Shown: piece after piece, positions 1 to 48,082 of the stretch
Layout of the letters: each line of letters begins with the position of its first letter
Position numbering within the stretch: the first letter of the stretch is position 1
Origin: Campylobacterales bacterium
GTDB taxonomy: Bacteria; Campylobacterota; Campylobacteria; Campylobacterales; JALSKU01
Length of the DNA: 48,082 nt
Direction of reading: 5' to 3'
Assembly: GCA_026988685.1 (NCBI GenBank)
Contig: JALSKU010000153.1
Location: forward strand, 1 to 48,082
The notes under the pieces: model-generated
The model's input: only the letters and a program-made list of their open reading frames with translations
Databases searched by the model: none
What the model was told of the DNA's origin: nothing
Program-made: the position numbers and the translations under genes

Positions 1-234
1 GTTCTTATCTTTGCGGGAGTTAATAAGATAGTAAACTCTGTTGAAGAGGGGTTTAAAAGGATAAAAGAGGTAGCAATCCCTAAAAATATAGAGAGGATAA
101 ATCAAATGTCTATAAAAAACGGTAAAGAGCCTATATACAACGAAAAAAATATAGCCAATAAATTTAGCTATATAAATGGAGATAAAGAGGGAAGAACTAC
201 TATCATATTGATAGATGAAGAGCTTGGCTTTTGA
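1..234 (+). CDS. C-terminal fragment of a LUD-domain (lactate utilization LutB/LutC-like, DUF162) protein; the 5' end lies outside the window
   Basis: Frame 1 is open from base 1 to a TGA at 232-234. The translation is VLIFAGVNKIVNSVEEGFKRIKEVAIPKNIERIN...TTIILIDEELGF. The GxNKIV...A.R.K..A.P.N..R pattern resembles LUD-domain C-termini. Recognised from memory only. Confidence 0.35.
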   Translation, partial: VLIFAGVNKIVNSVEEGFKRIKEVAIPKNIERINQMSIKNGKEPIYNEKNIANKFSYINGDKEGRTTIILIDEELGF

Positions 235-285
235 TAGCTAAATTATAATGGTTATTTGATAGGTAGCCGATAAAAAGGGACTAAA

Positions 286-2406
286 ATGGTAGAAAATGAA
301 AATAAGAAAGTTATACTCTATATCTTTATAGCATATATATTTTCTATAGCTGTTAGGTTTATATGGGTTTATCAATTTAAAGATGTGTCCATGTTTAAGT
401 TTAACGGTCAGTTTATGATAAATACAAATGACGGATACTTTTGGGCAGAAGGTGCAAGGGATATATTAGCAGGCTTTCATCAACTGCATGACCTCTCCCC
501 TGTAGACAGTGCAGCATCAAAATTGACAGCGCTTTTTGTAAAAATTCTTCCTTTTTCTTTTGAGACGGTTATATTTTACATGAGCACTTTCTTAAGTTCC
601 TTGGTTGTTATACCTATTATCTTGATATCGCAAAGCATAAAAAAGGTTGAAGTAGGCTTGATAGCTGCGCTTCTTGCTTCTATAGCCTGGAGTTATTACA
701 ATAGGACTATGTCTGGATACTACGATACTGATATGCTTAATATCGTCCTACCGGTGTTTTTATTGTGGAGTATTATACTCGCTTTTAAAACAAAGGAGGA
801 GAAGTATCTACTTTTTACAGCTTTGGATATTTTGGTATACAGATGGTGGTATCCACAAAGTTATGCCCTTGATTTTTCCATGTTCGGTTTGATTTTACTT
901 TATATTCTCGTGTTTGACAGGAAGAATTTTTACTTATATAAACTTTTGTCTATCATGCTTTATGCTATGATGATGACTTCAATTTACATAAGATTTCCTG
1001 CTGTTTTGATTTTGTATATTATGTTTAAAGATAAAAAATATGACAAGTATCTTTTATATATTTTTTTGGTTGGTGCTGTTGGATTTTTTTTAACAGGAGG
1101 CTTTTCTCCTATTTGGTCACAGCTAAAAGGATATGTGTTCAAAACTAAAGTATCAAAAGAGGATAAAGGGCTAGGGCTTCATTTTTTCACTGTAATGCAA
1201 ACCATAAGAGAGGCTGGAAAAATTCCATTTGAAACATTTGCAAATAGAATAAGTGGAAATGTTATCACTTTTTTCATTTCAGTTATAGGGTATATTTGGC
1301 TAACATATAAAGAGAGAGTATTTTTGCTGGCATTGCCAATGCTTGGACTGGGCTTTTTGGCATATGTTGGCGGGCTTAGGTTTACCATATATGCTGTTCC
1401 TGTTCTAGCCTTTGGTATAGCTTATCTTATTGTACAAATTGCAGATTATATAAAAGATATAAAACTTAGGTATACTTTTATGGTTATCGCTACCTTGGCT
1501 ATTCTTTATCCAAATATTATACATATCGTAAGATACAAAGTACCGACTGTTTTTAACTCTTCTGAAGTTGCTGTATTGGAAAAATTAAAGAAGATAGCCA
1601 GTAGGGAGGATTATGTGGTTTCTTGGTGGGACTATGGTTATCCTATAAGATATTATGCTGATGTAAAAACACTTGGAGATGGTGGAAAACATAGTGGAGC
1701 AGTAAACTTTCCACTAAGTTTTATACTTACTAAGCCTCAAGATGTTGCAGCAAAAATGGCTAGACTTGATGTGGAATATACAGAAAAAGATTTTAAAATT
1801 ATTGATGAAAATAAAAGTAAACTTTTTGATAAAAAGAGGTTGCCTTCTACTATTGAGCAGATGACTGTTGACTATGGTTATAAAGACAGCAATGACTTTT
1901 TATCATCTTTAAAAACAGATATAAAACTACCTAAAAAAACAAGAAATATCTATCTATATCTGCCGTTTAGAATGATCAATATCTTTCCGACTATTGAGCT
2001 GTTTTCAAACTTGGATCTAATGAGCGGAGATAGATTTAGACAGCATTTTATCTTTCAAAGTTCCAGATTTGTACAAAATAAAAGCATCATTGACCTTGGT
2101 TCTGGTGTTAAGATTCTAACAAAAGAGGGTAAGATAATTGTTGGTGACAAAATGGTAAATATCAACCGCTTTGTTGAAACCATATATGATAAACAAGGTA
2201 GACTACATGTAAAGGTTGACAGGATTGATCCAAGTTCAAGTTTAAATGTTATATATATGAAAAATTACAGAAGATTTTTGGTTGTAGATAATGCTGTGTA
2301 CAATTCAACATATATGCAACTTTTTGTTTTGCAAAATTACAATAAAAAATATTTCCAGCCTGTCATTTTGACACCTTGGGCAAAAGTTTATAAGCTAAAA
2401 ATATGA
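286..2406 (+). CDS. pglB: Undecaprenyl-diphosphooligosaccharide-protein glycotransferase (bacterial STT3-family oligosaccharyltransferase, PglB)
   Basis: 706 aa with a multi-TM N-terminal half and a soluble C-terminal domain. The diagnostic WWDYGY motif is present (SWWDYGYPIRYYADVKT), as is the early DGYFWAEGARD loop motif. Confidence 0.85.
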   Translation: MVENENKKVILYIFIAYIFSIAVRFIWVYQFKDVSMFKFNGQFMINTNDGYFWAEGARDILAGFHQLHDLSPVDSAASKLTALFVKILPFSFETVIFYMSTFLSSLVVIPIILISQSIKKVEVGLIAALLASIAWSYYNRTMSGYYDTDMLNIVLPVFLLWSIILAFKTKEEKYLLFTALDILVYRWWYPQSYALDFSMFGLILLYILVFDRKNFYLYKLLSIMLYAMMMTSIYIRFPAVLILYIMFKDKKYDKYLLYIFLVGAVGFFLTGGFSPIWSQLKGYVFKTKVSKEDKGLGLHFFTVMQTIREAGKIPFETFANRISGNVITFFISVIGYIWLTYKERVFLLALPMLGLGFLAYVGGLRFTIYAVPVLAFGIAYLIVQIADYIKDIKLRYTFMVIATLAILYPNIIHIVRYKVPTVFNSSEVAVLEKLKKIASREDYVVSWWDYGYPIRYYADVKTLGDGGKHSGAVNFPLSFILTKPQDVAAKMARLDVEYTEKDFKIIDENKSKLFDKKRLPSTIEQMTVDYGYKDSNDFLSSLKTDIKLPKKTRNIYLYLPFRMINIFPTIELFSNLDLMSGDRFRQHFIFQSSRFVQNKSIIDLGSGVKILTKEGKIIVGDKMVNINRFVETIYDKQGRLHVKVDRIDPSSSLNVIYMKNYRRFLVVDNAVYNSTYMQLFVLQNYNKKYFQPVILTPWAKVYKLKI

Positions 2407-3291
2407 CAATAGTTTAAAAAATAACGGAAGGGTTATAAAAGAGGAGAGTATCCCATATCCTACTATAGCATTTGTGAGTCTTGGGTTCAACCCTGCTAGT
2501 GTTGCCATGATGCCTGCTGTTATCATTGGTCCCATGCCGGCTTCTAAGATGGTGACTTTTGAGATTGTATTTAAGTCAAAAAAGAGAAAAATGATGGAAA
2601 AAGCTAGTAGAGGAGATAGGATAAGCTTGACGATTATCGCAACAATCAAGGGCTTTCTTTCCTCTTTTGGCAGGCTAAAATGAAGTTGATATCCTACACT
2701 CATAAGAGCAAAAGGAACCAAAGTTTGACTAATGGGCTTTAAAAAAATAGCCACTAAATCAGTCAGATAAAATCTACTTAAAGTAAAACCTATCACCAAA
2801 GATAAAAAGGGTGGAAAAAAGATAATCTTTTTGACAATTTGCAAAATCCCTCTGTTGTGATGTATCCCATAGATAGAGACTATAACTGAACCATAAGTTG
2901 AGAGTATCAAAAATGATCCAAGCTGGTCATACAGTAGTGCGTATGGAACATATCTTTCGCCATAAAAAAAGTTTATAAACGGAACTCCTAAAAATGAGGT
3001 ATTGCCTAAAACTCCTACCAAAAGAAGAGAACCTGTTTCTTGCTTTGTAAAATGAAATTTTTTTGATAAAAAAAGTATAGAAACAGCTAAAACCGGAGTG
3101 ATGATCCAAGGGATAAAAAGAGGAAGATACGCATCCTTGCTAAAGTGTAAGGATGGTATCTTGTAGAGTATAAGTGCTGGCAAAGAGAGGTAGATTATGC
3201 CCAAATTCAGCATCTTGGCTATATCGATTTTTTCTATTTTGAGGTATTTTAGAAAGAGACCAATTAGAAAAAATATAGCTATGCTCTGCAC
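2395..3291 (-). CDS. AEC-family (auxin efflux carrier-like) membrane transporter
   Basis: 298 aa, entirely hydrophobic with about 8-10 predicted TM segments. The N-terminus (FFLIGLFLKYLKI...) and overall layout are typical of AEC/malate-permease-like proteins. It overlaps the 3' end of pglB convergently by 12 nt. Confidence 0.65.
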   Translation of the reverse strand: MQSIAIFFLIGLFLKYLKIEKIDIAKMLNLGIIYLSLPALILYKIPSLHFSKDAYLPLFIPWIITPVLAVSILFLSKKFHFTKQETGSLLLVGVLGNTSFLGVPFINFFYGERYVPYALLYDQLGSFLILSTYGSVIVSIYGIHHNRGILQIVKKIIFFPPFLSLVIGFTLSRFYLTDLVAIFLKPISQTLVPFALMSVGYQLHFSLPKEERKPLIVAIIVKLILSPLLAFSIIFLFFDLNTISKVTILEAGMGPMITAGIMATLAGLNPRLTNAIVGYGILSSFITLPLFFKLLSYF

Positions 3292-3315
3292 TTTGCCGAT
3301 ACCAATTTTATCTTG

Positions 3316-4584
3316 TTAGATATCTAAAAACTCTTCGCTTATACTCTCATCTTTTCTAGGCTGAGGGAGTATAAGGTTTAGAATGATACCTACTATGGCA
3401 CCGAGTCCAATGCCACTAAAGTTGACTCCTCCAAATTTGAAACTCATACCCCCGATAGCAAATACAAGTATCAAGGAGAGTATGATCATATTTCGTGGAC
3501 AGCTAAGATCTGTTTTTGAATTTGTCAGCGTTGCCATTCCTACTGAAGCAATGATGCCAAAAAGCAAAAGCAAGATACCGCCCATAACCGGAACAGGAAT
3601 AGTTTGTAAAAAACCTCCTAATTTTCCTAGAAATGCTAAAGCCATTGCAAAAATAGCCGCCCAAGTCATGATGGCTGGATTGTAAGCTTTAGTAACAGTG
3701 ACTGCACCCGTAACTTCAGAGTATGTCGTATTTGGAGGACCTCCTAAAAATGATGCCGCACTTGTTGCCAAACCATCTCCTAAAAGTGTATTTTCAAGAC
3801 CCGGGTTTTTTAAATAATCCTCCTTTGTAACATTAGAAATCGCCAATATATCGCCGACATGTTCAACCGCCGGTGCTATTGCGATAGGTAGTATATAAAG
3901 GATGGCCTCCCAGTTTAACTCGGGAAAAACAAAGTGTGGGACGGCAAAAACAGGTGCTTTTGCAAGCGGTGTAAAATCCACGATCCCAAATAATAAAGCA
4001 GTTATATACCCGACGACAACTCCTATGAGTATAGGCAATAGTCTAATGATACCTTTACCTAAAAGAGTAGCAAGAATTGTGGCGATCAATGAAACCATTG
4101 ATATAATAATAGCCGTATCAAAAGGCACAAGCTGGATCTTTCCATCTCCGGTTTGCCCGCTTGCCATATGGACTGCGACCGGTGCTAGTATCAGACCTAT
4201 GGTCATTATAACCGGTCCGACAACTATAGGAGGTAAAAGTTTATGTAAAAAACCACTTCCCTTTATCCTGATAGCAAAGCTAAGTGCCACATATACTAAA
4301 CCTGCAGCAGCCAAACCACTTAAGGTAGCCGGTATGCCCCATTTTTGGACACCATATATGATGGGTGCGATAAATGCAAATGAGGATGCAAGAAAGATAG
4401 GAGGAACATTTTTTCTGGTAGTTATCTGAAATATAAGTGTTCCAAGACCTGCGGTAAAAAGGGCCACATTGCTGTCAAGTCCGGTTAAAATGGGCACCAA
4501 TACCAATGCGCCAAATGCAACAAATAAAAATTGCAAACCAATGATCGAATCCTTCAGTCGAAAGTTGTAGTCTGTCGGCTTCAA
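3316..4584 (-). CDS. uraA: Uracil/xanthine permease (NCS2 family)
   Basis: 422-aa polytopic membrane protein with the NCS2-type signature region GGPPNTTYSEVTGAVTVTKAYNP. It is divergently paired with upp, a classic uracil salvage arrangement. Confidence 0.78.
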   Translation of the reverse strand: MKPTDYNFRLKDSIIGLQFLFVAFGALVLVPILTGLDSNVALFTAGLGTLIFQITTRKNVPPIFLASSFAFIAPIIYGVQKWGIPATLSGLAAAGLVYVALSFAIRIKGSGFLHKLLPPIVVGPVIMTIGLILAPVAVHMASGQTGDGKIQLVPFDTAIIISMVSLIATILATLLGKGIIRLLPILIGVVVGYITALLFGIVDFTPLAKAPVFAVPHFVFPELNWEAILYILPIAIAPAVEHVGDILAISNVTKEDYLKNPGLENTLLGDGLATSAASFLGGPPNTTYSEVTGAVTVTKAYNPAIMTWAAIFAMALAFLGKLGGFLQTIPVPVMGGILLLLFGIIASVGMATLTNSKTDLSCPRNMIILSLILVFAIGGMSFKFGGVNFSGIGLGAIVGIILNLILPQPRKDESISEEFLDI

Positions 4585-4692
4585 AGTAACTCCTTAATTA
4601 AAATTGTGTCATTATACAATATCAAATATTAGATTTTTATCAATACATAAACCATTTTTTGAGATAATAAGAGTAAAATTTTGGAGAGTGCT

Positions 4693-5331
4693 ATGAAAGC
4701 AAATATATTAAACCATCCGCTTATAGATCATAAAATGTCTTTATTGAGAGATGAAAAGAGAAAAATGCCGGAGTTTAAGATGCTTCTTGATGAGATAGGG
4801 TTTTTGATGGCTTATGAAGTTACCAAGGATTTAGAGCTAAAAGATGTAGAGATAAAAACACCTGTTTCAAATATGAAAGCCAAAAAATTAAAGTCCCACC
4901 CTATTTTGGTAACTATCTTAAGGGCAGGGCTTGGACTGTTGGATCCTTTTATGAAACTTATGCCAAACTCCAAAGTAGGCTTTTTGGGTATGGATAGGGA
5001 TGAAGTTACTTTAAAGCCAAGAAGCTATTATGACAAGATACCAAAACAGGCCCTTAAAAACAGGGTTTTGCTTATAGACCCCATGCTTGCTACCGGCGGT
5101 TCTGCATTAAATGCTATAGACTTTTTAGTCCAAAAGGGTGTAAGAGATATAACCTTTATCTGTTTGGTAGCCGCACCGGAAGGCATAAAAGCGATAAATG
5201 AAAAATACCCGGATATCGAGATATATGCGGCGGCACTCGATGAAAAACTAAATGATAAGGGTTATATCGTTCCTGGTCTTGGAGATGCGGGAGATAGGAT
5301 ATTTGGTACAGAAGATAATGAAAATCTATAA
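4693..5331 (+). CDS. upp: Uracil phosphoribosyltransferase
   Basis: The N-terminus (MKANILNHPLIDHKMSLLRD) and the PRPP-binding loop (VLLIDPMLATGGSA) are typical of Upp. The ATG at 4693 is preferred over the TTG at 4681 because a GGAGAG Shine-Dalgarno lies 4 nt upstream. Confidence 0.9.
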   Translation: MKANILNHPLIDHKMSLLRDEKRKMPEFKMLLDEIGFLMAYEVTKDLELKDVEIKTPVSNMKAKKLKSHPILVTILRAGLGLLDPFMKLMPNSKVGFLGMDRDEVTLKPRSYYDKIPKQALKNRVLLIDPMLATGGSALNAIDFLVQKGVRDITFICLVAAPEGIKAINEKYPDIEIYAAALDEKLNDKGYIVPGLGDAGDRIFGTEDNENL

Positions 5332-5340
5332 AGGTTTAAG

Positions 5341-6525
5341 ATGAATTTAAAAGAGATGGATGAAGAGTATATCCTTCATAGTTACAAGAAAAACTATATA
5401 AACTTCAAAAGAGGGGAAAATGCTCTTTTATTTGATGAAGATGGTAAGGATTATGTTGATTTTACCAGCGGTATAGGGGTGGTAAGTGTTGGACATGCCA
5501 ATGCCAAACTATCAAGTGCCTTATGCGAACAAGCCGGAAAAGTTATACATGTATCTAATCTTTATCTTATCGAGCCTCAGGCAAAATTAGCTAAAAAGTT
5601 AGTGCAGACAAGCGGATACGATATGAGGCTATTTTTTGCAAATAGCGGAGCCGAGGCTAACGAGGGTGCCATCAAGATAGCAAGAAAATATGGTGAAGTT
5701 GACGGTGAAGTTAAGAGATATAAGATAATAACACTAAAAAACTCTTTTCATGGAAGAACCATAACCTCTTTGAAAGCTACCGGGCAAGAGAAGATGCACT
5801 CCTTTTTTGGACCATACCCTGATGGTTTTGTCTATGCCGATAGTTTGGATGATGTTATTGATAAATGTGGTGAAAAAACTGTGGCTGTTATGATAGAGCT
5901 TATTCAAGGCGAGGGTGGAGTAGAGCCTCAGGATAAGCAAAAGGTACAAAAGCTTCAAAATGAGCTAAAAAAAAGAGATATCTTACTTATAGTTGATGAA
6001 GTGCAAACAGGTATATATAGAACCGGGGAACTTTTTGCATCCAATCTATACGAAATAGAACCCGATGTTATAACTATGGCCAAGGGTTTAGGCGGGGGCA
6101 TTCCTATAGGTGCGGTTATGACGAGGTTAAAAGATATATTTTCTTATGGTGATCATGGTAGCACCTTTGGTGGTAACTACCTCTCTTGCACAGCCGGTAA
6201 TAGTGTATTGGAAATCCTTGAGAACTATAAAAACTCCGGAGCATTAGATGAGATGATGCTATACTTTAGCAAAAAGATTGAAGAGATTGCCGAAAAATTT
6301 TCTGAAAAGATAGATAAAGCCGTAGGTATAGGTTTTATGAGAGGATTTAGGATGAAAAGTAGTGAAGATTTGAGTAGAGTTATAGAAAAAGCGTTTTTAC
6401 ACCGTGTTTTGGTTTTGAAAGCGGGAAGAAATACACTTCGTTTCTTGCCGCCTCTTACTATAACCAAAGAGGAGGTTGAGATGGGATTTGAAAGGTTAGA
6501 GAGTGCGTTTAAAGATATTTTGTAG
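5341..6525 (+). CDS. argD: Acetylornithine aminotransferase (class III PLP-dependent aminotransferase)
   Basis: 394 aa containing SGAEANEGAIKIARKY, LIVDEVQTGIYRTG and the PLP-lysine context TMAKGLGGGIPIGA. Confidence 0.8.
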   Translation: MNLKEMDEEYILHSYKKNYINFKRGENALLFDEDGKDYVDFTSGIGVVSVGHANAKLSSALCEQAGKVIHVSNLYLIEPQAKLAKKLVQTSGYDMRLFFANSGAEANEGAIKIARKYGEVDGEVKRYKIITLKNSFHGRTITSLKATGQEKMHSFFGPYPDGFVYADSLDDVIDKCGEKTVAVMIELIQGEGGVEPQDKQKVQKLQNELKKRDILLIVDEVQTGIYRTGELFASNLYEIEPDVITMAKGLGGGIPIGAVMTRLKDIFSYGDHGSTFGGNYLSCTAGNSVLEILENYKNSGALDEMMLYFSKKIEEIAEKFSEKIDKAVGIGFMRGFRMKSSEDLSRVIEKAFLHRVLVLKAGRNTLRFLPPLTITKEEVEMGFERLESAFKDIL

Positions 6526-7687
6526 TCTGCTTTTTTTTGGTGTAACTCTTTCTGCAGATAGTTCACTTTTATCAAAAAGGCAAAATGATATTTTGCAAAA
6601 TGAGCAGAAACAAAATATAAAGAGCAGTGACATACTTAAGCTTAATTGGATCAACCCAATAACCGCTACACTTTCTCGCTCAAAAAGCGATAAGTTAAAT
6701 CCCTCGGTAACAAGCGATAGCTTTACAATTTCGCTCAATCAGCCTATATTTAAAAGCGGAGGGATATATTATGCTATAAAGTATGCCAAGGCCAACAGAG
6801 AGTTTTTGGAACTTAATACAAAGTTAAAAAAGAGATCACTTATAAAAAATGTCCTTTTTTTGATAGCTTCTTTAAAAGATTTGGATCTTAAAATAGAAAA
6901 AGAGAGGCTATTGATAGAAAATGCGGATATTGATATAAAAAGAAAAAGAGAGCAATTTTTAAGTGGAGTGCTTGATAGTAGTTTTTTGGATAACGCGATG
7001 CTTAACAAGAATTCACTCCAGATGGCTCTTTTGGATATGGAAGCTAGTAAATTCGATCTTTTAAAAAGCTTGAAAGATTTGAGTGATATTGATTATAAAA
7101 GTTTTTCTTTTACTCATATGAAGCTTTTAAATATAGATGATTTCTTATCGGAAAATTTAAATATAAAAGATGCTTTGGCCAACTCAAAACAGACAAAATA
7201 TATCAAAAAAATGACAATATCCAACTATTTTCCAACGATTTCACTCTTTGCCAATTATAACTATAGTAAAAGTGACAATGGTATCTTTAACAGCAAAGAT
7301 AGCTACAAGCAGTATGGACTAAGAATTTCCATGCCTCTTTTTGATATAAATAGAGGTAAAAATATAGAGTTGCAAAGGCTAAAGTATCTAAAGAGTAAAC
7401 TAATGCTAAATGATACTAAACAAAAAGAGAGAGATCTTTTTAACTCGGTGATAAAAAAAGTTGAGATTTACAACAAGAAAATAAAACTCTCAAAAGAGCA
7501 GGCTAAGCTATACTCGTCACTTTTAAAAACTACAAAAAATCTCTATGATGCCGGAGAAAAAACTATATATGATGTCAAAACTTTAAAAAACTCTCTTAAA
7601 AGAAGTAGAATCGATGAAAAGATATATAGATATGAGATAGATAAAATTTTACTAGATCTCTACGAGCATATAGAAGAGAAAAAATGA
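6503..7687 (+). CDS. TolC-family outer-membrane efflux protein
   Basis: GTG start followed by a signal peptide (MRLKIFCSLLFFGVTLSA). The protein is coiled-coil rich with a repeated OEP-like architecture (LNQPIFKSGGIYYAIKYAKA...). It overlaps the argD end by 23 nt. Confidence 0.5.
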   Translation: MRLKIFCSLLFFGVTLSADSSLLSKRQNDILQNEQKQNIKSSDILKLNWINPITATLSRSKSDKLNPSVTSDSFTISLNQPIFKSGGIYYAIKYAKANREFLELNTKLKKRSLIKNVLFLIASLKDLDLKIEKERLLIENADIDIKRKREQFLSGVLDSSFLDNAMLNKNSLQMALLDMEASKFDLLKSLKDLSDIDYKSFSFTHMKLLNIDDFLSENLNIKDALANSKQTKYIKKMTISNYFPTISLFANYNYSKSDNGIFNSKDSYKQYGLRISMPLFDINRGKNIELQRLKYLKSKLMLNDTKQKERDLFNSVIKKVEIYNKKIKLSKEQAKLYSSLLKTTKNLYDAGEKTIYDVKTLKNSLKRSRIDEKIYRYEIDKILLDLYEHIEEKK

Positions 7688-8718
7688 AGAGACAATTTTC
7701 TTTATTTATAAGTGAGTGGCTTTATGGTGAGAGCGGATACTATAGTCGCTTTAAAAAGATAGGAAAAGAGGGGGATTTTTATACGGCAGTCAGCACTACG
7801 CCCTTTTTTGGCGGAGCTATCGCAAAAAGAGTTTTATCGGTAATAGAGAGCGGCTTTTTATCAAAAAATTGCACTATCGTAGAGGTAGGAGCTCATCAGG
7901 GGTATCTGTTGGCAGATATAGTGCAATTTATCTACGCTCTAAGTCCAAATTTGCTAAAAACTATTCGTTTTGCTGTCATTGAGCCCCAAGAAGAGATACT
8001 AAAAGAGCAAAAAAGGTATCTAAAAAACTCTTTTGGAGATGATGTTAATTTTAGTTTTTTTAAGAGTTTTGAAGAGGTAGAGTTAAAGGAAGCATTTATA
8101 GTTGCTAATGAGATATTTGATGCGTTTCCTTGTGAAGTTATAAAAGATGAGAGTATGCTTTTTGTTGAAGATTTTGATTTTAACTTTTATAAGCAGACCA
8201 AGGAGGTAGAGAAATTATCAAAAAGATATGGCATAAAACGGGGAGAGGTAGCCATAGGATATGAAAAGTTTGCAAAAAAGTTGGCAAACAAGATAGAAAA
8301 GTTTGAGTTTCTTGCCTTTGACTATGGTGAGCTAGAGCATAGGGGAGAGTATTCGCTAAGAGTTTATGACGCACACAAGGTGTATCCATTTTTTTCTTTA
8401 ACAAAATTTGCAGAAGATAAAGAGTTAAAAAAGAGCGGAGTGAGCATTGATAAGCTTTATAAAAGAAGTGATATAACTTATGATGTTTTTTTTACCCATT
8501 TGATAGATGCCTTCAAAAATGCCGGAGTAAAGAAGGAGAGCTATAAAACCCAAATGAGCGCACTTGTGGAGTTTGGCATCATTGATCTTCTTGAAATCTT
8601 GAAGGAAATGAAGGGCGAAAGAGCGTATCTAAACGAATTAAACAGAGTCAAAATCTTAATAGACCCAACTTTTATGGGAGAGAGATTTAAGTCTGTTATC
8701 TTTAGAAAAGATATTTAA
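7684..8718 (+). CDS. SAM-dependent methyltransferase, MidA/NDUFAF7 (DUF185) family
   Basis: 344 aa containing GDFYTAVSTTPFFGGAIAK and IVEVGAHQGYLLADI (SAM-binding motif I region), both characteristic of the DUF185/MidA family. An ATGA start/stop overlap couples it to the upstream gene. Confidence 0.65.
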   Translation: MKRQFSLFISEWLYGESGYYSRFKKIGKEGDFYTAVSTTPFFGGAIAKRVLSVIESGFLSKNCTIVEVGAHQGYLLADIVQFIYALSPNLLKTIRFAVIEPQEEILKEQKRYLKNSFGDDVNFSFFKSFEEVELKEAFIVANEIFDAFPCEVIKDESMLFVEDFDFNFYKQTKEVEKLSKRYGIKRGEVAIGYEKFAKKLANKIEKFEFLAFDYGELEHRGEYSLRVYDAHKVYPFFSLTKFAEDKELKKSGVSIDKLYKRSDITYDVFFTHLIDAFKNAGVKKESYKTQMSALVEFGIIDLLEILKEMKGERAYLNELNRVKILIDPTFMGERFKSVIFRKDI

Positions 8719-9098
8719 TGAAATAGAGGCAACTCTTGATTTGGATACTTTGTTTTTAGGGTTGCAACTGCTATAGCGTACTCTTTTTCATGAGTTATAG
8801 ATAGCGAAGTTTCTACTATATCGTAAGAGTTGATAACTCTTTTTGGAAGGGTGAAGTAGGGGGCATTTTTTTTAGTTTTGTGTAGTTTGATATCTAAAAA
8901 AGAGAGCTCTTTTGATATGCCTATGCCTAAAGCTTTTGAGATAGCCTCTTTTGCAGCATAAAAACCGCTGATACTCTCTATCTTATCTTTGCAAAGAGCT
9001 ATCTCATCTTCGTCTAAAAACCTTTCTAAAGCTTTTTTGCCAAATCTATCATAAAAATCTTGAATTCTGGAAATCTTAACTAAGTCTACCCCGATCAT
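8715..9098 (-). CDS. acpS: Holo-[acyl-carrier-protein] synthase
   Basis: 127 aa. MIGVDLVKISRI..., FYAAKEAISKALG and SLSITHEKEYAIAVA are typical of AcpS. It lies 5 nt downstream of fliL, as in Campylobacter. Confidence 0.85.
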   Translation of the reverse strand: MIGVDLVKISRIQDFYDRFGKKALERFLDEDEIALCKDKIESISGFYAAKEAISKALGIGISKELSFLDIKLHKTKKNAPYFTLPKRVINSYDIVETSLSITHEKEYAIAVATLKTKYPNQELPLFH

Positions 9099-9103
9099 CT
9101 ATA

Positions 9104-9643
9104 TTATTGGACAACAAACTCGGTGAAAAAGATATTTTTTACATTTCCATCAGCCAATACGGCATTGATTTTATCTACAAGCTCATCTTTTAGCTTCTCT
9201 TTTCCTCTGCTGGTACTAACTTCTTGAAAAGTTTTTGATGATAGTGTTCTTATGATGATATCCCTTATAAGTGGTTTTTTCTTATCCAGTTCAGTTGTAA
9301 GCTCAGGTCCACTAAGCTCCAAATCCATCTTTGTTTTTAAAAATCTAGTTCCACCTTGGCTTAGAAGATTTACTATAAACTGATCTAGCGGATAAACAGG
9401 ACCTATCTGCAAAAGATCTGAGTTTCTGACTACCTTTTTTTTACTCATTTTCGCTTGGTTATTTTGCGTAGTCTGAGTAGCAGCATTTGCCTGAGGCTCA
9501 TTGCCGTTGTCACTTAATAGAAAATATGCGGCAATACCGCCACCAACCAAAATGAGAACAAGCAGTATAATAATGATAATAAGTACTAAATTTGAACCTG
9601 ATTTTTTCTCTTTTTTCTCTTCTTCATTTTTTTCTTCAGCCAT
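9104..9643 (-). CDS. fliL: Flagellar basal-body-associated protein FliL
   Basis: 179 aa with a charged N-terminus, a single TM segment (LVLIIIIILLVLILVGGGIAAYFLL), a FliL core and the typical C-terminal FTEFVVQ. Confidence 0.8.
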   Translation of the reverse strand: MAEEKNEEEKKEKKSGSNLVLIIIIILLVLILVGGGIAAYFLLSDNGNEPQANAATQTTQNNQAKMSKKKVVRNSDLLQIGPVYPLDQFIVNLLSQGGTRFLKTKMDLELSGPELTTELDKKKPLIRDIIIRTLSSKTFQEVSTSRGKEKLKDELVDKINAVLADGNVKNIFFTEFVVQ

Positions 9644-9675
9644 AAATCACCCTTTACTATAGTATCTTTATATGG

Positions 9676-9702
9676 ATATCGGTTTTTTTTGATTTTATTT
9701 TA
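9676..9702 (-). promoter_or_regulatory. Possible sigma-28 (FliA)-type promoter upstream of fliL
   Basis: The minus strand reads TAAA-N16-CCGATAT, against the consensus TAAA-N15-GCCGATAA. It lies in the 62-nt gap upstream of the fliL ATG. This is a motif match only. Confidence 0.3.
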
Positions 9703-9705
9703 TAG

Positions 9706-9996
9706 CTACTCTATATTGCATCTTCCAATATTTAAACTTTTTATGATACATTCAAAAAAATCACCTGATTCTTTATCGTAATCATCGTGAAATTCTATGA
9801 TATATGTCCCCTCATTGCTTTTTTCATTGTCATGCTCTATCATTATATCAGGAGAAACCTCGTACTCCTTAATGCAGCTTACTAATGTTTCATTTATCTC
9901 CTTGCTCTGCTCTTTTGAAAAATACTTTATCTCGAGCATAGCATATCTCTCTTCCATCTCATGGTAAGCTTCGATACAAGCTTTTTTATCAGCCAT
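9706..9996 (-). CDS. Hypothetical small acidic protein
   Basis: 96-aa ORF in the same orientation as its neighbours. I recognised no motif. Confidence 0.45.
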   Translation of the reverse strand: MADKKACIEAYHEMEERYAMLEIKYFSKEQSKEINETLVSCIKEYEVSPDIMIEHDNEKSNEGTYIIEFHDDYDKESGDFFECIIKSLNIGRCNIE

Positions 9997-10061
9997 TGTA
10001 ACCCTTTATCTTTTTGTTTGGTAAAGAAATTATACCTAAATAAAATAAATTAGTCATAAAA

Positions 10062-11411
10062 CTACATCCAATCTATAAGCTTTGAGACCTCTTTTACCTC
10101 ATAGCATTTGATACCCCTTATCTCCTCTATAGGTTTTTTAGGAACTATGGCTTTTGTAAAGCTTTGCATCTTAGCCTCTTTGAGTCTTAAGTCTAAGTTG
10201 AAAATATCTCTTATATTTCCTATGAGTGTTATCTCACCCAAAAAGATGGTATCTTTACTAAGTGGCCTGTTTCTAAAACTGCTCACAATAGCAGCCATGA
10301 TAGCTAAATCACAGGCAGTTTCATTTATCTTTATACCACCTGCAATATTTACAAAAACATCATAATTGTTAAATGGCAGCCCCAGTTTTTTCTCTAAAAG
10401 TGCCAATAACATATTGAGCCTGTTTAGCTCATATCCAGTAGCACTTCTTTTTGGATTTGGAAAATTACTTTCGCTGACTAATGCCTGAACTTCAAGTATA
10501 ATGGGTCTTGTTCCCTCCATTGCTACTGTTATGGCTGAACCTGCTTGAGAGTTTTCTCTGGAGAAAAACTTTTTGGATATATCATTTGCACTGATTAGTC
10601 CCCTTTGACTCATCTCAAATATACCTACTTCGCTTGTTGAACCAAATCTGTTTTTGATGCCTCTTAAGAGTCTTAACTCTTTTGAAGAGTCGCCTTCAAA
10701 ATATAAAACAGTATCGACCATATGTTCAAGTATCCTAGGACCTGCGATAGAGCCCTCTTTTGTTATATGTCCTATGATAAAGACTGCTACTGAATTTTCC
10801 TTACCCCACCTCATAAGTTCAAATGTTATCTCTCTAACTTGCGAAACACTTCCCGGAGCTGCCGTTAACTTTTCTGTGTATATTGTCTGAATAGAGTCGA
10901 TTATCAAGATATCATATCTGTTTTGATTTAATTCACTGAAGATATTTTCTAGTCTTATCTCTGTAAGTAGATAAATATCCGGATGGTTTACATCAAGTCT
11001 GTCGGCTCTTAGTTTTATTTGAGATTTGGACTCCTCTCCACTTACATACAGCACTCTTTTTTTCTCTTTTGCCAGATTACCGGCTATCTTTAAAAGAAGA
11101 GTTGATTTGCCAACTCCTGGACTTCCTCCGATAAGCACCAAACTCCCCGGAACTATACCGCCTCCAAGAACTAGATCTAACTCCTTAGAGCCTGAGGAGT
11201 ATCTTGTGACTTCATCTTTTTTTATCTCTGGAAGGGATTCGGCTTTTTCAAAAGAGGTGTTAACGGAAGAGGTTTGTTTTAGTATCTCTATCTGAGTCTT
11301 GTTTAGCTCAACTATCTGCTCCCAAGCTCCACAATTTGGACATCTTCCCATCCATTTTGATGTTTGATAACCGCAAGCCTGACACTCGAAAAGCTGTTTT
11401 GTTTTAGCCAT
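10062..11411 (-). CDS. radA: DNA repair protein RadA (Sms)
   Basis: N-terminal zinc ribbon (CQACGYQTSKWMGRCPNCGAW), Walker A (GGSPGVGKST), the KNRFG motif (IKNRFGSTSE) and a Lon-like C-terminal domain. Confidence 0.95.
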   Translation of the reverse strand: MAKTKQLFECQACGYQTSKWMGRCPNCGAWEQIVELNKTQIEILKQTSSVNTSFEKAESLPEIKKDEVTRYSSGSKELDLVLGGGIVPGSLVLIGGSPGVGKSTLLLKIAGNLAKEKKRVLYVSGEESKSQIKLRADRLDVNHPDIYLLTEIRLENIFSELNQNRYDILIIDSIQTIYTEKLTAAPGSVSQVREITFELMRWGKENSVAVFIIGHITKEGSIAGPRILEHMVDTVLYFEGDSSKELRLLRGIKNRFGSTSEVGIFEMSQRGLISANDISKKFFSRENSQAGSAITVAMEGTRPIILEVQALVSESNFPNPKRSATGYELNRLNMLLALLEKKLGLPFNNYDVFVNIAGGIKINETACDLAIMAAIVSSFRNRPLSKDTIFLGEITLIGNIRDIFNLDLRLKEAKMQSFTKAIVPKKPIEEIRGIKCYEVKEVSKLIDWM

Positions 11412-11497
11412 TGGTTACCCCTTTTAGAGGGGCAAAGTAGGATAGGTGCAAAGGGGTAAAGGTGTAGATGGTGGAGGATTGGGTGTTTTGGGTTATT

Positions 11498-12373
11498 TTA
11501 TGATTTGTAAAAAGCATCCAAAAGACCATCAACATACTCATTGGCATCAAATTTGACCAGATCATCCTCTTTTTCACCTACTCCTATATAGAGTATAGGA
11601 AGTTTTAGTTCGTTTGCTATGCTAAAAAGAGCTCCGCCTTTTGCAGTTCCGTCAAGTTTTGTAATGATGATAGCATCAACTCCTACTATCTCTTTAAAAG
11701 CATTTGCCTGAGCTATAGCTGAGTTTCCCTGTGTCCCATCAAGTATGAGTATCTTTCTATGAGGTGCTCCCTCTTTGGCTTTATCGCAAATCCTGACTAT
11801 CTTTTTTATCTCATTTGATAAGTTTGTCTGATTGTGCAGTCTTCCTGCCGTATCGATAAGTACACTGTCAAAACCTTTGGCAGTTGCAGATTTTATAGTG
11901 TCGTAAGCCACTGCTGAAGGGTCATGACCTTGTTTGGTAGCTACTATAGGTATATCAAGTTTTTCCGCCCATCTTTTTAGTTGCTCAACTGCCGCTGCTC
12001 TAAAGGTATCTGAAGCTCCAAGGATGACTTTTTTACCCTCTTTTTTATAAAAGTTGGCTAACTTTGCTATAGTTGTTGTTTTTCCGGCTCCGTTTACCCC
12101 AAGAACCAATTCAACTACCGGTTTATCTTCTATCTTTTTTGGTTTTGGGGTTTCCAAGAAAAAAGAGAGTAAAACTCTTTTTAAATCCTCCCTTTTTACT
12201 ATATCACCGGCCGGCAGATAAAAGAGTATTTTTTCAACACTATCGTAGTCAACATCAGCTTCAAGCAGTATATCTTCGATCTCATCTTTTGTAAGTTTTA
12301 GCTTCTTTTCCGGAGCTACGCCTTTTATAGCTTCAGCAGTTTTTTTTAGAGATTTCTTGATAAAGCCTATCAT
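11498..12373 (-). CDS. ftsY: Signal recognition particle receptor FtsY
   Basis: SRP-GTPase NG domain: GVNGAGKTTTIAKLA, DTAGRL, TKLDGTAKGG. Confidence 0.95.
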   Translation of the reverse strand: MIGFIKKSLKKTAEAIKGVAPEKKLKLTKDEIEDILLEADVDYDSVEKILFYLPAGDIVKREDLKRVLLSFFLETPKPKKIEDKPVVELVLGVNGAGKTTTIAKLANFYKKEGKKVILGASDTFRAAAVEQLKRWAEKLDIPIVATKQGHDPSAVAYDTIKSATAKGFDSVLIDTAGRLHNQTNLSNEIKKIVRICDKAKEGAPHRKILILDGTQGNSAIAQANAFKEIVGVDAIIITKLDGTAKGGALFSIANELKLPILYIGVGEKEDDLVKFDANEYVDGLLDAFYKS

Positions 12374-12960
12374 TTGCCTATAGCCTTTTTTATATCGCTC
12401 TCTATCATCTCTTCGGGAACAGCACCGAGATAGCTTGTCACTTTTTCTCCGTTTTTGTCATAGAGTATCATAAATGGTATTTTACTCACGCCACCTAACA
12501 TATTGGAAAATGTAAAATTGCTCCCCCCGTTTGTTATAGTGTAGTTTATATGGTTAAACTTTATAAAATTTTTTATCTCGATATCCGGTTTGTCATCTTC
12601 AAGAAGTATGGAGATGATTTTTAGATCTTTTTTGTATCTGTTTTGGAGGTTGGTTAAATGTGGTATCTCTGCTTTGCAGGGTGGACACCAGGTAGCAAAA
12701 AAGTCAAGCAAGATCGCTTTATCGTTATCTTTTAATTTTATATCGCTACCTTTTTTTATGAAGGTTACTTTTTCGCCGTTAACGCCATGGAGTGTTATCT
12801 CTTCAGTCATAACGGAATTTTCTGCTTTTGACAACTTCTCTTTTGCTTTTGTTTGTATGGTGTTACCGCTCTTTTTTACAGGATTCTCTTTTTTAGCTTT
12901 TTCACAGCCTCCAAATATTAAAATAGTAGCCAAAAGTGTGAAATAGAAAAATTGTTTCAT
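12370..12960 (-). CDS. TlpA/ResA-like thiol:disulfide oxidoreductase lipoprotein (thioredoxin fold)
   Basis: Lipobox (LIFGGC) and the thioredoxin active site FFATWCPPCKAEIP. Confidence 0.75.
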   Translation of the reverse strand: MKQFFYFTLLATILIFGGCEKAKKENPVKKSGNTIQTKAKEKLSKAENSVMTEEITLHGVNGEKVTFIKKGSDIKLKDNDKAILLDFFATWCPPCKAEIPHLTNLQNRYKKDLKIISILLEDDKPDIEIKNFIKFNHINYTITNGGSNFTFSNMLGGVSKIPFMILYDKNGEKVTSYLGAVPEEMIESDIKKAIGK

Positions 12961-13035
12961 AAAAAGACCTTGATTGAAAAAATTTAATCAGTATTATAGC
13001 GAGTTATTATAAAATTTACCAAAGGTTGTAAAGTT

Positions 13036-13689
13036 ATGTTTCTTGATAAAAAAAGTTTTAGAAAAGTCTGCAAAAAAAGGCTTGAAAATAGCTCAAAAAG
13101 AGCAAAGCTGTATAAAGATAAGCTGATACAGAAAAAATTGCTAAAAATCATAAAAAGTTATAAATCTAAAAAAATACTTCTTTATATACCTTTTGGTTTT
13201 GAGGCAGATATAAGGCCTATTGTAAACATTATGAGAAAAAAATGTACTGTTTTTGTCCCATTTATGGAGAGTGTCAGTTTTAAAATTGTAAAATATAGAT
13301 TGCCATTAAGAGAAAAAAGATTTTCTATAAAAGAGCCTCTTAACTCATCTTTAAAGATAGATGAAGTTGATATGGCTGTAGTTCCTGTGCTGGGAGTCGG
13401 CAGGGATTACAAAAGGGTGGGTTTTGGCAAAGGAATGTATGATAGATTTTTTGCAAATCTAAAAAAAAGACCCACTACGATATTTGTTCAGATTGAAAAG
13501 TGTTTTAATAAAAAAGCTACAACCGATAAGTTTGACATCCAATCTGATTTTTATGTAACTCCCAAAAAAATTTATATAACAAGGGGAAAGAGAGATGTTC
13601 GTAGAGATTTCAATAGCCGCAGCAGGCTTGATAGTGGGAGGAGTTTTAGGCGCAATCATCCAAAAAAAGCTGGAGTCGTCAAAATTTGA
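13036..13689 (+). CDS. 5-formyltetrahydrofolate cyclo-ligase
   Basis: Family motifs are PVLGVGRDYKRVGFGKGMYDRFF, plus an early LLYIPFGFE. The last roughly 31 codons overlap the start of rny in another frame (see findings). Confidence 0.7.
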   Translation: MFLDKKSFRKVCKKRLENSSKRAKLYKDKLIQKKLLKIIKSYKSKKILLYIPFGFEADIRPIVNIMRKKCTVFVPFMESVSFKIVKYRLPLREKRFSIKEPLNSSLKIDEVDMAVVPVLGVGRDYKRVGFGKGMYDRFFANLKKRPTTIFVQIEKCFNKKATTDKFDIQSDFYVTPKKIYITRGKRDVRRDFNSRSRLDSGRSFRRNHPKKAGVVKI

Positions 13690-15163
13690 AGTTTATGAAG
13701 CGGGTGCAAGAGCTAAAGCAAAAGCAATAGAGCATGAGGCTGAACTTGTTTTAAGAAATGCCAAGTTAAAAGCAAAAGATCTCGAAATAGAGGCAAAAAA
13801 AGAGTATGAAGAGAGATCTAACGAGCTTAAAAAAGAGTATGAGCAAAAGCTTGCCCAACTGGAGAAAAAAGATGAAGCTTTAAATGATCTTTTTAAAGAT
13901 GAACTTAAAAACATAACAAAAGAGAAAGATGAGATAAAGGCGTTAAAAAAAGATATAGAGCAAAGAGCAAATGAAGTTGAGGAGCTTAAAAAAGAGTATA
14001 AAGTTAAACTTGATGATGCTTTGAAAGTCCTTGAGAGATCAGCCGGACTGACTGAAAAAGAGGCAAGGGAGATAGTTCTTAAAAAAGTTGAAGAAAATTC
14101 AAGAGCCGAGATAGCTCATATCGTAAGAAAGTATGAAGAGCAGGCAAAACAGGAGGCTAAGAAAAAGGCTAACTTTATACTTGCTCAAGCTACTACAAGG
14201 TATGCAGGAGACTACGCGGCGGAGAGACTTATAAATGTTGTAAATATACCAAATGATGACCTAAAAGGAAGGATCATAGGAAAAGAGGGAAGAAATATAA
14301 AAACTCTTGAGATGCTTCTAGGGGTAGATGTTATCATAGATGATACTCCAAATGCTATCATACTTAGTAGCTTTAATCTCTACAGGAGGGCAATTGCCGC
14401 AAAGGTTATAGAGCTTTTGGTAGAAGATGGACGAATACAACCGGCAAGGATAGAGGATATTTATGAAAAAGTAAAAGCTGAGTTTGAGCAAAGTCTTCTT
14501 GAAGAGGGTCAGGATATAGTTATAGATATGGGGCTTACTAAAATTCATCCTGAGATAGTAAAACTTATAGGAAGACTAAAATTTAGAGCAAGTTATGGAC
14601 AAAATGCACTCGGCCACTCTTTGGAAGTAGCACACCTTGCAGGTATCATAGCAGCTGAACTTGGCGGGGATGAACAGCTTGCAAAAAGGGCCGGACTACT
14701 TCATGATATAGGCAAGGCTTTGACTCACGACTTTGCAGGAAGCCATGTGGACTTGGGAGCAGATCTTTGCAAAAGATACAAAGAGCATCCGGTTGTTATC
14801 AACGCCATATATGCTCACCACGGACATGAAGAGCCTACAAGTGTTGAGGCTGCTGCAGTATGTGCTGCCGATACGCTGAGTGCCGCTAGACCGGGAGCTA
14901 GGAGAGAGGTATTGGAAGCCTTTTTAAAAAGAGTTCAAGATATAGAAGCTATAGCAACATCAAAAGAGGGTATAAAACAGGCTTATGCTATAAATGCAGG
15001 AAGAGAAGTAAGAGTTATAGCAAATGCAAAACTTGTAAATGATGATGAGGCTGTTCTTATCTCAAAAGAGATAGCAAAAGAGATAGAGGAGAAAGTTCAA
15101 TATCCCGGAGAGATAAAAGTAAATGTTATAAGAGAGCTTAGAGCTGTAGGATACGCGAGGTAG
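13595..15163 (+). CDS. rny: Ribonuclease Y
   Basis: N-terminal TM anchor (VEISIAAAGLIVGGVLGAII), a long coiled coil, a KH domain (GRIIGKEGRNIKTLE) and an HD domain (LLHDIGKA...HH). Confidence 0.95.
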   Translation: MFVEISIAAAGLIVGGVLGAIIQKKLESSKFEVYEAGARAKAKAIEHEAELVLRNAKLKAKDLEIEAKKEYEERSNELKKEYEQKLAQLEKKDEALNDLFKDELKNITKEKDEIKALKKDIEQRANEVEELKKEYKVKLDDALKVLERSAGLTEKEAREIVLKKVEENSRAEIAHIVRKYEEQAKQEAKKKANFILAQATTRYAGDYAAERLINVVNIPNDDLKGRIIGKEGRNIKTLEMLLGVDVIIDDTPNAIILSSFNLYRRAIAAKVIELLVEDGRIQPARIEDIYEKVKAEFEQSLLEEGQDIVIDMGLTKIHPEIVKLIGRLKFRASYGQNALGHSLEVAHLAGIIAAELGGDEQLAKRAGLLHDIGKALTHDFAGSHVDLGADLCKRYKEHPVVINAIYAHHGHEEPTSVEAAAVCAADTLSAARPGARREVLEAFLKRVQDIEAIATSKEGIKQAYAINAGREVRVIANAKLVNDDEAVLISKEIAKEIEEKVQYPGEIKVNVIRELRAVGYAR

Positions 15164-15168
15164 ATTTT

Positions 15169-15906
15169 ATGGATAGTGAAGATAGTATCGAATTAGACAG
15201 CGAGGAGTATTCTCCTGTCTATTTCGAACTTTCTGAACTCTCTTTGAATTTCTTAGAGGATTTTTTTAAAAATGAGATAGAGGTATTGGTTTTCAATACA
15301 AACTTTCTTCAAAATAATGGCTTTCAATATCAAAAGGATATAGACTTTACCCAGTTGTATAGATTTTTAAAAGTAGAATATAATACAATCTACTCCATAG
15401 ATCCCAAAGTTACAGATGCATTAATCGAAAAATTTTACAGAGACATAGAGTATCTTTTTAGATTTTACACCAAATTTAAAGAAAAAAGATCAAATATAAA
15501 CTCCGTATACAGCAATTTTTTGAACAAGAATGGAGGAGTAGCCTCTATAGGACAGAAAATATTTAAAAAAGATTTGGATAACAAGGAGATAGAGGAACTT
15601 GATGATATACTTAAAAGCGAGTTTGAAAGTAGTTTTTTAAAGGAGTATGAAGAGATAAAAAGCGAATTAAAAAGAGTTATAAATACCAAAAGTTACTATT
15701 TTGATGCTCTTTTATGGAAAGAGGCAAGAAAGAGCAGAAGCATTAATGATTTTTTTAAACAGTTGGTCAGATTAAATATCAAAAGTAGCAGTGATCTTAA
15801 TATAAAGTTATTTATCGTTCAGTATTTAAACAGTGTTGATTTAAATCATGTTAAAAATCCAAAGTGGCATGATTACCTTCAAAAGGTTATAAAGGTGATC
15901 GACTAA
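15169..15906 (+). CDS. Hypothetical protein
   Basis: 245-aa ORF located 5 nt after rny and coupled to the next ORF through a TAATG overlap. I recognised no motif. Confidence 0.5.
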   Translation: MDSEDSIELDSEEYSPVYFELSELSLNFLEDFFKNEIEVLVFNTNFLQNNGFQYQKDIDFTQLYRFLKVEYNTIYSIDPKVTDALIEKFYRDIEYLFRFYTKFKEKRSNINSVYSNFLNKNGGVASIGQKIFKKDLDNKEIEELDDILKSEFESSFLKEYEEIKSELKRVINTKSYYFDALLWKEARKSRSINDFFKQLVRLNIKSSSDLNIKLFIVQYLNSVDLNHVKNPKWHDYLQKVIKVID

Positions 15907-16430
15907 TGATAGTTAAAAATACCATCTATACCGAAAATGAGATAGCTAGAATTTTAGAAGCTGGTGAAAGACGCAAACTTACTGCTTCCGAAAAGAAGCT
16001 TTTGGAGATATATGACAAGATATATCTTTTTGATGGTATTGGTGAAGAGGATATCATAAAGATTGTTAAAAATGTCTCTTTTAAAAAGGTAAAAAAGGGA
16101 GATGTTATTTTACAAGAAGGGGAGAAATCACCCGAGATATATTTTATACTAACCGGAAAAGTTGTAGTAGTTACAGAAAAAAATAAGATAGTAGCCACGA
16201 TAGGCTCCGGATATATGTTTGGAGAGATGACATTTGTAACAAAACACTCAAGAAGTGCAACCATACTTAGCTATGATGATAGAACCGTGCTTTTATCGTT
16301 TGAAATAGATGAAGACAAATGTAGTGAAGTATATGCTTTTCCTTTTGTTAAGTTATATCAAAATATCGCACTTGATTTAGCTCGAAAGATAGAAAAAACA
16401 AATAAAAAAATTAAAGCTGGAAATAGATAA
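15906..16430 (+). CDS. Cyclic-nucleotide-binding (cNMP/Crp-type) domain protein with no recognisable output domain
   Basis: 174 aa. The segment GDVILQEGEKSPEIYFILTGKVVVV...GYMFGEMTFV...RSATI matches the cNMP-binding beta-barrel and phosphate-binding cassette pattern (FGE...R[ST]A). There is no C-terminal HTH. Confidence 0.65.
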   Translation: MIVKNTIYTENEIARILEAGERRKLTASEKKLLEIYDKIYLFDGIGEEDIIKIVKNVSFKKVKKGDVILQEGEKSPEIYFILTGKVVVVTEKNKIVATIGSGYMFGEMTFVTKHSRSATILSYDDRTVLLSFEIDEDKCSEVYAFPFVKLYQNIALDLARKIEKTNKKIKAGNR

Positions 16431-16443
16431 CCTTAAAAGATAA

Positions 16444-16470
16444 GGCCCTGTAAAACCAACTGTGTAAATC
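16444..16470. repeat. IS256-family left terminal inverted repeat
   Basis: GGCCCTGTAAAACCAACTGTGTAAATC. It matches the reverse complement of 17861-17887 except for two 1-nt indels and one mismatch. Confidence 0.8.
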
Positions 16471-16529
16471 CAAAAAAACAACCAGTATGATAAAATATAA
16501 ACTGGATAAACTAAGCAAGGATTTACACA

Positions 16530-17825
16530 ATGAGTATTTTAAATAAAGAAGAGTTAAGAAGACAGATAAAAGAAGGTAAAGGTATCAATATTGAAGATAT
16601 CTTAGATGAATTTAAAGGTATGCTCCAAGAAGTATACCAAACTGCTAGTGAAGTAGAGCTTACAGACCACTTAGGCTATAACAAAAACAATAAATCAGAT
16701 AATCCAAACTACCGCAATAGATATAATAAAAAAGACTAAAATCAAAGTATGGTGAAATAGATGTAGCAATTCCAAGAGATAGAGACTCTACTTTTGAACC
16801 CAAGCTAATAAAAAAGAGACAAACTCTAATAGAGGGGGCAGAAGATTTAATTCTGTCACTATATACCAAAGGTATGAGTGTAAGAGATATATAGCATCAT
16901 CTTGATGATCTATACGGTTATGAACTCTCAGAACAAACAATATCGAATATAACAGAGGCTATAATAGACAAAGCCAAAGAGTGGCAGAATCGTCCTTTAG
17001 AAGCAATCTATCCAATTATATTTATGGATGCTACCGTTTTAAAAATAAGAGTAGATAGAGTAGTTAAAAATATAGCTGCATATATAATGCTAGGAATTAC
17101 TCTTGATGGTAAAAAAGAGATTATTGGTATTTGGATAGGAGAGAATGAGACAAGTAAATACTGGTTAACACTTCTTAACGAACTAAAAAATAGAGGTGTT
17201 GAGGATGTTCTAATATTTGCCATAGATGGTCTTAATGGCTTTAATCAAGCAATAGAAGCGGTTTATCCCAAAGCTGAGATACTTCTGCTTGCAGTGATGT
17301 GAGCGTAGCGAAACGAAAAAGATGTATAGTGCATCGTCTGAGCGAAGCGACAACCCCGCAACGAAGTGAGGACAAATAAGAAGTTCTTTGAGATATGTAT
17401 CATGGAAAGATAGAAAAGCAGTGGCAAATGACTTAAGATCGATATATACTGCACCAACTGAAGAAGATGGGCAGCTTGCCCTTAGAGAATTTAATGATAT
17501 TTGGGGTAAAAAATATCCTCATATTACTCAATCTTGGCAATCCAACTGGGGTGAACTTGCAACTTTTTATAAATACCCAGATGCTATAAAAAAGTTGATT
17601 TATACCACAAATCCAATAGAATCGTTAAATTCATCAATCAAAAGAAGAACTAAATCCAAAGGCTCATTCCCTACGGTTGATTCAGCTTTTAAAATGCTAT
17701 ATCTTGCTACACAGGAGGTTCAAAACAAATGGAAGGTTAACAGTTTAAGAAATTGGAGTGAAATTTACCCTCAGCTTTCTCACAGAGAGTGCAAGCACAA
17801 GGCATATTTTTTCAAGATATTATGA
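16530..17825 (+). pseudogene. IS256-family (mutator-type) transposase, disrupted
   Basis: The pieces read as one IS256-like protein: ...HLGYNKNNKSDNPNYRNRYNKK / RLKSKYGEIDVAIPRDRDSTFEPKLIKKRQ...GMSVRDI*HHLDDLYG...PIIFMDATVLKIRVD...IFAIDGLNGFNQAIEAVYPKAEI / KRCIVH / QIRSSLRYVSWKDRK...IYTTNPIESLNSSIKRRTK. There are four lesions:
- a frame change at the A-run 16728-16733;
- an in-frame TAG at 16892-16894;
- an insertion of about 35 nt at 17282-17316;
- a 38-nt insertion at 17336-17373. Confidence 0.8.
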
Positions 17826-17860
17826 TAAAATATGCAAAGTAGATTTAGAGGGTGTGAGGT

Positions 17861-17887
17861 GGTTTACACAGTTTGGTTTACAGGGCC
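17861..17887. repeat. IS256-family right terminal inverted repeat
   Basis: GGTTTACACAGTTTGGTTTACAGGGCC, the reverse-complement partner of 16444-16470. Confidence 0.8.
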
Positions 17888-18040
17888 GCTACTTTTTTTC
17901 TTATTCTTATTTTGTTTTTCATTATTTTCTATCTTTCTTTCGGGGGCTATATCGTTACTGTCGCAAACCGGGCAACAACACCAATCAGCACTTCCACTCT
18001 TCCATCTAAAACCACAATTTATACAAACCAAAATATACAC
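17864..18040 (-). CDS. Small zinc-ribbon protein (58 codons as it stands); its 3' end is fused to or truncated by the IS256 right inverted repeat
   Basis: This ORF is not in the supplied track because it is too short. An AGGAG lies 6 nt upstream of the GTG at 18040. The translation is VYILVCINCGFRWKSGSADWCCCPVCDSNDIAPERKIENNEKQNKNKKKSS, followed by GPVNQTV* encoded by the IS repeat. CxxC...CPVC is a zinc-ribbon signature. A perfect TATAAT (minus strand, 18071-18076) lies about 30 nt upstream. Confidence 0.45.
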   Translation of the reverse strand: MYILVCINCGFRWKSGSADWCCCPVCDSNDIAPERKIENNEKQNKNKKKSSGPVNQTV

Positions 18041-18070
18041 TATTAGCTCCTATTGATAAATTTAGTAGCA

Positions 18071-18093
18071 ATTATATGACTATTTTTTGTCAA
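18071..18093 (-). promoter_or_regulatory. Putative promoter for the zinc-ribbon mini-ORF
   Basis: The minus strand reads TTGACAAAAAATAGTCATATAAT: a perfect -10 TATAAT (18071-18076) abutting a TGAC-N8-GTCA palindrome. It overlaps the stop region of the upstream CARF-HEPN gene. Confidence 0.3.
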
Positions 18094-19469
18094 TTTTTGT
18101 CGGCTATCAATTTTTTGTAGTTTTTTATCAGAGTGGATAGCTCTTTTTTGGCATTACTTACTTCGTAAGAACTGTTTCCATGAGAGAGGTTATTTCTTAA
18201 ATCTTCAACACGCTTTATGAGTTCGATAAGATCTTCATTATCTTGTTGCTTTAACTTTTCTATGATAATATTTTTTATATTTTCTTTTGAGTTTAGATTT
18301 TTCTGAGATAGTTCAAGTTTAAAACCTTCTAACTCAATCATACTTAAAATATGCTCTGGAATCTCTCTTTTTAGTTTCTGTTTTTTCTTTTGTAGAGATT
18401 TTTTTTGTGATGCGGTTAATGCTTTAGAAGGATTAAATAAATATGGCCCATGAAAATTTTCTTGATTTTTTATAATATTTTTTGATTGATGTGACAGTTC
18501 ATAGAGATTAAAATTATCTTTGCTTTTATATTCTTCAATATGCTCTTTTATTTTATTGTCTAGCTCCTCAAGTTTTTTAGCACAATATAGACCTACGGAT
18601 TCATTTAAAAGTGTTATAGAGTTAAGTAGGTATTCTCTATCTTTTAATAATTTGGAAAGTTCAAAATATTTTTTGTAATCCCGGTTATTTTTTAACGAAT
18701 ACAAATCTTCCAAATGTTTAATGACAGTATCGATATATGTAGAAAATGAAGCAATATGTCTATCTTTTTTTAGAGTTTTTAGCTCTACGATGCTTTTTTG
18801 TAATAGATTATCATCTCCTTCAAATAGAGTCTTTATGGAGTTTGCTAAAATATGTCCGGAGATTATTCTTAAATTATCAACAAGTTCTTGATACTTTTCG
18901 TTTTTAAAAACTACATGGTTGCCTATAGTGTAGTTGTCATTAAAATTTTTTAGCACAAAAGCGAGCTTCGACAATCCAATATATTCTGATAAATCTACAA
19001 TTTCATATCTCTTATTTTTGTCAATTTCCTTTGCAAAAAGTATATGCTCTATCTTTTCTGGATTGTCTATAGAGGCTATTATGATATTAATAATCATTAA
19101 AATTGGTATATGTCTAAAACCATGAGTCAAATCTACGATAAATGTTTCATATCTATCATCTTTTAATACTTTTGCCAACTCTTGAAATATTTGATTGTAG
19201 TCGGTATCATCTTTTATCTCTATCGCATTTTCCATCACTTCCGTATTATAATCTATACTCTTAAGGGTCTTTTTTTGTTGCTCTTTTGTCTCTTTTGTTG
19301 AGATTGGTATGATTTCGCAATCAGGGAAAATATCCATAAGAAGAGGTAAAGTATTTATGTGCTCTATCTCTTTATTGTCGCTTAATATCTCGAGATTTTT
19401 AGAAAATGTATATTTTGCTCTATTTTTTCCTCCTACCGTTCCCAATATGGTTATAACTGCTTTTCTCAT
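18090..19469 (-). CDS. Stand-alone Csx1/Csm6-like protein: N-terminal CARF domain (DxTHG / TM1812-like family) and C-terminal HEPN RNase motif
   Basis: 459 aa. The N-terminus (MRKAVITILGTVGGKNRAKYTF) has the CARF beta1-Gly-loop pattern (xLGTxxx...Y). The exact DxTHG signature is present: FIVDLTHGFRHIP. A long Lys/Glu/Asn-rich helical middle region follows. The C-terminus carries LIKRVEDLRNNLSHGNSS, which fits the HEPN Rx4H motif in its R-N-x-x-x-H form, as in Csx1/Csm6. An AAGGTG Shine-Dalgarno lies 5 nt upstream of the ATG. Confidence 0.7.
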   Translation of the reverse strand: MRKAVITILGTVGGKNRAKYTFSKNLEILSDNKEIEHINTLPLLMDIFPDCEIIPISTKETKEQQKKTLKSIDYNTEVMENAIEIKDDTDYNQIFQELAKVLKDDRYETFIVDLTHGFRHIPILMIINIIIASIDNPEKIEHILFAKEIDKNKRYEIVDLSEYIGLSKLAFVLKNFNDNYTIGNHVVFKNEKYQELVDNLRIISGHILANSIKTLFEGDDNLLQKSIVELKTLKKDRHIASFSTYIDTVIKHLEDLYSLKNNRDYKKYFELSKLLKDREYLLNSITLLNESVGLYCAKKLEELDNKIKEHIEEYKSKDNFNLYELSHQSKNIIKNQENFHGPYLFNPSKALTASQKKSLQKKKQKLKREIPEHILSMIELEGFKLELSQKNLNSKENIKNIIIEKLKQQDNEDLIELIKRVEDLRNNLSHGNSSYEVSNAKKELSTLIKNYKKLIADKN

Positions 19470-20610
19470 TTGTCACCTTTGCAATAAGATAGTATTTTTT
19501 ATTTGCAAACTCTCTTATAAACTGATCATTTTCCCATTTGCCTTTAATAATTCTTCCGTTATTATATCTAAAAATACCATACCCTTCTCTTTTATCATTT
19601 TTAAAATCTCCTCTGTACTGCTCACCGTTTGTATATTTTAATTTTCCATATCTGTGAAATAATCCGTTTTTCCAATACCCTGTGTAACAATCATAGTAAA
19701 CATTTCCACTTTTTAAGTCATAGTTTTTTTTGTTAAATTTATAAATTCCAAACCCATTTCTCAATCCATCTTCAAAACAACCAATATATATATCTCCGTT
19801 ATGAAATATTGTTTTTCCCTTGGCAAAAGGTAGCCCGTTTTTTAGTGAGCCTCTGTATCGATCTCCATTTGCATATTGAATATTTACTCCAAAATAATAA
19901 TAGTTACCATTCATATATTTATAATTTTTGATTTGGGTTTGCTCGATCCTGTTTATGATGGTTTCGTTAAAATTTGCAACTATATCTATATTGTATCTCA
20001 TAAATGGTTGAGCTTTCATACCAAATACACTATATAGTGTTTTTAAAGTTTGGTAAGGGTCTTTATTGTCTTTTCTATTTTTTAAAATTGAGATAATTTC
20101 TTCACATTGAGTGTCAATCGTATATTTTAAAAATATTCCGTATGCGGTTAAGTCTACCATCTGCATCTTTAGTAACGGTATCTCTTTGCTTAGAGTATCT
20201 ATTTTTTTATCATGTGCACTCCTGTCTCTATATTCCCCATATAGAGCTAAAGCTATTATAATTGATGCTAATGTAAAAGTGATAGTGCTATCAAAGAAGA
20301 AAGAAGCTATTAATGCAATTATAATTATCCAAAAGTAGGTAGAAAAGGAGTAAGAAGGCTTAAAACTATTTCTCTTTTTATATTCAAAACTATCATATAT
20401 CCACTGTTTTACTGTGGGGATATTACTTAGGTCTATTTTAGAGATATCGTTATCGTTGACATATAGTTGTTGAAAAAGTTTTGCGATATAGGTATTGGTA
20501 TTAATTGCATCACTTCTTTCCCTGTACTCTTCGGCATCATTTTTTATCTTATCAAGCTTATTATTGACTTCTGAAACTTCAAAGTATGTTAACATGTCAA
20601 ATAATTCCAT
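19420..20610 (-). CDS. Membrane protein with a 2-TM hairpin and C-terminal MORN repeats
   Basis: 396 aa. Its parts are:
- a soluble N-terminus of about 90 aa;
- the hydrophobic hairpin YFWIIIIALIASFFFDSTITFTLASIIIALALYG;
- a region of about 110 aa that I could not assign;
- 4-5 MORN-type repeats (YRGSLKNGLPFAKGKTIF / YIGCFEDGLRNGFGIYKF / YTGYWKNGLFHRYGKLKY / YRGDFKNDKREGYGIFRY / IKGKWENDQF).
An AAGGAG Shine-Dalgarno lies 6 nt upstream. The 3' end overlaps the CARF-HEPN gene by 50 nt. Confidence 0.7.
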   Translation of the reverse strand: MELFDMLTYFEVSEVNNKLDKIKNDAEEYRERSDAINTNTYIAKLFQQLYVNDNDISKIDLSNIPTVKQWIYDSFEYKKRNSFKPSYSFSTYFWIIIIALIASFFFDSTITFTLASIIIALALYGEYRDRSAHDKKIDTLSKEIPLLKMQMVDLTAYGIFLKYTIDTQCEEIISILKNRKDNKDPYQTLKTLYSVFGMKAQPFMRYNIDIVANFNETIINRIEQTQIKNYKYMNGNYYYFGVNIQYANGDRYRGSLKNGLPFAKGKTIFHNGDIYIGCFEDGLRNGFGIYKFNKKNYDLKSGNVYYDCYTGYWKNGLFHRYGKLKYTNGEQYRGDFKNDKREGYGIFRYNNGRIIKGKWENDQFIREFANKKYYLIAKVTNEKSSYNHIGNGRRKK

Positions 20611-20639
20611 CGAAAACTCCTTTTAAAACTTTTAATGGA

Positions 20640-20672
20640 ATTATATATGATAAAAATGACAAAAAATGTCAA
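20640..20672 (-). promoter_or_regulatory. Putative promoter/operator of the MORN / CARF-HEPN operon
   Basis: The minus strand reads TTGACATTTTTTGTCATTTTTATCATATATAAT. The -35-like TTGACA is part of a TGAC-N7-GTCA palindrome, followed by a TATATAAT -10-like box about 30 nt upstream of the ATG. The -35/-10 spacing is longer than canonical. Confidence 0.3.
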
Positions 20673-20680
20673 TTAAACTT

Positions 20681-21301
20681 CTATAACCCCTCAAGTATAA
20701 TATTATAAAGATTTTCTACTTCATTATCATTAAGTAGGATGGAGTTTTTTTCGTCGAAAAAGAGCTCTATCTTTTTTTTGTCAAATCCATTTTCGCTTTT
20801 TAGACAAGTTGAACAGGCTGGAAGAAAGGCTCTGGTTAAGACCACTTTGCTTTCAATATTTTTTTCGCAGATGAAGCAGGAAAAATCGTTATGGAGTCTT
20901 CCTTCAAACTCCAAAAGTTTTGCGTATGACTCTATGACAACTCTTTTGGGGTGAGATTTTTCGAGGTAGAGGGATGTCTCTTCAAGTAGTTTATAGTAAA
21001 AACTATCTACCTCATTGACATCTCTTAGGTGCTTAAAAAGAAGCTGTAAAAATTGCTGCCAGATGTAGTATCTCTCCCTTTTTAGAAGCCATTTAAAGTT
21101 TAGTAAAGAGACATTTCTTAGTTGCTTTAAATTTTCTCTGTTTGTCGGGTGTGCTTCGAAGTCTATCTTGTAGCCTAGCAGAAGGTTGGAGTGTCTTGCT
21201 CCATAAAATCTATATAGTATTTTTATCCTGTTTTCGGTAAGAATAGTTACCAAAAGGTCTTCATCTCTAACTTTTTGAGTGTTTAGTATATAGCCTTGCA
21301 T
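20681..21301 (-). CDS. recO: DNA repair protein RecO (short epsilonproteobacterial form)
   Basis: 206 aa. MQGYILNTQKVRDEDLLVTILTENRIKILYRFYGARHS is a typical RecO OB-fold N-terminus, and a C-terminal Cys cluster is present (CFICEKN...CSTC). Confidence 0.75.
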   Translation of the reverse strand: MQGYILNTQKVRDEDLLVTILTENRIKILYRFYGARHSNLLLGYKIDFEAHPTNRENLKQLRNVSLLNFKWLLKRERYYIWQQFLQLLFKHLRDVNEVDSFYYKLLEETSLYLEKSHPKRVVIESYAKLLEFEGRLHNDFSCFICEKNIESKVVLTRAFLPACSTCLKSENGFDKKKIELFFDEKNSILLNDNEVENLYNIILEGL

Positions 21302-21372
21302 TGGCGTATTTTAGCATAAATGAGACATTTTATCAAATATTTACCAAAGATTAGATATAATCCATAAATTTT

Positions 21373-21471
21373 CTGCCCATATTTCTTTTTTGGTGAATAG
21401 AAAACTTCTCTAATAAAAAAAGTTTTCTTTGTGAGGAAGTCTTTTAAAAACCAGTAAAAAAATATGGGCAG
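21373..21471 (+). promoter_or_regulatory. Structured 5' leader of gltBD (nested hairpins)
   Basis: The outer stem is a 12-bp perfect pairing of CTGCCCATATTT (21373-21384) with AAATATGGGCAG (21460-21471). The inner stem is a 9-bp perfect pairing of AGAAAACTT (21399-21407) with AAGTTTTCT (21420-21428). A TATAAT-like box (GATATAAT, about 21352-21359) lies just upstream, and the gltB ATG is at 21495. Confidence 0.35.
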
Positions 21472-21494
21472 GTAGCAAGACAGAAAGGTTGCCT

Positions 21495-24400
21495 ATGAGT
21501 AAAAACAGATACTATAAAAATTTTAAAGACAATTGCGGTTTCGGACTTTTAGCCAGTATAGACAATAAAGCTACGCATCAAAATGTCAATGATGCTGTTG
21601 AAGCTTTGGAGAGAATGATGCACAGAGGTGCAGTCGCGGCTGATGGAAAAAGTGGAGACGGTAGCGGCCTTCTTTTTGGTATGCCAAGAAGTTTTATGAG
21701 AAAAGTAGCCAACCAAAACGGACATGATTTACCAAAGCAATTTGCCGTAGCTATGGTCTTTATGCAAGAAGAGAAACAAAAAGAGATAATCGATGAAGTT
21801 TTAAAAAAGAATGATCTTAAGGTTCTCTTCTACAGAGATGTTCCTGTAAATACAGAAGCTTTGGGAGAGTTTGCGCTAAAGAGTTTACCAAAAATTGTTC
21901 AGATCTTTGTAACCCCCAATTCCATATCAGCTACTAAAAGATTTGGTACCGCTATCTATCTTGCAAGGAGAGAAATAGAAAGAAAGTTAAAAAACTATGA
22001 AGATTTTTATATCTGTTCTTTTTCAGACAAGACTCTTTCATACAAAGGTCTTGTAATGCCAACTCATATAAAAGAGTTCTATCTTGACTTGAGTGATAAA
22101 GATTTTAAAACCTCTTTTGCTCTTTTTCACCAGAGATTTTCAACCAATACCTTACCTCAGTGGAAATTGGCTCAACCTTTCAGAACTATTGCTCACAATG
22201 GAGAGATAAACTCCATCTCAGCTAACAGATTTAATCTTCTGGCTAAAAGCGAGTATATGAAAAGCCCTGTTTTTACAGACAAAGAGCTGAAAAAACTATT
22301 TCCTATAACAAGTGATGATGTTAGTGACAGTGCTAGTTTGGATCATATGTTTGAGTTTCTTTTGCAAAATGGAGTGGATTTTTTTAAGGCTGCTAGAGTT
22401 TTGATCCCGGCTGCTTGGCAAAATGCTCCGCATATGGACTCTGATATGAGAGCTTTTTATGAGTATATGAGTACTTGCTTTGAAGCTTGGGATGGACCTG
22501 CTGCAGTTAGTTTAACCGATGGTAGGCATATAGGTTGTATCTTAGATAGAAACGGACTAAGACCTGCAAAATATATAATAACAAAAGATAAAAGAATCAT
22601 CATCTCAAGTGAGTATGGCATACTTGATATAGAGGAGAATTTGGTTATCGAAAGAGGAAAATTAAAAAGTGGAGAGATGATAGGTATAGATCTAAAGTAT
22701 GGAAAAGTACTTAAAGATGATGATATAAACAACTATCTAAAAGATTTAAACCCTTACGGAAAGTGGCTAAACTCCAATATGGTCTATCTCCAGGAGTTTA
22801 TAGATCTTCCATTCACCAACATGGATGACTATAAAGTTAAAGAGATAGAAAAAAAACAAAGAGTCGCAAATATAACCATGGAAGCTAAAGATATGGTTAT
22901 CTTCCCAATGATGAAAGAGGGAAAAGAAAATACCGGCTCTATGGGAGATGATACTCCATTGGTGGCTTTTAGCAAGAAACAAAGATGTTTCACAGACTTT
23001 TTTAAGCAAAAATTTGCTCAGGTTACCAACCCTCCTATAGATCCTATAAGAGAGAGGATTGTTATGAGTCTCAATACAGGCTTTGGGGAGATAAGAAATA
23101 TCTTGGAAGAGGATGTTCACCATGCCAAGAGACTGAAAGTTATAACTCCTATCATGATGCAAGAGAAGATGGAAGTTCTTTTATCGTTTGGAGACCCAAG
23201 TAAGCCAAGATATGATAAATTTTATAAAAACAGGATATTTTCAACCCTTTTTGAAGATAATTTAAGAGGAAGTTTAAATGATTTGGCTTACGATGTGGTT
23301 GATGCAGTCAAGCAGGATAAGGTGCGAGTTGCTATCTTAAGTGACAGATGTGTAAATAAAGATAAAAAACCTATACCGATGGCAATGGCAGTCGGAAGGG
23401 TAAATCAAGTACTGTTGGAAGAGGGTGTTAGACACCTAGTTTCTATCGTGGTAGAGAGTTGTGAGCCTTATGACTCACACTCGATGGCTGTATTGATAGC
23501 CTATGGGGCAAGCGCCATCTATCCATATCTGCTTTTTGCAACTGTTTTAGAGGAGTGTGATAGATTAGGACTCTCCTCTTATGAAAGAAAAATCAGATTT
23601 AAAAATGTTTTGAATGCATTAAATCTTGGACTTTTAAAGATATTGTCCAAAATGGGTATATCAACGATAGCCTCATATAGAAACTCTGCCTTGATGGATG
23701 TTATCGGTTTATCAAAAGAGATAGTTGAGGATTGTTTTAGCTACTCAAGTTGTATAATCCCGGGGCTTAGTTATGAAGATATAGAAGCAAGAATAAACAA
23801 AAACCACTCACAAGCTTTTGAAGAGAGTGAGCGAAACAGAGTCTTTCCTATAAAGATAGGAGGATTTTACAAATTTATCATGGGAGAAGAGTTTCATGGA
23901 TTTTCTCCCGATGTTGTTTTTGCTATACACCAATCAGCTAAAACTGGTAAAAAAGAGGATTTTGCCACTCTTAAAAAAGCTTCTGATGAAAAAGGACTTG
24001 TTAGGATTAGAGACTTTTTTGAGTTAAAGAGTGACAGAGAGCCTATAGATATAGATGAAGTTGAATCGGTAGAAAATATCTTTAAAAGATTTTCGACCGC
24101 AGCGATGAGTCTTGGCTCTATTTCACCGGAAGCCCATGAGGCACTAGCAGAAGCTATGAATACTATAGGCGGTAAGTCAAACTCCGGAGAGGGCGGAGAA
24201 AAACCGGAAAGACTAAAAAGTCCTCAAAGATCCAAAATAAAACAGATAGCTTCAGGTAGATTTGGTGTGACTCCAGAGTATCTAAGAAGTGCTGAAGAGA
24301 TACAGATAAAAGTGGCTCAAGGTGCAAAACCGGGTGAGGGAGGACAGCTTCCGGGTCACAAAGTAAGTCCGCTAATTGCTAGTTTAAGATATACAATGCC

Positions 24401-25928
24401 GGGAGTTACTCTTATATCTCCGCCTCCTCATCATGATATCTACTCCATAGAGGATTTGGCTCAACTTATCTTTGATCTAAAACAGATAAATCCTGATGCT
24501 TTGATATCAGTCAAACTTGTCTCATCTTCACATGTCGGAACGATAGCAGCAGGTGTTGCAAAGTGTTATGCTGATAAGATAATCATTTCAGGAGCTGACG
24601 GTGGAACAGGTGCAGCTCCGCTGACATCTATAAAATTTGCCGGTGATCCTTGGGAGATAGGACTCAGTGATGCCCATAACACTCTCAAAGTAAACCACTT
24701 AAGAGAGTTTGTAAGACTTGAGACTGACGGTGGCTTAAGAACCGGACTTGATATAGTCAAAGCCGCACTATTAGGGGCTGAGAGTTATGCTTTTGGAACG
24801 GGAGCTTTGGCAATTTTAGGCTGCAAGATACTAAGAATTTGCCACTTAAACAGATGTAGCACCGGTATTGCAACTCAAGATAAGACTCTAAGAGAACACT
24901 ATAGAGGAACTGTTGAGAAGCTTATAAATTACTTCACGCTTCTTGCAGAAGATGTAAGAGAGATCTTGGCATTTTTGGGGTATAGATCAGTAGAAGAGAT
25001 AGTAGGAAAAAGTAATCTTCTTAAGATGGTAGATGATGAATTTGCTAAGAAGTTTGACTTTAGCAAGATATTGGAAAGAGTTGATGGGGTTGACACTTGT
25101 CAAAAAGAGAGAAATGTGCCGATTGATAAAAATATTTTTGAAAAAGAGCTCTTAAAAGAGGTTTATCCCGTTATCCAAAACCCTGATACAAAAATGGTTA
25201 TCAAAAAAGAGATAAAAAATATAAACAGAAGCTTTGGTGTGCTTATAAGTGGGGAAATTGCTAAGTACTATGGCAATAAAGGTCTTCCTGAAGATAGTAT
25301 AATATTTAAACTAAAAGGAACTCCCGGTCAAAGCTTTGGAGCATTTTTGGTAAATGGTATTACTATAAAGCTTGATGGTTTAGGTAATGATTATGTCGGC
25401 AAAGGAATGAATGGCGGAAGTATTATAATCATGCCAAAATATCAGGGAGATAATTTCTCAAGTGCCGGAAATGCATGTCTTTACGGAGCAACCGGCGGAA
25501 AATTTTATGCTGTTGGAAGTGTTGGTGAGAGATTTTGTGTAAGAAACAGCGGGGCTACTGCTATAGTTGAAGGAACAGGAGATCATGCCTGCGAATATAT
25601 GACTGGTGGTGTAGCTATCATACTCGGTAAAACCGGGGCTAACTTTGGTGCGGGAATGACCGGAGGAGTTGCTTTTGTTTATGACAAAGATAGAGGTTTT
25701 ATAGACAGACTCAATCAAGAGCTTGTAGTTGCTAGAAGGATTGATAGTGATGAAACTGATGAAGCTAAACATTTTTTGAAAAAACTTTTAAGAGACTATA
25801 TCAATAAAACAGGAAGTAAAAAAGCAAAACATATTTTGGAAAATTATAGACATGAAGTAAGAGAGTTTTGGATGGTAAGGCCAAAAGACTTGACCAAGAT
25901 ACCACTAAATCCGGATGAGGGAGATTAA
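21495..25928 (+). CDS. gltB: Glutamate synthase large subunit
   Basis: About 1477 aa. It has an Ntn amidotransferase N-terminus (NCGFGLLA), an FMN/Fe-S central domain (GEGGE...ISPPPHHDIYSIEDL) and a C-terminal GXGXG beta-helix domain. The ATG at 21495 has a GAAAGG Shine-Dalgarno. Confidence 0.95.
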   Translation: MSKNRYYKNFKDNCGFGLLASIDNKATHQNVNDAVEALERMMHRGAVAADGKSGDGSGLLFGMPRSFMRKVANQNGHDLPKQFAVAMVFMQEEKQKEIIDEVLKKNDLKVLFYRDVPVNTEALGEFALKSLPKIVQIFVTPNSISATKRFGTAIYLARREIERKLKNYEDFYICSFSDKTLSYKGLVMPTHIKEFYLDLSDKDFKTSFALFHQRFSTNTLPQWKLAQPFRTIAHNGEINSISANRFNLLAKSEYMKSPVFTDKELKKLFPITSDDVSDSASLDHMFEFLLQNGVDFFKAARVLIPAAWQNAPHMDSDMRAFYEYMSTCFEAWDGPAAVSLTDGRHIGCILDRNGLRPAKYIITKDKRIIISSEYGILDIEENLVIERGKLKSGEMIGIDLKYGKVLKDDDINNYLKDLNPYGKWLNSNMVYLQEFIDLPFTNMDDYKVKEIEKKQRVANITMEAKDMVIFPMMKEGKENTGSMGDDTPLVAFSKKQRCFTDFFKQKFAQVTNPPIDPIRERIVMSLNTGFGEIRNILEEDVHHAKRLKVITPIMMQEKMEVLLSFGDPSKPRYDKFYKNRIFSTLFEDNLRGSLNDLAYDVVDAVKQDKVRVAILSDRCVNKDKKPIPMAMAVGRVNQVLLEEGVRHLVSIVVESCEPYDSHSMAVLIAYGASAIYPYLLFATVLEECDRLGLSSYERKIRFKNVLNALNLGLLKILSKMGISTIASYRNSALMDVIGLSKEIVEDCFSYSSCIIPGLSYEDIEARINKNHSQAFEESERNRVFPIKIGGFYKFIMGEEFHGFSPDVVFAIHQSAKTGKKEDFATLKKASDEKGLVRIRDFFELKSDREPIDIDEVESVENIFKRFSTAAMSLGSISPEAHEALAEAMNTIGGKSNSGEGGEKPERLKSPQRSKIKQIASGRFGVTPEYLRSAEEIQIKVAQGAKPGEGGQLPGHKVSPLIASLRYTMPGVTLISPPPHHDIYSIEDLAQLIFDLKQINPDALISVKLVSSSHVGTIAAGVAKCYADKIIISGADGGTGAAPLTSIKFAGDPWEIGLSDAHNTLKVNHLREFVRLETDGGLRTGLDIVKAALLGAESYAFGTGALAILGCKILRICHLNRCSTGIATQDKTLREHYRGTVEKLINYFTLLAEDVREILAFLGYRSVEEIVGKSNLLKMVDDEFAKKFDFSKILERVDGVDTCQKERNVPIDKNIFEKELLKEVYPVIQNPDTKMVIKKEIKNINRSFGVLISGEIAKYYGNKGLPEDSIIFKLKGTPGQSFGAFLVNGITIKLDGLGNDYVGKGMNGGSIIIMPKYQGDNFSSAGNACLYGATGGKFYAVGSVGERFCVRNSGATAIVEGTGDHACEYMTGGVAIILGKTGANFGAGMTGGVAFVYDKDRGFIDRLNQELVVARRIDSDETDEAKHFLKKLLRDYINKTGSKKAKHILENYRHEVREFWMVRPKDLTKIPLNPDEGD

Positions 25929-25929
25929 G

Positions 25930-27312
25930 ATGCAAAATTTTACCGAGTTAGAGAGAATAGATCCGATAAGAAGAGGATCAAACGAGAGGATAAAAGATTA
26001 TAAAGAGATATACGATATATTTAAAACTCCGGATGCTGCTTCTCAGGCAGAGAGATGTATCCAATGTGGTGATCCATACTGTCACAACAAGTGTCCTTTG
26101 CACAACTATATACCTTTTTGGTTAAAAGCTACCGCAGAGGTTAACAAAGAGTTGGCATTTAAGCTTTCAAACGAGACCAATCCTTACCCTGAGATAACAG
26201 GTAGGATTTGCCCTCATGACAGACTTTGTGAAGGGGACTGCACTCTTAACCAAGATGGTTTTGGGGCTATAACTATAGGTTCGATTGAAACTTATATATC
26301 CGAAAATGGTTTCAAGCATGGTTTAAAGCCTTATTTTCCCGGAGTTACAAGCAAAAAAAGGATAGCCATTATAGGTAGCGGACCGGCTGGTATGAGTGTA
26401 GCAACTTATCTTTTAAGAGCAGGAGTAGGGGTAGATATGTATGAAAAAGCTCCAAGACCCGGCGGACTTTTAACTTACGGCATACCAAACTTTAAGCTTG
26501 ATAAAAAGATAGTAGAGAGACGGTATGAGTGGTTGGTTGAGGCAGGTCTTAATTTGACTCTTAATTGTGAAGTAGGAAAAGATATAACTTTTGCAGAGAT
26601 TTCTCAAAAGTGTGATGGTATTTTTATAGGTATTGGAGCTCAAAAACCAAGAAGAGCCAACATCTTAAATGAAGATGCCAAAGGAACTCTAAAAGCTTTG
26701 GACTTTTTAGTAAATATTCAAAAAAAGCTTTTTGGCGAAGAGATAGATAGCAAATATATCGTAAAAGATAAAAGTGTAGTAGTTATAGGCGGTGGCGATA
26801 CTGCTATGGATTGCGTTAGAACCTCCATAAGAGAGGGTGCTAAGAGCGTTAAATGCCTCTATAGAAGAGATAGAGCAAATATGCCGGGAAGCAGAAAAGA
26901 GATAAAAAATGCTTATGATGAAGGAGTAGAATTTGTTTTTAACGCTTCTCCAAAAGAGGTTGTGGTCAATAGCGATGAAAAAGTGATAGCAATCGAAATG
27001 CAAAAGACAATGCTTAGCGATAAAGATAGTAGCGGAAGACAAAAGGTTGAGATAGTAAAAGGTGCCGATTTTAGAGTTGAGGCGGATGTTATTATATTTT
27101 CTTTGGGATTTACACCCGAAGTTCCCTCATTTTTGGCTGGAAACGGCATAGAAGTTGATAAATGGGGCGGTATCGTTATAAATGAAAAGTATGAGACAAG
27201 CAAGAAGGGCATTTTCGCCGGAGGCGATTGTCATAGAGGAGCTGATTTGGTCGTAAGGGCAGCTAACGACGGTAAAGAGGCAGCACACTACATACTTGAA
27301 AGTTTAAAGTAG
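25930..27312 (+). CDS. gltD: Glutamate synthase small subunit (NADPH-dependent)
   Basis: Fe-S Cys clusters (CIQCGDPYCHNKCP) and two dinucleotide-binding motifs (IAIIGSGPAG, VVVIGGGDTAMD). The ATG at 25930 (MQNFTELERIDP) is preferred over 25915 because a GAGGGAG Shine-Dalgarno precedes it. Confidence 0.9.
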   Translation: MQNFTELERIDPIRRGSNERIKDYKEIYDIFKTPDAASQAERCIQCGDPYCHNKCPLHNYIPFWLKATAEVNKELAFKLSNETNPYPEITGRICPHDRLCEGDCTLNQDGFGAITIGSIETYISENGFKHGLKPYFPGVTSKKRIAIIGSGPAGMSVATYLLRAGVGVDMYEKAPRPGGLLTYGIPNFKLDKKIVERRYEWLVEAGLNLTLNCEVGKDITFAEISQKCDGIFIGIGAQKPRRANILNEDAKGTLKALDFLVNIQKKLFGEEIDSKYIVKDKSVVVIGGGDTAMDCVRTSIREGAKSVKCLYRRDRANMPGSRKEIKNAYDEGVEFVFNASPKEVVVNSDEKVIAIEMQKTMLSDKDSSGRQKVEIVKGADFRVEADVIIFSLGFTPEVPSFLAGNGIEVDKWGGIVINEKYETSKKGIFAGGDCHRGADLVVRAANDGKEAAHYILESLK

Positions 27313-27313
27313 T

Positions 27314-28021
27314 ATGGAGTTTATCTTCCAAGCGATTAAAGCCTGTAAAGAGGTAAAAACACTGCTAGAGAGTAGTGAAAAGTCCCTAAAAAAGAGGCTG
27401 GAAATTGGTGCGGGGGGAGATGTAAGTAGAGTCGCAGATATAGAGGCTGAGAAAATTTTTATAAAACATTTGGGAAGGTTTGGAAAGATTATTTCAGAAG
27501 AGTCCGGAGTTATAGGCTTTGGCGAAGATGAGATAGTTTTGGATCCGCTTGATGGAAGTGATAATTATATATCTGATCTTCCATATTACGGGTGTTCTAT
27601 AGCTTATAAAAAAAAGAGTCAAGTAGTAGCATCTGTAGTAGCTAATTTTGCAAATGGTGATATTTTTATAAAGAGCGATAATAAAATAGAAAAAGCAAAA
27701 TTGGATAACCCTGTTTTTTCAGAAATTATAAGGGATGATTATGCTACAATAGGTATATATGAAAGGGCTTATGCCTCTAAAAGATATATTTATGAGATTA
27801 ATAAGTTGGGATTAAAATATAGAAGTCCCGGTGCTTTGGCGCTATCTTTGGCGTATGCTCACTATTTTAGATTTGTGCTATTTGAAGGAAGAGTAAGATC
27901 TTATGATATTGAAGCGGGTCTTCATATGTGCAGTGACTTAAATATATATAGAAGTAGCGATTTTTTGATAGTTTCAAGAGATAAATTGCTATTTGAACAA
28001 TTAAAAGAGGTTACAAAATGA
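27314..28021 (+). CDS. Inositol monophosphatase-family phosphatase
   Basis: 235 aa with the family metal-binding motifs ISEESG and LDPLDGSDNY. Confidence 0.65.
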   Translation: MEFIFQAIKACKEVKTLLESSEKSLKKRLEIGAGGDVSRVADIEAEKIFIKHLGRFGKIISEESGVIGFGEDEIVLDPLDGSDNYISDLPYYGCSIAYKKKSQVVASVVANFANGDIFIKSDNKIEKAKLDNPVFSEIIRDDYATIGIYERAYASKRYIYEINKLGLKYRSPGALALSLAYAHYFRFVLFEGRVRSYDIEAGLHMCSDLNIYRSSDFLIVSRDKLLFEQLKEVTK

Positions 28022-28875
28022 ACTTTGGCAATATTTTTAGTAAAATAAGAAGGCAACAACCTACAAAAGATGAGGCACCAAGCCATTGGGTCAAGTGTAA
28101 AGCTTGTAATTCATTAATGTATTATAAAGAGGTTGAGAATCTCTTAAATGTTTGCCCTAAATGTAATTTTCATATGAGAATAACAGCTGACAAAAGAATA
28201 CAAATGTTGGCTGACGAGGGAACTTTTAAAGAGTATGATGCAAACTTAGAGCCTAATGACCCTCTTAATTTTGTTGATAAAAAGTCATACAAAAAGAGGA
28301 TAAAAGAGAATGAAGAGAAAACCGGTAGAAAATCATCAGCTATCAGTGGAGAGTGTTTGATAGATGGCAAAGAGGTTCAGCTTGTTGTTTTTGACTTCTC
28401 TTTTATGGGTGGAAGTTTGGGCTCTGTTGAGGGTGAAAAGATAGTAAGAGCTATCAATAGAGCCATTGAAAAAAGAGACCCTCTTGTGATAGTAAGTGCA
28501 AGCGGAGGGGCTAGGATGCAAGAGAGTACATTTTCTCTTTTGCAAATGTCAAAAACCTCTGCCGCTCTGGCTAAGCTTGATGATGCAGGACTTCCTTATA
28601 TATCTGTTCTAACCGATCCTACCATGGGGGGAGTTAGTGCATCTTTTGCCTGGCTTGGAGATATCATCATAGCTGAACCAAAAGCCCTGATAGGCTTTGC
28701 AGGACAAAGGGTTATAAAGCAAACAATTGGAGCTGATCTGCCTGAGGGTTTCCAAAGATCAGAGTTTTTGCTCGAACATGGGCTGATAGATATGATAGTT
28801 CAAAGAAGTGAGTTGAAAAAAACCATAAGTGATTTTATAACATTTTTCTCTAAAGAAGATAAAGAAGTTGCATAA
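28018..28875 (+). CDS. accD: Acetyl-CoA carboxylase carboxyltransferase beta subunit
   Basis: N-terminal Zn ribbon (CKACNS...CPKCNFH) and the carboxyltransferase core (FSFMGGSLGSVEGEKI, SASGGARMQE). Confidence 0.9.
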   Translation: MNFGNIFSKIRRQQPTKDEAPSHWVKCKACNSLMYYKEVENLLNVCPKCNFHMRITADKRIQMLADEGTFKEYDANLEPNDPLNFVDKKSYKKRIKENEEKTGRKSSAISGECLIDGKEVQLVVFDFSFMGGSLGSVEGEKIVRAINRAIEKRDPLVIVSASGGARMQESTFSLLQMSKTSAALAKLDDAGLPYISVLTDPTMGGVSASFAWLGDIIIAEPKALIGFAGQRVIKQTIGADLPEGFQRSEFLLEHGLIDMIVQRSELKKTISDFITFFSKEDKEVA

Positions 28876-29326
28876 GATAGATATATATACCATAGAAAAA
28901 GAGGAGTTTGACGAGTATAAAAAGATAGAAGAGAAATATAAAAAGATGATGGGTAAGTTTGCTAAAGTTAGGCACTTTGAACTGTTTAACAAATCTGTTG
29001 CAGCATCCCAAAAAACCGGAAGAGATGAAGCAAGAGCTTGTTATAGTGAGATTTATACCAAAAAATTAGGTAGATTTAACATATGTCTTGATGAAAATGG
29101 CAGATCGTTAGATAGTATAGGTTTTAGTAAAATCTTTGAAAGAGAGGGCGATATAAGGTTTTTTATAGGTGGAGCTTATGGATTTGAGGATAGTTTTATC
29201 AAAAAGTGCGATATGAGTTTGTCTTTATCAAAGATGACTTTTTCTCATAAAATAGCAAAAATTGTCCTTTTTGAACAGATCTATAGAGCTTTAACGATTG
29301 TAAATGCTCATCCATATCATAAGTAG
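28868..29326 (+). CDS. rlmH: 23S rRNA (pseudouridine1915-N3)-methyltransferase RlmH
   Basis: 152 aa with a TTG start. It contains FFIGGAYGF and the SPOUT C-terminus (LSLSKMTFSHKIAKIVLFEQIYRALTIVNAHPYHK). Confidence 0.8.
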   Translation: MHKIDIYTIEKEEFDEYKKIEEKYKKMMGKFAKVRHFELFNKSVAASQKTGRDEARACYSEIYTKKLGRFNICLDENGRSLDSIGFSKIFEREGDIRFFIGGAYGFEDSFIKKCDMSLSLSKMTFSHKIAKIVLFEQIYRALTIVNAHPYHK

Positions 29327-29383
29327 ATTTATAAAAAAGTGTAAGCACTATTTTATAAATCTATAAAATTATAAGGAGTATTG

Positions 29384-29734
29384 GTGAAAGAGAGTGATTT
29401 GAGATTTTTTGAGAGTTTGCTTGATGCAAGAAAAGAGCAGATCCAAAACAATATAAACAGCGCACTAAGAGATATGCAGGATTTGCAAAAAACAGACTTG
29501 TCAGATGAAGCTGATCATGCCTCTGTTAGTTCGGATAGACTTACAAAACACGCTATAAATAAACAGCAAGCACTTGAGCTAAGAGAGATAGAGTATGCCA
29601 AAAATAAGATAAGAGATGGAAGATATGGTATCTGTGAAATGTGTGAAGAGAATATATCTTTTCAAAGATTAAAAGTAAAACCTCATGCAAAATATTGTAT
29701 AGTATGCAGAGAGATTGTAGAAAAACAAAATTAA
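29384..29734 (+). CDS. dksA: DksA/TraR-family C4 zinc-finger protein
   Basis: A coiled-coil N-terminus followed by CEMCEENISFQRLKVKPHAKYCIVC. The GTG at 29384 lies 5 nt after AAGGAG. Confidence 0.7.
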   Translation: MKESDLRFFESLLDARKEQIQNNINSALRDMQDLQKTDLSDEADHASVSSDRLTKHAINKQQALELREIEYAKNKIRDGRYGICEMCEENISFQRLKVKPHAKYCIVCREIVEKQN

Positions 29735-29744
29735 AGGGTAAGCT

Positions 29745-30758
29745 ATGGGTTTAAGAAAATATCTCATTTTTTCACTGATTTTTATAGTTTTAGTCGGAGC
29801 ATATATCTATAGTATCAATGGTGATACATATACGCTGACACTCTTTGGAGTATCGATAACACTGCATATTGCTTTATGGGTTATTTTGCCTGCAGCTATT
29901 TTGTTGATAGCTTCGGTATTACATATGATCTACTATGGCTTCAAAGATTATCTAAGTCAAAGGAATTTAAAAAAAGATTATAAAAACTTTATATCCCAGA
30001 TAAGGTCACAGTTTTTGGCTGAACCAATTAGTATCAACTATAGTAGCGAAATGTATAAACTACCTGCCAAATTGATAAAACTCTTCAAGTTTGATCCTGA
30101 TAAAGAGGTGAAAGACTTGGGAGATAACGATTTCAATGAGATAGTTGAGAACTTAAAAAAGATAGAAAATGGTGAAGTGGTTGATCTTAAAAAATATAAA
30201 CTTTCGAAAGATAACTATTATGTTAAGAAAAATAGCATAAATGAGATGAAAAAGGATAGTAAAAAGGCTGAATCACTACTCAAAAATTGTAATGATAAAG
30301 AGGATGAACTTTGCAAAGAAGCTTTTGAGATGTATATTAACCAGGCTAGCAGTTATGAAGACATCAAAAGATTTGGCTTTGAAATAGATAGGGCTATGTT
30401 TGTTAAACTACTCAATAGATTTGAAGATCAAAACGACTCTTTTAAATTTGGTATTGATGATCTTATAGAGTTATTTGGCAAATTTGATTTTGATAAAGCC
30501 TCATATCTTAACTATGCCAAAAAGATAAAAACACTACTAAATCCAGAAGCTGCACTTACCCTTTTTGAGAGGATTTCTAGTGAAAAAGATAGTGCAATGC
30601 AAGCCTACTTGTACCTACTTTTTGAGTTTGGAATGATTGATAAAGCAAGGGAAATATTGGAAAATATGGATAAAAAAGAGTGTGAGAAATTTAGATATTT
30701 TCTATACCTAAGAGATAGCGGCAAAAATTTTGATATAGATATATTTTTTGATATATGA
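29745..30758 (+). CDS. Hypothetical membrane-anchored protein (two N-terminal TM segments, helical C-terminal domain)
   Basis: 337-aa ORF with N-terminal TM segments (LIFSLIFIVLVGAYIY and ALWVILPAAILLIASVLHMIYY). I recognised no catalytic motif. Confidence 0.5.
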   Translation: MGLRKYLIFSLIFIVLVGAYIYSINGDTYTLTLFGVSITLHIALWVILPAAILLIASVLHMIYYGFKDYLSQRNLKKDYKNFISQIRSQFLAEPISINYSSEMYKLPAKLIKLFKFDPDKEVKDLGDNDFNEIVENLKKIENGEVVDLKKYKLSKDNYYVKKNSINEMKKDSKKAESLLKNCNDKEDELCKEAFEMYINQASSYEDIKRFGFEIDRAMFVKLLNRFEDQNDSFKFGIDDLIELFGKFDFDKASYLNYAKKIKTLLNPEAALTLFERISSEKDSAMQAYLYLLFEFGMIDKAREILENMDKKECEKFRYFLYLRDSGKNFDIDIFFDI

Positions 30759-31687
30759 TAGATTTTTCAAAAAAAGATATGCTCTTTTTGGCGCCTCTTG
30801 CCGGTTTTACAGACCTTCCTTTTAGGAGAGTTGTTAAAAAATTTGGAGCTGATGTTACAATTAGTGAAATGATTAGCTCCAATGCTCTAGTGTATGCTTC
30901 AAAGAAAACATATAAAATGATTCAAAAAGCAGATAATGAAACTCCATACATAGTCCAAATTGCCGGAAATGATCCAAAGATAATAAAAGAGGCTGTTCTC
31001 ATACTAAATGATATGGAAGGGATTGACGGTATTGATCTAAATTGTGGCTGTCCTGTGCCAAAAGTTGTCAAGCAGGGCAGTGGTAGTGCACTTTTAAATG
31101 ACTTGCCCAAAATGGCAAAAATCATCGAAACTATAAAAAAACAGTCCAATAAAAGATATACTTCTGTTAAGTCGAGGCTTGGTTTTAGTGAAAAAAAGGC
31201 TTCCTTGATAGCAAAAGTTTGTGAAGAGAGTGGGGCTGATTTTGTAACATTTCACGCTAGGACTAGGGGTGATGCATATAAAAAGGATAGGATTGACTAC
31301 AATGAGATAAAAGAGGCAAAGTGTGCCGTAAATATCCCTGTTGTTGCCAATGGCGATATAGACAGCTTTAATAAATATAAACTTGTAAAAGAGTTAACGG
31401 GTGCTGATGCCATCATGATAGGTAGAGGTGCGGTTGGCAATCCTTGGATATTTTATCAGATAAAAACTGGAAGCAGCTCTCTGAAAAAAGAGAAGATAAA
31501 AGAGATAGTGTTAGAGCATTTTGATAGCATGGTAGAGTTTTATGGAGAAAGGGCAGTATCTCTATTTAGAAAACATATCCACTCCTACTCTAAAAATTTT
31601 CCAAATGCAACCTCATTTAGAGATAAAATTAATAGAATTGAAGATATTGATTTGGCTAGAGAGTATATAATGGAATTTTTTAACTGA
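30755..31687 (+). CDS. dusB: tRNA-dihydrouridine synthase
   Basis: LAPLAGFTDLPFRRVVKKFGADVTISEMIS, IDLNCGCPVPKV and HARTR are Dus-family FMN/TIM-barrel motifs. Confidence 0.85.
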   Translation: MIDFSKKDMLFLAPLAGFTDLPFRRVVKKFGADVTISEMISSNALVYASKKTYKMIQKADNETPYIVQIAGNDPKIIKEAVLILNDMEGIDGIDLNCGCPVPKVVKQGSGSALLNDLPKMAKIIETIKKQSNKRYTSVKSRLGFSEKKASLIAKVCEESGADFVTFHARTRGDAYKKDRIDYNEIKEAKCAVNIPVVANGDIDSFNKYKLVKELTGADAIMIGRGAVGNPWIFYQIKTGSSSLKKEKIKEIVLEHFDSMVEFYGERAVSLFRKHIHSYSKNFPNATSFRDKINRIEDIDLAREYIMEFFN

Positions 31688-31952
31688 TGTTACGCACCCA
31701 AAGCACACCTTAACAAATAGAGAAAGTGTTAGATTTGTTCAAAAAATTCTGAGGGCTACTTAATAGTAACTTGATGAATTTTTTGGATAAAGATAATGCT
31801 TTATCTATTTGCCCTTTGGGTAAAACAATAAAAGGCTTATTACTTCGTTAGAGTTTTTCATCTTATCAATGCAAAAGGATTTCAAAACTCTGCCTCGTAC
31901 TAAACCTTTTATTGTTTTATTAAGGTATGTTTTGGGTGCGTAACATCAGTTA
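31681..31952. repeat. MITE-like or structured element of about 272 bp, bounded by 32-nt terminal inverted repeats
   Basis: TAACTGATGTTACGCACCCAAAGCACACCTTA (31681-31712) pairs with TAAGGTATGTTTTGGGTGCGTAACATCAGTTA (31921-31952) with 30 of 32 positions complementary. Two further long stems lie inside: 31714-31726 with 31799-31811, and the arms 31821-31857 and 31884-31919. There is no ORF with an RBS. The left repeat overlaps the dus stop codon. Confidence 0.5.
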
Positions 31953-31962
31953 TTAACTAATT

Positions 31963-32829
31963 TTACTTCTCTATATCCTCTATATCCAAGCTAGCCTTGT
32001 CTCTGTAGGTAGATAGATTGTCACTTCCGACTTTTAGAAATTCATCTAATTTTTGTCTGTTTCTTGCAAAAATTTTCTCAAACTCTTCATTTTCATTATC
32101 TTCTTGCATAGGGGTGTCATCACTGCTGAATTTATCAAGCAGTTGGTTGGATGAGCCTGTTAGTATGAGGTATTTTCTATCTTTATAAGACAAAAGCAAG
32201 ACGCTGTTTTTTGTATCTATAGGTTTTCTATATAAAATTTTAACTTCATTACTGTTTATGTTACTATTTCCAAAAAGCCACTTTTGAGATGATGTCCCGT
32301 TTACTCTTTTTTTAACCAGCCATAAAACAGCTAGTAGAAAAAGTAGTATAAGTATGACTACATAGTATCGTAAGTCGCCATAGTAGCTAGTATCGGTTTT
32401 TATACTTTTATCAAGGATGCTGTTTTGTCCTTTGTGATTTGGTGTTATATTAAAATTCTCTTTTTTGGTACCGTTTTGCGGTAAAGCTCTTAATCTTAGT
32501 CCGAACCCATCTGTGGTTTTTGAAGCTATGATATTTATCTTTTTTTTACTTGTTAAGATGATTTTGATATTTTTATCTTGAGGAACTATTTTCATCTGCT
32601 CTAAGATGGGTGAGTTTATATTTTTGGTTACCGTTTTATTGAAAAAAATATTATTTAGTATGATATTGAAAGTATTACCCTCTTTTTTTAAAAATATCTT
32701 GCCGTTGTATGGAGTATCAAAAGAGAGCATTATATCAACTCTGTCCTCTCTGTCATAGGTATTGTATGTTAGCAGAGTTGTAGAAAAAAGAGAAACACAA
32801 AGGAGTAAAAGTGCAAAAATAGTTTTCAA
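31963..32829 (-). CDS. Membrane protein downstream of fliN; possibly the long epsilonproteobacterial form of FliO
   Basis: 288 aa with a signal peptide, a periplasmic N-terminal region, a single TM segment (YVVILILLFLLAVLWLV) and a cytoplasmic tail. Its start overlaps the fliN stop by 4 nt. The FliO assignment rests on position and topology only: H. pylori and C. jejuni have a FliO-like gene after fliN. Confidence 0.35.
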   Translation of the reverse strand: MKTIFALLLLCVSLFSTTLLTYNTYDREDRVDIMLSFDTPYNGKIFLKKEGNTFNIILNNIFFNKTVTKNINSPILEQMKIVPQDKNIKIILTSKKKINIIASKTTDGFGLRLRALPQNGTKKENFNITPNHKGQNSILDKSIKTDTSYYGDLRYYVVILILLFLLAVLWLVKKRVNGTSSQKWLFGNSNINSNEVKILYRKPIDTKNSVLLLSYKDRKYLILTGSSNQLLDKFSSDDTPMQEDNENEEFEKIFARNRQKLDEFLKVGSDNLSTYRDKASLDIEDIEK

Positions 32830-33125
32830 GTTAGCTCCTTGCTAAAGTATTGAATGACCGATTTGGAATCAAGTATCTCATTTATCCTGACGGCTAAGTT
32901 TTTTTCATAAACCATAACTTCGCCTTTTCCTATGATTTTGTTGTTTATAAAAAGTTCTACACTTTCACCGGCAGGCTTTTGAAGGTCTATGACCGAGCCT
33001 TTTTGAAGCTTTAATATCTCCTCTATAGGAAGTGAAGTTGACCCTAGTTGTGAAGTAAATACAACAGTTATATCATCAAGTTTTTCATATTGGGATTTAT
33101 CAAAATTTTCTTCTATGTTTTCCAC
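32826..33125 (-). CDS. fliN: Flagellar motor switch protein FliN
   Basis: 99 aa with a SpoA/FliN domain: LGSTSLPIEEILKLQKGSVIDLQKPAGESVELFINNKIIGKGEVMVYEKNLAVRINEI. Confidence 0.85.
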   Translation of the reverse strand: MENIEENFDKSQYEKLDDITVVFTSQLGSTSLPIEEILKLQKGSVIDLQKPAGESVELFINNKIIGKGEVMVYEKNLAVRINEILDSKSVIQYFSKELT

Positions 33126-33557
33126 CTAGTTTTCCTCGATTGCTACTACAAAACAGTTGTTTTTTACCTTCATGGGTATTAACTCCTGCGCATTTAAAGA
33201 GCCTGTATCTTTAATGATACCTAGATATTCCGGTGTTGAGAGTGTATAGCTAGACTTTTTATCATACTCTTCTAGCATCGTTTTTGCAGTTCCCGCTATC
33301 AAGTTGGCTGACTCTTTTAGAACATCAGTTATCGTATCGTCATCAGGATTTTCTTCAAATAACAAAAGTTCACATATTAGATTTGCTGTTCTTTTTTTAA
33401 AAAGAAAAATAAAGTCAAAAATTTCATCATTTTTGTATATAGATATTTTAGAACAAAGCATATTTTTAAACTGATGGGTTTTGCACTCATTTATCTCTAA
33501 ACCAAGAACATTTGTAAAGAAATTATTGCTGGCATCTTTTATATATTTTGAAAGCAC
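33126..33557 (-). CDS. CheX/CheC-like domain protein immediately upstream of fliN
   Basis: The pattern FFTNVLGLEI...ESANLIAGTAKTML resembles CheX-family proteins. A GTG start at 33557 (GAGG lies 6 nt upstream) is preferred to the ATG at 33596, whose N-terminal extension looks non-native. Confidence 0.4.
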   Translation of the reverse strand: MLSKYIKDASNNFFTNVLGLEINECKTHQFKNMLCSKISIYKNDEIFDFIFLFKKRTANLICELLLFEENPDDDTITDVLKESANLIAGTAKTMLEEYDKKSSYTLSTPEYLGIIKDTGSLNAQELIPMKVKNNCFVVAIEEN

Positions 33558-33662
33558 TGTAAACCTCGAAAATAAAATTTTATATAGTATACACAATATA
33601 ATTTAAATAATCGTTTAAAAGAAATAATAGTATCATGCATTTTTTAGTTACAAGGGGATTCG

Positions 33663-34400
33663 ATGACTCTTTTTTTGGCAATTATTGGCGTATTTATAGG
33701 TTTTTTATCGGGATTTTTTGCTATAGGAGGCGGGACTATGTTGGTTCCGGTTCTGTTGATGGCAGGATATGATATAAAATTTGCTATAGGTATATCTGTT
33801 ACACAGATGGCTTTTAGCTCTCTTTTTGGCTCATATCTAAACTATAAAAAAGGTGTTTTAAATCTAAAAAACTCTATAGCTGTGGGCGTAGGCGGTTTTT
33901 TTGGTGCGGCAAATAGTGGATATATAGTAAAACATTTGTCATCAAAAATTTTGACTGTTATATTTTTATCTTTTGTGATTTTGGCAATCTACCGCTTTTT
34001 TAAATCCCCGAATGTAAGCGATAAAAAGGAGATAAACAATAACTTTCTCCTTTTTGTTATAGGCTATTTTGTTGGAACAATCTCTATAAGCGTGGGTATA
34101 GGCGGGGCGTTACTTATAACTCCTATACTTGTAGGATTTTTACATTTTCCTTTGAAAAAAGCACTATCAAGTGCGCTTTTTTTTGTTATCTTCTCTTCGG
34201 TTTCAGGATTTATCTCTTTGGCGATAAATGGATATGTGCACTATTATGATGGTTTTATAGTTGGACTTTTCTCTTTGGTGGGTGTCTATTTTGGTATAAT
34301 GCTTTCGCATAAGACAGAACATAAAAGACATAAAAAGCTACTGCTTATTTTTTATGTTGTTATTTTGATTTTGATTTTGAAAAAACTTTTTGGAGTGTAA
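33663..34400 (+). CDS. TauE/SafE-family (DUF81) anion exporter membrane protein
   Basis: 245 aa, polytopic, with the duplicated motif GFLSGFFAIGGGTMLVPVL / VGIGGALLITPIL. Confidence 0.8.
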   Translation: MTLFLAIIGVFIGFLSGFFAIGGGTMLVPVLLMAGYDIKFAIGISVTQMAFSSLFGSYLNYKKGVLNLKNSIAVGVGGFFGAANSGYIVKHLSSKILTVIFLSFVILAIYRFFKSPNVSDKKEINNNFLLFVIGYFVGTISISVGIGGALLITPILVGFLHFPLKKALSSALFFVIFSSVSGFISLAINGYVHYYDGFIVGLFSLVGVYFGIMLSHKTEHKRHKKLLLIFYVVILILILKKLFGV

Positions 34401-37211
34401 GTGATAAAGTTATATAAAGCAAAAGAGAATAATTTAGATATAGATTATCTTGAGATCCCAAAAAATTCTCTAGTTGTAGTTACTGGGATAAGTGGCTCCG
34501 GAAAGAGTACTCTGGCTTTTGATACACTTTATGCCGAAGGACAAAGAAGGTATATAGAGTCTCTCTCTTCTTATGCCAGACAATTTTTGGATAGGATTGC
34601 AAAGCCGGATATTGAAAAGATAGAGGGGTTAACGCCGGCTATTGCAATAGATCAAAAAACTACAAGTAAAAATCCTCGCTCAACTGTTGGAACAATAACC
34701 GAGATATATGACTACCTAAGACTTCTTTTTGCAAGAGTTGGTGAGCAGTATTGTTACAATTGTGGCGAAAAAATCTCAAGTATGAGTGCTAGTGATATCA
34801 TAGAGCAGATACTAAAACTCCCTGATAACTCAAAACTTGTGATACTTGCACCACTAGTTAAAGAGAAAAAGGGAACATTTGCAGATATGCTTGAGTCTCT
34901 AAGACACAGCGGATATGTTAGAGCTATGATAGACGGCGTTATGGTTCGTCTTGATGAAGAGATAGAGCTTTCAAAAACAAAAAAACATACGATAAAAGTA
35001 GTAATCGATAGAGTCATAAAAAAAGAGGAAAATATCGCGAGGATTAGCGAAGATGTCGAAAAAGCCCTGAAAGAGAGCTATGGAGAAGTGGAGGTGGAAC
35101 TTTTAAACCACGAAGAATTGGGGCTAAAAGAGGGGCATCTTCACTTTAGCGAACATAACGCCTGCTTTAAGTGCAAGATAAGCTATGAACCTTTGGAACC
35201 TCTTAGTTTCTCTTTTAATTCTCCAAAGGGGGCTTGTAGAGTTTGTGATGGACTTGGTATAAAATACTCTTTGGATCTAAACAAGATAATTGATGAGGAT
35301 TTAAGCATTGAAGAGGGGGCTGTAAAGATATTGTATGGATTTAACAAAGGCTACTACTTTAAGTTTTTAAAAGCCTTTTGTGAAGCAGCCGGTATTGATA
35401 CGGCCACCCCTTTTGGAGAGCTTGAAGAGCATCAAAAGAAAGCTATACTGCATGGTGGTGTGGAGATAGCAGAATTTACATGGAAAAGGCATAAATTAAA
35501 AAGAAAGTGGGAGGGCGTTATAAAACTTGGCTTTGATATGCTAAAAGGTGAAAAAGATATCAATGAGTATATGAGTGAAAAAACATGCTCAAATTGCGGT
35601 GGATACAGGCTTAAAAAAGAGAGTTTGAGTGTAAAAGTTGCAGGATTAAATCTAGCTGATATTCTAGATATGCCCATAGAAGATGCCTATAATTTTTTTG
35701 AAAATGAGGATAATTTTAGCTATCTTAGCGAACTTAAAAAGGAGATCAGCGAACCGATACTAAAAGAGATAAGAGAGAGACTCTTTTTTTTAAAAGATGT
35801 AGGTCTTGGATATATAACACTTGGAAGAGATGCAAGGAGTATAAGTGGAGGAGAGGCTCAGCGTATCAGGATAGCTTCGCAGATCGGAAGCGGTTTAAGC
35901 GGGGTTATGTATGTGCTTGATGAGCCTAGCATCGGGCTTCATGAGAGAGATACTTTAAAGCTTATTAATACCCTTAAAAATCTGCAAAAAAAGGGAAATA
36001 GTGTTATAGTTGTCGAACATGACAAGGAGACTATAAAGGCAGCCGATTATATTATCGATATAGGTCCCGGAGCGGGTATAAACGGTGGAAAAGTTGAATT
36101 TGTCGGAACTTATGATGAGCTTTTAAAAAGCGATACTCTTACAGCTGAGTATCTAACAGGTAGAAAAAAGATATCTTATCAAAAAAGAAGAGAGCAGAGT
36201 GATTTTATAGAGCTTAAAAATGTCAATATCAATAATATAAAAAATTTAAGTGTCAAATTTCCTCTTAAAAATCTAGTATGTGTAACAGGAGTAAGTGGTT
36301 CAGGAAAAAGCTCCCTGGTTCTTCAAACTCTTTTGCCTATAGCCAAAGAGTATCTAAACAGAGCGAAAAAGGTCAAAAAAGTAGCCGGAGTAGAGTGCAG
36401 GGGGCTTGAAAAGCTTGATAAAGTTATATATCTTGACCAAAGCCCGATAGGCAGAACCCCGAGAAGCAATCCGGCAACTTATACCGGTGTTATGGATGAG
36501 ATAAGGGTGCTTTTTTCACAAACCAGAGAAGCTAAGATAAGAGGCTATAAAGTCGGCAGGTTCTCCTTTAATGTTAAAGGTGGAAGATGTGAAAAGTGTA
36601 AAGGTGAGGGCGAGATAAAGATAGAGATGCACTTTTTGCCGGATATTATGGTAAAATGTGATAGTTGTAAAGGTGCAAGATACAATGCTCAAACCTTAGA
36701 GATAAGATATAAAGGTAAAAATATCAGCGATGTTTTGGAGATGAGCGTAGATGAAGCAACTCTATTTTTTAAAGCGATTCCTAAAATTCATCAAAAACTA
36801 AAGACCTTACAGGATGTAGGACTTGGCTATATCAAACTTGGACAAAATGCTACAACTCTTAGTGGCGGCGAAGCTCAAAGGATAAAGCTCTCAAAAGAGC
36901 TTGGCAAAAATGCTACAGGCAATACCTTGTATATCCTGGATGAGCCCACAACCGGTCTTCATTTTGCAGATATAGATAAACTTTGTAAAGTTTTACACCA
37001 CTTGGTAGATCTTGGAAATAGTGTTATAGTGATAGAGCACAATATGGATATCATTAAAAACAGTGATTATATTATTGATATGGGTTATGAAGGTGGTAGC
37101 AAAGGTGGAAAGATCATAGCAACGGGAAGTGTTGATAAAATGATAAAAGAGCTTAAAAAGACAAAGAGCTATACTGCTGAGTTTTTAAAAAAGGAGATGG
37201 AAAATGACTGA
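34401..37211 (+). CDS. uvrA: Excinuclease ABC subunit A
   Basis: 936 aa with two ABC ATPase modules (GISGSGKST, GVSGSGKSS, LSGGEAQR twice) and zinc-finger Cys clusters. GTG start. Confidence 0.97.
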   Translation: MIKLYKAKENNLDIDYLEIPKNSLVVVTGISGSGKSTLAFDTLYAEGQRRYIESLSSYARQFLDRIAKPDIEKIEGLTPAIAIDQKTTSKNPRSTVGTITEIYDYLRLLFARVGEQYCYNCGEKISSMSASDIIEQILKLPDNSKLVILAPLVKEKKGTFADMLESLRHSGYVRAMIDGVMVRLDEEIELSKTKKHTIKVVIDRVIKKEENIARISEDVEKALKESYGEVEVELLNHEELGLKEGHLHFSEHNACFKCKISYEPLEPLSFSFNSPKGACRVCDGLGIKYSLDLNKIIDEDLSIEEGAVKILYGFNKGYYFKFLKAFCEAAGIDTATPFGELEEHQKKAILHGGVEIAEFTWKRHKLKRKWEGVIKLGFDMLKGEKDINEYMSEKTCSNCGGYRLKKESLSVKVAGLNLADILDMPIEDAYNFFENEDNFSYLSELKKEISEPILKEIRERLFFLKDVGLGYITLGRDARSISGGEAQRIRIASQIGSGLSGVMYVLDEPSIGLHERDTLKLINTLKNLQKKGNSVIVVEHDKETIKAADYIIDIGPGAGINGGKVEFVGTYDELLKSDTLTAEYLTGRKKISYQKRREQSDFIELKNVNINNIKNLSVKFPLKNLVCVTGVSGSGKSSLVLQTLLPIAKEYLNRAKKVKKVAGVECRGLEKLDKVIYLDQSPIGRTPRSNPATYTGVMDEIRVLFSQTREAKIRGYKVGRFSFNVKGGRCEKCKGEGEIKIEMHFLPDIMVKCDSCKGARYNAQTLEIRYKGKNISDVLEMSVDEATLFFKAIPKIHQKLKTLQDVGLGYIKLGQNATTLSGGEAQRIKLSKELGKNATGNTLYILDEPTTGLHFADIDKLCKVLHHLVDLGNSVIVIEHNMDIIKNSDYIIDMGYEGGSKGGKIIATGSVDKMIKELKKTKSYTAEFLKKEMEND

Positions 37212-38025
37212 AGAACTTATAGATAGAATAAAAGCAATCCCTCCATTGCCGGAGACTTTTATACAAATTGATGCAATTTGCAGCGATCCAAACGGAACGA
37301 TAACGGAACTTTCAAAAGTTGTCGAAAAAGACCCTATGTTGGTAGCTAATATTTTAAAAATTGTAAACTCACCACTATATAGTTTAAGAAGTGAAATAAA
37401 AAGTGTATCTCAAGCAGTTTCGCTTCTTGGGATGAGCGAGATAAACTCTATAAGTGCAGCCGCATCAGTTAAAAAACTTTTGAAAGTTGATATGGAGCCG
37501 TACGGCATATCTCCTGAAAGATTTGCTTTGATTTCAAATATGCAAGGCTCGCTGGTTAAAAGCTGGTTTGGTAAGATCGATAAAGGCAAAGCTGATACAC
37601 TCTTTATGCCGGTGCTTTTGCAGGAGACCGGAAAAATTATAATAGCTGATGAAATTGTTAGAAATGATGAAATTTTTCAGTTTAAATCAGAAATAGAAAC
37701 AGCCATAAATATTCCTGAAATAGAAAGGATGTATGTAGGCGTAACTTCAGCTGAAGTTACCGCAAAGATTTTCGAACATTGGGGATTTGATAAATTTATA
37801 GTAAACATTATAAAGTATAGTGATAACTACTCTTTAGCAGATGAGGAGTACAGAGAGTTTGCAATTTATCTTAAAATTGCCAAAACAGCTATAGCTGTAA
37901 ATGCTCCTTTAAAAGAGAGAAACATAACCATAGCATCCAATATATTAAAAAAAGAGAATATCGAACTAGATAGTTTTTTGGATGCAGTCGAGAAAGTAAG
38001 AGAAAATTTTAAAGGCGAATTTTGA
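37204..38025 (+). CDS. HDOD domain-containing signalling protein
   Basis: LPPLPETFIQI...DPMLVANILKIVNSPLYSLRSEIKSVSQAVSLLG is the canonical HDOD N-terminal pattern. Confidence 0.8.
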   Translation: MTEELIDRIKAIPPLPETFIQIDAICSDPNGTITELSKVVEKDPMLVANILKIVNSPLYSLRSEIKSVSQAVSLLGMSEINSISAAASVKKLLKVDMEPYGISPERFALISNMQGSLVKSWFGKIDKGKADTLFMPVLLQETGKIIIADEIVRNDEIFQFKSEIETAINIPEIERMYVGVTSAEVTAKIFEHWGFDKFIVNIIKYSDNYSLADEEYREFAIYLKIAKTAIAVNAPLKERNITIASNILKKENIELDSFLDAVEKVRENFKGEF

Positions 38026-40679
38026 AAACTTTGACGATTGTAGATACATTTGGTTTCTTTTTTAGAAACTACTTCGCTCTCCCGCATTTAAGAAGCAAGG
38101 ATGGTTTTCCAACAGGACTTCTTACAGGTTTTATCAACTTTATATCAACGATAGAAAAAGAGCATCCAAACGGATATATACTTTTTGCACTTGATAGCAA
38201 GGGTAAAAGTATAAGAAATGATATATATCCTGATTATAAAGCAAACAGGCCACCGGCCCCTGAGGAGCTACTTAAACAACTGCCGGTTGCTATAGAGTGG
38301 ATAAAAAAGATGGGTTTTAAAGAGCTTGAGATACCAAGGTATGAAGCTGATGATGTTATCGCATCAGTCACAAAAATTGCCAAAAATAGTGGCTTTAGAG
38401 TACAAGTAGTAAGTCATGACAAAGATCTTTACCAACTGATTGATGATAGTAAAGTAGTTCTTTATGACCCTGTTAAAAAGATAGATATAGATGAAAAAAG
38501 ATGTAAAGAGAAGTTTGGAGTAGAGCCTAAAAAGATTATAGACTATCTTTCCTTGGTGGGTGATAGTGCCGATAATATACCGGGAGTTAAAGGGATAGGG
38601 CCAAAAGGTGCAAAAAAACTTATAGATGAGTTTGGCTCACTGGAAAATATTTATAATAATTTAGACGCCATTAGAAATGAAAGAACAAAAAAGCTACTTA
38701 TAGAGGGAAAAGATAGAGCATTTTTATCTAAAGAGCTTGTTAAACTTCATTATGATCTTTTTAATGGGAACTTTAATATAGATAAATACAAAATGCCTTC
38801 AAGCAATCCTATACTAAATATAAAAGATGACCTTTTGAAGTTAGGAATAAAAGCGGTCTTAAAAAAGGTTGATGGCAGTATAGATGAAGTTGAAGAGAAA
38901 AAAGAGAAAGAGTTTGAAGCTATACTTTTAGAAAATAGTGAAAAACTTTTTAAGGTTGTAGATAAAATTGATGCCAATGAGATAGTTGCTTTTGATACGG
39001 AGACTGACTCTTTAGATGTGAAAGAGGCAAATATCGTAGGCTTCTCCTTTGCTCTAAATGATAAAGAAGCTTACTATGTTCCCATTGCTCACAGTTATCT
39101 TGGTGTTAGTGAACAAGTAAGAAAAGAGGATGCAAAAAAAGCTTTAAAAAAACTACTTTCTGCTAAAGTGATTGGACAAAATCTAAAATTTGATCTCGCT
39201 ATAGTTTATAACAACTTTGGATTTGATACTATTGTGCCTGAAGCGGATACTATGATACTCTCATGGCTTTTAAATCCTGAGAAAAGTGCATCTTTGGATA
39301 ATTTAGCCTATAGGTTTTTTGGTTACAAGATGAAAAAATTTAGTGAAACCGTTAAAAAAGGAGAAAACTTTTCGAGTGTTAATATCCAAGAGGCTAAATT
39401 TTATGCAGCAGAAGATGCGTGGATGACACTGAGACTTTACTATAAGCTTATGGATGAGCTAAGTAGTGAGTTAAAAAAAGAGGCAAGAGAGGTGGAATAT
39501 CCTTTTATAAACAGTTTGATCAATATGGAAAAAGAGGGAATCAAGGTTGATGTAAAACATTTTGAAATGCTTTTAAAAAGAAGTGAAGAGAAACTTGCAT
39601 ATTTAACAAAAGAGATTTACGCTTTAAGCGGTAGCGAGTTCAATATCAATTCTACGAAGCAACTAGGAGTCATCCTGTTTGAAAAATTAAAACTGAAAGT
39701 TATAAGAAAGACAAAAACAGGATACTCAACAGATGAGAAAGTTTTAAAAGCTCTTAAAGGCGAACACCCGATAATTATCAAACTTTTAGAGTATAGAGAG
39801 TGGCATAAGCTTTTATCAACATACATTAAACCACTTTTAAAATATGCAAAAATGGATGATAGTAGTAGAGTCTATACCTCATTTTTACAAACCGGAACAG
39901 CAACGGGAAGGCTAAGTTCACAAAATCCAAATCTCCAAAATATACCTGCTAGAAGTGAAGCGGGAAGAGAGATAAGAAGAGGTTTTATTGCTAAAGAGGG
40001 GTGCAAACTTGTATCTATTGATTATTCTCAAGTAGAGCTTAGACTTTTGGCTCACTTTAGTAAAGATAAAGCTCTTGTTGAAGCTTTCAAAGAAGATAAA
40101 GATATACACTACGAAACTGCCAAGATGATCTTTGGCGAAGAGGAAGCTTTAAAGAAAAGAGATGTTGCAAAAGCAGTCAATTTTGGCCTTTTATATGGTA
40201 TGGGATATCGTAAGTTAGCCCAAACTGTAAATGTAAGCTCCAGTGAGGCAAAAGAGTATATAAAAAGATATTTTGATTCTTTCCCAACTGTTAAAGAGTG
40301 TTTGGAAAAGATTGAACAAAGCGCAAAAGAGAAAGGATTTGTAAAGACTCTTCTTAAAAGAAGAAGATACTTTGACTTTTCAAGTGCAAATCCTATGCAA
40401 AAAGCCGGTTTTTTAAGAGAGGCTCCCAACACAGTTTTTCAGGGTAGTGCAGCAGATCTAATAAAAATGGCTATGAATAAGATAGATAAGAGCTTGGATA
40501 AAAATAAAGGAAAAATGTTGTTGCAGATCCATGATGAGTTGATCTTTGAAGTGAAAGATGAGTTTGTGGAGAGTTTTTCCTTAAAAGCAAAAGAGATAAT
40601 GGAAAATATTTACAAACTAAATGTCCCTATAAAGTGTTCATTAACAATAGCAGATAATTGGGGAGAGTTAAAGGAATAA
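38022..40679 (+). CDS. polA: DNA polymerase I
   Basis: 885 aa with three domains: a 5'-3' exonuclease (YEADDVIAS, GDSADNIPGVKGIGPK), a 3'-5' exonuclease (AFDTETDSL) and a polymerase domain (DYSQVELRLLAH, AKAVNFGLLYGM, QIHDELIFE). TTG start overlapping the HDOD stop. Confidence 0.95.
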   Translation: MKTLTIVDTFGFFFRNYFALPHLRSKDGFPTGLLTGFINFISTIEKEHPNGYILFALDSKGKSIRNDIYPDYKANRPPAPEELLKQLPVAIEWIKKMGFKELEIPRYEADDVIASVTKIAKNSGFRVQVVSHDKDLYQLIDDSKVVLYDPVKKIDIDEKRCKEKFGVEPKKIIDYLSLVGDSADNIPGVKGIGPKGAKKLIDEFGSLENIYNNLDAIRNERTKKLLIEGKDRAFLSKELVKLHYDLFNGNFNIDKYKMPSSNPILNIKDDLLKLGIKAVLKKVDGSIDEVEEKKEKEFEAILLENSEKLFKVVDKIDANEIVAFDTETDSLDVKEANIVGFSFALNDKEAYYVPIAHSYLGVSEQVRKEDAKKALKKLLSAKVIGQNLKFDLAIVYNNFGFDTIVPEADTMILSWLLNPEKSASLDNLAYRFFGYKMKKFSETVKKGENFSSVNIQEAKFYAAEDAWMTLRLYYKLMDELSSELKKEAREVEYPFINSLINMEKEGIKVDVKHFEMLLKRSEEKLAYLTKEIYALSGSEFNINSTKQLGVILFEKLKLKVIRKTKTGYSTDEKVLKALKGEHPIIIKLLEYREWHKLLSTYIKPLLKYAKMDDSSRVYTSFLQTGTATGRLSSQNPNLQNIPARSEAGREIRRGFIAKEGCKLVSIDYSQVELRLLAHFSKDKALVEAFKEDKDIHYETAKMIFGEEEALKKRDVAKAVNFGLLYGMGYRKLAQTVNVSSSEAKEYIKRYFDSFPTVKECLEKIEQSAKEKGFVKTLLKRRRYFDFSSANPMQKAGFLREAPNTVFQGSAADLIKMAMNKIDKSLDKNKGKMLLQIHDELIFEVKDEFVESFSLKAKEIMENIYKLNVPIKCSLTIADNWGELKE

Positions 40680-40688
40680 GGAGGAAAT

Positions 40689-41039
40689 TAAGAGTTAAGA
40701 ATTAAAAATTAAGAGTGGGAAGTGTTAATAAAATTAATCAATAATTCTTAACTCTACACTTGAAAATCTTTATTTCACTCCCTATTTTGTCCAATAAGGA
40801 CATTTAGTCTTAACCTTAAAATCCATTCCGATTTAAACTTCCGCAAAACGGATTCACGGTGAGTGCCCCAAAATCAAAGATTTTGACGTTAGGCTGCATA
40901 TGTTTTGCAGAAATTTAAATCTCCATTCTATCCTTTGCTCATTTGCACTCCTACCCCTTTTCACCTAAAATTGTCATTTTACCGCTTATTTGTGTCAAGA
41001 TTATTGACTTGGGGTTTAATTCCTAATTCTTAACTCTTA
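40689..41039. repeat. Structured non-coding element of about 350 bp, bounded by a perfect 16-nt inverted repeat
   Basis: TAAGAGTTAAGAATTA (40689-40704) is the exact reverse complement of TAATTCTTAACTCTTA (41024-41039). A third copy (AATTCTTAACTCT) lies at 40743-40755. An internal long hairpin pairs CCGATTTAAACTTCCGCAAAAC (40828-40849) with GTTTTGCAGAAATTTAAATCTCC (40902-40924). It contains no credible ORF. Confidence 0.45.
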
Positions 41040-41048
41040 AATTTCACC

Positions 41049-41588
41049 CTATTTAAGTAGAGATTTTATATCGTTTATATACTCTTGTTTGCTTTTTAGG
41101 CCCAGATAAATTTTTGTGGCATTACCCTGCTTGTCAAATAAAATAGCATAAGGTATCAAACCTTTCCAAGATGTCTTAGCACTGATATAGTCGGTAAATT
41201 TGAAAACTTCAGGATCGCTGTTGTTTATAACAGGGTAGTTTATACCTTTCTCTTTTATAAACTCTCTAAGCCCATCATCGCTTATCCTTGTTTGAACTTG
41301 AAAAGAGATAATCTGAAAATCTTTTTTAAACTCTTTTTGTAGTTCTATCAACTCAGGCATCTCCATAAGACAAGGCGGGCATTGATTGCCCCAAAAGTCT
41401 AGTAGTACAACCTTTCCTTTTGCATTTTGGAAGTGTATGCCTTGAACAAAAGTGTTTAAAATGATCTGCTCACCTTGTAAATCCCTAAACTTAAAAGTAT
41501 AATCCTCTTTGTGTTCTGCAGCACTCAAAGAGACAAACCCAAAAGCACATACAGCCAAAAATGCAATAAAAGCTTTTTTTATATTCAT
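41049..41588 (-). CDS. TlpA/ResA-like periplasmic thiol:disulfide oxidoreductase
   Basis: Signal peptide (MNIKKAFIAFLAVCAFGFVSLSA) and the thioredoxin active site DFWGNQCPPCLMEMPEL. It is a paralogue of the 12370-12960 protein. Confidence 0.75.
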   Translation of the reverse strand: MNIKKAFIAFLAVCAFGFVSLSAAEHKEDYTFKFRDLQGEQIILNTFVQGIHFQNAKGKVVLLDFWGNQCPPCLMEMPELIELQKEFKKDFQIISFQVQTRISDDGLREFIKEKGINYPVINNSDPEVFKFTDYISAKTSWKGLIPYAILFDKQGNATKIYLGLKSKQEYINDIKSLLK

Positions 41589-41597
41589 AATTTTTCC

Positions 41598-42737
41598 TTA
41601 TTTTTTAAACCAATTTTTAATCTTTTCAAAGACACCTTCAAACCTATCCTCTTTCAAAACAGTCTCATATCCAAATGAGTCTTGTAACTGTCTAAGTAAC
41701 TCTTTTTGATCATCATTTAACTTTTTAGGGTAAGTTATGCTTATCTGCACTATAAGATTGCCCTCTTTTTTAGTATGTACATTTTTTATACCCTCTCCTC
41801 TAAAAACAAACTGTTGTTTATCTTTGGCACCAACTGGGAGTTTGAGTTCTTTTTCTCCTCTTAGCGTTGGAATTTTTAGAGTCTCTCCTAAAGCAGCCTG
41901 AGTAAAAAATACAGGAACCTCTATATAGACATCGTCATTATGTCTTATAAAATGCTCATCCTCTTTTACTATAACTCTAACATAGAGATCACCTCTGTCC
42001 CCATACTCGTTTATATTGCCTTTTCCCGATACTCTTATCTGGTTGTTGTTATCTATACCTTCCGGTATATCAACGCTTACTTTTGCCTCTATCTCCTCAT
42101 AGCCTCTGCCGCCACAGTTTTTACATCTGTTTTTGACTACTTTACCACTTCCGTTACAAACTTCACAAGGTTGTGAAAAAGTCATAAAACCTTGTCTGTA
42201 GTAAACCTGACCTCTACCTCCGCAATTACTGCAAGTTTCCGTTGTTTTATCCTCGGAACCGGTTCCGTCACAAACTTCACAAGGCTTTTTGTAGCTATAT
42301 TTTATCTCTTTTTCACAGCCAAATACGGCCTCATTAAATTCGAGAGTGATTTTACTTTCAATATCAAGAGGATATTTGGACCTTTGTCTTGAAGTGCTAC
42401 TGCCAAATCCTCCAAATCCACCAAAACCTCTACCAAAGACAGACTCAAAAATAGAGCTAAGATCATCCATTATGTCTTCGCTATCCATTCCCGAATAGCC
42501 GCTAAATCCTTGATTTTCAAGGCCAGACTTGCCATATCTGTCATAGATAGCTCTTTTTTTAGGGTCACTTAAAGCTTGATAAGCCTCATTTACCAGTTTA
42601 AACTTCTCTTCTGCCTCTTTATCTCCCTGGTTTCTGTCGGGATGGTATTTTAGAGCTAGTTTTCTGTAAGCTTTCTTGATTTCATCTCCGCTTGCATCTC
42701 GTGATACTTCTAAAACTTCATAATAGTCTATCTCCAA
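41598..42737 (-). CDS. dnaJ: Molecular chaperone DnaJ
   Basis: J domain ([33 protein letters not shown]), a G/F region and four CxxCxGxG zinc motifs. Confidence 0.95.
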
Positions 42738-42833
42738 CTTCTTAACTCCATCAATTTTAATGGCGAAATTATACTTTAAAGTTCTTTTAATGTTTATTAA
42801 AATATCATACTATTTTCTACTTGGAGGATAGTA

Positions 42834-43406
42834 TTGAAAAAGTACGGACTTAAAAAATTTGACAATTTAGTTAGTGCCTTAAATGCTCTACCTACCGTTG
42901 GTAAAAAATCGGCCTTAAGATATGCATATTATATGGTTTTAAAAGATTCTTTTTTGGCTCTTAAAATTTCAAAAGCTATAGAAGATGCTGTTATGTCTAT
43001 ACAAGAGTGCAAGGTTTGTGGTGCTTTAAGTGAAGATGAGATATGCCAAATTTGCTCGGATGATAGTAGAGACAAAGAGAAGCTTTGCATTGTTGAAAAT
43101 GCAAAAGATATATTTGTTATAGAAGATGCCAGTGAATATAACGGTAGATATTTTGTTTTAAAATCTTTAGAAGAGCTTGATTTAAAACAGCTAAACGATA
43201 TCATTGAAACAGGCGTTAAAGAGGTTATCTTTGCTCTAACTCCATCATTGCAAAATGACGCTATTATCTTTTATCTTGAAGACAAATTAAGTGGTTTTGA
43301 TTTGGTATATACTAAAATAGCCCAAGGTGTGCCGACAGGAATAAATCTGGAAAATGTAGATACTCTATCCTTGTCAAAGGCCATGGAGCTTAGAGTAAAG
43401 ACATAG
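42834..43406 (+). CDS. recR: Recombination protein RecR
   Basis: HhH motif (LPTVGKKSALRYAYYM), a C4 zinc finger (CKVCGALSEDEICQICSD) and a Toprim domain. TTG start 5 nt after GGAGGA. Confidence 0.9.
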   Translation: MKKYGLKKFDNLVSALNALPTVGKKSALRYAYYMVLKDSFLALKISKAIEDAVMSIQECKVCGALSEDEICQICSDDSRDKEKLCIVENAKDIFVIEDASEYNGRYFVLKSLEELDLKQLNDIIETGVKEVIFALTPSLQNDAIIFYLEDKLSGFDLVYTKIAQGVPTGINLENVDTLSLSKAMELRVKT

Positions 43407-44187
43407 CCTTTTTCATACTCTCTTTTATATCTTCAAAGCTATATCTGTAATCAAAAAATATCTCAAAAGCCAGTACGGCTTGATTTAAAAGCATAAAGAG
43501 CCCATCTTTAGTATGAAGTTTGTTCTCTTTTGCTAGCTTTAAAAAAGGTGTGTGTTTGCCATATATAACATCTATGGCAAAATTTGCTTTACAAAAAAGC
43601 TTCCTTAAAAGCTTCTCTTCAAGTGGTAGTGAGTTGTTGTTTAATCCTGCTGAAGTTGTATTGATAATAAGGTCAAAATTTTTTATCTTAAAATCACTCC
43701 AACTATAGGCGTTAAAGCCATTTTTTATAAAAGGTTCCAATCTTGCTTGGCTTCTATTTAGTATAGTTACACTATATCCTTTCTCTCTTAAAATAAAAGA
43801 TATGGCTTTAGCCGTTCCGCCAGCTCCCAATATAAGCACTGATTTTATATCTTTCATATCCTTTATACCCTCATAAAAACCAGGAGCATCCGTGTTGTAG
43901 CCTATAAGTTTATCATCTTTTTTTATGATAGTATTTACCGCTTTTATATCTTTTGCTATATCTTTTACAGCATCACAACTATTAAATGCTACCTCTTTAA
44001 AAGGAACTGTTATATTTGCGCCGTTAAAGCCTGAGTTTATAAAAATATTTTTAAACTCTTTGGAATTTTCTAAAAGAGTTCTTGTATAACAAGCATCGAT
44101 ATTTAGTTTTTTTATGGCAAAATTATGTATAAGTGGAGATATGGAGTGAGATACCGGATTGCCAAAAATTGTAAAAATTTTACTCAC
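43390..44187 (-). CDS. aroE: Shikimate dehydrogenase
   Basis: FTIFGNPVSHSISPLIHN, the NITVPFK motif and the NADP-binding segment LILGAGGTAKA. Confidence 0.9.
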   Translation of the reverse strand: MSKIFTIFGNPVSHSISPLIHNFAIKKLNIDACYTRTLLENSKEFKNIFINSGFNGANITVPFKEVAFNSCDAVKDIAKDIKAVNTIIKKDDKLIGYNTDAPGFYEGIKDMKDIKSVLILGAGGTAKAISFILREKGYSVTILNRSQARLEPFIKNGFNAYSWSDFKIKNFDLIINTTSAGLNNNSLPLEEKLLRKLFCKANFAIDVIYGKHTPFLKLAKENKLHTKDGLFMLLNQAVLAFEIFFDYRYSFEDIKESMKKAMSLL

Positions 44188-45592
44188 TCAACTCATCCAG
44201 TGAGCTTAGAAGTGCTTGGAGTTTGTTTTGTACTTCAAGATATTCAAGCTCTTTTTTGCTATCTGCAACTATGCCGGCACCCGCTTGAAACACTATCTTG
44301 TTATCATCCAGATAAGATGTCCTTATGACTATGGCACTATCTAAATTTCCGTCAAAACCAAAGTATCCTATAACTCCACTGTAGTAACTTCTTTTTAATT
44401 TTTCTATATCGGCTATAAGTTCCATGGCTCTTATTTTGGGAGTTCCTGTCATTGTTCCGGCTGTAAAAGTGGAAGCGAAAAGATCAAACATATCATACCT
44501 TTCATCCAAAACAGCTTCTATATCACTTACCATATGCATAACATGGGAGTATCTCTCTACTCTCATCATATCTTTTACTTTAACACTTCCTACTTTTGCA
44601 ACTCTGCCTACATCGTTTCTGCCAAGATCTATAAGCATCAAATGCTCAGCTCTCTCTTTTTCGTCATTTAACATATCAAGTTCGAGCTCCAAATCTCTGT
44701 TGATATTATCACCTCTTTTTCTTGTACCTGCGATCGGTCTTAAAAGTATATGGTTATCCTTAAGTGCTACCATAACTTCAGGAGAGCTGCCTACGATGGA
44801 AAAGTTTTTATAATCCATTAGATACATATATGGAGATGGATTTTTACTTCTTAGGATCCTGTAAAAGCTTAGCTTGTCTATTTTGCAAGGTTGAGTAAAT
44901 CTATTGGATAGGACTATTTGAAAAATATCTCCACTTCGTATCATCTCTTTTGCACTTTCAACCATACTGAAAAATCTCTCTTTTGAGAATTCAAAATAGC
45001 CTCTATCTTTATCTATCTTACTCTTTGAAAGTTTTGTGGGAGAAAATGGTTTGGATAATGCATCTATAATTTTACCAAAATGTTTTAGTTTGTCATTTAT
45101 CTCACTTATGATGGTAAGTTTATTATTTTTATGTGAAAAAGCTATGGTGATTTTTGGTCTGATGAGCTTCATATCGGGCATATCAAGTTCATCCTTTAGA
45201 TTTGCCATGTGAGGTTCCAATCTGGGCTCAAACACCTTTGCCATATCGTAGCCGACATATCCAATAAAACCATCTACGAAGCCAACTTTTGCCTTTTTAC
45301 TTAACTCTCTATACTTTTCAAACTCTATACTTTTATAGTATTTCTTTAAAAATATAAAAGGATTTTTTTCTATTTCTCTTCTGTTGCCTACTTCATTTTT
45401 ATAGAAGCTTTTCCCATTTTTATGAACGATGCTTTCTCTTTCTCCTATAAAAATAAAAGAGAAGTTGCCGTCACTTGTGTTAATAGCACTCTCAAAGAGT
45501 AGAGTCGTTTCATCCGGGTATATCTTTTTTATAGTTTGATATATGGCTATAGGAGTTAACTGATCAAAAAGTATGCTTTTAAACTCTACCAT
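44180..45592 (-). CDS. Chorismate-utilising enzyme, anthranilate synthase component I family (TrpE/PabB-like)
   Basis: 470 aa with GDIFQIVLSNRF, SPEVMV, PIAGTRKRG, AEHLMLIDLGRNDVG and a GGAYGG-like YSGVIGYFGF. No trpD or trpG neighbour is present, so TrpE cannot be distinguished from PabB here. Confidence 0.75.
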   Translation of the reverse strand: MVEFKSILFDQLTPIAIYQTIKKIYPDETTLLFESAINTSDGNFSFIFIGERESIVHKNGKSFYKNEVGNRREIEKNPFIFLKKYYKSIEFEKYRELSKKAKVGFVDGFIGYVGYDMAKVFEPRLEPHMANLKDELDMPDMKLIRPKITIAFSHKNNKLTIISEINDKLKHFGKIIDALSKPFSPTKLSKSKIDKDRGYFEFSKERFFSMVESAKEMIRSGDIFQIVLSNRFTQPCKIDKLSFYRILRSKNPSPYMYLMDYKNFSIVGSSPEVMVALKDNHILLRPIAGTRKRGDNINRDLELELDMLNDEKERAEHLMLIDLGRNDVGRVAKVGSVKVKDMMRVERYSHVMHMVSDIEAVLDERYDMFDLFASTFTAGTMTGTPKIRAMELIADIEKLKRSYYSGVIGYFGFDGNLDSAIVIRTSYLDDNKIVFQAGAGIVADSKKELEYLEVQNKLQALLSSLDELSE

Positions 45593-45597
45593 TTTAC

Positions 45598-46266
45598 CTA
45601 CTTGATAATGTATATAAAAGCTGCTTTATTGATGCTTTTTTTGATTTTTGCCAGACCTGCTCTGGCAGATTTTTTACTTTTATATGGTCCTATCAGTATC
45701 TTTGTTGCATTTTTACCTGAGATTTTAAGTTTATACAATCTATAATGATATCCGGCAGCAGTTATCTTTTTTAGGTATTTTTTGTCAGGCTTGGTTCTAA
45801 ATGTTACGCCAACTTGGACATACACCCCTTTGTTCGCACCTGTTACATTTGTCTTGATTATTTTTTTATCTGTTTTAGGCTTGCTCTTTATCTGGCTTTG
45901 TATCTCTGTCTTTACTTTATTTACAACTTTTGTACTGTTTACCTCTTTTTGTTTTTCTCTGTTTTTTAGCTTTTCAACCATTGCATTGAAGCTATTTTTT
46001 TTATCTGTAACATTTTCCTCGATGATAGGAACCTGTTTAAAAAGATCCTCTTTTGTACTACTGGTTTTGGCTGATGGTTCAGGAGGAAGAACAATATTAA
46101 AATTGTTTTTTTTCACTTCAGGTTTATTAAAAAGTTTCATTCCGACTAATGCAATTAGAAAAAGAACTATCAATAGAACAACAAAAAGCAAGATTTTTCT
46201 CTTTTTTGCGGGGTTTGAGCCTCTTTTATCTAGCATTATATCACTTAATTCATTTTTTTCATCCAT
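45598..46266 (-). CDS. SPOR-domain membrane-anchored protein
   Basis: A single TM segment (ILLFVVLLIVLFLIALVGM), a Lys-rich linker and a C-terminal SPOR-like domain (GVYVQVGVTFRTKPD...ILIGPYKSKKSARAGLAKIKK). Confidence 0.7.
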   Translation of the reverse strand: MDEKNELSDIMLDKRGSNPAKKRKILLFVVLLIVLFLIALVGMKLFNKPEVKKNNFNIVLPPEPSAKTSSTKEDLFKQVPIIEENVTDKKNSFNAMVEKLKNREKQKEVNSTKVVNKVKTEIQSQIKSKPKTDKKIIKTNVTGANKGVYVQVGVTFRTKPDKKYLKKITAAGYHYRLYKLKISGKNATKILIGPYKSKKSARAGLAKIKKSINKAAFIYIIK

Positions 46267-46278
46267 TTTTGTCTCCTT

Positions 46279-46821
46279 TTACATATGCCTTGACCAAGAT
46301 GATCCTCTCTCTTTTTTATAAACCTCATAAGGTAAAACCAATATATTAAACTCCCTTGGTATGTCCGGGTTTGGAAACATTTTCCACTGCCTTGGCATCT
46401 TTTGCTGTAGTTTTGTAGAGAGTAATTTTGCCAGTTGATAACCCTCTTGCAAGGTTGTATGTCCTTTATGAACATAGAGATGAAGGTGTCCCTGGGTTTT
46501 ACTTTTGTAAGCTGTAAAATTTATATATCCCTCTTCCCTAAGCATCAATTGAGCTCTATGCCAAAACCTCTCGGGGTCCCTTCCGTTGTAGTCAAATACT
46601 ATATTTTCAACTATATCTCTATCTGATATCAAAGAGTGAGCAACTGTTATCTTTCTCTCATCATGTTCATTCATGACTTGTCTAGTAAGCGTAGAATCAA
46701 CCCTCTCAAACTTATCAAAGAAAAGTTTCCCTTTATAGTTAATCTTATTGACTATTTTATCTCTTTTGATATAGTAATATTTTGTTATTATCTTTATAAG
46801 GGTTACATCTACGCTATACAA
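46279..46821 (-). CDS. Conserved Campylobacterota protein of unknown function (probably the DUF1882 family, located between glyA and the SPOR protein)
   Basis: 180-aa ORF. Its position relative to glyA and the SPOR protein matches the C. jejuni Cj0402-Cj0404 and H. pylori HP0183-HP0185 neighbourhoods. The family name is recalled from memory. Confidence 0.5.
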   Translation of the reverse strand: MYSVDVTLIKIITKYYYIKRDKIVNKINYKGKLFFDKFERVDSTLTRQVMNEHDERKITVAHSLISDRDIVENIVFDYNGRDPERFWHRAQLMLREEGYINFTAYKSKTQGHLHLYVHKGHTTLQEGYQLAKLLSTKLQQKMPRQWKMFPNPDIPREFNILVLPYEVYKKERGSSWSRHM

Positions 46822-46830
46822 TTTTTTCTC

Positions 46831-48078
46831 CTAAAAAGTTGGTCTGTCATAAATGATAAAATTTTTAGCTAAAGCTGTTAGCTCCTCTTTTATACTTTTT
46901 TGAAGCTCGATATTTTCTATATCATCCAGTATATCGGCTATTTTATTAGCGATCAATTCAAACTCTTTTTCTTTCATACCTCTGCTAGTAAGCGCAGGCG
47001 AGCCTATCCTTATACCACTTGTTACAAACGGGCTTCTTGTTTCTCCAGGGACTGTATTTTTGTTGACAGTGATCCCTGCATTACCAAGAGCTATATCCGC
47101 ATCTTTTCCGCTAAACTCTTTTCCTAAAAAAGAGACCAGTATGAGGTGGTTGTCTGTTCCACCACTAACGACATTATACCCTCTTTTTATTAAAACTTCA
47201 GATAGTTTTTTGGCATTTGCTTTTACTTGCTTTGCATACTCTTTCCAACTTGGCTTTAAATTATATCCAAAACCTACCGCCTTTGCCGCTATGACATGAA
47301 CTAAAGGACCACCTTGGATACCCGGAAAAATAGCGCTATTTATCTTTTTAGCCAAATCTTCATCATTTGTCAGTATCAAGCCGCCTCTAGGACCTCTTAA
47401 AGTTTTATGGGTAGTTGTTGTTACTACATGACAGTGAGGAAAAGGGTGAGGATGTTCACCGGCTACTACAAGTCCTGCTATATGTGCAACATCAGCAAAA
47501 AGATAAGCACCTACTTCATCTGCAATCTCTCTAAACTTCTTAAAATCAATCTCTCTTGGATAAGCACTTGCTCCACAAACTATAATCTTTGGCTGAACAA
47601 TTTTAGCTATTTTTCTAACTTCATCATAATCTATAAAACCATCTTTGTTGACACCATAAAAAAAGCTAGAGTATGTTTTTCCTGAACTGCTTACTTTTGA
47701 GCCGTGAGTTAAGTGTCCTCCTTGAGATAAATCCATTCCAAGTATCTTATTATAAGGCTTTAAGAGTGCTTGATAAACACCTTGGTTGGCTTGACTTCCT
47801 GAATTTGGTTGAACATTTGCAAAGTTACAGTTGAAGAGTTTGCAAGCTCTATCTATTGCTAACTGCTCCACTTTATCTGCGTACTCGCATCCTCCATAGT
47901 ATCTTTTGTTTGGATAACCTTCTGCGTATTTATTGGTAAAAACACTGCCATGGGCTTCCATAACTGCCGGAAAAGTAAAATTTTCACTGGCAATCATTTC
48001 CAAATGATCACTTTGTCTTTTTAACTCTTGTTCGCATAACTCATAAACTTCAAAATCTTCATCTTTTAAAAAACTCAT
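46831..48078 (-). CDS. glyA: Serine hydroxymethyltransferase
   Basis: 415 aa with the PLP-lysine context [16 protein letters not shown] and the N-terminus [17 protein letters not shown]. Confidence 0.97.
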
Positions 48079-48082
48079 TTTA

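Follow-up and report, generated by a model that had tools for sequence, protein, structure and literature searches.

An orphan csx1/csm6-family gene beside a MORN-repeat membrane-protein gene in a Campylobacterales bacterium: a probable displaced type III CRISPR accessory

Introduction

The closest described counterparts of the locus analyzed here are the Csx1/Csm6 proteins of type III CRISPR systems, whose solved members include Marinitoga Csx1-Crn2 (8y7g), S. islandicus Csx1 (6qzt) and T. thermophilus Csm6 (5fsh). Nearer in sequence are proteins that are common in Campylobacterota (Sulfurovum, Campylobacter concisus, Arcobacter), where they are annotated as TM1812 family / DxTHG CRISPR-associated. 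HEPN domains are also found as toxins in HEPN-MNT toxin-antitoxin pairs. The membrane effectors of type III systems that respond to cyclic oligoadenylates (cOA) are CARF- or SAVED-TM fusions (PMC9704534).

The window studied here, a stretch of 48,082 nucleotides from a Campylobacterales bacterium, contains three minus-strand ORFs that had been proposed, from the sequence alone, to form an undescribed defence or toxin module composed of a MORN-repeat membrane protein, a CARF-HEPN protein and a Zn-ribbon mini-protein. The results presented below suggest that the CARF-HEPN gene is probably a displaced accessory of the type III kind and that the membrane-protein gene next to it is unrelated.

Results

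Organization of the locus

The features of the locus, with the evidence for each of them, are as follows:

15906-16430, plus strand: gene of a 174-aa cNMP-binding protein, a core gene and left-hand boundary of the segment (Pfam cNMP_binding, E=2.7e-15)
16410-20714, no strand: strain-specific segment, i.e. the insertion sequence (IS) and the three ORFs (synteny breaks against the relatives L092 and L096)
16435-17896, plus strand: probable IS256-family (Transposase_mut) IS (inverted repeats and transposase fragments)
17864-18040, minus strand: 58-codon Zn-ribbon mini-ORF, CxxC...CPxC, GTG start (ORF list)
18090-19469, minus strand: 459-aa csx1/csm6-family CARF-HEPN ORF (ORF list, profiles, AF2 model)
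19420-20610, minus strand: 396-aa MORN-repeat membrane-protein ORF (ORF list, Pfam MORN, hydropathy)
20681-21301, minus strand: recO, core and intact, bounding the segment on the right (Pfam RecO_N_2, E=8.9e-31)

The three ORFs have the sizes and motifs originally described; the 396-aa and 459-aa ORFs share 50 nt, and 49 nt separate the 459-aa ORF from the mini-ORF. recO, the MORN gene and the csx1-family gene are all transcribed in one direction, and the cNMP-binding protein gene lies outside the cassette. The AT-richness that had been judged by eye was borne out by computation, since the GC content of the cassette part (17897-20680) is 28.6%, against 34.9 +/- 1.9% in 764 windows of the same size taken elsewhere, none of which (0/764) is as low.

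As the original prediction had stated, cas genes and CRISPR arrays are absent from the window: no Cas10, RAMP, Cas6, Cas1 or Cas2 profile matched within the 48 kb, the whole of which likewise gave no CRISPR array, tRNA or Rfam match, and no nucleotide cyclase was found in it. No cas gene lies within 18 kb of the csx1-family gene on one side or within 28 kb on the other. With 48 kb devoid of cas genes and CRISPR arrays, the csx1-family copy of the window is an orphan.

The 459-aa protein as a predicted Csx1/Csm6-type RNase

Profiles, motifs and fold all agree with the proposal that the 459-aa product is a CARF-HEPN protein. It matches the PADLOC model PDLC01828 (CARF2--CARF_HEPN) over its full length with E=2.5e-100, followed by Csx1/Csm6 models (PDLC01032 Csx1/Csm6, E=7.3e-33), and the CARF_HEPN models are aligned through its residue 459. 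The DxTHG model TIGR02549 scored 23.3 bits, above its cut-off of 21, and NCBIfam TIGR02221 (cas_TM1812) scored 32 bits, under its cut-off of 76. The CARF motif reads D113-L-T-H-G-F-R-H120, within a V-D113...H120 stretch that is invariant in the family, and the HEPN R-x4-6-H motif reads R425-N-N-L-S-H430. The protein retains each of the 49 columns that are invariant in an alignment of 17 family members (49/49), including D113/H116/G117/F118/R119/H120 and R425/N426/L428/H430/N432.

The AF2 model (pLDDT 83) shows a beta-alpha-beta N-terminal domain, and its best Foldseek matches in the PDB were cA4-activated Csx1-Crn2 (8y7g), Csx1 (6qzt) and Csm6 (5fsh), with E values from 2.6e-8 to 4e-4; a CARF-HTH fragment (8y75) was also retrieved with E=3.9e-6. 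PDB sequences searched with the family profile gave no match. The gene carries a ribosome-binding site of its own, AAGGTG, 6 nt 5' of the ATG. Taken together, these data predict that the 459-aa protein is a genuine Csx1/Csm6-type CARF-HEPN RNase encoded by an apparently intact gene. The intactness of the gene, its good ribosome-binding site and the direction that it shares with recO and the MORN gene fit a maintained function, and the MORN protein is possibly co-expressed with it.

Genomic setting of the CARF-HEPN family

The genomic setting of this family was surveyed in a genome collection that excludes the window's own genome and whose best match to the 459-aa protein is 45% identical. Among the 42 CARF-HEPN loci of at least 10 kb, 40 have a cas gene or a CRISPR array at most 10 kb away, a count that rises to 41/42 when WCX and MJ1673 genes are included; Cas10 is present in 26/42, and Cas10 or RAMPs in 33/42, and all these numbers are lower bounds because the cas profiles were home-built from few seed proteins. 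A WCX/AAA_33 companion accompanies the family in 46 of 73 loci and an MJ1673 gene, often directly downstream, in 45/73; neither is found beside the csx1-family copy of the window. The members P0145, P0133, P0123 and P0126, which are 50-56% identical to the 459-aa protein in the family alignment, are encoded next to Cas10, Csm2, RAMPs, Cas6, Cas1/2 or WCX/MJ1673 genes. Hence, the family is accessory to type III CRISPR systems and almost always resides within type III loci, which is at odds with the idea that the gene belongs to a new system.

The MORN-repeat protein belongs to a different family

The presence of MORN repeats and of a two-TM region in the 396-aa protein was also confirmed. Pfam PF02493 (MORN) matched it with E=3.9e-14, scoring three repeats at residues ~240-360, and further repeats are visible in the alignment with its relatives; hydropathy places a hydrophobic hairpin at about residues 89-124. 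The N-terminal module that contains this hairpin is conserved in a family of 28 representatives, in which the C-terminal repeat domains vary (MORN, Sel1-like and others). Domains with a signalling role, CARF, SAVED and cyclase domains among them, were not detected in the MORN protein, and no PADLOC-DB v2 family matched either this protein or the mini-protein.

A MORN-family neighbour was found in none of the 73 genomic and none of the ~10 metagenomic CARF-HEPN loci. Conversely, a CARF-HEPN or cas gene was found in none of six loci of MORN-protein relatives, a small sample made up mostly of short contigs. Three of these six loci carry instead a conserved gene for a ~110-aa lipoprotein downstream of the MORN-relative gene, and this gene is absent from the window. 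These data, which leave the postulated three-gene module without a second instance, suggest that the MORN protein is a member of a separate small family that is linked neither to CARF-HEPN nor to cas genes. Some relatives were seen in variable regions, beside an integrase or a DndB-like gene.

The C terminus of the protein bears on the overlap between the two ORFs. Its relatives stop 4-7 residues past the last MORN repeat, and the window protein is ~25 residues longer, running across the csx1 ribosome-binding site and ATG. The last ~25 codons thus look like a non-homologous read-through over the start region of csx1.

The insertion sequence and the origin of the segment

The IS is 1462 bp long and is bounded by 34-nt terminal inverted repeats (16435-16468 and 17863-17896) that are 82% complementary. 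Fragments at 16530-16739, 17024-17302 and 17388-17825 correspond to positions 17-67, 165-249 and 262-377 of the Transposase_mut profile (E down to 1.5e-30), so that the gene is in at least three pieces and, because its reading frame is broken, the transposase is a pseudogene. A target-site duplication of 8-9 bp was not found; the flanks, "...agataacctt" and "tttcttattc...", share no direct repeat, whichever plausible end is taken. The element had been regarded as an IS256 remnant, which holds for the broken transposase and the missing duplication, but it is not a mere stump, as both inverted repeats are kept.

An IS without target-site duplication fits an IS-mediated rearrangement, and the synteny break agrees with this. 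Collinearity of the window with its relatives extends to 16409 for L092 (87% DNA identity) and down to 20715 for L096 (94.5%), and both relatives continue beyond these points with genes that are absent from the window. The cNMP-binding gene after rny and a 245-aa gene is also present in L092 and L094, both of which lack the IS and the cassette. The RecO protein of the window is 95% identical over 206 aa to that of a relative in which Haem_bd/ABC/PemK genes follow and no cassette is present, and in further assemblies of this strain the sequence breaks at the IS site. Therefore, the 4.3-kb segment is AT-rich, strain-specific and absent from close relatives, and a decayed IS256-family element, which marks a synteny break, links it to the chromosome. 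The claim that this is the only accessory DNA in 48 kb was checked over two stretches, 5174-16409 and 20715-22459, and both are collinear with relatives.

The Zn-ribbon mini-ORF

The motifs of the mini-ORF are CINC and CPVC. Its codons 48-58, the final 11, and its stop lie inside the right inverted repeat of the IS, and the 58-aa ORF is thus partly IS-derived. Homologues of ~40 aa were found in L059 (78-203), where the gene directly precedes an MJ1673 gene with the CARF-HEPN gene ~10 kb off, and in L065 (15579-15698), where it is next to xseA and 4 kb from the CARF-HEPN gene. The mini-ORF therefore belongs to a real family of ~40-aa predicted Zn-ribbon mini-proteins, one member of which was seen next to a type III accessory gene. 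A homologue adjoining a CARF-HEPN gene was found in no other locus.

Discussion

We consider it likely that the csx1-family gene is a displaced orphan type III accessory which an IS-linked rearrangement set beside an unrelated membrane-protein gene; the cassette would thus be an ordinary orphan accessory gene and, therefore, not a new system. In such a rearrangement, the MORN ORF would have lost its native stop at the recombination junction and run on into csx1, which would account for the 50-nt overlap, and the 3' end of the mini-ORF would have been swapped for the IS end. Judging from its conserved motifs and fold, the 459-aa protein would dimerise and bind cA4 or cA6 in its CARF pocket, and this binding would switch on a non-specific HEPN RNase activity. 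A nuclease gated in this way would act only in trans, on a Cas10 signal from elsewhere in the genome. That such a Cas10 exists and drives the RNase is a possibility to which we give slightly less than even weight. Both the trans-acting accessory and the truncated remnant of a larger island that the original prediction had listed among its options fit the evidence.

If the genome has no Cas10, the 459-aa gene would be an unused relic of a type III locus that was lost or never acquired, an outcome that we regard as rather unlikely. The gene would then be a recent transfer or the leftover of an accessory cluster severed by an IS-mediated deletion, with no activating signal and decay under way; the identity of the gene is the same as in the displaced-accessory reading, and only its present function differs. 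The distance to any cas gene and the lack of the usual WCX/AAA_33 and MJ1673 companions are consistent with this account, as is the fact that the IS without target-site duplication sits exactly at the place expected for MJ1673 and has replaced the last part of the Zn-ribbon ORF, whose homologue in L059 is immediately followed by an MJ1673 gene. L074 holds another family member without cas genes, which points the same way. However, full length and a complete set of invariant residues would not be expected in a gene that has long been unused, although a recent event would account for them.

The tight packing of two intact genes on the same strand, with a 50-nt overlap, in one AT-rich strain-specific segment where each lacks its usual local partner, would also suit a new self-contained abortive-infection module, the first option of the original prediction, in which the membrane MORN protein senses infection or anchors the complex and, with no need of Cas10, activates the CARF-HEPN RNase or determines its location. 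Variable C-terminal repeat domains on a common N-terminal module are compatible with a variable sensor, and some relatives lie in variable regions. Nevertheless, the pairing recurs on neither side of the survey, the MORN protein has no signalling domain or PADLOC match, its relatives partner a lipoprotein gene instead, read-through at the junction accounts for the overlap, and the window has no cyclase; we hold such a module to be very improbable. The same small weight goes to the capture of the csx1-family RNase into an operon with the hairpin-anchored MORN protein, both acting jointly without a local Cas10; for instance, the RNase might be tethered to the membrane by the MORN protein, or it might answer a nucleotide signal of another source. 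If true, the strain would have a defence or stress module that is nascent, lineage-specific and independent of Cas10. That the HEPN protein is a toxin and the Zn-ribbon mini-protein its antitoxin or regulator is barely credible. The toxin role of HEPN domains elsewhere and the mini-ORF, which follows after 49 nt in the same orientation and comes from a real small-protein family, speak for it, but the homologues of this ORF adjoin no other CARF-HEPN gene, its 3' end is IS-derived, the HEPN domain of this family is gated by a CARF sensor and needs no antitoxin, and no MNT-type nucleotidyltransferase is adjacent.

The main value of the analysis is that a false lead is removed, as a cas-less CARF-HEPN gene packed with an odd membrane protein mimics a new system. 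The locus is also an example of accessory effectors parted from their Cas10 signal source, and it draws attention to a Csx1/Csm6 subfamily with many members in Campylobacterota, for which sequence searches detect no solved relative and which is almost always accompanied by WCX/AAA_33 and MJ1673-family genes. In addition, the MORN protein reveals a small undescribed membrane-protein family, in which a conserved hairpin module at the N terminus is joined to variable repeat domains and which has a lipoprotein as its partner.

Comparison with known systems

The HEPN-MNT modules consist of a small stand-alone HEPN toxin encoded beside an MNT nucleotidyltransferase or some other conserved antitoxin, whereas the HEPN domain of the 459-aa protein is fused to CARF, no NTP_transf_2 gene is adjacent, and the Zn-ribbon ORF is a non-conserved neighbour. 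The locus resembles the cOA-responsive membrane effectors in that a membrane-anchored protein is encoded beside a cOA-pathway gene, but the MORN protein has neither a CARF/SAVED sensor nor a PADLOC match, and its family is not cas-linked. The homologue of L074 (Campylobacterota bacterium GLC1) is, like the window copy, isolated among housekeeping genes and lacks cas genes within 10 kb; it differs in being 29% identical and 691 aa long, and in having glyQ and glycosyltransferase genes as neighbours, with no MORN gene or IS.

The likeness is greatest to Csx1/Csm6. The 459-aa protein has their N-terminal Rossmann-like CARF domain with DxTHG, helical middle and C-terminal HEPN domain with R-x4-H, it matches 8y7g, 6qzt and 5fsh with a Foldseek probability of 1.0 and the PADLOC CARF_HEPN model at full length, and its relatives lie in type III loci. 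It is only 12-17% identical to the solved proteins, and the TM-scores are moderate (0.41-0.54), as expected when two domains differ in orientation; unlike 8y7g, it has no Crn2 ring-nuclease fusion. The lack of a cas neighbour, which sets it apart from typical Csx1/Csm6 genes, is a contextual and not a structural feature. With the Campylobacterota TM1812/DxTHG proteins (PDLC01828) it shares 36-56% identity over the full length and the same invariant residues; their genes normally have WCX+AAA_33 and MJ1673 partners in type III-A or III-B/D loci, whereas the window copy is flanked by the MORN gene and the IS.

Layout and composition of the cassette

The three minus-strand ORFs lie where the original prediction had placed them, with recO upstream and Mutator/IS256-type transposase fragments downstream:

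17864-18040 (-), Zn-ribbon mini-ORF, 58 aa, GTG start
18090-19469 (-), CARF-HEPN ORF, 459 aa
19420-20610 (-), MORN-repeat protein ORF, 396 aa
20681-21301, recO, upstream of the cassette

The MORN and CARF-HEPN ORFs share 50 nt, and the mini-ORF is separated by a 49-nt gap. The AT-richness, formerly judged by eye, was borne out by calculation, as the GC content of the cassette (28.6% for 17897-20680, versus 34.9 +/- 1.9% elsewhere) was below that of every one of 764 same-size windows. An array scan of the whole 48 kb revealed no CRISPR array, in agreement with the original prediction, and neither tRNA genes nor Rfam families were found in the whole window. The promoter and terminator scan gave no more matches than the shuffled expectation; a promoter-like site upstream of the MORN gene, at 20730-20702 (-), is no more than a consensus match, at 10 of 12 positions. 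Searches for direct repeats or att-like sites around the cassette returned AT-rich chance matches only.

The 459-aa protein is a predicted Csx1/Csm6-type RNase

The 459-aa protein matched over its full length the PADLOC model PDLC01828 (CARF2--CARF_HEPN; E=2.5e-100), from whose name alone the 'CARF2' label is taken, and 17 further PADLOC CARF, Csx1 and Csm6 models. It exceeded the cut-off of the NCBIfam DxTHG domain model and scored under that of TIGR02221 (cas_TM1812). About 200 homologues were found (listed identity 30-56%), mostly unnamed, the named ones being from Sulfurovum and Campylobacter, and their source annotations read 'TM1812 family' or 'DxTHG motif CRISPR-associated protein'. All of the 49 positions invariant in a 17-member alignment are retained, including the CARF residues D113/H116/G117/F118/R119/H120 and the HEPN R-x4-H residues R425/N426/L428/H430/N432. 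Because the CARF-HEPN family profile matched no PDB sequence at E<=1, a fold search was used. The alignment-based AlphaFold2 model was confident (pLDDT 83, pTM 0.67), and its top Foldseek matches were Marinitoga Csx1-Crn2 (including a cA4-bound mutant), S. islandicus Csx1 and T. thermophilus Csm6 (E 2.6e-8 to 4e-4). The CARF-HEPN assignment of the original prediction thus stands on profile, conserved residues and modelled fold, which together identify the protein as a predicted Csx1/Csm6-type CARF-HEPN RNase. The gene has an AAGGTG ribosome-binding site of its own and, from its sequence, looks intact and functional.

A Lys-rich insertion (LTASQKKSLQKKKQKLKREIP...GFKLELS, residues ~345-395; window 18285-18437 (-)) precedes the HEPN motif; it occurs in just a subset of the family and was modelled at lower confidence.

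A family of type III CRISPR-Cas accessories

Metagenomic homologues of 50-56% identity by family alignment sit among type III genes. One of them, P0145, belongs to a complete III-A locus containing Cas6, Cas10, Csm2, RAMPs, Cas1/Cas2 and an array, and three others (P0133, P0123 and P0126) adjoin RAMPs, Cas2, WCX/AAA_33, MJ1673 and Fic genes. One genome per species was scanned, which yielded 73 CARF-HEPN loci, nearly all from Campylobacterota. Their cas genes and arrays were counted with iterated profiles seeded with the cas genes of loci L005, L010 and L002 and with a simple array detector; as the profiles were home-made, the counts are minimum values. Among the 42 loci of at least 10 kb, Cas10 was present in at least 26, Cas10 or RAMPs in at least 33, and any cas gene or CRISPR array in at least 40, or 41 when the WCX/AAA_33 and MJ1673 families were counted. 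The sole clear cas-less exception (L074, 9668-11743 (+)) encodes a 691-aa homologue of 29% identity that stands alone, flanked by glyQ and glycosyltransferase genes, and no cas gene occurs within 10 kb of it. These data show that the CARF-HEPN family is an accessory of type III CRISPR-Cas systems.

The exceptional homologue has a longer architecture and is 4 kb from an MmeI/Eco57I-type restriction-modification gene. Within the Campylobacterota family, a WCX+AAA_33 protein accompanies the CARF-HEPN gene in 46 of the 73 loci and an MJ1673-family protein in 45 (L013-L075), and the three genes form a recurrent accessory trio inside type III loci (e.g. L019 9995-11667 and L005 8408-11413). Many Campylobacter loci have the MJ1673 gene directly after the CARF-HEPN gene.

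The MORN protein is an unrelated neighbour of the csx1 gene

In the MORN protein Pfam recognized MORN repeats only, PADLOC gave no match, and the AF2 model built without an alignment was unusable (pLDDT 33). Hydropathy and flanking charges hint that both termini may be cytoplasmic. A full-length search found one real relative, P0002 (32% identity). This protein has additional TPR repeats but not the TM hairpin, and no CARF-HEPN gene is in its vicinity. With residues 1-235 as query, a word-index search returned the protein itself alone, and an exhaustive search found 28 cluster representatives among 1.84 billion. Family-wide motifs of this N-terminal module are MSxWxxLTxxE, LFQxLYxxNNDISK, a hydrophobic hairpin and LSAYGxYLKWYxD, and the C-terminal part differs among members, consisting of MORN, Sel1-like or other repeats, or of none. 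These ~235 residues (window 19906-20610 (-); P0241-P0266; L086, L087 and L090) define a small undescribed family with a TM hairpin.

The locus scan for the module relied on a 4-sequence alignment, alignments A2 and A3 being too divergent. It gave six metagenomic loci, five of them holding members of the N-terminal-module family, and a CARF-HEPN or cas gene was absent from all six. Their neighbours were mixed (UbiD, flagellar genes, an integron-type integrase and a DndB-like gene). In three loci (L086, L087 and L090) a conserved gene for a ~110-aa lipoprotein overlaps or closely follows the family gene; no trace of it was found in the window. In L088, the MORN-family gene (166-1131 (-)) lies ~470 nt from a divergent Phage_int_SAM_4 + Phage_integrase gene (1598-2248 (+)), a layout that recalls an integron integrase plus its first cassette.

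The three closest relatives terminate 4-7 residues past the last MORN repeat, and the window's protein extends ~25 residues more, over the csx1 ribosome-binding site and first codons. Because of this difference in length, the 50-nt overlap is best read as a probable read-through at a recombination junction, rather than as a conserved coupled design.

The mini-ORF and the insertion sequence

Both terminal inverted repeats of the IS are present (16435-16468 and 17863-17896; 34 nt, 82% complementary), its transposase is in at least three fragments, and no target-site duplication was seen at its flanks, as the original prediction had said. The final 11 codons of the mini-ORF, along with its stop, are supplied by the right repeat, which makes the C-terminus an artefact of the IS. 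The native part (CINC...CPVC) has ~40-aa homologues in two other Campylobacterota loci: in L059, within a type III locus, the gene is directly upstream of an MJ1673-family gene whose start it overlaps, and in L065 it adjoins xseA. The mini-ORF thus belongs to a genuine family of mini-proteins, though it is no regular companion of CARF-HEPN genes. In the ~50 nt that separate the Zn-ribbon motif from the IS, no stump of an MJ1673-like gene was recognizable. Other assemblies of the same strain end at the IS, and an identical copy of the locus is present in samples ERZ27262649 and SRR7968110. The mini-protein family (CxxCgfxW...CPxCxSxDI; L059 78-203 (+), L065 15579-15698 (+), window 17897-18040 (-)) has a weak PHROG match to phrog_29191 (E=0.006).

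The cassette lies in a strain-specific segment

The related locus L092 (87% DNA identity) runs collinear to the window between 5174 and 16409 and then continues with NMT1-like and GGDEF/EAL genes. In L096 (94.5% identity), whose RecO is 95% identical, collinearity extends from 22459 down to 20715, beyond which come Haem_bd, ABC and PemK genes. None of these continuing genes is in the window. The segment 16410-20714, comprising the IS and the three ORFs, is missing from both relatives and its flanks are not adjacent there, which fits an IS without target-site duplication. This strain-specific segment sits at a rearrangement. In L096, which is without the cassette, a PemK-family toxin gene and its 83-aa partner (2855-3440 (-)) lie three genes from recO, so the recO-downstream neighbourhood is variable in the lineage.

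The rny, 245-aa and cNMP-binding genes beyond the IS are core genes. Directly after rny, the gene for the 245-aa protein, which matches nothing in Pfam, shows translational coupling to that for a 174-aa cNMP-binding protein (window 15169-16430 (+)), and the pair is kept in L092-L095, there followed by the NMT1-like and GGDEF/EAL genes; these rny-side genes may be a core cyclic-nucleotide signalling cluster cut by the IS in the window's strain. The cNMP-binding gene was rejected as a signalling partner of the cassette because it is conserved in relatives without the cassette.

Neither the CARF-HEPN nor the MORN family was present in viral contigs or phage records, and PHROGs returned only weak matches of unknown function. 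Plasmids gave one match to the CARF-HEPN protein (Arcobacter cloacae, 35% identity, annotated TM1812 family).

Discussion

The locus is best read as an IS-rearranged, horizontally acquired patch in which a type III accessory csx1/csm6 gene has been displaced to a position beside an unrelated membrane-protein gene specific to the lineage; the Zn-ribbon mini-gene possibly comes from the same kind of type III accessory cluster. The original prediction had also offered a self-contained defence module of the MORN and CARF-HEPN proteins. The two genes do overlap, but the pairing is not conserved, since a MORN-family neighbour is missing from all 73 CARF-HEPN loci and the six loci of MORN relatives hold no CARF-HEPN gene. 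A literature search for MORN repeats together with CRISPR and CARF found no paper. The proposal of a HEPN toxin with a Zn-ribbon antitoxin fares no better on conservation, as the mini-protein is no regular companion of CARF-HEPN genes.

For the displaced accessory gene, by analogy with its family, Cas10-made cA4 or cA6 would bind the CARF pocket of a CARF-HEPN homodimer, and the ligand-bound CARF would activate a non-specific HEPN RNase. Use in trans would require a Cas10 encoded elsewhere in the genome; without one, the csx1 gene would probably be a relic. CARF-HEPN RNases are described as trans-acting accessories in reviews of type III accessory effectors (PMC9704534, PMC6546367), one of which notes that csx1 genes may work together with type III systems encoded far away in the genome (PMC6546367).

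Follow-up and report, generated by a model that had tools for sequence, protein, structure and literature searches.

A Csx1-type CARF-HEPN gene located away from CRISPR-Cas genes in a Campylobacterales contig

The DNA analysed here, referred to as the window, is the entire 48,082-nucleotide stretch of contig JALSKU010000153.1 from a Campylobacterales bacterium. Its housekeeping genes are pglB, upp, radA, ftsY, rny, recO, gltBD, accD, uvrA, polA, dnaJ, recR, aroE, trpE and glyA, and the few open reading frames (ORFs) that have no Pfam match have no defence-system match either. By its PolA the contig belongs to uncultured Campylobacterota, the nearest named MAG matches being 62-65% identical. 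Between recO and a degraded insertion sequence (IS) lies the gene csx1, for which the following features were delineated, together with those of its immediate surroundings.

18090..19469, minus strand: csx1, an ATG-to-stop ORF encoding a 459-residue CARF-HEPN protein of the Csx1 / TM1812-DxTHG type
18930..19469, minus strand: CARF domain, approximately residues 1-180, the Rossmann-like beta/alpha part, based on the strands of the model and on sub-threshold matches to TIGR02221 and Csa3_N
19428..19454, minus strand: beta1-loop motif ITILGTVGG, residues 6-14, based on family conservation
19110..19133, minus strand: DLTHGFRH, residues 113-120, the DxTHG signature of the CARF pocket, based on TIGR02549 and invariant residues
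18093..18902, minus strand: all-helical C-terminal part, approximately residues 190-459, consisting of linker helices and HEPN, based on DSSP of the model and the match to 8y7f
18180..18197, minus strand: HEPN catalytic motif R425-N-N-L-S-H430 (Rx4H), based on family conservation
19420..20610, minus strand: gene for a 396-residue MORN protein with a predicted hydrophobic helical hairpin (approximately residues 89-125) and C-terminal MORN repeats (Pfam MORN, E=3.9e-14)
20681..21301, minus strand: recO, the conserved gene at the edge of the islet (RecO_N_2, E=8.9e-31)
17864..18040, minus strand: 58-residue Zn-ribbon ORF downstream of csx1, the 3' end of which enters the inverted repeat of the IS
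16435..17896, no strand assigned: degraded element of the IS256/Mutator family that bounds the islet, recognised by its inverted repeats, Transposase_mut and a broken frame

The start of csx1 is considered correct because the encoded N terminus, MRKAVITILG, fits the homologue consensus MxKAVITILG. The upstream ORF (19420-20610), which encodes the MORN protein on the same strand, therefore truly overlaps csx1 by 50 nt. A Shine-Dalgarno-like AAGGTG lies upstream of the gene, with 4 nt between its end and the ATG. The csx1 frame of 1380 nt is unbroken in DNA of 28% GC, next to a transposase frame that contains a frameshift and an in-frame stop and is also disrupted internally. The element carrying this transposase (Transposase_mut, E=1.5e-30 on one fragment) is delimited by 34-nt terminal inverted repeats at 16435-16468 and 17863-17896, which are 82% complementary. 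Errors in the assembly of a repeated element could account for the transposase frameshifts. In two further assemblies, the contigs that belong to this strain stop inside this IS, which fits its being repeated. The Zn-ribbon ORF is likewise a predicted gene in two assemblies besides this one and gave no family match; the sole similar ORF, of 41 residues and with a weak likeness, is located beside csx20 in another locus of the survey described below (L057). The MORN protein has a single near-full-length homologue (32% identity), found on a 3.6-kb contig without Csx1. Its structural model is confident in the repeat region only, at residues 235-370, and the remainder was too poor for a fold search.

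A contig from a sibling strain (L093) is 94.5% identical to the window through gltB-recO, and the similarity is lost at window position 20715, at the 3' end of recO. Beyond this point the sibling carries unrelated genes for a haem-binding protein, an ABC ATPase and a PemK toxin. The 3' flank of recO is thus strain-variable, and the MORN, csx1 and Zn-ribbon genes form a 2.8-kb islet. As the sibling contig holds other genes past recO, it does not represent an empty site, and a metagenome scan for such a site with a gene from the left flank returned a 1.1-kb contig only. The GC content of the islet is 28.6%, compared with 34.4% for the window. Low GC was considered as a sign of recent transfer and rejected, given that the mean GC content of csx1 homologues is 6 points lower than that of the loci in which they lie and that the GC3 of 0.24 is within the housekeeping range. 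Also considered as an islet member was a neighbouring gene for a cNMP-binding protein, which gave a PADLOC Pycsar-effector match through its cNMP-binding domain only. This gene and p245, both next to rny, are kept as a pair in a relative and are therefore regarded as resident.

The csx1 product was assigned by profile searches, full-length similarity being found to curated Csx1 profiles. Against the PADLOC models, which come without curated cutoffs, PDLC01828 (CARF2--CARF_HEPN) matched with E=2.5e-100, residues 3-459 aligning with profile positions 1-392 of 394, and PDLC01032 (Csx1/Csm6) matched over the full length with E=7.3e-33; many weaker Csx1 and CARF profiles rank below. The NCBIfam DxTHG domain TIGR02549 was passed with 23.3 bits against a curated cutoff of 21. 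TIGR02221, the cas_TM1812 equivalog, was missed with 32.3 bits against a cutoff of 76.25 (E=9.7e-8, residues 60-178 only), so that the product is a relative of the equivalog and not a member. In Pfam no model reached its gathering score: CARF-type models were sub-threshold (Csa3_N at residues 52-133, Csx1_CARF, RtcR) and HEPN models were unmatched. The same holds for most of the family, in which a weak Csa3_N match is seen in 33 of 52 members and any HEPN model in just 2 of the 52. The original prediction, a Csx1/Csm6-like CARF-HEPN protein of the DxTHG/TM1812 type, agrees with the full-length PADLOC match, the TIGR02549 score and the fold comparison, in which Csx1 proteins rank best; the profile check that it had proposed succeeded with TIGR02549, but failed with TIGR02221 and with the Pfam CARF and HEPN models.

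An AlphaFold2 model of the csx1 product, for which the input was the 52-sequence alignment, has a mean pLDDT of 87.4 and a pTM of 0.75. According to DSSP, strands are located at residues 3-8, 18-22, 35-37, 52-57, 109-113, 140-150 and 154-159; a beta/alpha domain extends to approximately residue 180, and from residue 191 onwards there are helices alone. The protein had earlier been thought to contain a helical region of about 270 residues, longer than expected for a minimal Csx1. However, CARF accounts for about 60 of these residues, the others forming a linker of the usual kind and HEPN, and the overall length is not exceptional either, as the family spans 406-534 residues and SisCsx1 (6QZT) has 454 residues compared with 459 here.

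Sequence and profile searches of the PDB returned nothing relevant for the csx1 product, and the fold search alone succeeded. The best Foldseek matches were Csx1-Crn2 from Marinitoga sp. in the apo and cA4-bound forms (8y6z/8y7g, E~1e-9, TM 0.50-0.55), and SisCsx1 from Sulfolobus islandicus (6qzt) matched with E=5e-8. CARF-truncated Csx1-Crn2 (8y7f) was matched across 333 columns. These solved Csx1 proteins share the CARF-linker-HEPN layout with the window protein (full-length Foldseek E 1e-9 to 5e-8, TM 0.41-0.55), as well as the Rx4H motif near the C terminus, but their sequence identity to it is only 14-16%, and the Crn2 fusion of the Marinitoga protein is absent. Thermus Csm6 and the CARF domains of Card1 and Cam1 rank after Csx1. 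Csm6 (Thermus thermophilus 5FSH/8JBC; 6O6Z) likewise combines a CARF sensor with a HEPN RNase and is activated by cOA, but the structural match is weaker (E 1e-5 to 2e-4, TM 0.23-0.34). The window protein is less similar to the CARF, 6H, HEPN architecture of Csm6 than to Csx1, its best profiles being Csx1/CARF2 and not Csm6-specific ones, and the DxTHG signature, a Csx1/TM1812 feature, sets it apart from Csm6.

The motifs were assessed in an alignment of 52 homologues with 33-56% identity. Residues D113, H116, G117, F118, R119, H120, R425, N426, L428, H430 and N432 are invariant in all 52, and T7, L9 and G10 of the beta1-loop are at least 90% conserved across the family. An ITILGTVGG strand-loop and an exact DLTHGFR at about residue 113 had been pointed out beforehand; both are found, at residues 6-14 and, extended by H120, at residues 113-120. 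The RNNLSH motif is also present at residues 425-430; its predicted distance of about 35 residues from the end needs correction, H430 being the 30th residue counted from the C terminus. Loss of R425 and H430 in close homologues had been named as the sign of a fortuitous motif, and their invariance speaks for a genuine one. The product thus has a CARF domain with both the beta1-loop and the beta4-loop (DxTHG) motifs, as indicated by TIGR02549, PADLOC CARF2, the model and the invariant motifs, and a C-terminal HEPN domain with Rx4-6H, as indicated by the motif, the PADLOC profile and the fold, Pfam HEPN models being blind to it. By architecture, profile, fold and motifs, the window protein is a Csx1-type CARF-HEPN RNase, its activity being predicted from the sequence and the model.

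The window protein has all 23 invariant positions of the family. Of the 67 alignment columns in which conservation reaches at least 90%, it deviates at five (Y37H, I158V, A167S, I249V and A429S), all of them conservatively, and at thresholds of 80% and 70% its number of deviations equals the family median. Y37H is located where a CARF beta-strand ends, so that it could change ligand binding. The mean identity of the protein to its own clade is 52%, compared with 58% among the clade members themselves, and the nearest relative in a search of 5.8 billion proteins is 56% identical. Judged from its sequence, the window copy of csx1 shows no sign of decay.

Csx1 is a signal-activated RNase, and its usual home is the type III CRISPR locus. 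Homologues of the window protein are limited to Campylobacterota, including Sulfurovum, Campylobacter concisus and relatives, Arcobacter, Nautiliaceae and Helicobacteraceae, and none was found in the phage collection. In public databases they bear the name "TM1812 family / DxTHG motif CRISPR-associated protein". These TM1812/DxTHG proteins from Campylobacter, Sulfurovum and Arcobacter form one protein family with the window protein (27-56% identity), but, unlike the window copy, their genes have Csx20 and WCX as neighbours within type III loci. To survey these loci, Cas and accessory proteins of three locus types served as tblastn queries, and a repeat scan was added. With a flank of at least 8 kb, a core cas gene or CRISPR array was present in 53 of 57 homologue loci and at least one conserved accessory gene in all 57; with at least 15 kb, the corresponding numbers were 36 and 37 of 37 loci, the loci being partly non-independent in both sets because they include many C. 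concisus strains and some duplicates of one contig. None of the 57 well-flanked homologue loci has an orphan Csx1, and orphans appear to be rare in the Campylobacterota family.

All of the nearest homologues (45-56% identity) have RAMP, Cas10, Csx20 or WCX genes as neighbours. One locus (L006) comprises Cas6, Cas10/Csm1, Csm2-5, Cas1, Cas2 and an array, and its Cas10/Csm1 scores 377 bits on TIGR02578 and has the GGDD motif. In six loci (L003, L088, L089, L091, L097 and L098) csx1 adjoins RAMPs, Cas1/Cas2 or the usual accessory genes, and in loci of the C. concisus type a divergent minimal Cas10 and RAMPs are located immediately upstream of csx1. An annotated example from a cultured organism is the type III-A locus on the Arcobacter cloacae plasmid pACLO. 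The commonest neighbour is a Csx20 homologue (NF040559, E=1e-43), which in 41 of 65 loci is no more than 700 nt away from csx1, and a WCX/WYL-type gene is found within 2.5 kb in 45 of the 65.

The window copy is not located in or beside a type III CRISPR-Cas locus. No CRISPR-like array and no Rfam match was detected in the 48-kb window, and tblastn of the window with 24 Cas and accessory queries from the three locus types matched csx1 alone and found no decayed type III remnants. These searches and the ORF survey uphold, for the whole window, the predicted lack of CRISPR-Cas context. The flanks of 18.1 kb on one side and 28.6 kb on the other, 46.7 kb altogether, contain no cas genes, accessory genes or arrays, and neither Cas10 nor another cyclase nor a ring nuclease was seen in them. 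Such total isolation from cas genes and from the Csx20 and WCX partners is unique to the window copy among the loci surveyed. The copy departs from the definition of its family in just two respects, the locus context and the strict TIGR02221 equivalog cutoff, and its isolation within an otherwise locus-bound family is its sole unusual feature.

With moderate confidence, we favour the view that csx1 encodes an intact, functional HEPN RNase activated by cA4, which has been separated from its type III locus and relies on a Cas10 elsewhere in the genome. By analogy with the solved Csx1 proteins, the product would form a homodimer, and a cyclic oligoadenylate, most likely cA4, would bind the CARF pocket built around the DxTHGFRH loop. 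Binding would lead to non-specific RNA cleavage at the HEPN site formed by R425 and H430, and the infected cell may as a consequence be slowed or killed. We infer cA4 as the likeliest activator because Csx20 is the commonest neighbour in the family and because the best structural matches are cA4-dependent Csx1 proteins; experiments have established that Csx20 is a ring nuclease specific for cA4 (PMC12409355). The gene would have parted from its type III CRISPR-Cas locus plausibly via an IS-associated rearrangement. Since it now resides in an islet between recO and a decayed IS, away from a type III locus, activation would occur only in trans, by a Cas10 cyclase encoded outside the 48-kb contig. 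This source of Cas10 is an assumption, the 46.7 kb of flank showing no cyclase.

Doubtful, but the next to be weighed, is the possibility that csx1 was cut off by rearrangement or by loss of its locus in a genome that no longer makes cOA, and now encodes an intact but silent RNase. This would agree with the unique isolation of the gene from cas genes, Csx20 and WCX, with its place in a strain-variable islet beside a dead IS, and with its divergence from the clade, which somewhat exceeds that of the members from each other. Yet the gene has retained a good ribosome-binding site and intact catalytic and pocket motifs, and it is free of stop codons and frameshifts, with no radical replacement at any conserved position. 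An unselected AT-rich frame of 1380 nt should soon gain stops, as the adjacent transposase did, and the presence of an uninterrupted, well-conserved frame beside this decayed element argues for continued selection.

The neighbourhood of csx1 leads to another question, namely whether the protein has been repurposed together with the overlapping MORN membrane protein, and perhaps the Zn-ribbon ORF, for a CRISPR-independent role in defence or stress with a CARF ligand that does not come from Cas10. The overlap and the common strand suggest that csx1 is co-transcribed with the MORN gene, and this arrangement, which is peculiar to the window, could reflect a partnership that is new; the MORN protein, too, has almost no relatives, and Y37H alters a conserved CARF position. 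However, the pairing is confined to one lineage, no MORN gene being found beside csx1 in approximately 90 other loci, the MORN and Zn-ribbon ORFs have no defence-profile match, and the N-terminal half of the MORN protein has no confident fold. Moreover, the CARF pocket motifs are the same as in the CRISPR-embedded relatives. We consider such repurposing improbable, and the more specific proposal of an orphan Csx1 captured with the MORN protein, and perhaps the Zn-ribbon ORF, as a stand-alone CARF-HEPN defence or stress switch for a non-Cas10 nucleotide signal is very improbable. Finally, an RNase toxin that has a degenerate CARF and is constitutive or regulated in some other way, as contemplated in the original prediction, would suit a flank that lacks a ligand source and a ring nuclease, but it is the least credible reading, as the CARF is not degenerate (the DxTHGFRH and beta1-loop residues of the pocket are intact), an antitoxin-like partner is not evident, and an unregulated HEPN RNase would be hard to maintain in a chromosome.

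The isolated csx1 has a counterpart in the gene for Pseudomonas fluorescens Csx15, likewise a type III accessory gene away from any CRISPR locus, but Csx15 is a cA4 sponge or ring nuclease, whereas the window protein is a predicted RNase effector (PMC13148439). Approximately 25% of csx15 genes are orphans (PMC13148439), and CARF homologues outside CRISPR-Cas systems are abundant (PMC12669027). Because orphan CARF and type III accessory genes are documented, the csx1 orphan is not new in kind, and with the family already named in databases, the new biology is limited. Its modest value is as a clean, naturally occurring case in which a type III effector gene stands apart from Cas10, the ring nuclease and its further partners, in a Campylobacterota Csx1 clade that is otherwise very tightly locus-bound, and it could serve to ask whether an orphan Csx1 still responds to cA4 made elsewhere. 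As no solved structure of the family is detectable by sequence, the protein is also a reasonable target for structural work.

The 459-aa CARF-HEPN gene csx1 is flanked on both sides by genes on its own strand, and the start of csx1 is overlapped over 50 nt by the gene upstream of it.

19420-20610, minus strand: MORN-repeat protein, 396 aa
17864-18040, minus strand: zinc-ribbon ORF, 58 aa (CxxC...CxCPxC), directly 3' of csx1

The MORN protein has its repeats in the C-terminal part, a predicted hydrophobic helical hairpin at residues ~89-125 and an N-terminal stretch of 230 residues for which no confident fold was obtained. It is a near-singleton among 5.8 billion proteins, with one near-full-length homologue that is 32% identical and bears TPR repeats. 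For the zinc-ribbon ORF, whose final ~11 codons overlap the right inverted repeat of the neighboring insertion element, a comparison of about 100 loci gave a sole look-alike, found in an Arcobacter type III locus.

L057 78-203: zinc-ribbon-like ORF, 41 aa, directly 5' of csx20

The ORF may represent a small accessory gene, so far unannotated, that moved together with csx1. On the other side, the 3' flank of recO was compared with that of a sibling strain (contig L093), which is 94.5% identical to the window at the nucleotide level across gltB-recO.

L093 1780-3440: genes for a haem-binding protein, an ABC ATPase and a PemK toxin, 3' of recO

Because these genes stand in the place of MORN-csx1, the recO 3' flank is considered an accessory-gene hot spot.

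Beyond the zinc-ribbon ORF, the window continues with an insertion element and a gene pair.

16435-17896: IS256/Mutator-family element with 34-nt inverted repeats
15169-16430, plus strand: genes for a 245-aa protein and a 174-aa stand-alone cNMP-binding protein, directly 3' of RNase Y

The transposase carries a frameshift at ~16745 and an in-frame TAG at ~16893; around its conserved RCIVH region there is a disruption of ~85 nt (17300-17385). Errors of assembly may account for the frameshifts. Contigs of other assemblies end within the element, so the community holds multiple copies of it. The two genes of the pair overlap at start and stop; the 245-aa protein had no family match, and the 174-aa protein matches PADLOC Pycsar-effector (PycTIR) profiles (E~1e-16) within its cNMP-binding domain only. 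Since the pair is kept in a relative (L100), the two proteins probably form a resident regulatory pair. Immediately beyond both ends of the element, a 31-nt inverted similarity of 77% (16384-16414 versus 17907-17937) codes in both arms for a similar Lys-rich peptide, which forms the C-terminal end of the cNMP-binding protein in one arm and the tail of the zinc-ribbon ORF in the other. It may reflect chance in A-rich DNA or the trace of an IS-mediated inversion.

Among the loci of Csx1 homologues, 45 of 65 hold a WCX/WYL-type gene within 2.5 kb of csx1, frequently as a fusion with an AAA_33/KTI12-like P-loop kinase domain.

L006 8408-9976: WCX/WYL-type gene
L088 5059-6633: WCX/WYL-type gene
L089 5435-7018: WCX/WYL-type gene
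L096 11676-12680: WCX/WYL-type gene
L097 1704-2663: WCX/WYL-type gene
L096 2122-3525: minimal Cas10-like protein, 467 aa, Campylobacter concisus-type locus

Csx20-Csx1-WCX is a conserved accessory trio of these loci. In the Campylobacter concisus-type loci, the Cas10-like protein consists of the palm2 domain only, lacking HD, and its cyclase motif reads SGDD where GGDD is canonical; its gene still has those of Csx1 and the ring nuclease Csx20 next to it.

Follow-up and report, generated by a model that had tools for sequence, protein, structure and literature searches.

The minus-strand gene at positions 19420–20610 of the window (by which we mean the whole 48,082-nucleotide stretch of Campylobacterales DNA that was analysed) encodes P0001, a predicted membrane-anchored MORN-repeat protein of 396 amino acids, and runs into the gene of an orphan CARF-HEPN ribonuclease. 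We read P0001 as a hairpin-anchored membrane scaffold or adaptor that came from a defence-type island and was set against the orphan RNase gene by rearrangement, and we give this reading a probability of about 0.5. The pairing of the two genes is unique to this single sequence and is probably recent, and functional coupling of the MORN protein with the RNase is only partly supported.

Architecture and predicted topology of the MORN protein

The reading frame of P0001 starts with an ATG and has GGAG at 20617–20620, 6 nt 5′ of it. About 90 nt upstream of the start, within the 3′ end of recO, lies a promoter-like site on the minus strand (ATGATA-17-TATAAT, 20702–20730), which is a consensus match only (10/12 in a consensus scan). 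Membership among MORN proteins was judged by tandem repeats of about 23 aa scoring above the Pfam gathering threshold, and P0001 reaches 52 bits with PF02493 (cut-off 22.5; E = 3.9e-14), with three stretches above threshold. By eye, five units fall into register over residues 246–371 (positions 19498–19875, minus strand), at 246–268, 269–291, 292–325, 326–348 and 349–371, where the third holds an 11-aa insertion and the fifth is a partial cap. The four to five C-terminal repeats read by the first-pass annotation are confirmed by these data. AF2 models beta-hairpins at residues 242–359, with nine strands at a pLDDT below 50, and the best Foldseek matches of this part are weak ones to MORN1 (E 0.03–0.06) and junctophilin structures.

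P0001 resembles known MORN-repeat proteins (PF02493; TbMORN1, junctophilins, MORN4) in that its C-terminal third consists of about five tandem 23-residue units of the YxGxWxxGxxxGxG type, for which beta-hairpins are predicted at low confidence, but here the repeats are an appendage on a conserved bacterial membrane core and are exchanged or lost among relatives. The repeats had also been described as membrane-lipid modules, a description that is not supported: the structural study that yielded the best fold matches saw no binding to membranes or vesicles and assigns MORN repeats to protein-protein contacts and dimerisation, so that lipid binding cannot be relied on as a property of such repeats (PMC7725318).

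The sole hydrophobic stretch of P0001, at residues ~86–126 by Kyte-Doolittle peaks, corresponds to a two-helix hairpin (residues 89–126, positions 20233–20346, minus strand) that AF2 models as helices 89–105 and 109–141 with the three-residue loop DST between them. Each flank of the hairpin carries four K/R and the loop carries none, and because of this distribution both ends are predicted to be cytoplasmic (N-in/C-in) by the positive-inside rule. A two-pass membrane protein was expected to show a pair of neighbouring hydrophobic helices whose cytoplasmic flanks are positively charged, and hydropathy, the K/R flanks and the AF2 model of P0001 agree with this. The architecture proposed earlier, an N-terminal domain, a two-helix hairpin, a middle region and MORN repeats with the soluble parts on one side of the membrane, agrees with hydropathy, the K/R flanks and the AF2 model, and that side is predicted to be the cytoplasmic one. 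A K/R-flanked hairpin occurs in 21 of 23 family members and is missing from P0002 and P0260. At 41 residues the hairpin of P0001 is among the shortest in the family, for which a crude hydropathy measure gives a range of 21–54, and since it is this short, a re-entrant instead of a fully spanning hairpin is possible.

A conserved helical core without known relatives

Residues 1–228 make up a single conserved helical core (about 230 aa), with the hairpin between two helical segments, and AF2 is confident over the whole of it. The N-terminal part (residues 1–88, positions 20347–20610, minus strand; helices 3–51 and 64–80; pLDDT 67–96) is conserved in all members, which share the motifs MSxWxFLTxxExSxxNxKL... 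and LFQxLYxxxND, and it has no Pfam or PDB match. The middle part (residues 127–228, positions 19927–20232, minus strand; pLDDT 83–95) likewise has no family or structure match and is marked by L-[ST]-A-Y-G-x-[YF]-L-K-[WY]-x-x-D and Y-x-[LVI]-F-[DG]-[LM]. The only residues invariant in the family alignment, G158, K162 and F196, are all found in this middle part.

No match to the P0001 core was found in Pfam, NCBIfam, PADLOC, PHROG, PDB sequences (profile search) or by Foldseek. The N-terminal and middle regions had been put forward as places where enzymatic domains might be hidden, an idea that found no support: Pfam, NCBIfam, PADLOC and PHROGs searches with P0001 and 23 relatives gave no enzyme in residues 1–90 or 126–235, a PDB-sequence profile search and Foldseek against PDB and BFVD returned nothing below E 1e-3 besides MORN and composition-driven TM matches, and the family alignment leaves just the three invariant residues. 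Nor do Pfam, NCBIfam or PADLOC detect a nucleotide-sensing domain, such as CARF, SAVED or the Csx23 type, in the cores of P0001, P0262 and P0264, and there is no structural match either. A scaffold role is suggested by the lack of catalytic signatures and by the kind of repeats found at the C-terminus.

The core family has 28 representatives (at 50% identity) among 1.84 billion proteins, and only the MORN part of P0001 matches widely. All names on record belong to Campylobacterota and all read "hypothetical protein"; the family is undescribed and, by every name on record, Campylobacterota-specific. A metagenome scan for the core family found two loci only. An origin from phages or plasmids was looked into with a scan of viral contigs and tblastn against phage and plasmid collections, with no match. 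In the alignment the core is constant and the C-termini vary, being MORN, Sel1, TPR, DUF4116 or nothing. Under our preferred reading, P0001 would be held in the inner membrane by its hairpin with all soluble parts facing the cytoplasm, the non-enzymatic helical core of ~230 aa would be the working part, and the C-terminus would serve as a swappable protein-binding repeat module.

The neighbouring RNase gene is an orphan

The downstream gene (18090–19469, minus strand; 459 aa) encodes a CARF-HEPN RNase of the Csx1/Csm6 type, as the first-pass annotation had recognized. Its product matches PADLOC CARF2--CARF_HEPN end to end (E 2.5e-100), and TIGR02549 DxTHG also matches. In the CARF motif DxTHG, D113, H116 and G117 are invariant in 35 sequences; the HEPN motif R425-N-N-L-S-H430 (RNxLxH; Rx4H) is invariant in the CARF-HEPN alignment; and the start of the reading frame, MRKAVITILG, follows the family consensus start MxKAVITILG. 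By these features the protein is a Csx1/Csm6-type ribonuclease with both the CARF and the HEPN domain, but the adjacency to type III CRISPR-cas genes is missing in the 48-kb window. Unlike the Csx1/Csm6 genes that accompany Csx20 and WYL, this copy has no Csx20, WYL, RAMP, Cas10 or array within 48 kb and has a non-canonical upstream gene. There is no other cas gene or homologue in the window, nor did a search there turn up remnants of cas genes, of Csx20 or WYL, or of the lipoproteins that partner P0001's relatives.

Relatives of the RNase sit in type III CRISPR loci. A genome scan with the single RNase protein as query gave no hit and one with an alignment did; 79 loci holding relatives were examined. 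The usual neighbours include Csx20 (31/47 loci), a WYL regulator (30) and TM+CARF genes (16), along with RAMPs and RT-Cas1, and in 16 Campylobacter loci it is the Cam1-like TM+CARF gene that fills the slot upstream of the RNase. Neither tblastn nor the core profile HMM placed a member of the core family in any of the 79 loci. Csx20, WYL and type III proteins are the partners with which these relatives work, so that the CARF-HEPN RNase probably does not need the MORN protein.

The overlap and the islet around the pair

Overlapping genes on the same strand are usually related in function. The MORN and CARF-HEPN reading frames overlap by 50 nt (19420–19469), out of frame, and the RNase gene has a Shine-Dalgarno-like site, AAGGTG, at 19474–19479 (minus strand), inside the MORN gene and 4 nt before the ATG at 19469, so that both the overlap and the internal RBS are as first described. 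Because there is no intergenic space, co-transcription of the two genes is close to unavoidable, and no terminator is predicted between or after them on the minus strand. The arrangement had been taken to argue for obligate co-expression. Co-transcription stands, but the obligate part is probably wrong: the start and RBS of the downstream gene do lie within the upstream reading frame, but the arrangement is not conserved, with no orthologous pair of MORN core and CARF-HEPN in the collection searched or in the 79 loci of RNase relatives, and no RNA structure masks the RBS, the folding energy being that of shuffled sequences (z 0.35).

A long gene overlap can also be a scar of rearrangement and not a designed coupling. 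P0001 extends ~24 residues beyond the end of P0241, its closest MORN-bearing relative, which ends near residue 372, and this non-conserved tail (residues 372–396 and the stop, positions 19420–19497, minus strand), which reads into the next gene, is modelled as disordered (pLDDT 24–29). Because the tail outruns P0241 and is disordered, a junction left by rearrangement accounts for the 50-nt overlap better than designed coupling does.

The pair lies in a low-GC islet between rny and recO (15100–20680 by composition profile), which holds the MORN gene, the CARF-HEPN gene and a transposase and has a GC content of 27–32%, against 35–42% in flanking rny and gltB. Housekeeping genes for RNase Y, RecO, GltB/GltD, FtsY and RadA flank the islet. 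The transposase is a decayed copy of the IS256/Mutator family, convergent with the CARF-HEPN gene, in three reading-frame fragments (16530–17825, plus strand) that cover positions 17–67, 165–249 and 262–377 of the 379 in the Pfam profile Transposase_mut. We propose that a rearrangement in this islet put the MORN gene against the orphaned CARF-HEPN gene; the native MORN stop codon would have been lost, leaving the reading frame to run 50 nt into the RNase gene and the two genes to be transcribed together.

The same observations could be taken to mean that the MORN gene is a decaying remnant, one that has lost its partners and its stop codon and is on the way to becoming a pseudogene. P0001 is a single member on a single contig of the collection searched, its tail and overlap are aberrant, one MORN unit is broken by an insertion, the adjacent IS element has decayed, and the window holds neither a lipoprotein partner nor a trace of one. 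We consider decay very improbable, however, as the 396-codon reading frame is intact with a good GGAG RBS, all core motifs are kept, including the three invariant residues, and AF2 models the core with confidence.

Where relatives of the core occur

Lipoprotein or signal-peptide genes, identified by eye from N-termini and lipoboxes and with homology among several, adjoin the core gene in 7 of the 11 family contexts outside the window. In P0241 and P0250 the slot that the RNase gene takes in the window is filled by a gene for a 111-aa lipoprotein, which also speaks for a rearrangement junction in the window. HipBA, ParE, type I R-M, Dcm, DndB-like, nSTAND3/6, a resolvase and a shared integrase-like protein occur as neighbours too, and most family members lie in islands of defence or mobile genes, next to genes for lipoproteins. 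It is because of this setting, with lipoprotein or secreted-protein genes as the usual neighbours, that we favour a membrane scaffold or adaptor, which would belong to an envelope-associated module carried by islands of defence genes and mobile elements.

The recurring lipoprotein and secreted-protein neighbours, and the rny, recO and gltBD genes flanking the pair in the window, would also suit a housekeeping protein of the Campylobacterota that organizes the envelope or membrane together with periplasmic lipoproteins, has no defence role, and whose neighbourhood is irrelevant. A core housekeeping gene is expected to be widespread and syntenic. The family is instead extremely sparse and patchy, with its 28 representatives, its surroundings are low in GC or mobile and hold integrase-like, toxin-antitoxin, R-M and STAND genes, and its C-termini are swapped between members, all of which makes a housekeeping role improbable.

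Of the 12 informative family contexts, the window included, three have a CARF nuclease next to the core gene or its operon, in one case within a type III-A locus, and the remaining nine have no CARF or nuclease neighbour. Most contexts come from short metagenomic contigs in which many neighbours are unseen. The two contexts besides the window belong to P0262 and P0264, which are 28% identical to each other; a convergent gene for the CARF nuclease Card1 lies 22–27 nt beyond each operon. One of these operons is situated between cas6 and card1 of the type III-A locus and the other near a WYL/WCX regulator. In L094 card1 seemed to be lost, but the contig is identical to L095 and has a run of N there, a gap in the assembly and not a deletion. 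It had been reasoned at the outset that homologues occurring widely without a nuclease or CARF neighbour would point to an accidental juxtaposition. The absence of the pair from all 79 loci and the nine contexts free of CARF and nuclease genes largely point that way, but P0262 and P0264 each adjoin Card1, and three contexts of 12 beside a CARF effector are more than pure accident easily gives.

A true accessory of cOA signalling?

These Card1 neighbours bring up the possibility that the MORN protein is a true accessory of cyclic-oligoadenylate (cOA) signalling and a membrane partner of CARF nucleases. Its cytoplasmic MORN or helical parts could tether the RNase to the inner membrane or regulate it there, or the protein could give the nuclease response an arm that perturbs the membrane, like Csx28 in the case of Cas13b; the cOA would be supplied by a type III system encoded elsewhere in the genome. 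We hold this reading tentatively, below our preferred one. It draws on the overlap and co-transcription of the two genes, the intact CARF and HEPN motifs of the RNase, the independent placement of P0262 and P0264 beside a different CARF effector, with one operon in a type III-A locus and the other near a WYL/WCX regulator, a predicted cytoplasm-facing topology that fits binding of a cytoplasmic nuclease, and the occurrence of the family in defence islands. Membrane proteins are, in addition, established type III effectors, with Cam1, Csx23 and CorA (PMC11229360, PMC10808066, PMC11014256) and Cap1 (10.1101/2025.11.13.688252) as examples. On the other hand, no core-family member is present in the loci of same-family CARF-HEPN genes (0/79), nine of 12 family contexts are without a CARF gene, and P0001 has no CARF, SAVED or known nucleotide-sensing domain and no PADLOC match. 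Both Card1 genes run convergently and are not co-transcribed with the family operons, the linkages in L095 and L097 may stem from a single ancestral event, and the pairing in the window looks like a recent junction.

P0001 is like Cam1, Csx23, Cap1 and CorA in being a small predicted inner-membrane protein with a cytoplasmic soluble part and, in 3/12 contexts of its family, adjoining cOA-pathway genes. To our knowledge, these characterised membrane effectors of type III/cOA defence all carry their own ligand-binding domain. P0001 differs from them in lacking a sensing domain of the CARF, CARF-like, SAVED or Csx23 type and any match in PADLOC, and in its family's absence from the 79 type III/CARF-HEPN loci. 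Csx28 is a membrane accessory of the HEPN RNase Cas13b; its HEPN-like domain is divergent, and its linkage to cas13b is conserved. Like Csx28, P0001 is a membrane protein encoded beside a HEPN RNase, which offers a possible analogy for coupling a collateral RNase to the membrane; unlike it, P0001 is linked to its RNase in one sequence only, and no sequence or fold similarity between the two was detected.

It is conceivable, though we would not favour it, that the core defines a new family of sensor-less membrane partners of CARF nucleases, with Csx1/Csm6-type RNases as the partners in the window and Card1 as the partner in Helicobacteraceae and related contigs. If so, the family would bring the collateral activity of the nuclease to the inner membrane or link that activity to envelope lipoprotein modules, and it would add a non-CARF membrane component to type III/cOA defence in Campylobacterota. 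A sensor-less family recurring beside two different CARF nucleases would imply a different logic, in which the membrane protein might tether the nuclease or pass the signal to the membrane. Should the link be accidental, the window still holds a member of a new Campylobacterota-specific membrane family with a modular C-terminal "reader", and an intact orphaned Csx1/Csm6 RNase outside any CRISPR locus.

A conserved membrane core joined to MORN repeats

The MORN protein gene (19420-20610, − strand) is a 396-codon ORF with an ATG start, and GGAG can be read in the sequence 6 nt 5′ of it. Pfam identifies MORN repeats in the product (52 bits against a cut-off of 22.5, E 3.9e-14), and residues 246-371 hold five units in register, the third with an insertion and the last partial, in agreement with the four to five consecutive C-terminal repeats of the first-pass annotation. 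The sole hydrophobic stretch by hydropathy (residues ~86-126) was modelled by AlphaFold2 as helices 89-105 and 109-141 with a three-residue joint. Since each flank of this hairpin carries four K/R and the loop none, the positive-inside rule argues that both soluble parts are cytoplasmic; the earlier proposal of a two-helix hairpin with the N-terminal and MORN domains on one side of the membrane is thus supported as a prediction. MORN repeats had also been described as membrane-lipid and protein-interaction modules. They are now better regarded as protein-protein and dimerisation modules, and the lipid role is not supported: no membrane binding was detected for TbMORN1 (PMC7725318).

With the full-length protein as query, a word-indexed search yielded 182 matches, all but one confined to the MORN third; the exception, P0002, is alignable over residues 1-370 with the hairpin exactly absent. 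Residues 1-235, searched exhaustively with HMMER against 1.84 billion cluster representatives, returned only 28 proteins; those with a named source organism come from Sulfurovum, Helicobacteraceae or Campylobacterales and are always annotated as 'hypothetical'. In the family alignment the N-terminal helix region is conserved (MSxWxFLTxxExSxxNxKL..., LFQxLYxxxND), 21 of 23 aligned members have the hairpin with K/R-rich flanks, and a second helical region carries the motifs L-S-A-Y-G-x-Y-L-K-W-Y-x-D and Y-x-L-F-D-L. AlphaFold2 modelled residues 1-228 confidently (block means 67-96) and the MORN part, scarcely covered by the alignment, poorly. About half of the family has no C-terminal domain, and other endings are MORN (3), Sel1 (2), TPR (1), DUF4116 (1) and SHOCT (1). 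The N-terminal and middle two thirds of the protein are a conserved, undescribed core: it had no match in Pfam, NCBIfam, PADLOC or PHROGs, its profile matched only designed TM helices among PDB sequences, and Foldseek with the protein model found nothing at E <= 1e-3 in PDB or BFVD. The suggestion that these regions might hide a cyclase, nucleotidyltransferase or peptidase was not borne out by any of these searches, and since only G158, K162 and F196 are invariant across the family we see no basis for a hidden enzyme. In our reading the core is a module for structure or binding, and the protein-binding C-terminus attached to it can be exchanged. The core also occurs in soluble form, as the hairpin is precisely missing from P0002 (L001, 1353-3365) and from a second member, P0260; P0002 also carries a long TPR extension C-terminal to its MORN repeats.

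The gene overlap and the low-GC islet

The CARF-HEPN RNase ORF (18090-19469, − strand) starts inside the MORN ORF, on the same strand and out of frame, with an overlap of 50 nt and its own AAGGTG 4 nt before the ATG, just as had been noted, and the first-pass observation is thus borne out on each point. This start is the true one, since the N-terminus MRKAVITILG fits the consensus start MxKAVITILG common to 34 homologues. The overlap had been taken to argue for obligate co-expression; the overlap is real, but an obligate tie is not supported: the RNase is not dependent on the MORN protein, and the overlap looks like a junction scar. The scar-like appearance comes from a tail of ~24 residues beyond the end of P0241 (the closest MORN-bearing relative) that is non-conserved in the alignment and disordered in the AlphaFold2 model, from folding of the overlap region, which gave no RNA structure masking the RNase ribosome-binding site, and from an IS remnant adjoining the gene pair.

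The pair belongs to a low-GC accessory islet of ~5.5 kb (15100-20680) between rny and recO/gltBD, an otherwise housekeeping region. In the composition profile its GC is 27-32%, against 35-42% in the flanks (rny up to 42%, recO/gltB ~35%). The IS remnant is a Mutator/IS256-family transposase (16530-17825, + strand) split into three or more ORF pieces, which match profile positions 17-67, 165-249 and 262-377 of 379. This insertion is old and decayed, and it is convergent with the CARF-HEPN gene. Because the 48-kb window holds no homologues of the usual neighbours of RNase relatives and no repeat (CRISPR) array, and given the low GC and broken transposase, the RNase is an orphan within a small islet undergoing decay. 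That the MORN gene, with its conserved core, is itself a decaying remnant here seems very improbable. The islet also encodes (15169-16430, + strand) a 245-aa protein that matches no family and a 174-aa stand-alone cNMP-binding protein by Pfam/PADLOC, joined by an ATGA stop-start overlap. The best PADLOC matches of the latter are sensor domains of Pycsar/TIR effectors (E 5.8e-17), and the pair could be another signalling-type defence remnant.

The CARF-HEPN RNase and its relatives

The RNase matches PADLOC CARF2--CARF_HEPN end to end (E 2.5e-100), NCBIfam finds a DxTHG motif domain, and the DxTHG residues and R425-N-x-L-x-H430 are invariant in a 35-relative alignment, the window copy included. 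Judged by sequence it is a Csx1/Csm6-type CARF-HEPN RNase and looks functional. A genome scan with the RNase-relative alignment gave 79 loci, mostly from Campylobacterota (Sulfurovum, Campylobacter concisus, Arcobacter, Helicobacter cetorum, Nautiliaceae), and neither tblastn with the MORN protein nor the core profile HMM run against every ORF found a member of the MORN-protein family in them. Neighbours were clustered for 50 of the 79 loci, the RNase gene itself being recovered in 47; the recurrent ones were a 126-aa Csx20 (31 loci), a WYL regulator (30) and a TM+CARF (Cam1-like) protein (16), along with type III-D Cas7, other RAMPs, Cas2, Cas1 and RT-Cas1. The closest relatives that could be placed have surroundings of this kind: RAMPs, a Csx20-like gene and a WYL/WCX gene precede the gene for P0123 (56% identical), and the gene for P0133 (50%) has a type III remnant a few kb away. 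Viewed from the RNase, the pairing is not conserved, and the window's MORN/RNase pairing is unique.

In Campylobacter concisus and related MAGs (L004, L006, L008-L013, L015, L017, L019, L021, L023, L025, L027, L030; ~7197-9670 in most) a 264-aa TM+CARF (Cam1-like) gene lies upstream and csx20 downstream of the CARF-HEPN relative, placing a membrane effector in the MORN gene's slot. At L091 (8268-12253), which lies within a few kb of a type III remnant that includes cas2, a 50%-identical relative follows a 539-aa protein ending in a DnaJ domain and precedes an RVT_3 (RNase H-like) protein.

The MORN protein is like Cam1, Csx23, Cap1 and CorA only in its small size, its inner-membrane location and the cOA-pathway genes near it; their defining sensor domain was searched for in it and not found, so we do not file it under any of them. 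Compared with known MORN proteins its repeats are ordinary, whereas its bacterial membrane core is unusual. Csx28 is a membrane protein beside the HEPN RNase Cas13b, and the window pair may be seen as a similar arrangement.

Genomic contexts of the core family

Besides the window, 11 family contexts were informative (12 in all), mostly on short metagenomic contigs. Lipoprotein or signal-peptide genes, called by eye from lipoboxes, share the family member's operon in 7/11, several being mutually homologous, and beside P0241 and another member, P0250, a 111-aa lipoprotein gene sits exactly at the position of the window RNase. HipBA, RHH-ParE, type I R-M, Dcm plus MUG113, DndB-like, nSTAND3, nSTAND6 and a resolvase also occur as neighbours, and an integrase-like protein is common to three contexts. 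These contexts are defence or mobile islands. We consider a housekeeping envelope protein unlikely.

Two members adjoin a different CARF nuclease. P0262 (Helicobacteraceae bacterium 4484_230) shares a three-gene operon (L095, 4694-7937) with a lipoprotein and a secreted (signal-peptide) protein; this operon is wedged between the cas6-cas10-csm2-RAMPs of a type III-A locus, on the cas6 side, and a convergent card1. P0264 is in a different three-gene operon, which a convergent card1 again follows within 22 nt; an nSTAND6 gene and a WYL/WCX regulator lie in the vicinity. Both Card1 nucleases match CARF4--CARF_PDDEXK (E about 1e-72). The two nucleases share 48% identity, and P0262 and P0264 only 28%. 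An apparent loss of card1 in L094, which outside this point matches the L095 contig at 100% identity, is an assembly gap (run of N at 7064-7163), where gene callers give a spurious 99-aa ORF.

Seen from the membrane-protein side, the pairing is therefore mixed. A second kind of CARF nuclease beside two deeply diverged members goes, in our judgement, beyond what chance would give even in defence islands, and the MORN protein could be a true membrane partner of CARF nucleases, a reading we hold as tentative. Both Card1 adjacencies may, however, stem from a single ancestral event, and the window pairing does not count as independent evidence because it prompted examination of the gene. Homologues lacking any nuclease or CARF neighbour, which, if widespread and joined to a lack of predicted interaction, the first-pass annotation held would suggest accidental juxtaposition, occupy 9/12 family contexts, and all 79 RNase loci lack the family; besides the window protein only the two Card1-adjacent members depart from this. 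We give roughly even odds (about 0.5) to a defence-island membrane scaffold whose gene would have become co-transcribed with the orphan RNase after a rearrangement.

Near three different members lies a 306-322-aa protein (~54% identical; L084, 10654-11622, −; L087, 1791-2477, −; L100, 3007-3927, +), which has no Pfam match and a C-terminal HxxR...H...Y pattern like that of tyrosine recombinases, suggesting carriage on a mobile element. Homologous small proteins of 64 aa (L100, 6373-6567) and 88 aa (L001, 1052-1318; E 4e-6) each adjoin a different member and could represent one more small partner of the module.
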